This document shows, in pieces, positions 1-32,000 of a stretch of 32,000 nt of DNA. Each line of letters begins with the position of its first letter. Within the stretch, counting starts at the first letter, position 1. Made by a program: the position numbers and the translations under genes. The notes under the pieces are model-generated. The model worked only from the letters and a program-made list of their open reading frames with translations. It was not told the DNA's origin and ran no database searches. The stretch is taken from contig DAOOUC010000007.1 in assembly GCA_035390665.1 (NCBI GenBank), positions 1 to 32,000 of the forward strand. Direction: 5' to 3'. Source of the stretch: an archaeon. GTDB taxonomy: Archaea > Iainarchaeota > Iainarchaeia > Iainarchaeales > CSSED10-239.

Positions 1-1130
1 AAAGTGATTTTATTTTCGTAGGTCTTGTAGGAATGATGGATCCACCAAGAGCAGATGTTAAAGATGCTTTATTGATTGCAAAAAAAGCAGGAATTACAAC
101 AAAGATTATAACAGGAGATAATCCATTAACAGCAAAAGCAATAGCTGAAAAAATTGGAATAAAGAATCCTGTGGTTGTAAAAACTGATATTCTTGATGGC
201 TTAACAGACAAAGAAGCAACAGAATTAATTTATAAAACAGACATTTTTGCAAGAGCAAGACCTGAACACAAATACAGAATTGTTTCCTTGCTTCAACAAT
301 CAGGAGAAATTGTTGCAGTAACTGGAGATGGTATTAATGATGCTCCTGCTCTTAAGAAAGCAGATATTGGTATAGCCATGGGAATCAAGGGGACTGAAGC
401 CAGTAAAGAAGTTTCTTCTATTGTCTTAAAAGATGATAATTATTCTACAATAATTTCTGCAATTGAAGAGGGAAGAAAAATATATGATAATATCTTAATG
501 TTTGTAAGATATATGCTTGCTGTTAATTTTGATTTGTTGTTTACTGTTTCTTTATTAACAATTCTTGCATTTCCAATTCCTATTCTTGCTTTACAGATAT
601 TATGGATAAATCTAATAACAGACTCTCTTCCAGCAATCGCTCTTGGCAGAAAACCAGCTGCAAAAAATATTATGTTAAGGTCTCCAAAAGTAGATAAGAA
701 AGAAACTTTTAGATATTTTACTGTTTTTATTATTGTTGCTTTAATTATCAAGATTGTTGGAGAATTAATATTGTTTTCATATGGTTTAGGAATTGATACA
801 TCTTTAGGGATTAATTCTTTTGATATTTCTCAAAATTCTTATGCTAGAACTCTTTTAGTTACAGCAATTGTAATGTTTGAATTAATATTTGCTTTTGCTT
901 GTAATTCTGATGGTTCATTAAATCCAAAAAGATTATTTTCAAATAAATTCTTGAACTATAGTGTCTTAATTGTCTTTGGGCTACAATTGTTCTTTGTTTA
1001 TAATCCATTTATGCAGACTGCCTTTAACACAATGGCTTTGTCTTTAATGGATTGGACATATATATTTGGTTTTAGTTTATTGTCTTTCTTAGTTATTCCA
1101 ATAACTAACTTTTTTACAAAAAGACAATAA
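1..1130 (+). CDS. P-type cation-transporting ATPase, C-terminal part (P2 / Ca2+-ATPase-like); 5' end lies outside the window
   Basis: The frame is open to the window edge (..DFIFVGLVGMMDPPR precedes the first Met at 33). P-type hallmarks are present: DPPR, TGDN and the hinge GDGINDAPALKKADIGIAMG. A multi-helix C-terminal membrane domain follows, with LQILWINLITDSLPAIALG as in Ca2+-type pumps. Confidence 0.9.
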   Translation, partial: SDFIFVGLVGMMDPPRADVKDALLIAKKAGITTKIITGDNPLTAKAIAEKIGIKNPVVVKTDILDGLTDKEATELIYKTDIFARARPEHKYRIVSLLQQSGEIVAVTGDGINDAPALKKADIGIAMGIKGTEASKEVSSIVLKDDNYSTIISAIEEGRKIYDNILMFVRYMLAVNFDLLFTVSLLTILAFPIPILALQILWINLITDSLPAIALGRKPAAKNIMLRSPKVDKKETFRYFTVFIIVALIIKIVGELILFSYGLGIDTSLGINSFDISQNSYARTLLVTAIVMFELIFAFACNSDGSLNPKRLFSNKFLNYSVLIVFGLQLFFVYNPFMQTAFNTMALSLMDWTYIFGFSLLSFLVIPITNFFTKRQ

Positions 1131-1186
1131 CCATTTAAAAATAAATTGTTCTTATATTTATTACTAATTTAAATATAAGATAAAAA

Positions 1187-2335
1187 ATGCCTACAAGAAT
1201 AAAAAGAGAGCCAACAGAAAATACTTGGCAAGCAGAGCTAATAACTCAAACAAGAAATGGAAATATTAAAGATATTTCTGAAATATTACCACTTATTACT
1301 CCAGGACAAGATCTAAGAATTGGATTAGATAATATTCTTGATGGCCAGACTGGCGGGTTAATTGTTATCGGCTTTAATGATTCTTTAAAAGAGATAACAA
1401 AAGCAGGCTTTGACTTAAGTGTTCCATTTACTCCAGAAAAGATGTTTGAACTTGCAAAAATGGATGGTGCAATAATTATTTCAAATGACTTATCTAAAAT
1501 CTTATATGCAAATTGTCATTTAATGCCAGATAGAACAATAGAAACAGAAGAGACAGGAATTAGACATAGAAGTGCAGAGCAGACAGCTAAACAAACAGGC
1601 CTACCTGTAATTGCAGTTTCTAAAAGAAGAAGTTTGATTTCTCTTTTTTATAGAGAACAAAAATATGTTCTTCAGGATTTAGGGTTATTGATTGTTAAAG
1701 CTAACCATAGTATTAATGCCTTAAGAGGATATAGGGAAAGAATTGATTCTGTTTTAGATGTTTTAACCTATAATGAACTAAATAATCCTTCTTCTTTTGT
1801 TCTTTTAGAGGAAGCTGTATCTGTAGTCCAAAAGATTCTTTATTTTTATAGACATGTCTTAGAACTTGATAGAATGGTAATTGAACTTGGAGATCAAGGA
1901 AGAGATATTGTTCAAAGTATGTATGAGTATGAGTATGGTTTAGATGATATCTTATCATTGATTCTTCAAGACTATTCAGAAAGTGCAACAACTAAAGAAA
2001 AAGCAGACGCCCTTGTCTTGGAATTAAAACAATTAGATTTAAGATCAATTTCAGACAACAAAAAACTAGCAACAATAGCAGACATTCCAATATCAAAAAC
2101 TCCAGAAGAGATTATGAAGTTTCCAAGAGGTTATAGAATTTTTTCAAAGATTTCAAAAGTTAAAAGAAAGACAATAGATAAACTAATACAATCTAAAAAA
2201 TGCATTGCAGAGATACTAAAATCAAGTGTTGAAGATATTTCTATGTCAGCAGATATTGATTTAAATACTGCCAAATATATTAGAGCAAAACTTGATGAAG
2301 TTTCTGAGAAATTAATTGATCCAATCTTTGAATAA
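1187..2335 (+). CDS. disA: DisA-type diadenylate cyclase (DNA integrity scanning protein; c-di-AMP synthase)
   Basis: It is collinear by eye with Bacillus DisA. The N-terminal DAC domain reads TGGLIVIG..ELAKMDGAIIIS..ILYANCHLMPD..ETGIRHRSAEQTAKQTG (DGA and RHR motifs). A helical linker follows, then a C-terminal PRGYR..HhH-like region (SVEDISMSADIDLNTAKYIRAKL). Confidence 0.88.
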   Translation: MPTRIKREPTENTWQAELITQTRNGNIKDISEILPLITPGQDLRIGLDNILDGQTGGLIVIGFNDSLKEITKAGFDLSVPFTPEKMFELAKMDGAIIISNDLSKILYANCHLMPDRTIETEETGIRHRSAEQTAKQTGLPVIAVSKRRSLISLFYREQKYVLQDLGLLIVKANHSINALRGYRERIDSVLDVLTYNELNNPSSFVLLEEAVSVVQKILYFYRHVLELDRMVIELGDQGRDIVQSMYEYEYGLDDILSLILQDYSESATTKEKADALVLELKQLDLRSISDNKKLATIADIPISKTPEEIMKFPRGYRIFSKISKVKRKTIDKLIQSKKCIAEILKSSVEDISMSADIDLNTAKYIRAKLDEVSEKLIDPIFE

Positions 2336-2340
2336 AACAA

Positions 2341-3513
2341 TTAAGGAATAATCTCTGGACCAATATATTTTTCAAAATCAAAGTCTTTTCTTTTTATTTT
2401 TCCTTCTTTTATTAGTTTTTTTATTTCTGGAATCTTAGTTTCTAGTTTTTCTATGGTTTTTCTTGTAATTTGGCAAAGTAATTCAAATTCTTTTTCTTTC
2501 CAAGGGTTTGTTAGATTAGAATAAAGGCATCTGCCTCCGCAAATCTTTAAGATATCACAAGTTTGGCATTTTCCTGATGGTCTTATTTGCTTTTTTTTAA
2601 TGACGTCAGGGGTGTCATTTACCTCTCCAAGATAAAAGTCCTTCATTCCAACCATTATTGGGCAAGGAATAATCTTTCCGTCTGTTTGTATACTGTAGTT
2701 TGCAAAACCAGAACCACATGGGAGATAGCATTTATTAGTTTCAAATTCATAAGTGCCTTCTTCAAGTTCAAATATTCTGTTAATTATTCCTAAGAAAGGA
2801 TATAGCTTTATGACTTTTCCATTTTTCATTTCTTCAATCCAGTAATCTATAAGTTTTTCAATTCCTGGAATATAGTTTTCTTTAATCCATTTCTCCCAAT
2901 TACGAAATTCAAAATCAGGATAGAAATTAGCATTAAGTTGCCAGTGTATTTCTTTAAATTTAAATTCAGGGTTATTTAATAAAAATATTACCTCTTTATA
3001 GATGTCTGTTGGTTCCATAATTGTCATTCTTGCAATAATGTTACCAGAGTATCCATTCTTTGTAATAAATTTAAGATTATTTATTATCTTTTGATAAGTT
3101 CCTATTCCTCTAAAATGGTCTGTATTTTCTTTTTGCCCATCAATTGAAACAAGAATAGTTTTTATTTTGTTTAGTTTTTCTGTTGAAATTTTATCTAATA
3201 AAGTCCCATTAGTTTGCATAGCATAATTGATTGGAAAATCAATTCTTTCAATTATTTCTTCTATTTCTTTTGTGGAAAGTAAAGGTTCTCCACCATAGAA
3301 GATTAGCCATTTATTTTCAGGAGAGTCGTTATCTTTTCTTAAGAATTCAATTATTTCTGGAATAGATATTTTAAGCTTTGAAGGCACATTTTCATCTATA
3401 TTGATTTTAGGAATACTTTCATAATTAGAATTAATCTTTTCATCAAATGCCATTTGTGAGCAATACTTACAATCCAAGTTACAATAATTATTAATAACAA
3501 GATGATATTTCAT
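2341..3513 (-). CDS. Radical SAM enzyme with C-terminal SPASM domain (anSME / AF0577-like maturase family)
   Basis: N-terminal CNLDCKYC is the CX3CX2C radical SAM cluster motif. The C-terminal part has CGSGFANYSIQTDGKIIPC (GX4C) and CQTCDILKICGGRC (CX2CX5CX3C), the SPASM auxiliary-cluster signature. Confidence 0.85.
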   Translation of the reverse strand: MKYHLVINNYCNLDCKYCSQMAFDEKINSNYESIPKINIDENVPSKLKISIPEIIEFLRKDNDSPENKWLIFYGGEPLLSTKEIEEIIERIDFPINYAMQTNGTLLDKISTEKLNKIKTILVSIDGQKENTDHFRGIGTYQKIINNLKFITKNGYSGNIIARMTIMEPTDIYKEVIFLLNNPEFKFKEIHWQLNANFYPDFEFRNWEKWIKENYIPGIEKLIDYWIEEMKNGKVIKLYPFLGIINRIFELEEGTYEFETNKCYLPCGSGFANYSIQTDGKIIPCPIMVGMKDFYLGEVNDTPDVIKKKQIRPSGKCQTCDILKICGGRCLYSNLTNPWKEKEFELLCQITRKTIEKLETKIPEIKKLIKEGKIKRKDFDFEKYIGPEIIP

Positions 3514-3625
3514 GAAATCACATTATTTTGTTAGAATAACATAAGTTTATAGAATTTAAGAATAAAAGTATTTATAAAATAAATGATTCTAATCTTATAT
3601 ATAATATATAAAATGAAGATTACAA

Positions 3626-4960
3626 TTGAAAGACGAATACAGTTCAAAGATTTCAGTAAAAGATAGATTGATTTTATTTAGTATCTTTGTAATTATATCT
3701 GTTTTAATTTATTTAAGTTCGTTAGTTTCAATTAAATTGCTTGTTTCGATAATTATTTTAATTATTTTTTTATATACTATTGTCCTATTGTTTATTGTCA
3801 ATTTATTTTATAAATCAGAACATAAGAATTATAAATTTCCTAAAACCCCTCCTTCTGTTGCTGTTGTTACTTATGCATATAATAATTTTAAAGGCATTGA
3901 ATCTCAAATTGATATTTTATTAAAATTAGATTATCCTATTCCATATAATGTTTATTTAATTAATGATGGTACTTTTGAGCATTTAAAAAATAAAAAAGGT
4001 TTAAAACTAATTAATATTGATAAAAAATACTTTAAAAGTGGAAATATTAAAGCGCAAATAATGAATATTGGCTTTAAAAAATTAAAAGAAGAAAATATTT
4101 TGTGTATGGATGGAGACACAATTCCACAAAAAGATGTTTTAATGAAGATGACTCCTCTTTTAGAAGGAAATACAAAGGCAGTAATTGGGTGTATTTTGCC
4201 ATCAAATAGAAACAATTTAATTGAAAAACTTCAAGTATATGAGTATATTTTAAATTTTGGATTATGGGCAAGAGGGCTTTCATTAATGAACAGCATGTTT
4301 GTTGTTGTTGGTGCACTTAATTTAATTAAAAGAGAAGCTTTTCTAGAAGTTGGCGGTTTTGATATTTATAATATTGTTGAAGATGAAGATTTGGCTTTCA
4401 AATTTCACGAAAGAGGTTATAATATAAAACACACAATTGATGCAAGAGCAGAAACAGATGTTCCAAGTACTTTCTCTAAATTTAAAAGACAGAGAATTAG
4501 ATGGTATAGAGGGGCATTTTATACCTGGTTAAAATATAAAAGATTTTGGTTTAATTCTAAATTAAATGCATTCGGCACTTTTTTCTTACCTTATTTCTTG
4601 TTTGTAAATATTGTAGGTATTGCTTTATTTTTAAAATATATAATTGTAAATATTAGGCAACAATTAACATATATCTATTATTATCTTGTAGAATTAATTG
4701 TAAGTAAGTCATTTTATATTCATTTTAGTTTACCATCTTTGAATAATTTATATTTCCCACCAACATTATTGTTTTGGTTAGTTAGTATGTCGATTACGTT
4801 ATTATTTTTGATTTTTTCTTTTAATTTTTTAGATTATAAGCTTAAATTTAAAGAACTTCCAGTATTTTTAATATTTGTTATGTTTTTTGGACTTGCTATT
4901 GTTTTAATGTATCTAGAGTCCTTGGTTTTAGAATTTTTAGGAATAAGTTATAAATGGTGA
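3626..4960 (+). CDS. Membrane-integrated family-2 glycosyltransferase, processive beta-glycan synthase type (PgaC/IcaA/NodC/CesA-like)
   Basis: Two N-terminal TM helices are followed by a GT-A core with LINDGT, MDGDT (DxD), VEDEDL (xED) and QRIRWYRG (Q(Q/R)xRW), then 4-5 C-terminal TM helices. The start is a TTG taken from the ORF track, so the exact start is uncertain. Confidence 0.8.
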   Translation: MKDEYSSKISVKDRLILFSIFVIISVLIYLSSLVSIKLLVSIIILIIFLYTIVLLFIVNLFYKSEHKNYKFPKTPPSVAVVTYAYNNFKGIESQIDILLKLDYPIPYNVYLINDGTFEHLKNKKGLKLINIDKKYFKSGNIKAQIMNIGFKKLKEENILCMDGDTIPQKDVLMKMTPLLEGNTKAVIGCILPSNRNNLIEKLQVYEYILNFGLWARGLSLMNSMFVVVGALNLIKREAFLEVGGFDIYNIVEDEDLAFKFHERGYNIKHTIDARAETDVPSTFSKFKRQRIRWYRGAFYTWLKYKRFWFNSKLNAFGTFFLPYFLFVNIVGIALFLKYIIVNIRQQLTYIYYYLVELIVSKSFYIHFSLPSLNNLYFPPTLLFWLVSMSITLLFLIFSFNFLDYKLKFKELPVFLIFVMFFGLAIVLMYLESLVLEFLGISYKW

Positions 4961-4964
4961 AAAA

Positions 4965-5645
4965 ATGGTTAAGAATATGATTAAAAACAATATTTTATTG
5001 TTTACTTTATTTGTTTTAATAGTGATAGTGATATTTAGTTTTACATTGGTTGTTTTTTATGATACCTATAGTAGAAATAAACTATCAGATGAATATTTCT
5101 TAGTTCAAAATCAGTTAATGCTTGATGATTTATATAATACCTATCTACAAGAAAGTAATTCTAAAGAACTAGGTTGTGGAGTATTAACTAAACAGATAGA
5201 TTCTTTATTTGTTTTTCAAGAAAATTTATTTACTAGATTACAGAAAATCAATAAAGATGGAATTGTTTACAGTGATAATAAATTAAAATTTACTTATGTT
5301 TTAACTAATGTTAGAATTTGGTTATATTATAACAAATTAAACACTAATTGTAATATGAAACAAAACGTTGCACTTTTTTTCTATCCTGAAATAAGAGGAA
5401 ATACTTCAGAAGAAATACAACAAGATGTAAAAACAATGTTTTTTGAAAATCAATTAAAATATTATAGAGATAATTGTTCATTAAATGTAATTGCATTACC
5501 ATATCAAAAAGAAATTCCTATTATTAATCAATTAATATTAGATTATAATATTGGAAATGGTCCTGCAATATATTATGAAAATAAAGTATATTATGATATA
5601 ACAAAAGAAGAATCAGATTTCTTTAAAGATATAAGATGCAATTGA
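4965..5645 (+). CDS. Hypothetical N-terminally membrane-anchored extracytoplasmic protein (GT2 operon member)
   Basis: A 226-aa ORF begins 4 nt after the GT2 stop on the same strand. It has one N-terminal TM helix (ILLFTLFVLIVIVIFSFTLVVF). No motif was recognised. Confidence 0.55.
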   Translation: MVKNMIKNNILLFTLFVLIVIVIFSFTLVVFYDTYSRNKLSDEYFLVQNQLMLDDLYNTYLQESNSKELGCGVLTKQIDSLFVFQENLFTRLQKINKDGIVYSDNKLKFTYVLTNVRIWLYYNKLNTNCNMKQNVALFFYPEIRGNTSEEIQQDVKTMFFENQLKYYRDNCSLNVIALPYQKEIPIINQLILDYNIGNGPAIYYENKVYYDITKEESDFFKDIRCN

Positions 5646-5656
5646 GGTTTTAATTT

Positions 5657-6019
5657 ATGAAGAAATTATATTTAATTATCGGAATATTTATTTTAATTGT
5701 AATTTCAGTTTTAGGATATTATTTTACGATGCCAATAAAAAATTTTACGGTTGAATTTTCTGAAAAATTCTCCTCGAGTGGCGGAGATAGAACAATTTTC
5801 TTAAATTATATTGTAGAAAATGGAACTGTTATTTCTTGTGATAAAGTTTTAAAAATAACGACTCTTAATGATTCTGTTGGAATTAAAAATTCTGAAACTT
5901 GTGATTTATTTGAATTATTAGACGATAAATATCCTAAAGTATATTATAGATTTCAATCAAAACAAAAAATGGTTAATTATGGGAGAGGCAGTTATTCTTA
6001 CATTATTATATTGAATTGA
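5657..6019 (+). CDS. Hypothetical small N-terminally membrane-anchored protein (GT2 operon member)
   Basis: A 120-aa ORF begins 11 nt after the previous gene. It has one N-terminal TM helix. No motif was recognised. Confidence 0.5.
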   Translation: MKKLYLIIGIFILIVISVLGYYFTMPIKNFTVEFSEKFSSSGGDRTIFLNYIVENGTVISCDKVLKITTLNDSVGIKNSETCDLFELLDDKYPKVYYRFQSKQKMVNYGRGSYSYIIILN

Positions 6020-6021
6020 TA

Positions 6022-6765
6022 TTATTCTAACAATAACATCAGCATCATTATTCCAATTCCTAGTATTAATCCAAAAAATTGTATCGCTGTCTTCTTTAAC
6101 CCTATGTCTTTTTTCATTTCTGGTATTAAGTCAGCTGTTGCTATGTAAATAAATCCTCCAGCAGTTATTGCTATCATTATGCTTGAAAAGGATTCAATGT
6201 TTTTGCTTAAAACTAAACCAACGATTCCTCCAAATATTGCAGTTAAAGAAATTAAAAAGTTCATAAGTAGTGCTTTCTTTTTTGAATATCCTGCATATAA
6301 TAACACTCCAAAATCTCCGATTTCTTGTGGAATCTCGTGTAAAAGTACAGCTAATGTTGTTGCTATCCCAAGAGGAATACTAACAATATAACTTGTGGCA
6401 ATAATTATTCCGTCTAAAAAATTATGAAAAGCATCTCCTACAAGATTCATTGTTGCTAATGGATGTGGGTGGTCTTTACATGTTGGTTGATGGCAGTGTC
6501 TCCAGTGTATTATTTTTTCTAAGATAAAGAACGCTAAGATTCCTCCAATTATTGCTAAAGGTATTGTTTCTATGCCTGATTCCATAGATTCAGGTAAAAG
6601 ATGAATAAATGCATCTCCTAAAAGAGCACCAGCAGAAAAACTAATTAAAAAGAGTAAAAGATTAGGTAAATGTTTTTCTTTCGTAAAGAAGATAGTTATT
6701 CCTAAGATTGAAATAATACTAATAAGTAAGATACTAATTAAAGTATAAAATATAATTGTAAGCAT
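6022..6765 (-). CDS. ZIP-family divalent metal (Zn/Fe) transporter
   Basis: The protein is polytopic, with the HNFLDG and LLHEIPQEIGDF motifs typical of ZIP/GufA transporters. A His-rich loop (WRHCHQPTCKDHPHP) is also present. Confidence 0.85.
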   Translation of the reverse strand: MLTIIFYTLISILLISIISILGITIFFTKEKHLPNLLLFLISFSAGALLGDAFIHLLPESMESGIETIPLAIIGGILAFFILEKIIHWRHCHQPTCKDHPHPLATMNLVGDAFHNFLDGIIIATSYIVSIPLGIATTLAVLLHEIPQEIGDFGVLLYAGYSKKKALLMNFLISLTAIFGGIVGLVLSKNIESFSSIMIAITAGGFIYIATADLIPEMKKDIGLKKTAIQFFGLILGIGIMMLMLLLE

Positions 6766-6836
6766 AAATATAATTTATTAAGATACAATTTATAAACTCT
6801 TTTGAGAGTAAAGATATTTATGGGAGACAATCAAAC

Positions 6837-7589
6837 ATGCCTAAAAAGATTGGAAGAATAAGACAACCAACATTTCTTGTTAAGAAAGTTCTAGCAAAAG
6901 AATATTCTGATTCAAATGCAAAAAATAAAAATAAAGCTTGGCATGAATATTCAGATGGTGGATTACATAGATATACTGATGTTTTTTCATGGGTACTAGC
7001 TAAAAGACCTATAAATCACATACTTCAATTAAATAAAAAGAATCCAAATATCTTATTTTTAGGCCCAGCAAAAGGGGAATATATTATTCCATTTAAAGAA
7101 GAATTAATATCTAAAGGCAAAAGTCCAAAAATTGATGTTTTTGGATTGTTTAAAGAAACATTGTCTGAAAATGTAAGAAAAGAAATAACTAAAGATTATT
7201 CTATGGAAACTGCTTTTGAATCATTAGATCCAAGAAATCCAAATCACAGGCAATTATTATTAGAAATGATTGGTAAATATGATTTGATTATGGCTCCAAT
7301 GAGTGTAACCTATCAAACAAATTATCCAGCTTTTGCTCTTTATCAATCTGCTTTAATGTTATCTAAAAATGGAAAAGCATATTTGGAAGTAAGGTCTTTA
7401 AATTCTGCATCCTTAGCAGGAAACCAAAGAATAGAAAAACAATTACCACAATTGGAAAAATTATTTAATAGATTTATCTCGATATATAATAAAAAAAGCA
7501 ATAAACAAAACAAATATAATTTTAAGATTCTAGGAGATATAAAAACGCACCCTGTTGGTGTGTTTGTAGAAATAGAAAGAACAAATTAG
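6837..7589 (+). CDS. Hypothetical protein (weak Rossmann/methyltransferase-like pattern only)
   Basis: This is a 250-aa ORF. ILFLGPAKGE..IDVFGL..YDLIMAP..LSKNGKAYLEV loosely resembles class I methyltransferase motifs I-IV, which is not enough for a functional call. Confidence 0.45.
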   Translation: MPKKIGRIRQPTFLVKKVLAKEYSDSNAKNKNKAWHEYSDGGLHRYTDVFSWVLAKRPINHILQLNKKNPNILFLGPAKGEYIIPFKEELISKGKSPKIDVFGLFKETLSENVRKEITKDYSMETAFESLDPRNPNHRQLLLEMIGKYDLIMAPMSVTYQTNYPAFALYQSALMLSKNGKAYLEVRSLNSASLAGNQRIEKQLPQLEKLFNRFISIYNKKSNKQNKYNFKILGDIKTHPVGVFVEIERTN

Positions 7590-7591
7590 AT

Positions 7592-8148
7592 GTGAATAAA
7601 ATGGATAAAATAGAAAAAGCAATGATATTTGCTTATGAAAGACACAAGACCCAGAAGAGAAAAACAAATAGTTGCCCTTATTTTGTACATCTTATGGATG
7701 TTGTGTCTATTCTTTACAAAGAAGGAGCAAGTGAAGATTTGATTTGTGCAGGATATCTGCATGATTCTGTTGAATATTTCGAATATACTAAAGTTACAGG
7801 AGAAGAGATTAAAAAGAGTTTGGAGATAAAATAGCAAATTTAGTTATGGCTGTAACAGAAACAGACAAGTCTCTTTCTTGGCTTGAAAGAAAAACCACAA
7901 GTATTGAACATTTAAAAACTGCAAGCAGAGAAGTAAAAATATTAAAATGTGCAGACAAGTTATCAAACATAAGAGATATTTTTAGAGATTCTAAAAAATT
8001 TGGAGAAGACAAAGTATTTTCTAATTTTAAGGTTGGAAAAGAACAGCAAAAGATATATTACAAAGGAGTCTTAGAGCAATTTGAAGAAATTAAAGACACA
8101 GAAATGTATAAAGAATATAAAAAACTTGTAGCAAAAATATTTGATTAA
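7592..8148 (+). pseudogene. RelA/SpoT-type HD-domain phosphohydrolase ((p)ppGpp hydrolase-like, HD_4), split by a frameshift at the A5 run 7811-7815
   Basis: ORF 7592-7834 (..YFVHLMDVV..ICAGYLHDSVEY..GEEIKK) and ORF 7846-8148 are in frames offset by -1. Reading the second frame back to 7813 gives KEFGDKIANLVMAVTETDK. This restores the conserved eeI..FG..va.LV..vT block of this family. Confidence 0.75.
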
Positions 8149-9308
8149 TTTCTATTTTTTTTAATCAATCTAGAGTATTCTTTTTCCCATTGTTCTATGA
8201 TATTTGGAATATAATGTATCTTTACACTTTCTTTAAGATTTTTCTTAATTTTAGCACATTTTTTCTTATCAGAAAGCATTTTTATAACTGTTTTTGCAAA
8301 TGCCTTGTTGTTATCTGGAGGAACAAGTATTCCTGTCTTATTATTTTTAATAAGATATCCGACACCAGCTGCATTAGACACTACACAGACAACTCCATTT
8401 ATCTGTGCTTCAAGCATTGTTAATCCAAATGTTTCTGTTTTAGAAGTGCTTACAAATAAATCAGCTAATTGATAATATCCATCAGTTAGCAATTTTTTAT
8501 GTTCTATAGGTCCAAGCATTATTATATTTTTTTCTAAATCGTATTGTTTTATTTTAGTTTTTATGATATCTTCTTGTGGCCCACCACCAATCAATAATAA
8601 TTTAACTTTTGGTTTTTCTTTTAATATTAATTTAAAGCAATCAATTAATTGTTCAATATTCTTTTCATATGCAATTCTTCCAACAAATAAAAGAATTTGA
8701 GTTTTCTTATATTTTCGTTTTAGTTTTGAAAGTGCTTTTTTATCTATATCTTGTTTTTCTATTCCGTTTGAGATTACTTTAATTGGGGCTTTACATTTAT
8801 TTTTTATAAGTTCTTGTTTCGCAAAATCCGAAGGGCAAGTTACAAGGTCGCATTTATCATAATAGCTATTTATATATTTCCAAACATGTTTCTTAACAAA
8901 AGGATAGTTTAGATGAACGTGTTTAAGATTTTCAGGATCTCCAATTAATGTATGAAAGGTTCCAACTAAAGGCACCTTAAGAAACTTAGAAATAAATATT
9001 GCTTTGTTTCCTGTTGTCCAAGGAGACATAAAGTGAATTATATCTATTTTTTCTTTCTTTAAAAAATTAAGTGTTCTTATGCTTACTGGGGAAACGACTT
9101 TTATGTCTTCATAGATAAAAGCATTTACTCCCTTTATATAATGCACAGTAATATTTGGATAACTAAATTCTTGTCCTCCTTTAAATTTAGGGGTGACTAT
9201 ATAAACCTGATGTCCTTTATCAGCTAAGCCTTTAGAAAGATTAATAATTGCAGTTAATACTCCATTAATATGTGGAAAAAAAGTTTCTGTAAAAATTGCT
9301 ATTTTCAT
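8145..9308 (-). CDS. GT-B fold glycosyltransferase, family 4 (group 1)
   Basis: The N-terminal part reads FFPHINGV. The C-terminal GT1/GT4 signature is FGLTMLEAQINGVVCVVSNAAGVGYLIKNNKTGILV (E-x7-E region). The gene converges on the HD gene and overlaps it by 4 nt. Confidence 0.85.
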   Translation of the reverse strand: MKIAIFTETFFPHINGVLTAIINLSKGLADKGHQVYIVTPKFKGGQEFSYPNITVHYIKGVNAFIYEDIKVVSPVSIRTLNFLKKEKIDIIHFMSPWTTGNKAIFISKFLKVPLVGTFHTLIGDPENLKHVHLNYPFVKKHVWKYINSYYDKCDLVTCPSDFAKQELIKNKCKAPIKVISNGIEKQDIDKKALSKLKRKYKKTQILLFVGRIAYEKNIEQLIDCFKLILKEKPKVKLLLIGGGPQEDIIKTKIKQYDLEKNIIMLGPIEHKKLLTDGYYQLADLFVSTSKTETFGLTMLEAQINGVVCVVSNAAGVGYLIKNNKTGILVPPDNNKAFAKTVIKMLSDKKKCAKIKKNLKESVKIHYIPNIIEQWEKEYSRLIKKNRN

Positions 9309-9372
9309 ATTATTAATTAATATTCCAAATTAATTATAAATCTTTTCAGTTTCTTAAACATTTATTAATTAA

Positions 9373-9960
9373 TTGTTTTTAATATTATATGTGTTTAAAC
9401 AAAAAAAAATATTAAAGAAAGAAGTATTGATTGCATGGATTGCAATTGTTATAATCTTATTTATTATATATCTTTTTGCACCAAATTTATTAAATTTAGA
9501 ATTTTTGAATAGTTTTGTTAAAGAAAATAAATTACTAGTTGTTTTTCTATTCATTTCTATAATTACACTTATTAGTTTAACTTTAATCCCATCCACTCCT
9601 TTTGTTCTTTCTGGGTTATTATTGTTTTCTCCTCTTGAAACTTTTATTTATAGTATTATAATCATTATATTATATTCAACAATAACTTATTATTTTGCAA
9701 GATATTTAGGACTTGATAGATATTTTGAAAAGAAATATCCAGAAAGCATTAAAAAGATAAGAAAGGCATTAAAAGGAAAAGAATGGTTTATAATAATTGG
9801 TTGGGGTTTTATTCCAATCTTTCCAACAGATCTTGTAATATACATGTGTAGTTCTTTAAAAATACCATTTAGAAAATGCTTAATAGGGGTATTAATAGGA
9901 GAAGGCACATTAAATGCACTATACATCTTTTCTGTAGGCTTAGTATTTTTGTTAATTTAA
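9373..9960 (+). CDS. TVP38/TMEM64 (DedA-related, SNARE-associated/VTT domain) membrane protein
   Basis: This is a polytopic 195-aa protein. The LIPSTPFVLSGLLLF and ARYLG motifs are typical of the TVP38 family. The start (TTG in the track) is uncertain. Confidence 0.65.
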   Translation: MFLILYVFKQKKILKKEVLIAWIAIVIILFIIYLFAPNLLNLEFLNSFVKENKLLVVFLFISIITLISLTLIPSTPFVLSGLLLFSPLETFIYSIIIIILYSTITYYFARYLGLDRYFEKKYPESIKKIRKALKGKEWFIIIGWGFIPIFPTDLVIYMCSSLKIPFRKCLIGVLIGEGTLNALYIFSVGLVFLLI

Positions 9961-9972
9961 AAATTAGAAATC

Positions 9973-10044
9973 AGCTCCTAGGGGGATTTGAACCCTCGAC
10001 CTCCGGTTTACAAGACCAGCGCTCTACCACTGAGCTATAGAAGC
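9973..10044 (-). tRNA. tRNA-Thr (anticodon UGU)
   Basis: The reverse complement GCTTCTATAGCTCAGTGGTAGAGCGCTGGTCTTGTAAACCGGAGGTCGAGGGTTCAAATCCCCCTAGGAGCT folds as a 72-nt cloverleaf. The anticodon loop is CTTGTAA, the discriminator is U, and no CCA is encoded. The T stem has one A50-C64 mismatch. Confidence 0.82.
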
Positions 10045-10115
10045 TTTATATTTTTTAAAAAGATAATATCTAGGTCTATATAATATTTTATTAAAGAAAT
10101 ATTTATAAATGGATT

Positions 10116-11333
10116 TTATTGCTGTCTTAAAGCATCTACGATATTAAGTTTTGCTGCTGATCTAGCAGGGAAAAATCCAGAGATTAATCCAACAGTTAAT
10201 GCTAATAAGAATGTAGCTATAATAATTTGAGGAGTTATTGTTATTGTAAGCATTGTAAAGTTATGTGCGTGTGCATAAAGAACAACCAGTTTGGCAATCC
10301 CAACTCCAGCCCAAAATCCAATAAATCCTCCAACAAGTGTAAGAACAACAGACTCAAATACAAAAATAAAAGTAATGTCTGAAATTTTAGCACCAATAGA
10401 CTTTAAGACGCCTATTTCTCTTGTTCTTTCAAGAACAGAGGTGTAAACTGAATTGATTATTCCAAGGGAAGCAACAATTAATGAAATTCCTGCAATTGAT
10501 ATTAATATTGATCTTAAAATATTCATAACTCTTTTTATTAATACTAGAAAGGATTCCGCAGTAATAACTAAAAAAGTATCTTCTTCTCTGTTTCTTCCAA
10601 GAACTTTTTCAACTTTTTTTGCAACAAGGTCTCCATCAGCATCTTTCTTTGATTTAAGTATCATATAATTTACATTATCTCCATAACTATCAATTGCTTG
10701 TCCTGCTTTTCTACTAATGTAAACGGAACTATCGTCTTGTTGATTACCAACTGGTTCTAAAATTCCTATAACTTTAAAATCAATATCATTAAGTTTAAGA
10801 GAATCGCCAATCTTTATTTCTCTTTTAAATATTTCTTTTGCAGCATATGGCCCAATAACCGCAAAGTTTCCTTCTTTTTTATTAAATGTTTTTCCACTAT
10901 CTAATTTTACACTCATAAATTCAAGCATAGAGTCAAAATTTTTAGATGGAGATGTAACTACATAAAGGAATTGCTCTTCTCCTTTGTATTCTGCTCTAAC
11001 AGTGAAAAAATTCATTGGATATACTTCATCGACTTCTCCAATCTTTTCAAGATTCTCGGCATCTTGTATCTTTAACATTGTTTCTTCTGAGACTCTCCCA
11101 GCAGTATTAGGATCTCCTTGAAAATTAGCAGACATTATAAAAATAGAATTAGCGCCCATTTTGTTAAATTGATCACTAACAGCATTAAGCATTCCTTCAC
11201 TTAATACAATCAGTGCAACAACAGAAGCTATGCCTATGATTACAGAAAGAATAGTTAAGGTTGATCTTAACTTCTTTCTAAATATATTTTTTATAGTGAG
11301 ATTAATTAATTTCTTGTATTTTTCTGTATTCAT
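10116..11333 (-). CDS. ABC transporter permease, MacB/FtsX type
   Basis: An N-terminal TM helix is followed by a large extracytoplasmic domain (MacB_PCD-like). The C-terminal FtsX module has 3 TM helices (ERTREIGVLKSIGAKISDI..). Confidence 0.85.
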   Translation of the reverse strand: MNTEKYKKLINLTIKNIFRKKLRSTLTILSVIIGIASVVALIVLSEGMLNAVSDQFNKMGANSIFIMSANFQGDPNTAGRVSEETMLKIQDAENLEKIGEVDEVYPMNFFTVRAEYKGEEQFLYVVTSPSKNFDSMLEFMSVKLDSGKTFNKKEGNFAVIGPYAAKEIFKREIKIGDSLKLNDIDFKVIGILEPVGNQQDDSSVYISRKAGQAIDSYGDNVNYMILKSKKDADGDLVAKKVEKVLGRNREEDTFLVITAESFLVLIKRVMNILRSILISIAGISLIVASLGIINSVYTSVLERTREIGVLKSIGAKISDITFIFVFESVVLTLVGGFIGFWAGVGIAKLVVLYAHAHNFTMLTITITPQIIIATFLLALTVGLISGFFPARSAAKLNIVDALRQQ

Positions 11334-11336
11334 GTG

Positions 11337-12596
11337 TTATTTTCTTTTTTTCTTAAATCTTTCTAAAAATCCACCAAATGCTGGAATTAATATCTTGTTG
11401 TATGCCCATTTAAATACTAAGATAAACAAAGCAAGAACTATAATTCCAATAACAATTCCAACAATTGCATTTATTATAATTGAAATTGCAGATTTTTGTG
11501 TTGGATTTTTTACAATTTCTACATTTATTCCTTTTTTTATTTCTTGTTCTTTAAGACTAGAATCTTTGTATTTTATTGTAAATTCAATAGGGTATGTTCC
11601 AGGTTTTATATCATTTGTTGTAAACTCTAAACTTACACTATCGTAATTGTCTTTTTCAATTGAGCCAATAAAGTATTTAGGAGAGTTATCTGTTATTGAA
11701 CTAGCCATCTCTACATAAATTCCTTCTGCATCAATATTACCAACATTATATATTTCAAAATCTATTTTTTCTTTATTATTTGAATATAATTTGTTGTTTT
11801 TGTTTTCACCAATTGAAACAAGATTAAAAATAATTTTTGGATCATCATTAATCTTAACTCCAAGGTTTCTAGTTAATGTGTGTTCTCCAGTAGAATCAGT
11901 ATATTTAATAGTAATAGGCAAAGTATAACTGTTCTGGGTAACTTCTTTAGAAACATTAATTCTATAGTTTGCTTTTATTTTTTCTTCTGTTATGACTTTA
12001 TCAAAATATTTGGTTTTAAGATCAAGTACTGTTATATAATCCCCTAAAGAATTATCAACAGTTACAAAAACATCTTTTATGTTTTGAGAACTCAAGTTTT
12101 TTAATGTTAATTCAACACTACCTTCTGAACCAATTGAAACATTTGAAATTTTTGCTTCAATTAAATCAAGAACAGAAGTGTCTGTGCTTACATCAATTGT
12201 GTATTTTTTAACATTATAGATTGTACTACTACCGTGTTTAAATTTAAACTCTAATTCATAACTGTCTGTTACTGCTCTAATATCTGTTGTTAACTTGTAT
12301 TTAATTATTGTTGTTTGATATGGAGCAAGTTTAATTGTATATTCTTTATTATCAAATTCAGAAATCTGAAATGGATATTTTGCTTCTAAGATATAGGTTA
12401 CATTTTCAGCAGTAACGTTGCTGTTATTTGTTAATTGAATCCATAATTCAAACTCATCTCCTGGGTTAACTGGAACTGGACTATAATTGTAAGTGTTTGC
12501 GGTTAAATTAACACTATCAAAGTTTGTTGTTGCTGCAAATATTCCATTTAACAATAGAATACTAAACAGCAAAGTTATCATATTTTTTGTATTCAT
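11337..12596 (-). CDS. Secreted, C-terminally membrane-anchored protein with about 4 CARDB/COG1361-like beta-sandwich repeats (ABC-transporter associated)
   Basis: It has an N-terminal signal peptide. Repeated PGDEFELWIQLTNNSNVTAENV, GSVELTLKNLSSQNIKDVFV and IDFEIYNVGNIDAEGIYV patterns are typical of CARDB-like repeats. A C-terminal TM helix and basic tail follow. The gene sits between the two permease genes. Confidence 0.6.
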   Translation of the reverse strand: MNTKNMITLLFSILLLNGIFAATTNFDSVNLTANTYNYSPVPVNPGDEFELWIQLTNNSNVTAENVTYILEAKYPFQISEFDNKEYTIKLAPYQTTIIKYKLTTDIRAVTDSYELEFKFKHGSSTIYNVKKYTIDVSTDTSVLDLIEAKISNVSIGSEGSVELTLKNLSSQNIKDVFVTVDNSLGDYITVLDLKTKYFDKVITEEKIKANYRINVSKEVTQNSYTLPITIKYTDSTGEHTLTRNLGVKINDDPKIIFNLVSIGENKNNKLYSNNKEKIDFEIYNVGNIDAEGIYVEMASSITDNSPKYFIGSIEKDNYDSVSLEFTTNDIKPGTYPIEFTIKYKDSSLKEQEIKKGINVEIVKNPTQKSAISIIINAIVGIVIGIIVLALFILVFKWAYNKILIPAFGGFLERFKKKRK

Positions 12597-12628
12597 TTTA
12601 ATCTCACCATTTTTTTATTTTTTAAATT

Positions 12629-13825
12629 TTACTCTTCGCGAAGTGCTTCAACAGGTTCCTGACTTGAAGCAATATAAGCTGGAATCATTCCTGATATTAT
12701 TCCAATCAAAAAAGAAAACCCAAGTGCTAATATAACAATATTAAAACTAATTAATATGTTTATTGTTATTCCAACTTGAGCGGCCACTAATTTAACAAGA
12801 CTTGCTAAACCAAATCCAAGTAATACCCCTATTGTTCCTCCAATTAAACCAATAATTCCAGATTCTAATAAGAATATTAAAAGAATGTCTCTTTTCTTAG
12901 CACCAACTGCTTTTAATATTCCAATTTCTTTCTTTCTTTCAAATACAGAAGTGTACATGGAGTTTAATATTCCAATTCCTCCAACTAGAAGAGAAATACA
13001 AGCAATTCCAATAATAACAATACTAACCATTCCAAGAGTTTCTTCTCTGTTTTTTGCTTCTTGAATTGGGCTTGTTACAAATACATCTTCTGAACCTCTT
13101 TTTCTTTCAAGTCTATCTTTTATTTTTTCGGAAGTAACTTCTACATCTTTTCCTTCTTTGGTAATTGCATAAATTGCATCAAAGGTATCGTTCTGTGTAA
13201 TTTCTTTAAGATTATCATTAGAGATATAAATTGCACTATCTTTTCTTCCGTCTCCTGTTTTTTTAAGAACTCCTACAATTGTATATTCTGTGTCTGCAAT
13301 TTTAATTTTCTTTCCAAGATCTAGAATTTTTCCAAAAAGATCATCTTCTTTTTCTATATCATAAAAACTATAACCAACAACAATTTCTTTTGCTTTATCT
13401 GAAGATATATAACTTCCAGTTAATATTTCTTTATTTTCTTGTAGTAACATTTTTTCAAAATATTTTGGTTCATAAGAAGTATAAGAAAGCATTTGTGTTT
13501 TTTGATTATATTTAGTTTCAAGATATCCATTTAATGATCCAGTCGCATAATCAACATCTGTAATTTTTTCTATAGTTTTAATATCTTCATCTGTTAATCC
13601 AAGTAAACTTCGGCCACCACCAAAACTTTGGTATTTGGAAGTAATTGTTATCTTTTGAGAACCTAAATTATTAAATTCACTGGTTATTGCAGATTTAAGT
13701 CCTTCTGAAAGAGAAATCAAAGAAACAATTGCAACAACTCCAACAATAATTCCAGCTATAGTTAACCAATTTCTTAATTTTCTTCTTCTTAGGTTTCTTA
13801 GAACAAAACTTAGTATTCCAATCAT
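12629..13825 (-). CDS. ABC transporter permease, MacB/FtsX type (second paralogue)
   Basis: The architecture matches 10116-11333, and the FtsX module reads ERKKEIGILKAVGAKKRDI. Confidence 0.85.
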   Translation of the reverse strand: MIGILSFVLRNLRRRKLRNWLTIAGIIVGVVAIVSLISLSEGLKSAITSEFNNLGSQKITITSKYQSFGGGRSLLGLTDEDIKTIEKITDVDYATGSLNGYLETKYNQKTQMLSYTSYEPKYFEKMLLQENKEILTGSYISSDKAKEIVVGYSFYDIEKEDDLFGKILDLGKKIKIADTEYTIVGVLKKTGDGRKDSAIYISNDNLKEITQNDTFDAIYAITKEGKDVEVTSEKIKDRLERKRGSEDVFVTSPIQEAKNREETLGMVSIVIIGIACISLLVGGIGILNSMYTSVFERKKEIGILKAVGAKKRDILLIFLLESGIIGLIGGTIGVLLGFGLASLVKLVAAQVGITINILISFNIVILALGFSFLIGIISGMIPAYIASSQEPVEALREE

Positions 13826-13831
13826 TAATTA

Positions 13832-14536
13832 TCAATGGTTTAGTTTATCTTCAATTATTTTTCCATCTTTTAGATTTATGTTTCTTTTTGCAGCTTTTGC
13901 AACAGTCTTATCGTGTGTAATAATTATAACTGTTTTTCCTTTCTTGTTTAAATCTTTTAAAAGATCCATTATTTCTTCACTTGATTTGGAATCAAGAGCA
14001 CCGGTTGGTTCATCAGCGAGTATAATTTCGGGGTCATTAACTAAAGAACGTGCAATTGCTACTCTTTGTTGTTGTCCACCGGAAAGTTCAGTTGGTTTAT
14101 GATGTACTCTTTCTCCAAGACCAACTAGAGTTAATAATGCTTTACAATGTTTTTCTTGAAGTTCTATTGATTTATCTGTGTCTTGAAAAAGCATTGGAAG
14201 CATAACATTTTCTAGAGCAGTTAAAGTTGGTATAAGATTAAAATCTTGAAAAACAAAACCAATTTTTTGTCCTCTAATCTTTGCTAAATCGTCTTCTTCT
14301 AAATTAGAAACATCTGTTCCACCTAAAAGTACTTTTCCTTTACTTGGAAGATCTAAGGCTCCAATAATGTGCATCATTGTGGATTTTCCAGAACCGCTTG
14401 GGCCCATAATTGCAACGAATTCTCCAGTATTAATTCTTAAATCTACTCCATTTAAGGCATTAACACAAACAGAACCCATACAATAGATTTTGTAGATATC
14501 TTTAAGTTCCACAACAGCTTTATCTTTTATAGTCAT
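13832..14536 (-). CDS. ABC transporter ATP-binding protein (MacB/LolD family)
   Basis: It has Walker A GPSGSGKST, the signature LSGGQQQRVAIARSL and Walker B ILADEPTGALD. I start it at the internal Met (MTIKDKAVVELKDIYK, ATG at 14536). The 33-codon upstream extension in the ORF track is Phe/Cys-rich AT-driven junk. Confidence 0.9.
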   Translation of the reverse strand: MTIKDKAVVELKDIYKIYCMGSVCVNALNGVDLRINTGEFVAIMGPSGSGKSTMMHIIGALDLPSKGKVLLGGTDVSNLEEDDLAKIRGQKIGFVFQDFNLIPTLTALENVMLPMLFQDTDKSIELQEKHCKALLTLVGLGERVHHKPTELSGGQQQRVAIARSLVNDPEIILADEPTGALDSKSSEEIMDLLKDLNKKGKTVIIITHDKTVAKAAKRNINLKDGKIIEDKLNH

Positions 14537-14840
14537 GTTTAACTCACACAAATAGTTAGTAAATTTACTATATATTACATATATAGAAATATATTTAAAT
14601 AGAAAAAAACAGAAAAAACAAGTAAAAAACACCATTTCTTGGACAACTCGTCAACAAACACATTTATATATATTTTTAATCTAAAATATATTATATCTAT
14701 TTGAGACAATTATGTTTACCTAAGTTCTTAAATTTTGTTCTTTTGGGTATGCACAACAAAAGTTATTTTTTGTTGGCACAGAGAAATCACAAAGTGATTT
14801 GTCTTGTGAAGGAACTTTTCTTTCAAGAAAAGGGTCTCGT

Positions 14841-14923
14841 GCAGAGGTGGCGGAGTGGCCAAACGCGCTAGCCTGCTAAGCTAGAGTCGAAAGACTACAC
14901 GGGTTCGAATCCCGTCCTCTGCG
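14841..14923 (+). tRNA. tRNA-Ser (anticodon GCU), class II with long variable arm
   Basis: GCAGAGGTGGCGGAGTGGCCAAACGCGCTAGCCTGCTAAGCTAGAGTCGAAAGACTACACGGGTTCGAATCCCGTCCTCTGCG folds as an 83-nt cloverleaf. The anticodon loop is CTGCTAA, the variable arm is GTC-GAAA-GAC and the discriminator is G. No CCA is encoded. Confidence 0.92.
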
Positions 14924-14935
14924 TTTTTCTTTTTC
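14924..14935 (+). terminator. Oligo-T tract directly after tRNA-Ser (archaeal-style terminator candidate)
   Basis: TTTTTCTTTTTC immediately follows the discriminator base. Confidence 0.35.
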
Positions 14936-14995
14936 TAAGAATATCTTTAAATATATTATGTATTACTATATTGATACACTAAAATGTGATATATT

Positions 14996-15256
14996 ATGTT
15001 TAAAAAAAAAGTTGATTCAGATAGATTACTGCAAGAAACCATTTATGGAACAGGCGGAATACCTAAACCAGAGGTTGGTGCAGTTTCAGTCGGTGCAAGT
15101 AAGAGAAGAAGAAATGAGCAAAATTTCTTACAGAGATTATTTAGCCCAAGAAAAGTTGTAAGGCCTGCACCAGGAAAGCCAAAAAAACCAGGATTTTTTG
15201 AAAATCTTTTTTCAGGCAATGGTTTTAAAAGAAGAAAAGGTATTGATGGTTTTTAA
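14996..15256 (+). CDS. Hypothetical small, highly basic protein (86 aa)
   Basis: The ORF has a Lys/Arg/Pro/Gly-rich composition (KRRRNEQ, GKPKKPGFF). Its stop overlaps the next gene's ATG (TAATG at 15254-15258), which suggests translational coupling. I prefer it to the overlapping 14958-15161 ORF. Confidence 0.4.
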   Translation: MFKKKVDSDRLLQETIYGTGGIPKPEVGAVSVGASKRRRNEQNFLQRLFSPRKVVRPAPGKPKKPGFFENLFSGNGFKRRKGIDGF

Positions 15257-15630
15257 TGTTAAAAAATAAATTTATTTATTGGATACCAAGAATTTTATCA
15301 ATATTATTTATTCTCTTTTTAGCAATGTTTTCTTTAGATGTTATTACTCCAGAGGCAAGTTTTTTGGAGATTGTGGGCGGATTACTAATTCATAATATCC
15401 CTGTTTTTATTTTAACTGCAATTTTAATAATTTCTTGGAAATATGAAATTGTAGGTGCTATTGCTTTTATTTTGGGAGGATTATTATATCTTCTAAATGT
15501 TTTGATTACTATAATTAGGACACCACCATTTGAATGGTTTTATTTATCTTGGATTTTATTTATTTCAGGACCAGCATTCTTGATAGGAATATTATTTTTA
15601 ATTGGCTGGTTAAAAAAAAAGTCTAAGTAA
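15256..15630 (+). CDS. Hypothetical 4-TM membrane protein (124 aa)
   Basis: It has four clear hydrophobic helices and its start is coupled to the upstream ORF. No motif was recognised. Confidence 0.55.
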
Positions 15631-17320
15631 ATTCATTTTCTGAAGTATTATTCCCGTAAAAGCTATTAAGTTTATTACTCATACAACTCATAATTGTTAA
15701 GCAATCTGTATCTGAAATATATTTTGTGTCTTGATAATTAATGTTGATAATATTATATTCATTTAATGGATCAATATCGTTTGGATAATCAGGAACAGGA
15801 GTAATTGGTTGTGGCATATTTTCAATTCTTCGTTGTAAATTTTCTTGTCTAATTCTTTCATTTTCTTGTCTTTGTATTTCAGCTTGATTTTGTCTTTCTA
15901 ATTCTTGTTTAGCAATAGGAAGTAAATCGTTTATTTCTTTACCTGATTTAGAAATTAATTCTCCAGAATATCCATAAATTATTGAACATTCTAATTTAGC
16001 ATCTTCATCTTTTATCCATATTCTAAAATATCCATTATTCCCCCAGTGTTCTCCCCAATTATTTTTTAATATCCAGTATTCTTTATTTCTAATCTTATCT
16101 GTGCCCCATCCAACAATAGTAACACCGTGAGCAAGGGTTGGAGGGTCTTCGTCTGATATTTTAGACCAAATTCCAGATTCAAAATTATAAAGAGACGGAT
16201 AAAAATAAATAGATGTTGCTAGAGGAGATAATTTAAGTGCTTCTTTAATATTATTGATTGTTTGAGTTTTATTTATAGTTCTACAATCAGAATTATCAAT
16301 TCTAAAATGAGATTCTATAAAATACTTGGTATAGTTGTCATTTTTTCTAGGCAAATAAATTGAATTTTCAGTATCTGAATCAGAAGTATCTGGACAAAAA
16401 TTAGAGTTTATATTATTAATATTTAATCGGCCTTGACCAGTAATTAAAAGAGGGGTAATATTCATATTTGTTGTAGTTTTCTTAGTAGTTCTATTTAAAT
16501 TAACAATTTCACAAGAATCATATGCCAAATAATTTAGTTGATTTTCTAAAGGAACACCAAAAGGAACTTCTCCAGCAGCTAAACTTAATTGGGTTCTTGT
16601 TTGTAAATGTTCTGTGCCTGCAATTAATTTATTTTCTAAACCTAATTCTCCTTTTATTTTATTTTTTAAATAATTATTAAAATCACTATTTTGATTATAA
16701 GAGGCTAAAGATAAGAATTTAATGTAATAATCTAATCCAGCACCACGACAGCCAATGAAATTAGAATAGGATATAAGATATTGTTCAGATAAGTTTAATT
16801 TATTATTTTCTGAAAGATTATCTTTTCTATTTATGTATCCTTCTAAAGCTCCAAGAATTGCAAAAGTGTTACAAGAACCACAAGTTGTTTGATTTTTACC
16901 TAGCGTCATATATGTTGCCCAATTTATTTGGTCTTCAAATTCATAAATTGGAGCAGAAATGGTGGCATCGGTTAATAAGAATAATCCAGTATTCCTATTT
17001 TTTTCTTTTTTCATAGAATTTAAGTCATCATATTTGTAGTTTTCTGGAAAGAAATTATTTTTATTTTCGGTATTAAAAATAGGCGATGGATCAGGATTTG
17101 CATTTGAATAAGAATCAATTTCATCAATTCTTTGAGTGATTGGAATTTTCATAATTTCTTTAGAGTAATTTGTAGCAACCCAAGATGCATTTTGTTTTCT
17201 TAATTGTTCATTAATAATATCTGCTTGTGTTTTTTCTTTAGATATTGATAAAAATAACATTATAGAGATAATTATTATAGAAATAATAATTGCAATTATG
17301 GAGTTTAATTTTTTATTCAT
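15623..17320 (-). CDS. Membrane-anchored papain-like cysteine protease (peptidase family C1A-like) with a large insertion and a coiled-coil C-terminal extension
   Basis: An N-terminal TM anchor is present ([19 protein letters not shown]). The catalytic motifs are [21 protein letters not shown] (Gln144..Cys150, same spacing as papain Q19/C25), [11 protein letters not shown] (His) and [21 protein letters not shown] (Asn-Trp). The C-terminal region is Q/E/R-rich ([30 protein letters not shown]). A GGGGA Shine-Dalgarno-like element precedes the ATG. Confidence 0.8.
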
Positions 17321-17436
17321 TTATTGTCCCCATATAATATAATAATATGAATGTTTATAAAATGTTTATCTCAAGAATATATTAGATGAAAACAGTATAA
17401 ATTGATTGTGTATCAAGCTTGAACGTAATAGGTCAG

Positions 17437-17518
17437 GCTAGGGTTTCCGAGCGGTCAAAGGAGCCAGACTCAAGATCTGGTGCTTAGTGCTTCGCAGGTT
17501 CGAATCCTGCCCTTAGCA
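17437..17518 (+). tRNA. tRNA-Leu (anticodon CAA), class II
   Basis: GCTAGGGTTTCCGAGCGGTCAAAGGAGCCAGACTCAAGATCTGGTGCTTAGTGCTTCGCAGGTTCGAATCCTGCCCTTAGCA is 82 nt. The anticodon loop is CTCAAGA and the discriminator is A. The layout matches archaeal tRNA-Leu (GCC-GAGCCTGGTCAAA-GGC type D-arm). No CCA is encoded. Confidence 0.9.
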
Positions 17519-17540
17519 GATTATAATCTATTTGAATATT

Positions 17541-18122
17541 ATGAAATTTGAAAATATTATTCTAAATAAACCAGAAGATGTCGTGTCTTTTCTAAAAAGA
17601 GAAGATTTGATTAATCAACTATATGAAATAGAATATACTACCAATCTGACTTATAGTTCGAAAGAAAAATTTATTGAAAGATTAAAAGAAAACCTATATC
17701 TTGAAACTCTTAATTCTAAAGAAATGGGCGTTTATTTTAATTTATTACATGAAAATAAAAAAATAATTGGTTTTTCTATATCAAATAAAGAAGATAAAGA
17801 AAGAGCATATATTGGAAGAATTGCAATTAGAAAAGAATATCAAGGTAAAGGTCTTGGAAAGAAATTATTGATTAATACTGTTGCAAAATTAAGAGTAAAG
17901 GGTTTTACTTATATTGATTTAACTGCAAAACCAGCATTACATAAGCCATTAAAACAAATAACTGGCCAATCAAATATTGGGAAATCAAGACGAAAATTTA
18001 ATTCTGATTTTAAGTATTCTATAAATAATAGAAAATTTAATCCAGAAAGTAATAAGCCGATTACAATTACAATAAAAAAACAAAAAAGGAAAATTCCTGT
18101 TTATAGGCCACGAATAAAATAG
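17541..18122 (+). CDS. GNAT-family N-acetyltransferase with a basic C-terminal tail
   Basis: The acetyl-CoA binding motif A is RIAIRKEYQGKGLGKKLL. The ATG at 17541 is preferred over the in-frame TTG at 17532. The Lys/Arg-rich tail reads KKQKRKIPVYRPRIK. Confidence 0.72.
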   Translation: MKFENIILNKPEDVVSFLKREDLINQLYEIEYTTNLTYSSKEKFIERLKENLYLETLNSKEMGVYFNLLHENKKIIGFSISNKEDKERAYIGRIAIRKEYQGKGLGKKLLINTVAKLRVKGFTYIDLTAKPALHKPLKQITGQSNIGKSRRKFNSDFKYSINNRKFNPESNKPITITIKKQKRKIPVYRPRIK

Positions 18123-18128
18123 ATAATT

Positions 18129-18509
18129 TTAACATTCTCCTTCTTTTAATATTGGTACATTGTCTGCTGTACATGCGTTTCCATAAGTAACTCCATTAAC
18201 TCCACAAACAGGCATATATTCCATTGTACAAACCTTTCCTTCTGTTGGAGGATATTGCCCTTTAAAACATTCTTCTCTATAAAGCTTCCATTCTTCACAT
18301 TGAGATCCATCTTCAAATGTACAGATTCCATATTCTCCATGTTCTGAATTGACAATATTTAATGTACCTCCAAGATTTTTACAATAAACAGAAGCAGGGT
18401 TTGCAATTTCAGTTGTATTCTTTTCTGAAAAAATTAAAAATCCTGCAACAATTCCTGATACAAAAACAATTGCCATAATTATTCCTATTATTATTCTTTT
18501 ATTTATCAT
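18129..18509 (-). CDS. Membrane-anchored DUF333 (COG3042, 'putative hemolysin') domain fused to a Kazal-type serine protease inhibitor domain
   Basis: An N-terminal TM helix is followed by NPASVYCKNLGGTLNIVNSEHGEYGICTFEDGSQCEEWKLYREEC, the canonical DUF333 pattern. Next comes CTMEYMPVCGVNGVTYGNACTADNVPILKEGEC (Kazal C..Y.PVCG..G.TY.N.C..C). An AGGTGA Shine-Dalgarno sits 8 nt upstream. The ATG overlaps the upstream stop (ATGA at 18506-18509). Confidence 0.75.
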   Translation of the reverse strand: MINKRIIIGIIMAIVFVSGIVAGFLIFSEKNTTEIANPASVYCKNLGGTLNIVNSEHGEYGICTFEDGSQCEEWKLYREECFKGQYPPTEGKVCTMEYMPVCGVNGVTYGNACTADNVPILKEGEC

Positions 18510-19375
18510 TTATTTTCACCTTTTTTAAATACTTCTCCAAGGAAAAGTTTATTACTTACTCCGTATTTTTTTATATCAATATATCCTTTATCTATTAGTT
18601 TTTTAATATTTCTTGAAACTGTGCCTTTAGGCAAGAAACTTTTAGCAGTTATTATTTTTTGAGATTGTCCTTCGTTTTCAATAATTATCTTCATAATCTT
18701 TTGTTCATTCTCATTTAGTCCCAAAAGTAAATCTTTTCCTTTTTCTGTAGTTTTTATTTCTTTTTTAGTTTTTGGTTTCTTTTTAATTAATAGGTATGCC
18801 CCAACTAAAATAATTGGAATAATTAATAAATAATAATAATAATTATTAGATTCAACATTCTTTAAATCATAATTAATATTTATTTCTTTGATATCTTTAA
18901 AAGAAATAACAATTTGTCCATTGATTACTTGAACCGAAGAAGAGATGGGCGTTTCTTTTATTTCTGAATTTTTGGGTAGAGTTATTTTTAAGTTATTAGA
19001 TGTGTCTAAATATCTAGATTTATAATTTAGATTCCAAAGTCCATTATTTTTATTTGTGTAATAATCAGTAAGAGAGATGATTTCTATATTTAATGTTTCT
19101 GGTATGTTGCTTAGGTTAATTGTTAATAATTCAGTTGTGTATGAAAAATTAGAATATTTTTGATTATTAATCTTTACAACAACATCATAGCTTGGAACAA
19201 TTGGTAATTCTAATTTTTCTGAATTAATGTCTGTAATTATTAATTTTTCTGAAATTTTATAACTATCAAATTTATCTGCAAATATTTCTGTGTCTTGAGA
19301 TATAACATTGTATGCATAATTATAATTAATTATTGTAATAAAAACAAAAAATATTAATATTTGTTTCTTAATCAT
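18506..19375 (-). CDS. Membrane-tethered winged-helix (MarR/ArsR-like) transcription regulator with an extracytoplasmic N-terminal domain
   Basis: A signal/anchor (ILIFFVFITIINY) is followed by an outside domain of about 150 aa and a TM helix (YYYYLLIIPIILVGAYLLI + KKKPKTKK). The cytoplasmic wHTH reads LNENEQKIMKIIIENEGQSQKIITAKSFLPKGTVSRNIKKLIDKGYIDIKKYG. Confidence 0.65.
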   Translation of the reverse strand: MIKKQILIFFVFITIINYNYAYNVISQDTEIFADKFDSYKISEKLIITDINSEKLELPIVPSYDVVVKINNQKYSNFSYTTELLTINLSNIPETLNIEIISLTDYYTNKNNGLWNLNYKSRYLDTSNNLKITLPKNSEIKETPISSSVQVINGQIVISFKDIKEININYDLKNVESNNYYYYLLIIPIILVGAYLLIKKKPKTKKEIKTTEKGKDLLLGLNENEQKIMKIIIENEGQSQKIITAKSFLPKGTVSRNIKKLIDKGYIDIKKYGVSNKLFLGEVFKKGENK

Positions 19376-19452
19376 AATTATTCACTAATATTATATTACA
19401 ATCATATATTTAAAGTTACTTTTTTTAAAAAAAATAAAAAAAGAAGAGAAAT

Positions 19453-20451
19453 TTATTCTTTAATTTCTCTTATAGCAGATATTCTTTTTTGTATTATCTT
19501 TTCTCCGAAAGGAATAAACCCTAAGAATTTCTTTTTTTCTTTAACTTCAAAAACATATTCTGGATTTTCTGATTCTGTTTCTAAAATAATTTCTCCGATT
19601 ATCTTTTCAGAATCAATTTTGTTTTCTTGAAGTATTTGTGTTACAGGTATTATCTTTTTTGTAGAGTTATTGTTTGTTATATAAATTTCAGAATCCTTTA
19701 TTTCCATTTGAGATCTTGTTCTTAATTGTTCTTTTGGTTTTTCTGCAGTTGTTAATTCTTCTTTGTTTGGTTTAGAATTTTGTGCATTAGGGTTTGCTTG
19801 TATTTGATTTTGATTTCTGGCTCTTGCATTTTCTGCAACAATTCCAGAATTGTCAGAATCAATAATTAAATAATGTATGTTTCCAAGATTATTCCCTTGA
19901 ATTTCGGTTCCATCATTTAGTTTGATTGTGGCTTTAAATTTAAGCAATTTATCTATTCCACAAGAATTAATAAATCCAGTCATATTTTCTTGTGCAAATT
20001 CTTCTGTATCGTTTTCTTTTACATAACCAATCTTTCCATGAAATAAAGAATCTGTTGAGCTTTTGCTTAATTTTCTTGTAAAACAAGCTTGTTCTTGTCC
20101 GTCTGTAAAAATTTCAAGAACTACCAATTCTATTTCTGAAAGATTAATAGTTTTAGTATTAGCAATAGGCAATAATTCTAAATCTAAATAATAGCCTTCA
20201 TTTTTCTTTAAATGATAGGTATTAGTTTCAGAATTAAAATAAGCACTAGAATTACATCTTTCTTTATATGGCCCAGTATAATTTTGATCAAAACGCACAG
20301 GTACAACAATTTGTGCTCTGTCTATTGCACAAGGAATTTGAAGTTCATAACTCATAGCTTCTTGAGCATAAAGTTTAGGAACAACAGCAAGTGCAAAGAT
20401 TGTTAATGCAAATATTGCAACCACATAATTTATTATTTTTTTTTCATTCAT
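19453..20451 (-). CDS. Secreted hypothetical protein; the C-terminal about 70 aa is PepSY-like (tentative)
   Basis: It has a signal peptide (VVAIFALTIFALAVVPKLYAQE) and a strong Shine-Dalgarno (TAAGGAGGAAAAATATG). The low-complexity linker is NARARNQNQIQANPNAQNSKPNKEE. The C-terminal EYVFEVKEKKKFLGFIPFGEKIIQKRISA resembles the YEV..K.KLFGFIPv...V pattern of PepSY-type domains, which is weak evidence. Confidence 0.55.
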   Translation of the reverse strand: MNEKKIINYVVAIFALTIFALAVVPKLYAQEAMSYELQIPCAIDRAQIVVPVRFDQNYTGPYKERCNSSAYFNSETNTYHLKKNEGYYLDLELLPIANTKTINLSEIELVVLEIFTDGQEQACFTRKLSKSSTDSLFHGKIGYVKENDTEEFAQENMTGFINSCGIDKLLKFKATIKLNDGTEIQGNNLGNIHYLIIDSDNSGIVAENARARNQNQIQANPNAQNSKPNKEELTTAEKPKEQLRTRSQMEIKDSEIYITNNNSTKKIIPVTQILQENKIDSEKIIGEIILETESENPEYVFEVKEKKKFLGFIPFGEKIIQKRISAIREIKE

Positions 20452-20462
20452 ATTTTTCCTCC

Positions 20463-20582
20463 TTAAATTTTTGTTTTTATTCTTAGTATTGTAAATAATA
20501 ATGTTATTACAATAGCAAGGTAAATAAAAATAGCCAAAAAATATTGTCTAATTTTTCTTGCTGGACAACTTAATTTTTTCAT
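20463..20582 (-). CDS. Candidate 39-aa single-TM micro-protein leading the minus-strand operon
   Basis: It is not in the ORF track because it is too short. It reads MKKLSCPARKIRQYFLAIFIYLAIVITLLFTILRIKTKI and is preceded by GAGGTGAAATAAAAATG (good Shine-Dalgarno and spacing). It ends 11 nt before the next gene's start. Confidence 0.35.
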   Translation of the reverse strand: MKKLSCPARKIRQYFLAIFIYLAIVITLLFTILRIKTKI

Positions 20583-20620
20583 TTTTATTTCACCTCGCTT
20601 TATTTTTTTTTCTTAAAGGG

Positions 20621-20645
20621 GATTTAATGGCATTGTCATTAAATC
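20621..20645. promoter_or_regulatory. Perfect 9-bp inverted repeat with 7-nt spacer (operator or leader hairpin candidate)
   Basis: The sequence is GATTTAATG-gcattgt-CATTAAATC. It lies in the divergent intergenic region, 39-63 nt upstream of the micro-ORF ATG. Confidence 0.35.
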
Positions 20646-20690
20646 GTTTGTTTATACAAAACTTATGATTTTTTCTATTTAAATACTTTT

Positions 20691-20721
20691 AGCGAAACTT
20701 AGTGAAACTTAGTGAAAACTA
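20691..20721. repeat. Three tandem about-10-bp direct repeats AG(C/T)GAAA(A)CTT in the divergent promoter region
   Basis: The copies are agcgaaactt / agtgaaactt / agtgaaaact(a). Their roughly helical-turn periodicity is typical of iterated regulator-binding sites. They lie about 95-125 nt upstream of the giant gene ATG. Confidence 0.45.
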
Positions 20722-20760
20722 CAGAAATATACTGGAATTTAGGGAAGATATTATGAAATG

Positions 20761-20768
20761 TTTATATA
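20761..20768 (+). promoter_or_regulatory. TATA-box-like element upstream of the giant gene (archaeal promoter candidate)
   Basis: TTTATATA lies about 50 nt upstream of the ATG at 20814. Several alternative AT-rich boxes are nearby, so the assignment is weak. Confidence 0.25.
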
Positions 20769-20813
20769 TTTTTATATCTTATATATTATATATCTCTAAG
20801 AAGTGAAAAGATT

Positions 20814-23800
20814 ATGAAATATACAAAAATACTATCTATAATTCTTATAATTTTAATATTGCCTTTTATCTTTGCAGAAGATGAAGGCAATTCTATTATT
20901 GTTCCTTTGGCAATAAATGGAACAGAAGGAGAATTAGATGTTTTTACAATACAAACAAACTATCCAGAAATAGAACTTGATGAATCTCAAGACCTAATTA
21001 CAAGTTTTTCTTCTTTTGATCAGAATTCATCATTTTCTTTAAATTCTCAAGTTAATTATAAATCTCTTAATATTCCTCATTATTTCTTAAAAGAAAATCA
21101 AAATACTAAAAAAAGAATATATCCATTTAACCAAGGAAGAACTTATGTAATAAATAATTCTTCGCAAGAAATTGCAAAAGACAAAACCTTAGAGCTTAAA
21201 TTAAATTTGTCTAATACCACACAAAAAGTTTATTTAATTATTGACCAAGCGCAATCAAATCCAATACCAGCTATGACTCAATTTGTAAATATTAGTTCTT
21301 CAACAATTGAGATTAACACCATTCCAAGATATCTAAAAATAAATAAAAGTTCAATTGTAAATGGCAAACTACTTTTAAATCTTAAAGCTAATATTCCTAA
21401 TTTTTCTTTACAAATAATAGAATTGGATAATAATCAAAAAGTTAGTGGAGTTTATAGTACAAATATTTTACAATTAGATTATGATTCTTTTAACAAATAT
21501 ACTTTATTTCAGATAAATAGAAACCTTATTGAATTTTATTGTCCTTATTGTCATCTTAAAGACTATGGGATAAATGAAAATGGTTTTTCTTCTTGTGGCA
21601 AGTCTGTTTTTGAACAAGAGAAGAAATCAATAACGGAATATTTAAGTGCGAAAGAAAATGTTTGTCTTTTACCAGATGGTTCAAGGATCTCTGGTTTTAC
21701 AAATGAGTCCTTGGAATTATTTGGTTTGAATAGATTATATTTTGAATGGAATGATAATATTCCTTCTGATTTCTTTGATTATGGAGAATACTATGTAGAT
21801 CAAGATCAACTAAGAATTGCAGTTTCTAAAAAATTAGATGAGATAAGTAATAATAATTATGTTGAAATTGAAACTACAAAATACAAAAAAGGAAAAAACA
21901 CCTTAATTTCAAAAGTTGGAACAGATATAGAATATGACTTGTCTGAAGTTACAGAACTTTCAACAAACAGTTCAATAAACGAGTCATTGGATTTTTCTAT
22001 TGCAGTATTAAATTCAATTCCCGAAGAATATAAAAAATTAACAATAATTGATTTAACAAATAATGAACCATCTGTAAGTGTTTCTGAATTTGATAGAATA
22101 ATGCAAGAGATTTTAGTTTCAAATTATTATAAAGTAACAGACTATCACACACATTATCAAATAACTCTTGAGAAATATTTAAGTTCAATTAGTAATTTTA
22201 AAATATCAAGAGCAAATAACGATATTTATTCTAAACTTTTATATGGCCTAGAATATAAAACACAAGGTTATTCTAATGTTTATTTATCAGAAGGATTAAA
22301 TTATTTTATATATAATATTAAACCATTTGGAGAAGATATAGAAGCAATTCTAAATAATGAGCACACACAATTGTTTGGAAACTATTGGAAACTAAATCTT
22401 TTAGATAATAACCAAACCACACAACCAAAAACAGTTATTGTAAATCTTTCAGAGATTGTTCCTGAAAGAAAAGAAGCAAATATTAGTTTTAATGATCCAA
22501 CTACAGATTTATATGTTAATTATTATTCAGGAAATCAATATTTTTCTAATAATCCTTTATTTTTAATGCCACTAAATGTATTAAGTTACAATCGTGGAAA
22601 CTTTTTTGAGAATACTACGTCTGTTACTTCAAAGCAACCAGATATCATAAACAATTATAATAATCTCCAAGAAGGCAAAATTGTTTCTATAGATACAACA
22701 AGTTCTGATTTTGTAATTAATTTAACAAAACCAATAATTATTACTAAAGATACTGGAGAAGAAATTTTAGTAAAGTATTATAATGGTAGAGAATATGTTA
22801 ATTATTCTAATAATTTAATAAAAGTAAATAATTCAAGAGAAGACTTTCCAACTAAAGAAACAATTGTTATTTATCCGCCAAAGTCAGAATTTGTAAATTT
22901 TCCATTAATTGTTGAATCATCAACTCCTTTAATTTTTAATAAAGAAGTTATTGAAAATAAAGAGCAAGAAAAATATGTATATAGATTAAATTCAGAAACT
23001 CAGAATTTAAGCTTTTCTGAATTAATAAACAATATTTCAAATAATCAAACTTGTTTTTCAGTTATAGATAATAGTTTTTCTTTATGGATAAATGTTGATC
23101 AAGAATTAGATGTTACAAAATCTTATAGTTATCAAGAATTTGCAAGTGCTTTACAATCAGAAGAAAATAGTCCTTCTGAAAGTCTTGCAACAACTTTAAA
23201 TCAAAACCCCGAAGTAAATACAACCTTTGCAGTATATACAATTGATGAATCTCAAAATCTTTACAAACAAGTACAAGCAGTTAATTCTTATATTCAAACA
23301 GAAACAGAGACAAGGAATTTAAAAATTTTAGAAAGTTATAATGAAGTATATCAAAAAGTATTAGAAAGTGAGCCTGCATTAAAAAAAGACTTTATAAATT
23401 TATTAAATTGTAATGAAACTTTAATTTGTAGGATTTCAAAAACAAGATTTACTCCAGAGGGTTCCTTCTTTGAGAGATTTAAAAATGTGTGCATAGACAA
23501 TACTCCTACAGAATGTGTAAGTTTCTGGTCAAATCCAAAAGTAAGTTATTGTTCTGCATTTATTAGAAATTTTAATAATTATTATTTTGGATATAGATTT
23601 GATTCTGCAAATGCTTGGGATTTAGCTAAACAACAAAATAATAAAAGTATTTGGAAGGCAACAACCGGCTCTCTTTCGGAAAGTAGTTATGATTATTTAA
23701 TTCCTGGTTCTGTTCTTGGAATTAAGCACAATAATACAAGTTATTGGGATAAAGAATATAGTCATGTTGTTGTTTATTTAGGGAAAATGGGTTCTAGTCA

Positions 23801-25787
23801 TTATATTATTCATTCTTGGTTAAATACCTTAAAAATTGAAAAACTAGATGTTTTCTTAAAAACAACAGCCAGAGGAAAAAATGCATATGGGTATTATGAA
23901 GATGGGCAAATAAAAGAAGTAATGATTTCAAATAACCTTTATCAGAAATTAAGAACAAAAGCTAGAATTGAAGGAATTTCTCTTGGTTCTGTTGATTCTT
24001 CTATTTATCAAGGCATTGTTTCTAATTACATATTAGATTCATTTAACAATTTTGAAATGGTTTCAACAACTCAGAGAAGCACACTAAATCAAAATATGTA
24101 TCAGGAATTAGAGGTTGTTTATAATAGAATTTTAAATAAGGACTTTAGTATTTATTATAAAACAAACTATTCTAATAATTCAACACCAGAAGTAAATCAA
24201 AACATAAGATTAACACCAGGAGAGCCAATGATAATAATTCTTGGCAAATATAAAAAAGTATTTTTAGTTAATAAAGAGAATGGAATAACTAATATTATTT
24301 CTGAATATCCAATAGCAACAGGAGTTAATGGTTTTGGTTGTGTGAACGATAGTTTAAAAACACCAATTGGGCTATTTAAAATTGTACAAAAAGTTGGACA
24401 AAATTGTAGTCCTTTACAAGTTATAGGTGCTAATGGTTGTCAATATCAAAACGGAAACCCCGTACTTGCAAGTTATAATTCAGGAACAGCTAAAGTTGTA
24501 ACCAGAAAACTTGTTCTTGATGGTCTTGAAAAAGAAAATATTGGTGTTGGTTGTGACACAGGTAATAGAAACACAATATATAGAGGGATATTTATACACG
24601 GAACAAATTATGAAAACTCAATGGGACAACAAAGATCTCATGGTTGTATTAGAATGTTAAATAATGATGTTATTACTTTGTTTAACAATGTGCAAAACGG
24701 AACGTATGTTTATATTTATAATTCTGAAACAAGTTATTCAAGTCTTTTAGATTTAGAAAACAAATTAACAAATTCAGGAAACAACTTAGAATTCACATTA
24801 ACTAGTGCAAGAAAACCATCAAATTCTAGAATTACAGCAACGAAGACAATGCAAGATGTTGACAATTATATTGATGAAAGAATAAATACATTTAGAATGT
24901 TAGATAATACAACAGGAGTAAGTCTAAGTTATGGTAGAGAATGTAACACAACAACCTTGAAGTTTCCTTGTTTTTTAAAAGAAGCCTTAGATGTAGAATA
25001 TGATGCACATGTAATAAATCCACAATCTTCTGAGTTTAATTATATTGTTTTTAGAGTAACTAAAGCTTTTGGTTATACTTTAGAAGAAACAGCACAATTT
25101 TGGGGAAGTCTTTCTCAAGAGAGTGGAACTTCAACAAACATAAGTGGATCACAATCACAATATGGTAATTCTCTTACAGGAAAACCAGCATATGGTATTG
25201 CACAAATAGAAAAAGCACCATGGTCACAATATAATGCAAATAGATACACATTTGACGAAATGGTTCAAGATTTTAATTCTGTAGATTTATCTAGTATTAT
25301 TGAAAGAGACCCTAGAATTGGAACCGTTACAGGCAGTAATAATAAAATAGACAGTAGAACAGAAATAATTGCTTTATTAGATTTAATTTGGACAAATAAA
25401 AGTAAATATGCATCTGTTGTTTTTTCTGCAGGATTAAAAAGATATATTGGTAGAAAGATAATTACAACTTCTCAAATTAATTACAATTCTGGAACAATAA
25501 GAGAGCCGTTTTGGCATGCTCATAGAACGACATACGATCATTTAAATTCAATTAATTTTAATTTTGCTGTAATTTATAAATATAAATATACAGGAACTCA
25601 AAGAATGTATGATGGTATAAAAAGATATTCTGGATTAGATGGCGGAGAAGACACAATTAAAACAATTGCATTAAAGCTTGCAAATTATCTTGCTTTTAAA
25701 AAAGAATATTATATGTATAAATATGGAATAATAAATGGAAATCATTCTGATTTATTGGCAAGTATGATAAATGCAGGGATAATTTAA
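20814..25787 (+). CDS. Giant (1657 aa) secreted/surface protein with NlpC/P60-like cysteine peptidase, YkuD L,D-transpeptidase and SLT-like lytic transglycosylase modules
   Basis: It has an N-terminal signal/anchor (ILSIILIILILPFIFA) and about 880 aa of N/S/T-rich sequence of unknown fold. YCSAFIRNF...SHVVVYLGKMGSSHYIIHSW (Cys913/His984) looks like NlpC/P60. IFIHGTNYENSMGQQRSHGCIRMLNNDV (Cys1278) is the YkuD motif. SQESG..AYGIAQI..INYNSGT (Glu1436) follows the E-S / G-L-M-Q / Y-N-x-G order of SLT domains. Confidence 0.85.
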   Translation: MKYTKILSIILIILILPFIFAEDEGNSIIVPLAINGTEGELDVFTIQTNYPEIELDESQDLITSFSSFDQNSSFSLNSQVNYKSLNIPHYFLKENQNTKKRIYPFNQGRTYVINNSSQEIAKDKTLELKLNLSNTTQKVYLIIDQAQSNPIPAMTQFVNISSSTIEINTIPRYLKINKSSIVNGKLLLNLKANIPNFSLQIIELDNNQKVSGVYSTNILQLDYDSFNKYTLFQINRNLIEFYCPYCHLKDYGINENGFSSCGKSVFEQEKKSITEYLSAKENVCLLPDGSRISGFTNESLELFGLNRLYFEWNDNIPSDFFDYGEYYVDQDQLRIAVSKKLDEISNNNYVEIETTKYKKGKNTLISKVGTDIEYDLSEVTELSTNSSINESLDFSIAVLNSIPEEYKKLTIIDLTNNEPSVSVSEFDRIMQEILVSNYYKVTDYHTHYQITLEKYLSSISNFKISRANNDIYSKLLYGLEYKTQGYSNVYLSEGLNYFIYNIKPFGEDIEAILNNEHTQLFGNYWKLNLLDNNQTTQPKTVIVNLSEIVPERKEANISFNDPTTDLYVNYYSGNQYFSNNPLFLMPLNVLSYNRGNFFENTTSVTSKQPDIINNYNNLQEGKIVSIDTTSSDFVINLTKPIIITKDTGEEILVKYYNGREYVNYSNNLIKVNNSREDFPTKETIVIYPPKSEFVNFPLIVESSTPLIFNKEVIENKEQEKYVYRLNSETQNLSFSELINNISNNQTCFSVIDNSFSLWINVDQELDVTKSYSYQEFASALQSEENSPSESLATTLNQNPEVNTTFAVYTIDESQNLYKQVQAVNSYIQTETETRNLKILESYNEVYQKVLESEPALKKDFINLLNCNETLICRISKTRFTPEGSFFERFKNVCIDNTPTECVSFWSNPKVSYCSAFIRNFNNYYFGYRFDSANAWDLAKQQNNKSIWKATTGSLSESSYDYLIPGSVLGIKHNNTSYWDKEYSHVVVYLGKMGSSHYIIHSWLNTLKIEKLDVFLKTTARGKNAYGYYEDGQIKEVMISNNLYQKLRTKARIEGISLGSVDSSIYQGIVSNYILDSFNNFEMVSTTQRSTLNQNMYQELEVVYNRILNKDFSIYYKTNYSNNSTPEVNQNIRLTPGEPMIIILGKYKKVFLVNKENGITNIISEYPIATGVNGFGCVNDSLKTPIGLFKIVQKVGQNCSPLQVIGANGCQYQNGNPVLASYNSGTAKVVTRKLVLDGLEKENIGVGCDTGNRNTIYRGIFIHGTNYENSMGQQRSHGCIRMLNNDVITLFNNVQNGTYVYIYNSETSYSSLLDLENKLTNSGNNLEFTLTSARKPSNSRITATKTMQDVDNYIDERINTFRMLDNTTGVSLSYGRECNTTTLKFPCFLKEALDVEYDAHVINPQSSEFNYIVFRVTKAFGYTLEETAQFWGSLSQESGTSTNISGSQSQYGNSLTGKPAYGIAQIEKAPWSQYNANRYTFDEMVQDFNSVDLSSIIERDPRIGTVTGSNNKIDSRTEIIALLDLIWTNKSKYASVVFSAGLKRYIGRKIITTSQINYNSGTIREPFWHAHRTTYDHLNSINFNFAVIYKYKYTGTQRMYDGIKRYSGLDGGEDTIKTIALKLANYLAFKKEYYMYKYGIINGNHSDLLASMINAGII

Positions 25788-25788
25788 T

Positions 25789-26448
25789 TTATTCTAATAA
25801 TTTATCTTTTATTTTCTTTATTTTTGTTTTAGATTTAATTATGTAATGTCTTTTCGCATGTTCCACTAAAAGAGCATGATATTCTTGGTATATCTTGAAA
25901 TCTTTTGGAAGGTTATCCATAAATAGTTTTTGTATTTCTTCGTATTTTGCATTTTTTTTAATAATTTTAAGATTTAATAATATTCTTATAGTATATGCAT
26001 CAACAACAAAGATTGGTTCTCTATGTGCATATAAAAGAATGGAATCAGCTGTTTCTTTTCCAATTCCTTTAACTGAAAGAAGTTCGTGTCTTGTAGGCAT
26101 TCTGTCTTTCAAAGATAAATAAAATTTAGAAATATCAACAAGTCTTTCATATTTTTGATTATAATAGCCAACAGATTTAATTGCGTGTTTGATAATTTCT
26201 TCATCTTTTTCTATTATTGCTTTAGGATTCAGTAAATCGTTTTTCTTAAGATTATAAATTGCTTTTTCAACATTTTTCCAAGAAGTACTCTGAGTTAATA
26301 TTGCCCCAACATATACTTCAAATATTTGAGAATGTGTTTTAATTAAATAATATTTCCCTGGATGATAACCAATATCAGATAATGGCCACCAACCCTGTGG
26401 TCCATAGTTTGTAAGTAAAACATCATATATTTTTTGTATAGTATTCAT
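25789..26448 (-). CDS. Endonuclease III-related HhH-GPD DNA glycosylase (COG2231-like, no Fe-S cluster motif)
   Basis: The HhH-GPD motif is LLSVKGIGKETADSILLYAHREPIFVVDAYTIRIL, and there is no C-terminal Cys cluster. I start it at MNTIQKIYD (ATG at 26448) rather than at the 11-codon upstream extension. Its stop lies 1 nt from the giant gene's stop (convergent). Confidence 0.8.
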   Translation of the reverse strand: MNTIQKIYDVLLTNYGPQGWWPLSDIGYHPGKYYLIKTHSQIFEVYVGAILTQSTSWKNVEKAIYNLKKNDLLNPKAIIEKDEEIIKHAIKSVGYYNQKYERLVDISKFYLSLKDRMPTRHELLSVKGIGKETADSILLYAHREPIFVVDAYTIRILLNLKIIKKNAKYEEIQKLFMDNLPKDFKIYQEYHALLVEHAKRHYIIKSKTKIKKIKDKLLE

Positions 26449-26510
26449 AGCTTTTTCACAAATAATAATATAACAATACAATTATTAAATGTTTTTGTGT
26501 TATTGTTTTT

Positions 26511-27059
26511 ATGCTTAGAAGAATTTTAATATTTTTGTGTTTAGTTTTATTTTTAGGAACTTTATTTTATGTTCTTATCGAAAATAATAACAAAACAGAA
26601 ACAGACAAAACCTATTATTTCGGTTACGGAAGTAATATGGATATTGATCTTTTAAGAAAAAGGATTGATAATAATTCTATAGTTCCAGTAAGTTATGCTA
26701 AACTTGAAAACTATCGTCTAATCTTTCCAAGAGGAGTAGGTTCTGTTATTCCTGATGAAACTACAGATGTCTATGGTTGTCTTTTTCTTTTAACAAAAGA
26801 AGAAATAGCAAAACTGGATATTATTGAAGGATATAGAGAAGATAGAAATAAATCATTAAACAGTTACAATAGAGAATGGATAGATGTTTTGTCTCCAAAA
26901 GGTAAAAAAGTATCTGCAGAAATCTATATTCAGACAAACAATTCTGATGTAAATGCAAAACCAAGTAATAGTTACAAGCAAACACTTGTAAAAGGTGCAA
27001 GCGATTGTTCTCTTCCTGATTTTTATCAAGAACAATTAAAGCAAATTGAAGTTAGATAA
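26511..27059 (+). CDS. Gamma-glutamylcyclotransferase-like (AIG2/GGCT fold) protein with N-terminal TM/signal segment
   Basis: YYFGYGSNM matches the Y-G-S-N-(M/L) signature, and a later catalytic-type Glu lies in IIEGYRE. The N-terminal hydrophobic segment is ILIFLCLVLFLGTLFYVLI. Confidence 0.65.
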   Translation: MLRRILIFLCLVLFLGTLFYVLIENNNKTETDKTYYFGYGSNMDIDLLRKRIDNNSIVPVSYAKLENYRLIFPRGVGSVIPDETTDVYGCLFLLTKEEIAKLDIIEGYREDRNKSLNSYNREWIDVLSPKGKKVSAEIYIQTNNSDVNAKPSNSYKQTLVKGASDCSLPDFYQEQLKQIEVR

Positions 27060-27198
27060 TTTTCTTAATTTTGTGAATTTGTTATTTTTCGTAAAATTTT
27101 TGCATTTTCCCAAATAACATTTATATACTCTGCACTGGACAGCAACCCCCCCGAAAATGACACCGTTTTCTAATAACTATATTATTTTGTGAACAATT

Positions 27199-28008
27199 AT
27201 GAATAAAGTAAATGTATTAGGAAATGATATTTCATATTATACAAAACAGGAAAACGACTATATTTCTTTAACAGACATGGTTAAAAATTTAAATAATGGT
27301 TTAGTATTAATAGAAAAATGGTTAAGAAATAAAAACACTATTGAATTTATAGGGATTTGGGAAGAAATGAACAACCCTGAATTTAATTCCCCCGAATTCG
27401 GGGGAATTAAAAATGAAGCAGGAACAAATAGATTTGCATTGTCTGTAAGTCAATGGATAATTAGAACAAATGCTATTGGAATTAAAGCAAGTGCAGGAAG
27501 GTATGGCGGAACCTTCGCACACAAAGATATTGCTTTTGAGTTTGCTTCATGGATATCTCCTAAATTTAAATTATATCTTATTAAAGAATTTCAAAGATTA
27601 AAAATAGATGAAAGTCAAAGGTTAAAACTTGATTGGGACATTAAAAGAAATCTTGCTAAAATTAATTATCATATACACACAGACGCTATAAAGAACAATT
27701 TGATTCCTGAAAAGATATCTAAAACAAAAGAATATTTAATTTATGCAACAGAAGCAGATATCTTAAATCTTGCTCTTTTCGGATTAACTGCAAAAGAATG
27801 GAAAAATAATAATCCTAAATTAGAAGGGAATATTAGAGATTATGCAGATATTTCTCAATTAGTTTGTCTTTCAAATCTTGAAAACTTAAATGCGTTGTTC
27901 ATTAAAGAAGGAATGGACAAATTAGAGAGATTGAAAAAATTAAACATTATAGCAATTGAGCAAATGACTATTTTAACTAATCAGCAAGTAATTAAAAAAT
28001 TAAAATAA
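27199..28008 (+). CDS. KilA-N domain DNA-binding protein (phage/mobile-element-associated family)
   Basis: The ISLTDM..WLRNKNTIEFIGIWEEMNNPEFN..EF..IKNEAGTNRFALSVSQWI..TNAIGI..GRYGGTFAHKDIAFEFASWISPKFKLYLIKEFQRLK pattern is characteristic of the widespread about-270-aa KilA-N proteins. Confidence 0.75.
   Translation: MNKVNVLGNDISYYTKQENDYISLTDMVKNLNNGLVLIEKWLRNKNTIEFIGIWEEMNNPEFNSPEFGGIKNEAGTNRFALSVSQWIIRTNAIGIKASAGRYGGTFAHKDIAFEFASWISPKFKLYLIKEFQRLKIDESQRLKLDWDIKRNLAKINYHIHTDAIKNNLIPEKISKTKEYLIYATEADILNLALFGLTAKEWKNNNPKLEGNIRDYADISQLVCLSNLENLNALFIKEGMDKLERLKKLNIIAIEQMTILTNQQVIKKLK
27382..27411. repeat. Perfect 30-bp palindrome with G5/C5 core centred on GAATTC, inside the KilA-N CDS
   Basis: TTTAATTCCCCCGAATTCGGGGGAATTAAA equals its own reverse complement, checked base by base from 27382 to 27411. 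It encodes ..FNSPEFGGIK.. Confidence 0.9.
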
Positions 28009-28012
28009 GAAG

Positions 28013-28085
28013 TGGTCCTGCCCGGATTTGGACCGGGGATCTCTGCCATGTGAAGGCAACATCATAACCGCTAGACCACAGGACC
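28013..28085 (-). tRNA. tRNA-Val (anticodon CAC)
   Basis: The reverse complement GGTCCTGTGGTCTAGCGGTTATGATGTTGCCTTCACATGGCAGAGATCCCCGGTCCAAATCCGGGCAGGACCA folds as a 73-nt cloverleaf. The anticodon loop is TTCACAT and the discriminator is A. No CCA is encoded. The T-loop reads TCCAAAT, so position 55 is C rather than the usual U. Confidence 0.88.
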
Positions 28086-28652
28086 TTATTGTAATTTATA
28101 GGTTTTTTCTATAACACATCTTCTTGTTGGTTTTTTAGCTGTAGAATATTTCATAATTGTAATATTATCAAAATATGAATCAAAGTATTTTTCTTTTCCT
28201 TTTAAGAATTTCATAATTTTGGGATATAGCTTTTCATTACATTCTTCAGTAATAGTTGTGTGCAAATGTATTCCATTGTCTTCAATATTTTTGTGCCAAG
28301 TTAGCCATTTTAGTTTTTTTAATTCTTTGTGTAATTCTAAAATTATATTATTTATTTTTTGCGATTGACTTCCTTTTACAAAAACCACTCTTTTATGAAA
28401 ATTATCAAATCCACCAACTTTTATTTTTTGTTTAGTGTGTGTTTTTGAAAATTTAGAAAGAGTTTCTTTTAATTTCTCTAATTGTTTTGTATTTGCTTTA
28501 AATTTGTATTTTAAAGTAAAGTGTGCATAATTGTTTGCTTTCTTAGTGTGCATAAGACCAAATTCATTAGCGATTGCGCATACTAAATCTCTTCTATAGT
28601 TATCTATTTCTTTATTATGCAAAAAAAACAAACAATATTCCATATTATTCAT
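28086..28652 (-). CDS. 2H phosphoesterase superfamily protein (LigT / 2'-5' RNA ligase-like cyclic phosphodiesterase)
   Basis: This about-188-aa protein has two H-x-T/S-x motifs at the expected spacing (AHFTLKY and HLHTTITE). Its stop codon directly abuts the 5' end of tRNA-Val, and it begins 3 nt after the aspS stop. Confidence 0.6.
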   Translation of the reverse strand: MNNMEYCLFFLHNKEIDNYRRDLVCAIANEFGLMHTKKANNYAHFTLKYKFKANTKQLEKLKETLSKFSKTHTKQKIKVGGFDNFHKRVVFVKGSQSQKINNIILELHKELKKLKWLTWHKNIEDNGIHLHTTITEECNEKLYPKIMKFLKGKEKYFDSYFDNITIMKYSTAKKPTRRCVIEKTYKLQ

Positions 28653-28655
28653 CCT

Positions 28656-29930
28656 TTAAGGAGTTAATCTTTCTGGATCTCTTGGAAGAAGTACTGCTTC
28701 TTTGACGTTAGCAAGATTTAACATTAATTGTGTGATTCTATCAAGCCCTAAACCGGCACCGCCATGACTTGGAACACCATAACTTAACATCTTAACATAG
28801 TAGTCCATGTCTTCTAAGGACATTCCTTTTTCTAAGATTTGTTCTTTTAGAACAGAAGTTCTATGTTCTCTTTGAGCACCAGTTGATATTTCACAACCTT
28901 TCCAAATAAGATCAAAGCTTTTTGTTATCTTTAATCCATCTTCTTTCTCGTCTTTACACATATGATAGAATGGTCTTTTAGTGAATGGGAAATCAGTTAA
29001 GAAAACAAATTCAGAATTATATTTTTCTAAAACATAATCTCCAAGCATTTTTTCTCCTTCTGAATCTAAATCTTCTTCAGGAGGATAGTTTTTTCCTTTT
29101 GTTTTAAGAATAACTTTTGCTTCTTTCATTGTTATTCTTGGAATTTTTTCTGGTATCTTAATTTCAACCTTTAATATTTCAAGTTCTTGTTTACATTCTT
29201 TATCTATTTGTGTTAAAGTATATTTTAACATTTCTTCAAGAACAACCATTACTTCTTCTGGGTCTTTGATATATCCCATTTCCATATCAATTCCAGTAAA
29301 TTCAGTTAAATGTCTAGTTGTGTGACTTTTCTCTGCTCTAAATACTTCTCCAATCTCATAAACTTTATTAAATCCCCCAGCAATCATCATTTGCTTATAA
29401 ACTTGAGGAGATTGTGAAAGGAATGCTTTGTTTCCAAAGTAATTTATTTCAAATAATTCTGCTCCGCTTTCTACACCATTACTTACCATTTTAGGAGTGT
29501 TCATATTTATGAAACCTTGATTATCAAAGAAATCAGTAACTGCTCTAACAATCTTTGATCTAACTTTAAATATTGCAAGATTTTCTGGAACTCTTAAGTC
29601 CACATATCTGTAGTTGATTCTTGTATCAAATCCACTTTCAATCTTTCCAGAGATATCGAGAGGAACAGGAGCATCAGAAATGGAAAGAATATCTAAGGTT
29701 TCAGGAATCACTTCATAGCCATTCATTGCTTGTTCAGAATCTTTTTTAGTTCCAGAGACAACAACAACTGATTCTTTAGTAACCTCTTTTGCTTTGTTGA
29801 AAAGTTCAGGATTATCTTTCTTAAAGAAAGTAATTTGTTCTTTCTTGTATTGGTCTCTTAAGATAAAAAACATTAAGTTTCCAAAATTTCTTATCTCTGA
29901 GACATAACCTCTTGCTATATATTTTTCCAT
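28656..29930 (-). CDS. aspS: Aspartyl-tRNA synthetase, archaeal/eukaryal (short, 424 aa) type
   Basis: It has an N-terminal OB anticodon-binding domain. The class II motifs are FRAEKSHTTRHLTEFTGIDMEM (motif 2) and GGAGLGLDRITQLM (motif 3). An AGGTG Shine-Dalgarno lies upstream. Confidence 0.95.
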   Translation of the reverse strand: MEKYIARGYVSEIRNFGNLMFFILRDQYKKEQITFFKKDNPELFNKAKEVTKESVVVVSGTKKDSEQAMNGYEVIPETLDILSISDAPVPLDISGKIESGFDTRINYRYVDLRVPENLAIFKVRSKIVRAVTDFFDNQGFINMNTPKMVSNGVESGAELFEINYFGNKAFLSQSPQVYKQMMIAGGFNKVYEIGEVFRAEKSHTTRHLTEFTGIDMEMGYIKDPEEVMVVLEEMLKYTLTQIDKECKQELEILKVEIKIPEKIPRITMKEAKVILKTKGKNYPPEEDLDSEGEKMLGDYVLEKYNSEFVFLTDFPFTKRPFYHMCKDEKEDGLKITKSFDLIWKGCEISTGAQREHRTSVLKEQILEKGMSLEDMDYYVKMLSYGVPSHGGAGLGLDRITQLMLNLANVKEAVLLPRDPERLTP

Positions 29931-29951
29931 TTTCTAACACCTTTATTTTTT

Positions 29952-31874
29952 TTATTTATTTCTAGATATCCTTTTCTCTTTGATTTCTTCATGTAGTTCT
30001 TTTATGAACGCTTCAATTTTTTGTTCTCCAAGTATTTCATTGTCTCTTGTTCTTATGTTTACTGTTTGATTCTTTGCTTCGCTGTCTCCGACTACAAGGA
30101 TGTAATTGATCTTTGAAAGCTCTGCATTTCTTATCTTCTTGTTCATTGTTAAAGCATTATCGTCTATCTCAACACGAAGACCTGCTTCTTTTAATTTCTT
30201 AGAAACAAAAGATGCATAGTCATTATGTCTGTCAGCGATTGGAAGCACAATTACTTGGACAGGAGAGAGCCACAATGGAAACTTTCCTTCAAATTCTTCA
30301 ACTAAGATTCCTAAAAATCTCTCAACACTACCATAGATTGCTCTGTGTATCATTACTGGTCTCATTTTTTCATTATTTGGTCCTTCATAAGTTAAATTAA
30401 ACTTCTCAGGCATTTGGAAATCAAGTTGTATTGTTCCACATTGCCAGTCTCTTCCAATTGCATCTTTTAAATGGAAATCAATCTTTGGTCCGTAGAAAGC
30501 TCCATCTCCCGGATTAAGCTTGTATTCTTTACCAAGAGTTTCAAGAACTTCTTTAAGAGTGTCTTCAGCTAAATCCCAAAGTGCTGGATCTCCCATTGCT
30601 CCTTCTGGTTTAGTTGAAAGTTCCATGTGATAAGAAAAACCAAAGACCTTGTAAACTTCGTCAAGAAGATTAATTAAATCAATAATCTCGTCTTTCATTT
30701 GATCTCTTGTACAAAATACATGAGCATCGTCTTGAGTAAAGCATCTTACTCTAAACATTCCTGAAAGTGCTCCTGAAAGTTCATGTCTATGAACTAATCC
30801 AAATTCTCCTGCTCTTATTGGTAAGTCTCTATAAGAGTATTGATGTGCTTTATAGACTAAAAGATTACCAGGACAGTTCATTGGTTTAACTGCAAAGTCC
30901 TGATCATCTATTTTTGTAAAATACATGTTGTCTTTATAGTGATCCCAATGTCCTGATTGTAACCATAATGATTTGTTTAGAATCATTGGTGTTTTGTTAA
31001 TCTCATAATTTCTTTCATAAAGTTTTTCTGTTAAAAACTCAACAAGTTTATTCCATATAATTGTTCCTTTTGTGTGAAAGAAAGGCATACCTGGTGCTTC
31101 TTCTTGGAAACTGAAAAGATCTAATTCTCTTCCAATCTTTCTATGGTCTCTTTTAGCTGCTTCTTCTAATCTAGTTAAGTATTCTTTTAGTTCTGTTGCT
31201 GACTGGTAAGATACACCATAGATTCTTTGTAATTGTTTATTCTTAGCATCTCCTCTCCAGTAGGCTCCTGATGCCTTTAATATTTTGAATGCTTTTATTT
31301 TTCCACTTGATGGGATGTGTGGTCCTCTACAAAGATCAATAAATTCTCCAAGCTTGTAGTAGGATAATTTCTCGCCTTTATCTTTAAGTTCATTTATCAT
31401 TTCTGTTTTGTAAGGTTGGTTCTTGAAAAGCTCTAAAGCTTTGTTAAAATCAACTTCATACCTTTCAAACTTAATATCTTCTTTAATAATTTTATTTACT
31501 TCTTCTTCTATTTTTTGTAATTCTTCTTCAGTAAAAGCCCTATTGATATCTACATCATAGTAGAATCCTTCATCAATTGCTGGCCCAATAGCAAATTTAA
31601 CTTCAGGGAATAATCTTCTAATTGCAAGAGCCATGATATGTGAAGAACTATGCCAAAAGATTTCCTTACCTTCTTTATCTTTATAAGTTATTACTAAAAA
31701 ATCTGTGTCTGTGGTAATAGGTGTTTCTAAGTCTATCAACTTCTGGTTTATTTTAGCAGCCATAGCTACTCTGAGTAGTCCTTCTCCAATATTTTCAAGG
31801 ATAACTTCCTTTGCTTTTTTTCCTGATTCTATTTCTTTAATATTACCATCAGGAAACTTTACATTTATTTTCAT
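29952..31874 (-). CDS. thrS: Threonyl-tRNA synthetase (TGS + editing/SAD + class II core + anticodon-binding domain)
   Basis: It contains the TGS-like N-terminus MKINVKFPDGNIKE, then HSSSHIMA, HRHELSGALSGMFRVRCFTQDDAHVF and RPVMIHRAIYGSVERF. The start is placed at the ATG at 31874, which has GGAGG 8 nt upstream. The in-frame ATG at 31889 overlaps that Shine-Dalgarno and is less likely. Confidence 0.95.
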   Translation of the reverse strand: MKINVKFPDGNIKEIESGKKAKEVILENIGEGLLRVAMAAKINQKLIDLETPITTDTDFLVITYKDKEGKEIFWHSSSHIMALAIRRLFPEVKFAIGPAIDEGFYYDVDINRAFTEEELQKIEEEVNKIIKEDIKFERYEVDFNKALELFKNQPYKTEMINELKDKGEKLSYYKLGEFIDLCRGPHIPSSGKIKAFKILKASGAYWRGDAKNKQLQRIYGVSYQSATELKEYLTRLEEAAKRDHRKIGRELDLFSFQEEAPGMPFFHTKGTIIWNKLVEFLTEKLYERNYEINKTPMILNKSLWLQSGHWDHYKDNMYFTKIDDQDFAVKPMNCPGNLLVYKAHQYSYRDLPIRAGEFGLVHRHELSGALSGMFRVRCFTQDDAHVFCTRDQMKDEIIDLINLLDEVYKVFGFSYHMELSTKPEGAMGDPALWDLAEDTLKEVLETLGKEYKLNPGDGAFYGPKIDFHLKDAIGRDWQCGTIQLDFQMPEKFNLTYEGPNNEKMRPVMIHRAIYGSVERFLGILVEEFEGKFPLWLSPVQVIVLPIADRHNDYASFVSKKLKEAGLRVEIDDNALTMNKKIRNAELSKINYILVVGDSEAKNQTVNIRTRDNEILGEQKIEAFIKELHEEIKEKRISRNK

Positions 31875-32000
31875 TTCTGATTCCTCCATTTTGTTGACAC
31901 CTAAATTTTCCTATTACCACATAGTTAATTTTAGGTAAGGTCTATAATATATTATATAAAACAGAAATAAATATAAATAAACAAGAAAAAGAGAAAAAGT

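Follow-up and report, generated by a model that had tools for sequence, protein, structure and literature searches.

A giant secreted protein with putative cell wall-cutting modules, and the divergent regulator cassette beside it, in a DPANN archaeon

Large extracellular murein-hydrolase proteins have been described in DPANN archaea and were read as a means of attack on, or attachment to, bacteria (PMC8204110, PMC9723730, PMC10936187). These archaea are also reported to carry bacterial-type genes, for which horizontal transfer is the suggested source (PMC9723730, PMC10936187), and archaeal transmembrane transcription regulators have already been catalogued (PMC10269533). We analysed a 32,000-nucleotide stretch of DNA (the window) in which a preliminary description had singled out a giant gene and, divergent from it, a minus-strand operon of four genes, proposed to form a single self-regulated module. 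All five ORFs were confirmed with their coordinates and sizes, as were the gaps of 11 and 77 nt, the 4-nt overlap, and the 231-bp region (20583-20813) between the micro-ORF and the giant gene. A hydrophobic segment, N-terminal or internal, is present in all five products, in agreement with the claim that all of them are secreted or membrane-bound.

Architecture of the giant protein

The giant gene and the modules assigned to its product are as follows.

20814..25787, plus strand: giant secreted or anchored protein, 1657 aa (ORF list, homologs, hydrophobic N-terminus)
23451..23933, plus strand: putative NlpC/P60-like (papain-fold) cysteine peptidase module, residues ~880-1040 (motif, AF2 model)
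24294..24716, plus strand: YkuD L,D-peptidase domain, residues 1161-1301 (Pfam PF03734)
25026..25784, plus strand: type-A tail, divergent lysozyme-like, residues ~1405-1657 (profile searches)

The protein was aligned with 16 full-length homologs (43-95% identity), and the alignment contained invariant columns. A hydrophobic signal or anchor (residues 1-25) is followed by about 850 residues of no recognised fold, with conserved cysteines (CPYC...C...C, at about residues 243-284), which probably serve as a stalk or binding region. The C-terminal half most likely comprises three different enzymes that cut the bacterial cell wall. That the protein is secreted and murein-directed, as had been proposed, was supported by the YkuD domain and the lysozyme-C matches of the tail.

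The YkuD L,D-peptidase domain is firmly identified at the level of sequence (Pfam PF03734, 5.9e-17; 63 bits, the cutoff being 23.4), in line with the peptidoglycan-enzyme motifs noted in the preliminary description. Its catalytic motif, IHGT...SHGCIRM (His1262, Cys1278), is intact in 16 of 17 homologs. The best NCBIfam match was the L,D-carboxypeptidase ElsL (3e-24, under the cutoff of that model), and the top Foldseek matches were Bd1075, Pgp2, Csd6, and B. subtilis YkuD. In its predicted activity the domain thus resembles L,D-carboxypeptidases more closely than cross-linking transpeptidases.

Upstream of it, residues ~880-1040 form a putative NlpC/P60-like cysteine peptidase, proposed at the level of motifs. 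The proposed triad consists of Cys913 (YCSAF), His984 (SHVVVYLG), and His996/His1000 (HYIIHSW), and these Cys and His positions are kept in 14 to 17 of the 17 giant sequences. In the AF2 model of this region (block-mean pLDDT mostly 63-93), Cys913 is found at the N-terminal end of a helix and the His residues on successive strands, a papain-like secondary-structure context. The module failed every formal family test, the only matches being weak ones to C92 (Pfam, E=0.046; Foldseek, E=0.79).

The type-A tail carries the motif EETAQFW..SQE(1436)SGTS...YGIAQIE..W. An exhaustive profile search yielded 23 distant relatives, with weak C-type-lysozyme or phage-lysozyme Pfam matches at the matched region and, in one relative, a true NlpC/P60 domain. 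When the broadened profile was compared with the PDB, all of the top 60 matches were to lysozyme C (E 0.004-0.016), and the invariant Glu-Ser of the tail aligned with the catalytic Glu35-Ser36 of hen lysozyme (HEWL). The tail has low confidence in the AF2 model (pLDDT ~30). At a borderline profile level, it is predicted to be a lysozyme-like glycan-cleaving domain with one catalytic Glu. Several relatives of the giant carry instead an unrelated, GH73-like tail (type B; the tail of P0007 matched PF01832 at 1e-5). The two types do not follow the tree of the shared region; P0004, which has type A, and P0008, which has type B, are 86% identical. Judged from these comparisons, the tail is an exchangeable cassette, replaced through recombination by a GH73-like glucosaminidase in close relatives.

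The divergent region and the minus-strand genes

The minus-strand genes, and the candidate regulatory elements in the 231-bp region and in the 77-nt gap, are listed here.

18129..18509, minus strand: DUF333 plus Kazal-type protein, membrane-anchored, 126 aa (Pfam)
18506..19375, minus strand: single-pass transmembrane wHTH regulator, 289 aa (Pfam HTH_24, MarR, TrmB)
19405..19442, minus strand: oligo-T/pyrimidine tract (19427-19442), then TATA-like box CTTTAAATATA (19405-19415)
19453..20451, minus strand: secreted or anchored protein X, 332 aa (25 homologs, AF2 model)
20463..20582, minus strand: single-pass membrane micro-protein, 39 aa (MKKLSCPARKIRQ, then a TM helix)
20621..20645, minus strand: inverted repeat GATTTAATGGCA/TGTCATTAAATC (12-nt arms, 11/12 complementary)
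20676..20689, minus strand: BRE/TATA-like element of the micro-ORF/X unit, AAAGTATTTAAATA (positional conservation)
20689..20718, minus strand: direct repeats, GTTTCRC-N3-GTTTCRC plus a degenerate third copy, 10-bp period
20761..20768, plus strand: TATA-like box of the giant gene, TTTATATA, 45 nt 5' of its ATG

The domain calls made earlier for the regulator and for the last gene of the series held up in Pfam (HTH_24, 1.1e-10; DUF333, 5.5e-22; Kazal_1, 2e-07). The regulator consists of a signal peptide, an ectodomain of about 155 aa, a TM helix (residues 179-198), a basic linker, and a C-terminal wHTH domain of the MarR/TrmB type. It has 71 homologs, some of them in MAGs of Ca. Diapherotrites and Ca. 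Iainarchaeum. Little variation is seen in the wHTH domain, and none in the recognition helix, PKGTVSRNIKKL, across nine aligned regulators. The DUF333-Kazal gene, whose overlap with the regulator gene is 4 nt, is accessory and variable rather than a constant part of the locus. In four loci (L005-L007 and L016) its place is taken by an unrelated Lys-rich TM protein, DUF333 occurs without Kazal in L003, and in L017 a DUF333 protein with two Kazal domains lies elsewhere in the locus, adjoining a C1 peptidase. Whether it is present bears no relation to the tail type of the giant.

The micro-protein is conserved at the protein level in six loci (L003, L006, L007, L009, L013, and L016) and has divergent 37-aa versions in L019 and L020, whereas L008, L017, and L018 lack it. 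In protein X, a signal or anchor helix is followed by a beta-sandwich domain with four Cys, then by a low-complexity linker and by a conserved C-terminal domain of about 70 aa (motif ..YVFEVKEKRKLFGFIPxG..), the latter being the part common to the X-like genes of L017, L018, and L021. None of the 25 homologs of X has a Pfam domain, and its AF2 model (pLDDT 70) gave only generic beta-sandwich matches in Foldseek. The C-terminus had been called PepSY-like; this was not confirmed, as neither a Pfam PepSY match at E<=10 nor a PepSY entry among the top 50 Foldseek hits was obtained.

Good Shine-Dalgarno-like sites do precede three of the four minus-strand genes (GAGGTGA for the micro-ORF, GGAGG for the 332-aa gene, and GGTGA for the DUF333 gene), that of the wHTH gene being weak (AGTGA). 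The gaps described for a tightly linked operon are correct, but a single transcription unit is doubtful, because the 77-nt gap contains an oligo-T tract and, about 29 nt 5' of the wHTH ATG, the TATA-like box CTTTAAATATA, both of which are kept in 9 of the 9 loci compared. The gap contains a probable archaeal terminator followed by a probable separate wHTH promoter, which would give a short-leader transcript.

The inverted repeat, three tandem 10-mers, and palindromic box noted in the 231-bp region are all present. We consider these three cis-elements real, beyond what chance statistics alone indicate, because their positions are conserved in 12 related loci, where the layout of the micro-ORF/X promoter is the same as in the window. 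The direct repeats, read on the plus strand as three tandem TTAG[C/T]GAAAC units, lie immediately 5' of the BRE/TATA of the micro-ORF/X unit. Nowhere else in the window does the repeat pair occur (2 matches observed against 0.09 expected, a number reached in 0 of 100 shuffles). It is present once per locus and is kept in the window and the 12 related loci, five of which have no giant in the flanks examined; it is the candidate binding site of the wHTH regulator. The palindromic TATTTAAATA (20676-20685) lies inside the BRE/TATA-like element, whose position is kept in all related loci examined; a TATA-like box alone is not significant in DNA of 27% GC (39/100 shuffles). In the window the inverted repeat, alone marginal (4.6% of shuffles), lies about 30 nt 3' of the TATA box (the distance is about 20-30 nt over all loci), where transcription of the micro-ORF/X unit is predicted to start or close by. 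An inverted repeat of lineage-specific sequence occupies this place in every locus examined, and may be an operator of another factor or a 5' RNA hairpin. The box TTTATATA, preceded by AAATG/AAAG and matched by an equivalent box at the same position in giant-bearing loci, probably serves as the giant gene's own promoter. It lies 42 bp beyond the direct repeats, which are situated between the two promoters.

We then asked whether the five genes form one module. All giant-bearing relatives, to identities as low as about 50%, keep the gene order, with the giant divergent from the X/regulator cassette in every such locus examined, so that co-regulation through the shared 231-bp region is possible. 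The synteny is no proof of a functional link, since housekeeping neighbours (ABC transporter, EndoIII-like, GGACT, AspRS, and ThrRS) are equally collinear. The X and regulator pair, together with all the intergenic cis-elements, was also found in five more distant loci (L017-L021), in which no giant gene was present in the 6-10 kb of flanking DNA examined. The proposed self-regulated module of five genes was supported only in part. The model in which the regulator controls the giant, with the Kazal/DUF333 and 'PepSY-like' proteins as accessory or protective factors of an episymbiont that breaches or attaches to a bacterial wall, draws on the constant divergent arrangement, on the nearness of the repeats to the giant's TATA box, and on the extracytoplasmic or membrane location of all products. 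Against it stand the five cassettes without a giant in the flanks examined, the replacement of the DUF333-Kazal gene irrespective of tail type, the failure to detect PepSY in X, and the lineage-wide collinearity, and we regard this model as unlikely. The five genes probably do not form one module; the X/regulator cassette is older and more widespread, and probably not dedicated to the giant.

Role of the enzyme and origin of the contig

Our preferred explanation, to which we assign a probability of about 0.55, combines a secreted murein-directed multi-enzyme with an older cassette of two transcription units not dedicated to it. The giant would be secreted or surface-anchored, its three C-terminal modules being aimed at bacterial peptidoglycan. 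The substrate would most likely be a foreign bacterial wall (of a living partner, prey, or debris), since nothing found here indicates that the archaeon makes murein; its cutting could breach that wall locally or allow attachment, and/or liberate peptides and amino sugars. Unit (i) would comprise the micro-ORF and X, with a promoter made of two or three GTTTCRC repeats, the BRE/TATA, and the lineage-specific inverted repeat, and unit (ii) the single-pass transmembrane wHTH regulator, transcribed from a promoter of its own, together with the variable small gene after it (here DUF333-Kazal). The regulator would most likely bind the invariant direct repeats and control unit (i), and in the giant-bearing clade it may possibly influence the giant gene as well.

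A largely free-living fermenter could instead use the giant as a nutrient-scavenging exoenzyme on bacterial necromass, with no partner or attachment role, the cassette sensing extracellular peptide or amino acids. The variable slot next to the regulator would fit such a role, as it is occupied, depending on the relative, by an Orr-like amino-acid racemase, fragments of LdcA (a muramoyl-tetrapeptide carboxypeptidase), a branched-chain amino-acid binding protein, or a secreted C1 peptidase. In the window, the locus has a secreted C1 peptidase and a GGACT-family protein with a membrane anchor as its flanking genes. It has been suggested that DPANN obtain amino acids from the peptidoglycan of dead cells (PMC11537232), and Iainarchaeota have been proposed to be free-living, according to work cited in PMC10936187, which also weakens the episymbiosis reading. 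The N-terminal anchor and the ~850-aa region, however, suggest a cell-associated rather than freely diffusing protein, and the peptidoglycan and amino-acid genes beside the regulator are anecdotal and confounded by the lineage-wide collinearity. We give scavenging by a free-living cell little credence.

Action on the archaeon's own envelope, in which for instance a true L,D-transpeptidase would cross-link or remodel a murein-like or other peptide-containing wall or anchor surface proteins, is improbable. YkuD enzymes are known to cross-link peptidoglycan or to attach proteins to it, PGAP annotates the family as 'L,D-transpeptidase', an amino-acid racemase or LdcA-like gene fragments adjoin the same regulator in relatives, and the bacterial-type genes of DPANN cited above would accommodate such a function. 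Yet neither the window nor any of the 21 loci retrieved showed a murein-synthesis gene, the YkuD domain has its nearest relatives among hydrolytic L,D-carboxypeptidases, and the domain is flanked by a putative peptidase and a lysozyme-like glycosidase. The recombinational swapping of the glycosidase cassette is, in our judgement, more in keeping with enzymes directed at foreign substrates of varied kinds than with housekeeping remodelling.

The source of the window is a DPANN archaeon (Iainarchaeota/Diapherotrites type) from anaerobic-digester-type metagenomes, and the archaeal origin assumed earlier was supported. Its own proteins are deposited at NCBI as 'MAG TPA ... [archaeon]', its relatives bear the names Candidatus Diapherotrites or Ca. 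Iainarchaeum, and its AspRS is of the non-discriminating type (NF003483, 524 bits), which we take to be typically archaeal. The conserved boxes upstream of genes match the archaeal BRE/TATA consensus. The giant gene is present in six 'archaeon'-labelled MAGs bearing three different isolate-naming schemes, which we take to represent separate projects. A bacterial contig (e.g., mis-binned CPR/Patescibacteria), with the enzymes performing ordinary wall remodelling, might be suspected from a ThrRS whose match to the general model TIGR00418 is far better than that to NF003068 (in our reading the archaeal-type model), from the presence of a DisA diadenylate cyclase, and from the low GC and small secreted proteins reminiscent of CPR genomes, but it is scarcely credible given the archaeon, Diapherotrites, or Iainarchaeum label of every strongly matching MAG, the AspRS type, the wHTH matches to TrmB and DUF7343, the conserved TATA-like boxes ~25-45 nt 5' of start codons, the archaeal-type pilin and T2SSE/F genes on relatives' contigs, and a sole bacterial match to the giant that is confined to the YkuD domain (31% identity).

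Comparison with described systems

The preliminary description knew of no described system of this composition, which was an overstatement, as both giant murein hydrolases of DPANN (PMC8204110, PMC9723730, PMC10936187) and transmembrane regulators (PMC10269533) have been published. Giant murein hydrolases are already known in DPANN as a sign of interaction with bacteria, and the protein analysed here is like the published giant extracellular ones in that both are taken as wall-cutting proteins.

Gene order and archaeal origin

The five open reading frames were found at exactly the positions and with exactly the sizes claimed in the preliminary description, as follows:

18129-18509, minus strand: DUF333-Kazal gene, 126 aa
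18506-19375, minus strand: wHTH regulator gene, 289 aa
19453-20451, minus strand: X gene (secreted protein), 332 aa
20463-20582, minus strand: micro-ORF (TM protein), 39 aa
20814-25787, plus strand: giant gene, 1657 aa

The spacing was also as described: on the minus strand, two gaps (11 nt and 77 nt) and then an overlap of 4 nt, and between the divergent genes, 231 bp. So were the SD-like sites, the only weak one being that of the wHTH gene. A hydrophobic signal, anchor, or TM segment was found in all five products, as expected from the claim that every one of them is secreted or membrane-bound.

We then compared the gene order in the related giant-bearing loci with enough context (L003/L004, L005/L006, L007, L008, and L016). 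The order of small gene, wHTH gene, X, divergent giant gene, and convergent EndoIII-like gene was kept in all of them, so the gene set is syntenic in relatives. Since the housekeeping neighbors (the ABC transporter, GGACT, AspRS, and ThrRS genes) were equally collinear, this synteny reflects one moderately diverged lineage and by itself does not prove a functional link.

Several neighbors deserve mention in their own right. The GGACT/AIG2-like gamma-glutamyl-cyclotransferase-family gene (26511-27059, plus strand), whose product has an N-terminal hydrophobic anchor, is kept just past the giant and EndoIII-like genes in L003, L007, and L016; speculatively, gamma-glutamyl bonds, e.g., those of peptidoglycan stem peptides, could be the substrate of such an enzyme outside the cytoplasm. 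The KilA-N gene (27199-28008, plus strand), located between the GGACT gene and tRNA-Val (28012-28085), is probably a small strain-specific mobile insertion, because it is absent from the equivalent position in the same three loci; no integrase was seen. A mobile island spanning tRNA-Leu to tRNA-Val was rejected, there being no integrase, a uniform composition, and core genes collinear in relatives devoid of KilA-N. Just past the EndoIII-like gene, where the window has the GGACT gene, two loci carry further giant ORFs that run off their contigs (L008:10683-19861, at least 3542 aa, and L005:14220-18890, at least 1557 aa), and in this lineage the region seems to encode a number of very large surface proteins. 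Two MacB/FtsX-type permease genes around a 419-aa gene (10116-13825, minus strand), together with an adjoining ABC ATPase gene, form a block kept in relatives that may function in the export or efflux of secreted factors; the 419-aa gene has no Pfam match, and its relatives show a faint one to DUF8164.

The window proteins are deposited at NCBI as HOW29651-HOW29679, labelled 'MAG TPA ... [archaeon]', and the contig is also present in two JGI metagenomes. When one genome per GTDB species was scanned, the giant gene turned up in six MAGs, every one titled 'archaeon', whose three isolate-naming schemes we took as signs of separate projects; the sole bacterial match to the giant in that scan covered only its YkuD domain (31% identity). 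Relatives of the regulator and the giant bear the names Candidatus Diapherotrites archaeon and Candidatus Iainarchaeum sp. The AspRS encoded in the window is of the non-discriminating type, which we take to be typically archaeal, and conserved boxes found upstream of genes fit the archaeal BRE/TATA consensus. The MAG labels, the AspRS type, and these boxes all speak against a bacterial contig. ThrRS and DisA in the window look bacterial in type, and bacterial-type genes have been reported in DPANN archaea (PMC10936187). The DisA-type diadenylate cyclase is full-length (1187-2335, plus strand; NCBIfam equivalog, 334 bits, above the cutoff), and its presence in an archaeal MAG implies c-di-AMP signalling of the bacterial DisA type.

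Probable enzymatic modules of the giant protein

The giant has 16 full-length homologs with 43 to 95% identity, and the NCBI annotation of the family reads 'L,D-transpeptidase' only. A relaxed Pfam scan of the N-terminal 860 residues gave only a chance-level zinc-ribbon match (E = 0.029). An invariant CPYC...C...C cluster at residues 243 to 284 (window 20814-21713) may be a metal site or a disulfide knot.

The YkuD domain (PF03734) spans residues 1161 to 1301 (E = 5.9e-17; 63 bits versus a Pfam gathering cutoff of 23.4), and its catalytic motif, IHGT...SHGCIRM, following the pattern HG...(S/T)xGC(I/V)R, is intact in 16 of the 17 proteins, the Cys missing only in the homolog P0015. When the AlphaFold model, which is of moderate confidence in the YkuD region, was searched with Foldseek, 56 PDB matches had an E value of 0.001 or less, and the best 50 of the 56 all had the YkuD fold. 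The closest structures were the L,D-carboxypeptidases Bd1075, Pgp2, and Csd6, followed by Bacillus subtilis YkuD. The best NCBIfam match was likewise to an L,D-carboxypeptidase, ElsL (NF040925; 3e-24), at 85.6 bits versus the curated cutoff of 270, which places the giant outside the ElsL family proper. The full-length profile recovered YkuD alone from the PDB sequences, as did Foldseek searches of PDB and viral structures with the multi-domain model, in which a papain-like domain fell below significance.

Upstream of YkuD, the alignment of the full-length homologs revealed a conserved Cys913...His984...His996/1000 set in the context YCSAF / PGSVLGI...SHVVVYLG / HYIIHSW, which fits the canonical NlpC/P60 pattern. 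In the model, Cys913 lies at a helix N terminus and the His residues on consecutive strands. Pfam gave no match to PF00877 (NlpC/P60) in the giant, and the related family C92 scored below its cutoff in Pfam (E = 0.046) and had an E value of 0.79 in Foldseek. These motif-level features suggest a putative NlpC/P60-like papain-fold peptidase, for which the formal profile and fold scores are low.

Downstream of YkuD, the giants end in one of two unrelated tails: type A, of about 350 aa, in the window protein and nine homologs, or type B, of about 250 aa, in six homologs, one of which (P0007) matches Glucosaminidase (PF01832) at 1e-5. When tail A was used as the profile in an exhaustive search, 23 relatives emerged, several with weak Pfam C-type-lysozyme or phage-lysozyme matches at the matched segment and one with a true NlpC/P60 domain. 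Tail A did not reach the Pfam gathering threshold of the lysozyme families, the matches being Phage_lysozyme2 at 0.081 (window) and Lys at 0.002 to 0.009 (relatives). Against PDB sequences, a narrow tail profile found only JAK2 kinase (E of about 0.03), at chance level. A lysozyme signal arose only after the profile had been broadened with distant relatives; lysozyme C then made up all 60 top matches, with borderline significance (E = 0.004 to 0.016). In this alignment, an invariant Glu-Ser stands opposite the catalytic Glu35-Ser36 of hen lysozyme, and G[IMV]AQI..W (GIAQI..W in the window) opposite YGILQIN..W. The position of Asp52 is read as Ala (KPAYGIAQI) in the window protein and as Asp in some distant relatives. 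A second catalytic Asp, Asp52 in the hen enzyme, marks GH22 versus the single-carboxylate GH23 and lytic transglycosylases; because of the Ala, the alignment suggests that a single-Glu, GH23-like mechanism would fit tail A better than a GH22 one. The AF2 model of the tail is helical, as expected, with a pLDDT too low for a fold search, about 30 and rising to about 57 to 81 only at model residues ~641 to 720.

The type of tail did not follow the relationships of the rest of the protein. In a tree built from the 1,270 residues shared by the giants, P0004, which has tail A, was nested within a tail-B clade and was 86% identical to P0008, which has tail B. This incongruence indicates that the glycosidase cassette was exchanged by recombination. 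The same divergent lysozyme-like domain was also seen in other large proteins from related archaea (P0186 and P0214-P0220, from Ca. Iainarchaeum MAGs, and P0178), one of which, 1198 aa long, pairs it with leucine-rich repeats, while another, of 1189 aa, pairs it with a bona fide NlpC/P60 domain; a member of the latter's cluster is named 'cell wall-associated NlpC family hydrolase.' These proteins point to a wider repertoire of wall-targeting surface proteins.

We give slightly better than even odds (about 0.55) to the giant being a cell-associated or secreted multi-enzyme acting on bacterial peptidoglycan. Its lysozyme-like or GH73-like tail would cleave the glycan and YkuD together with the putative NlpC/P60-like module would trim or cleave the stem peptides, and the purpose might be local breaching or attachment, or the release of nutrients.

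The regulator cassette and its probable promoters

The 289-aa protein carries an HTH_24/MarR/TrmB wHTH at residues 218 to 279 (Pfam), a TM segment at 179 to 198, and an N-terminal signal-like segment. A single polypeptide thus unites a DNA-binding domain with one or more TM segments, the defining trait of transmembrane transcription regulators (TTRs), and its regulatory function is predicted from this architecture, which is retained throughout a family of 71 members with identities down to 34%.

Five related loci without the giant gene (L017, L018, L019, L020, and L021), with 38 to 57% identity in the regulator, were included in the comparison. An X-type gene lies directly upstream of the regulator gene in each of them, and the 6- to 10-kb flanks fetched contain no giant YkuD gene. 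Homology to X extends over the full length of the protein in L019 (1e-151) and L020 (1e-153) and is limited to a conserved C-terminal domain of about 70 aa in L017, L018, and L021. The regulator cassette predates the giant gene. The proposed five-gene module thus stands as a gene order in the giant-bearing loci and fails as a fixed unit, as the regulator and X also occur in giant-less flanks and the fourth gene is replaceable.

Neither X nor the micro-ORF product had a Pfam match. A PepSY-like C terminus had been ascribed to X; no PepSY family appeared among its Pfam matches at an E value of 10 or less or among its top 50 Foldseek matches in PDB. The fold search with the X model returned only generic beta-sandwiches, such as the p53 DNA-binding domain and oligosaccharyltransferase/translocon chains, and was uninformative, with TM-scores of 0.10 to 0.54 depending on normalisation. 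The micro-ORF protein is conserved in seven loci; L019 and L020 have divergent versions of it, and L008, L017, and L018 have none.

The 126-aa protein matched DUF333 (PF03891; 5.5e-22, 78.2 bits versus a cutoff of 25) and Kazal_1 (PF00050; 2e-07, 31.3 bits versus a cutoff of 21), with the Kazal Cys pattern present. In the window, L003, and L008, the fourth gene encodes DUF333, either joined to Kazal or alone; in L005-L007 and L016, it encodes an unrelated Lys-rich membrane protein. Since its type did not correlate with that of the giant tail, an immunity-like partnership of the DUF333-Kazal protein with the tail was ruled out.

Other genes were noted near the regulator. In L019 (10961-12043) and L020 (11942-13033), the slot beside it holds an Orr-like PLP amino-acid racemase (about 275 bits, below the cutoff), and in L021 (11846-12892), it holds three LdcA/S66 (muramoyl-tetrapeptide L,D-carboxypeptidase) fragments, apparently of a broken gene; in all three of these giant-less relatives, the slot genes have to do with D-amino acids or with the stem peptide of peptidoglycan. 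The window encodes, two genes away from the locus, a secreted papain-family C1 peptidase (15623-17320, minus strand; 565 aa, Pfam 3e-29) with a C-terminal region rich in Gln, Glu, and Arg; such peptidases also lie near the regulator in relatives (L017:11279-13420 and L016:12031-13707). In L017, the immediate neighbors of the peptidase gene are the regulator gene on one side and, on the other, the gene of a DUF333 protein that has two Kazal domains, an arrangement that hints at a possible protease/inhibitor pairing.

The elements described between the divergent genes were all found, along with a TATA-like box of the giant gene, at the following positions:

20621-20645: inverted repeat
20676-20685: TATTTAAATA box
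20689-20718: three tandem TTAG[C/T]GAAAC units
20761-20768: TATA-like box of the giant gene, 42 bp beyond the repeats

We then asked how often such elements arise by chance. The tandem repeat gave two matches versus 0.09 expected, a number reached in none of 100 shuffles, while the inverted repeat arose in 4.6% of shuffles and the TATA-like TATTTAAATA box in 39 of 100, the DNA having 27% GC. Chance tests thus single out the tandem repeat only, and the reality of the other elements rests on their conservation. One promoter layout is common to the window and 12 related loci, including the five giant-less ones: in the direction of the cassette, it comprises, in order, a degenerate repeat, TAA-GTTTCRC-TAA-GTTTCRC, TAAAAG-TATTTAAATA, some 20 to 30 nt, an inverted repeat, and the SD. 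As giant-less loci have the same layout, these elements belong to the micro-ORF/X promoter.

In the nine regulators aligned, the wHTH was nearly invariant and its putative recognition helix, PKGTVSRNIKKL, fully so. The invariant GTTTCRC direct repeats are the candidate target of the regulator and are favored over the inverted repeat because they and the helix do not vary, while the sequence of the inverted repeat differs between lineages. The inverted repeat is disfavored as the regulator's operator on the same grounds, and an Rfam scan of 17300-26600 detected tRNA-Leu only and no RNA family for it.

Ahead of the wHTH gene, which lacks a good SD, the 77-nt gap contains a conserved oligo-T/pyrimidine tract and then, some 29 nt from the ATG, ACTTTAAATAT; this arrangement recurs in each of the nine loci compared. 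It resembles an archaeal terminator with a second promoter behind it, and the minus-strand genes, claimed to be one operon, therefore probably form two transcription units, divided at this gap.

The cassette is most likely a transmembrane regulator system whose primary target is its own partner unit, with control of the giant gene also possible. That the regulator, X, and the micro-protein form a surface-sensing circuit for bacterial contact or wall fragments, in which the GTTTCRC repeats switch on the partner genes and the giant, we regard as improbable. If true, it would be an archaeal sensory circuit dedicated to predation on bacteria or attachment to them, and the swappable glycosidase cassette would mirror an arms race with bacterial wall modifications.

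Significance and likeness to known systems

The observations of the preliminary description largely held, and its interpretation, a self-regulated module with which an episymbiont breaches or attaches to a bacterial wall, held in part. The claim that no such system had been described is overstated, given the published giant murein-hydrolase proteins in DPANN (PMC8204110, PMC9723730, PMC10936187). Castelle et al. (2021) described large extracellular murein-hydrolase proteins in DPANN and suggested some of these archaea to be episymbionts of bacteria (PMC8204110), Vigneron et al. (2022) proposed peptidoglycan-degrading 'vampiristic' DPANN (PMC9723730), and the idea of peptidoglycan degradation has been repeated since (PMC10936187, PMC11537232), while Demey et al. 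(2023) catalogued archaeal TTRs, about four per genome (PMC10269533). With this work on giant wall-degrading proteins and TTRs, the concept is known; new are the phylum, the presence of probably three enzyme modules together, the swapping of the tail cassette, and the footprinted promoter of the regulator cassette.

DPANN account for a large share of archaeal diversity, and how they gain resources from other cells is mostly obscure. The giant extends the murein-hydrolase idea to Iainarchaeota, a phylum often called free-living, with a richer toolkit: one protein that probably has specificities for three bonds, and whose glycosidase cassette has been swapped through recombination. Its predicted catalytic residues C913, C1278, and E1436 are defined and open to mutation and direct assay. 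The cassette offers an unusually clean, phylogenetically footprinted test case of promoter recognition by a membrane-bound transcription factor of archaea: neither the recognition helix nor the direct repeat varies, a BRE/TATA box is present, and the inverted repeat is specific to the lineage.

The closest counterparts of the giant are the fam00969 giants (PMC8204110; also PMC9723730 and PMC10936187). Both are very large secreted DPANN proteins with a glycan-cleaving domain of the lysozyme superfamily, normally absent from archaea, and each family has been read as a means of binding to the bacterial cell wall or breaking it down. Unlike fam00969, the giant comes from Iainarchaeota/Diapherotrites-type MAGs, has an additional YkuD L,D-peptidase and a putative NlpC/P60-like peptidase, and its lysozyme-like tail is closest to C-type motifs and exchangeable for a GH73-like one. 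The likeness to the 'murein-like lytic transglycosylase' of fam00969 is one of architecture and function only.

The YkuD module shares the fold and the His...(S/T)xGC(I/V)R motif with bacterial L,D-carboxypeptidases (ElsL, Bdellovibrio Bd1075, Campylobacter Pgp2, and Helicobacter Csd6) and with the L,D-transpeptidases B. subtilis YkuD and LdtMt2. Unlike in these enzymes, it lies within a 1657-aa archaeal protein and has no NTF2, LysM, or PG-binding partner domain. DUF333 lipoproteins and Kazal inhibitors are likewise known types, here fused in an archaeal membrane-anchored protein of 126 aa.

Peptidoglycan hydrolases and polymorphic effectors with exchangeable C-terminal cassettes occur among phage endolysins and polymorphic toxin systems, the latter surveyed in archaea as well. 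The giant resembles them in combining several wall-cleaving modules in one polypeptide and in joining a conserved N-terminal body to a recombinationally swapped C-terminal enzymatic domain. A trafficking domain, a link to a secretion system, and a cognate immunity gene, hallmarks of polymorphic toxins, were not recognised at the locus, the gene downstream of the giant being the convergent EndoIII-like gene in all loci and not a co-varying immunity gene.

The regulator resembles the TTRs ToxR-ToxS and TcpP-TcpH of Vibrio, CadC, and the archaeal TTRs (PMC10269533) in being a single-pass protein with an ectodomain and a DNA-binding domain. Further points of likeness are the small membrane or secreted partner proteins (the micro-ORF product and X) encoded beside it and the candidate site of direct repeats with a 10-bp period. 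It differs from these TTRs in its reversed topology, with the signal peptide and ectodomain at the N terminus and the DNA-binding domain at the C terminus, in its wHTH, which is of the MarR/TrmB and not the OmpR type, and in its promoter, which is of the archaeal BRE/TATA type.

Follow-up and report, generated by a model that had tools for sequence, protein, structure and literature searches.

What is an archaeon doing with a very large gene whose product appears to be assembled from enzymes of bacterial cell wall metabolism, and how many of those enzymes are really there? The question is raised by an open reading frame in the window (the whole stretch of 32,000 nucleotides analysed here), the product of which had been described in an earlier note as a secreted fusion of NlpC/P60-like, YkuD and SLT-like peptidoglycan enzymes behind a long N-terminal region. 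The peptides quoted in that note and their numbering (Cys913, His984, Cys1278, Glu1436 and the CPYC cluster) are all correct in the translation. Of the three enzymes the YkuD assignment proved firm, whereas NlpC/P60 and SLT did not stand under those names, leaving one certain and two probable enzymes. The features on which the analysis is based are collected in Table 1.

Table 1. Features of the giant gene and its product, with positions in the window.
Feature	Position	Strand	Basis and remarks
Giant ORF, complete	20814..25787	+	1657 aa, HOW29673.1; multi-domain, predicted secreted
N-terminal signal peptide or membrane anchor, MKYTKILSIILIILILPFIFA	20814..20876	+	Kyte-Doolittle scan; predicted
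N-terminal region, ~840-860 aa, no recognisable fold	20877..23393	+	Profile and PDB comparisons, conservation, repeat search
Cys cluster C243-x2-C246-x14-C261-x22-C284	21540..21665	+	Three Cys invariant, one in at least 90% of the family
Probable papain-like Cys-His peptidase module, aa ~893-1045	23490..23948	+	AF2, Foldseek, hhalign, conservation
YkuD (L,D-transpeptidase-fold) catalytic domain, aa ~1135-1305	24216..24728	+	Pfam, PDB matches, conserved motif
Divergent lysozyme-superfamily module, aa ~1395-1657	24996..25784	+	Sub-threshold Pfam, expanded profile, hhalign

The giant gene and its archaeal host

The reading frame is a real gene and neither a chance ORF nor an assembly chimera, because the 1657-aa protein has 16 full-length relatives (43-95% identity) and is itself present in identical form on several independent contigs. 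The product corresponds to a public record carrying the label 'L,D-transpeptidase family protein [archaeon]'. A Kyte-Doolittle scan located only one hydrophobic segment in the entire protein, at its N-terminus, which supports the earlier description of the protein as secreted; it would be Sec-exported and extracellular, and presumably secreted rather than anchored.

The host of the giant gene is an archaeon. The order of genes in the window (giant gene, HhH-GPD, GGACT, AspRS and ThrRS) recurs on two contigs, L003 and L005, both of which possess an archaeal SRP RNA just past ThrRS, and this shared order identifies the host as archaeal. The NCBI label for the exact protein likewise reads archaeon, as do the titles of all loci of the family in the genome collection. 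Probably the host is a small-genome archaeon of the DPANN type, a placement that we infer, the source labels themselves saying 'archaeon'. We consider it highly improbable that the contig is instead a mis-binned bacterial one (e.g. from CPR) and the protein an ordinary bacterial wall-remodelling enzyme. Such an origin would fit the bacterial-type neighbours (DisA, a bacterial-type ThrRS model and a MacB/FtsX ABC transporter) and a very AT-rich composition like that of CPR bacteria. However, bacterial-type systems are documented in the Woese- and Pacearchaeota (PMC8204110), and a bacterial contig is contradicted by the archaeal SRP RNA on two contigs with the window's gene order, by a neighbouring AspRS of the archaeal-type non-discriminating class, and by the fact that every depositor has labelled the MAGs concerned as archaeal.

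Candidate enzymes of the C-terminal half

Plain hmmscan of the protein and all of its relatives with Pfam, NCBIfam and PHROGs returned YkuD as the sole find, and comparison of the whole-protein family profile with PDB sequences gave the same result. The NLPC_P60 and SLT profiles proposed for the other two modules were thus without a match in the protein and the 16 relatives. The earlier note had itself named failure of two or more modules in profile searches as grounds for giving up its reading, and by standard hmmscan two modules do fail; more sensitive profile and fold evidence, set out below, recovers the C-terminal module well and the papain-like module weakly.

The YkuD domain is firmly confirmed as genuine, and is the one certain enzyme domain of this protein. 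It scores 63 bits with Pfam PF03734 (cutoff 23.4) over aa 1161-1301, and the same model is matched by all 17 family members. Its motif, His1262 ... Ser-His-Gly-Cys1278-Ile-Arg1280, aligns with that of B. subtilis YkuD and other solved LDT structures in the PDB; His1262 and Arg1280 are found in 17 of 17 sequences and Cys1278 in 16, being replaced by Asn in one relative. With the Pfam threshold passed, solved YkuD structures matched and the motif conserved, Cys1278 can be accepted as the active site that it had been claimed to be. The best NCBIfam model, that of the ElsL L,D-carboxypeptidase, covers the whole domain at 85.6 bits against a cutoff of 270, and every NCBIfam equivalog cutoff is missed by far. 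The canonical His...Ser-x-Gly-Cys-x-Arg signature is common to B. subtilis YkuD, E. coli LdtA-E, the amidase DpaA and Acinetobacter ElsL, but the archaeal domain is embedded in a protein of 1657 aa and is not accompanied by a LysM or PG_binding domain.

Upstream of YkuD lies a module that is probably a papain-like Cys-His peptidase of the CHAP/NlpC-P60 superfamily, on evidence that is weak but coherent. The candidate triad consists of Cys913, His984 and His1000. Among 17 sequences Cys913 is retained in 15 (Ser in two relatives) and His984 in 16 (Pro in one), while both His996 and His1000 are present in all 17. In the AF2 model of the core (pLDDT 70-89) the Cys sits on a helix and the His residues lie on successive strands, and the top Foldseek matches of this model are CHAP/NlpC-P60 proteins, the best with a non-significant E of 0.07; the structure behind the top fold match is the phage 812 baseplate, which carries CHAP folds (PMC13433997). 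Alignment by hhalign with E. coli NlpC/P60 proteins gave P values of 0.018-0.11, which are not statistically secure. In these weak alignments Cys913 falls in register with the catalytic Cys of MepS, and His984 and His1000 fall on the two NlpC/P60 His residues (P=0.018). The same order of Cys (helix), His (strand start) and His (next strand) is seen in the NlpC/P60 and CHAP peptidases that are also its best fold matches, namely E. coli MepS/Spr, the Ly7917 CHAP endolysin, Tae2 and DVU_0896, and the 'HVVVYLG...IIHS' of the archaeal module resembles 'HVGIYIG...FVHA' of NlpC/P60. On the other hand, the spacing from Cys to His is approximately 71 residues here versus 51 in MepS (alignment numbering), and the archaeal module lacks a significant sequence-profile match to either family, with no Pfam or NCBIfam NLPC_P60 match at E<=0.1 in the protein or its 16 relatives. 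The profile of the papain-like family found nothing among PDB sequences, a homologue search with the module gave no relatives outside the archaeal family, and tblastn against phage genomes produced one non-significant match (E=0.9). The NlpC/P60 proposal draws weak support from the conserved residues and a putative papain-like topology, and fails in its profile match.

The C-terminal module appears to belong to the lysozyme superfamily, with moderate support and with its putative catalytic Glu aligned. When the family was expanded down to approximately 23% identity, Glu1436-Ser1437 and Gly1461..Gln1464, followed by a Trp, remained invariant, and these residues align on Glu35-Ser36 and G54..Q57 of lysozyme. 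The hhalign comparison with HEWL gave P=9.4e-5 (probability 59%), and the best 60 listed matches of the expanded profile in the PDB were all C-type lysozymes (E 0.013-0.05), again with E-S placed on Glu35-Ser36. Sub-threshold Pfam matches, which include Phage_lysozyme2, Transglycosylas and SLT_4, come from four families of the lysozyme-like Pfam clan, to which Lys, SLT, Phage_lysozyme2, Transglycosylas and Glucosaminidase belong, and cover the same segment; SLT_4 was matched by one of 10 relatives (E=0.017). Against Slt70 (P=0.22) and goose lysozyme (P=0.052) the motifs are in register at non-significant values. Less informative were the unexpanded alignment, which found only spurious JAK2 matches among PDB sequences, a tblastn search of phage genomes, which found no similarity, and the mostly helical AF2 model, whose pLDDT of 47 (below 40 in the catalytic lobe) left the Foldseek result as noise.

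Viewed alongside GH22 and GH23 enzymes, the module shares a Glu-Ser on a helix followed some 25 residues later by G-[ILVM]-[AG]-Q-[IV]...W, which aligns with Glu35-Ser36 and G54-I-L-Q57-I...W63 of HEWL and with the 'ES...GLMQ' of Slt70/GEWL. At the sequence level it is closest to the C-type motifs of GH22, yet it has no conserved equivalent of Asp52, and no other second carboxylate is conserved in the module. It also differs from these lysozyme-like enzymes in having a long insert and in extending some 100 residues further at its C-terminus. Membership of the SLT family, as had been proposed, was rejected: no SLT profile matches the protein, the module passes no Pfam family threshold, and motif III (AYNxG) of SLT/GH23 is not recognisable, the INYNSGT put forward in its place not being conserved even among close relatives. 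What stands of that proposal is the invariance of the E-S and G-x-x-Q motifs. An invariant Tyr in a downstream 'A-x-x-Y-x-Y' may be a counterpart of motif III, which is unproven.

The lysozyme-like domain has approximately 20 remote relatives, found in large Pfam-dark proteins, and its carriers seen so far are mainly archaeal MAG proteins, 'Candidatus ainarchaeum sp.' being among the labels. One metagenomic protein (P0024) combines it with an undoubted NLPC_P60 domain. In 6 of the 16 relatives the C-terminal position is occupied instead by a GH73 glucosaminidase-like domain that keeps a Glu-containing motif, F-K-x-E-K-S. As hhalign detected no relationship between the two variants, we regard the swap as one module taking the place of another that is analogous or, at most, very distantly related, and this alternation suggests that the position holds a glycan-cleaving function.

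The conserved N-terminal region

The remainder of the protein matches nothing recognised, as the earlier note had observed: profile searches with the protein, its relatives and the whole-protein profile gave no Pfam or PDB similarity for the N-terminal region, and a search for internal repeats found none. Nevertheless it can hardly be just a stalk, as had been suggested, since conservation over aa 200-500 equals that of the catalytic domains. Longer relatives possess a 264-aa insert directly behind the signal peptide. The reported CPYC..C cluster is present, comprising C243 and C246 together with C261 and C284, and may form disulfides or bind metal. The claim that the region is rich in N-x-S/T sequons proved to be overdrawn, with 24 observed against 16.6 +/- 3.6 expected from the composition (10.7% Asn), a weak effect that is mostly compositional. 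A glycosylated stalk was rejected on the grounds of this marginal enrichment together with the strong conservation of the region. Its ~840 aa would probably serve in targeting or binding.

Proposed role and published counterparts

We consider it fairly probable that this is an extracellular multi-enzyme protein built for bacterial peptidoglycan and not for the archaeon's own envelope. Given an archaeal host, predicted export, a genuine YkuD domain, a lysozyme-superfamily module and a probable papain-like module, action on the wall of a bacterial partner, as the earlier note had supposed, is the most reasonable reading. The DPANN archaea whose partners are known mostly live on other archaea, although some may live or prey on bacteria. 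In the scheme that follows the activities of the two divergent modules, the substrate and the biological role are all putative. The papain-like module would cut stem-peptide or amidase bonds. In YkuD, Cys1278 would be joined as a thioester to the L-centre of stem residue three, and the domain would work either as a transpeptidase or as an L,D-carboxy/endopeptidase, in the latter case freeing D-Ala or opening 3-3 cross-links. The Glu1436 module would cleave the MurNAc-GlcNAc backbone by a one-carboxylate mechanism of the GH23 kind. Jointly, the three modules could breach or take apart the wall of a host bacterium, of bacterial prey or of dead bacteria, and the benefit to the archaeon might be attachment, access to the host, or the scavenging of amino acids and amino sugars.

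A more sceptical reading, which we judge unlikely, takes YkuD as the sole enzyme within a large adhesin or surface protein, the other two regions being non-catalytic or of unrelated folds. Indeed neither divergent region passes any curated profile threshold, the fold and hhalign support is weak (E>=0.07 and P 0.018-0.11 for the papain-like module) and the C-terminal model is poor; catalytically dead CHAP/NlpC-P60 binding domains also exist, such as the weld 'clip' domain of phage 812 (PMC13433997). Against this, it is precisely residues of catalytic type that persist unchanged between widely diverged sequences (E-S and G..Q at ~23% identity; Cys/His/His), the lysozyme alignment is significant (P=9e-5), and where the C-terminal module is exchanged, it is for a GH73-like module that keeps F-K-x-E-K-S. 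It seems rather unlikely that the target is the archaeon's own envelope, where YkuD and the papain-like module would cross-link or trim an S-layer glycoprotein or an endogenous surface polymer that contains peptide, and the lysozyme-like module would remodel an endogenous glycan. The gene does have housekeeping genes as neighbours in a conserved stretch of the chromosome and does not lie on an obviously mobile or 'weapon' island, glycosyltransferases are encoded in the same window, and the conserved N-terminal region contains no recognisable bacterial-wall-binding domain. However, all three modules, and the GH73-like alternative as well, come from superfamilies in which murein is the usual substrate of the characterised enzymes, and no murein-type wall is known in these archaea. 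Furthermore, published analyses have read such enzymes as aimed at bacteria (PMC8204110, PMC9723730), and in a survey of archaea there was hardly any sign, if any, of orthologues of the enzymes that cross-link or recycle murein (PMC10117817).

It is conceivable, though improbable, that YkuD, instead of degrading the wall, is a covalent 'stapler' that anchors the archaeon to its bacterial host through a cross-domain covalent junction. The papain-like and lysozyme-like modules would first open the bacterial sacculus, after which the acyl-enzyme formed by Cys1278 with a host tetrapeptide stem would be resolved onto an amine of the same or another archaeal surface protein, the conserved 840-aa N-terminal region being the acceptor or a spacer. 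The model for such chemistry is E. coli, where LdtA-C attach Lpp to murein.

Returning to the favoured reading of a protein directed at bacterial walls, large extracellular murein-lytic proteins have been reported from Pace- and Woesearchaeota and read as binding or degrading bacterial walls (PMC8204110, PMC9723730, PMC10936187, PMC11537232). The novelty claimed by the earlier note was therefore overstated, proteins of this kind having been published with the same proposed role (PMC8204110, PMC9723730) and HOW29673.1 already being annotated as an L,D-transpeptidase family protein; the domain combination of the 1657-aa protein itself is not yet described. With one certain and two probable bacterial-wall enzymes, the protein fits the published idea that small-genome archaea attach to or feed on bacteria. 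A conserved protein that pairs stem-peptide- and glycan-active murein enzymes would offer concrete, testable evidence for archaeon-bacterium contact or necromass scavenging, and its modules could supply unusual cell-wall-active enzymes. Standard annotation overlooks two of the three modules, and because the lysozyme-like family is one of those missed, CAZy- or Pfam-based surveys of peptidoglycan degradation in DPANN archaea may undercount it.

The nearest counterparts are fam00969 (2021, PMC8204110), compared here by its description, and the GH23 proteins of Vigneron et al. (2022, PMC9723730). Both are likewise very large and extracellular, occur in small-genome archaea, and have in common with the present protein a domain of the peptidoglycan glycan-cleaving type and a proposed role in binding or degrading bacterial walls. 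In contrast to these, the present protein shows no SLT/GH23 profile match and carries a lysozyme-like family of its own that is unannotated, as well as YkuD and papain-like modules that are not mentioned there. The same logic of cutting both glycan and peptide with one polypeptide is also found in multi-domain hydrolases of phages and bacteria, such as endolysins that combine CHAP with a glucosaminidase and phi29 gp13, which joins a lysozyme to M23; what differs here is the large N-terminal region of no recognised fold, the archaeal host and the central position of YkuD.

The giant protein and its family

The extent given in the earlier note for the giant gene was borne out (see table), and the window around it is strongly AT-rich (~27% G+C). 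A search of 5.8 billion proteins returned 16 full-length relatives of 43-95% identity, and the same sequence is carried by independent contigs of two JGI samples as well as by an NCBI MAG, where it is HOW29673.1, annotated 'L,D-transpeptidase family protein [archaeon]'. A chance ORF or chimera is ruled out by these relatives and identical copies. The sole hydrophobic segment, aa 1-25, reads as a Sec-type signal or anchor, and the bulk of the protein is therefore predicted to be extracellular.

The N-terminal 860 aa showed no Pfam, PHROG or PDB similarity and no internal repeats. Over residues 200-500 the mean identity to the query is 70-76%, a level equal to that of the catalytic modules, and the two best-conserved peptides of the entire protein (FDYGEYYV and YFIYNIK) lie in this region, as does a conserved Cys cluster (C243/C246/C261/C284) that had been noticed beforehand. 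Of the earlier suggestion of a 'stalk or adhesin', 'stalk' undersells so strongly conserved a region, which may serve in targeting or binding. Its supposed richness in sequons mostly reflects an Asn/Ser/Thr-rich composition (24 observed versus 16.6 +/- 3.6 expected). Five longer homologues (P0006, P0009, P0010, P0012 and P0013; 1752-1947 aa) carry an insert of ~264 aa directly after the signal peptide, following query residue 17 in the family alignment, for which no Pfam match was found.

Confirmed and putative enzymatic modules

The YkuD module is confirmed, as first proposed: Pfam YkuD matches aa 1161-1301 at 63 bits (cutoff 23.4) and is matched in all 17 family members, the catalytic motif aligns with solved YkuD/LDT structures, and His1262 and Arg1280 are invariant, with Cys1278 present in 16 of 17. 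The best NCBIfam model, L,D-carboxypeptidase ElsL, covers the whole domain at 85.6 bits, too far under its cutoff to assign a reaction type.

For the preceding module, called NlpC/P60-like in the earlier note, family membership could not be established: no profile matched any of the 17 sequences, a PDB sequence search likewise gave no match, and a homologue search found no relatives outside the giant-protein family. Other signals hint at a papain-like character. An AF2 model (mean pLDDT 66, core 70-89) places Cys913 on a helix; in the beta-sheet after it, His984 opens a strand and the next strand bears His996 and His1000, a predicted layout that is the papain-like arrangement. In Foldseek searches against the PDB the informative top matches were all papain-like and mostly peptidoglycan peptidases (best E 0.07), comprising the phage 812 baseplate, whose structure holds CHAP-fold domains (PMC13433997), the CHAP endolysin Ly7917, the gamma-D-Glu-L-diamino-acid endopeptidase DVU_0896, the type VI amidase Tae2 and the C39 domain of PCAT1. 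By hhalign, 'YC913SAF' falls on the catalytic 'DCSGF' of MepS (P=0.11), and 'H984VVVYLG....YIIH1000S' on 'HVGIYIG..QFVHA', with its two catalytic His, of a five-domain NlpC/P60 alignment (P=0.018). Cys913 is conserved in 15 of 17 sequences (Ser in two), His984 in 16, and His996 and His1000 in all. These weak but consistent signals make a papain-like Cys-His peptidase at aa ~893-1045 plausible.

The family carries two alternative C-termini. Six sequences share the signature 'F-K-x-E-K-S-M-Y-N ... N-N-P-T-G-I-K', and all six match Pfam Glucosaminidase (GH73), with a best E of 1.8e-6 that is under the gathering score. Ten, including the query, share '...AQESGTS...AYGIAQIE...', and here neither SLT nor other standard profiles (Pfam, NCBIfam) gave a match above threshold; the module is not demonstrably an SLT family member. 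Of the SLT-like motifs originally put forward, E-S and G-x-x-Q proved invariant and lysozyme-like, but INYNSGT is not conserved in either the family or the expanded alignment. An exhaustive HMMER search with the query-variant profile found 22 proteins, most of them large (487-1419 aa) and Pfam-dark apart from the shared domain; where a source is named, it is an 'archaeon' or a 'Candidatus ainarchaeum sp.' MAG, and one, P0024, combines the domain with a bona fide NLPC_P60 (31 bits, cutoff 23). Across the expanded 23-sequence alignment (to ~23% identity) only Glu1424, Glu1436, Ser1437, Gly1461, Gln1464 and one Tyr are invariant.

Sub-threshold matches to Phage_lysozyme2 (3 of 10 members, best 3.6e-5) and, in individual members, to Transglycosylas, SLT_4 and C-type lysozyme all fall on the same segment, and all four are lysozyme-clan families. 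The expanded profile gave 261 matches to PDB sequences at E<=10, of which the best 60 were all C-type lysozymes (E 0.013-0.05), with E-S on the catalytic Glu35-Ser36 and 'YGIAQI..W' on 'D52-YGI[LF]QIN..W'. Hhalign supported hen lysozyme (P=9.4e-5). Neither E. coli Slt70 (P=0.22) nor goose lysozyme (P=0.052) aligned significantly, yet in both cases the alignment fell on the 'ES ... GLMQ' motifs of the enzyme. No Asp52 equivalent is conserved in the expanded alignment, and the module would therefore resemble the one-carboxylate GH23/lytic-transglycosylase type in its chemistry. AF2 was unusable here (pLDDT 47) and the fold search uninformative. Judged from sequence, this is a divergent lysozyme-superfamily domain that occurs mainly in archaeal MAG proteins; its activity is probably that of a muramidase or of a lytic transglycosylase. 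The E-S...G-x-x-Q domain constitutes an unannotated family that merits its own profile. Many of ~20 remote relatives with this pattern (P0022-P0041) have a Cys-rich motif region, e.g. 'ESGC...C..C'.

Proposed substrate, host and precedent

We lean towards an exported multi-enzyme protein acting on bacterial murein, whose glycan strands and stem peptides it would cut and/or, through YkuD, re-link; this would let the archaeon attach to a bacterial partner, gain access to it, or scavenge. Murein as the substrate is supported by the way glycan-cleaving modules repeatedly occur together with peptide-cleaving ones, here and in related archaeal proteins, and by the GH73 swap; action on the archaeon's own envelope we consider quite unlikely. 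That YkuD alone is catalytic, the remainder being adhesin or structural, would suit the failure of standard profiles on the flanking modules, but their putative catalytic residues are conserved, and we rate this reading as rather improbable.

A mis-binned bacterial contig, which the bacterial-type DisA (334 bits, over the NCBIfam cutoff), ThrRS (general thrS model 723 bits, archaeal-type model 219) and MacB/FtsX transporter might suggest, is very hard to credit. Such genes are on record for Woese-/Pacearchaeota (PMC8204110), and 'archaeon' is the title of every one of the six family loci found in species-representative genomes. The window shares with two related loci, L003 and L005, the order divergent 332-aa secreted protein, 289-aa membrane wHTH protein, giant gene, HhH-GPD glycosylase, GGACT, AspRS and ThrRS; just past ThrRS in those loci lies a full-length archaeal SRP RNA (125 and 122 bits; gathering score 96.5). 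The window AspRS belongs to the archaeal-type non-discriminating class. On these grounds the archaeal origin assumed at the outset is accepted, and we infer a DPANN-like host.

The central idea of the earlier note has precedent: for large extracellular murein-lytic proteins of Woese-/Pacearchaeota, bacterial-wall binding or degradation was proposed by Castelle et al. (PMC8204110), and repeated and extended by Vigneron et al. 2022 (PMC9723730) and others. What appears to be new is the architecture of papain-like, YkuD and lysozyme-like or GH73 modules, the lysozyme-like family invisible to standard annotation, and the modular C-terminal swap. The literature searched does not mention YkuD together with DPANN.

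Gene neighbourhood

Features of the window
Feature	Position	Strand	Remarks
DisA diadenylate cyclase	1187-2335	+	bacterial-type; NCBIfam
MacB/FtsX-type ABC transporter cluster	10116-14635	-	two permeases and ATPase
419-aa protein	11337-12596		no known family; between the permease genes
565-aa papain-family (Peptidase_C1) protein	15623-17320	-	syntenic in relatives
126-aa protein	18129-18509	-	DUF333 and Kazal-type inhibitor (precomputed matches); syntenic in relatives
332-aa secreted protein	19453-20451	-	no known domain; divergent from giant gene
289-aa protein	18506-19375	-	N-terminal signal or TM, second TM, C-terminal winged helix (TrmB/MarR-like)
Giant ORF	20814..25787	+	1657 aa
HhH-GPD glycosylase	25789-26481		sole gene between giant gene and GGACT
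GGACT/AIG2, gamma-glutamyl cyclotransferase-like	26511-27059	+	N-terminal hydrophobic segment; same place in L003, L005
KilA-N domain gene	27199-28008	+	Pfam 87 bits; PHROG 2657 'transcriptional regulator', E=3e-58
tRNA-Val	28012-28085	-	adjoins KilA-N gene
188-aa 2'-5' RNA ligase-like gene	28086-28652		adjacent to KilA-N/tRNA-Val
ThrRS	29952-31889	-	bacterial-type; NCBIfam

The 332-aa and 289-aa genes, both transcribed divergently from the giant gene, are kept beside it in related loci (five to six for each; 45-82% identity). A functional tie is possible, and the winged-helix protein is possibly a membrane-bound regulator. The Peptidase_C1 and Kazal-type genes just upstream add further secreted protease/inhibitor-type content. 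Gamma-glutamyl bonds occur in murein stem peptides, and a role of the GGACT protein in processing released peptides is thus conceivable, if purely speculative.

The 2'-5' RNA ligase-like gene has no counterpart in the other loci compared. The KilA-N gene stands between GGACT and tRNA-Val, whereas in the syntenic L005 a tRNA directly follows GGACT; it has the appearance of a small insertion, derived from a virus or mobile element, at a tRNA gene.
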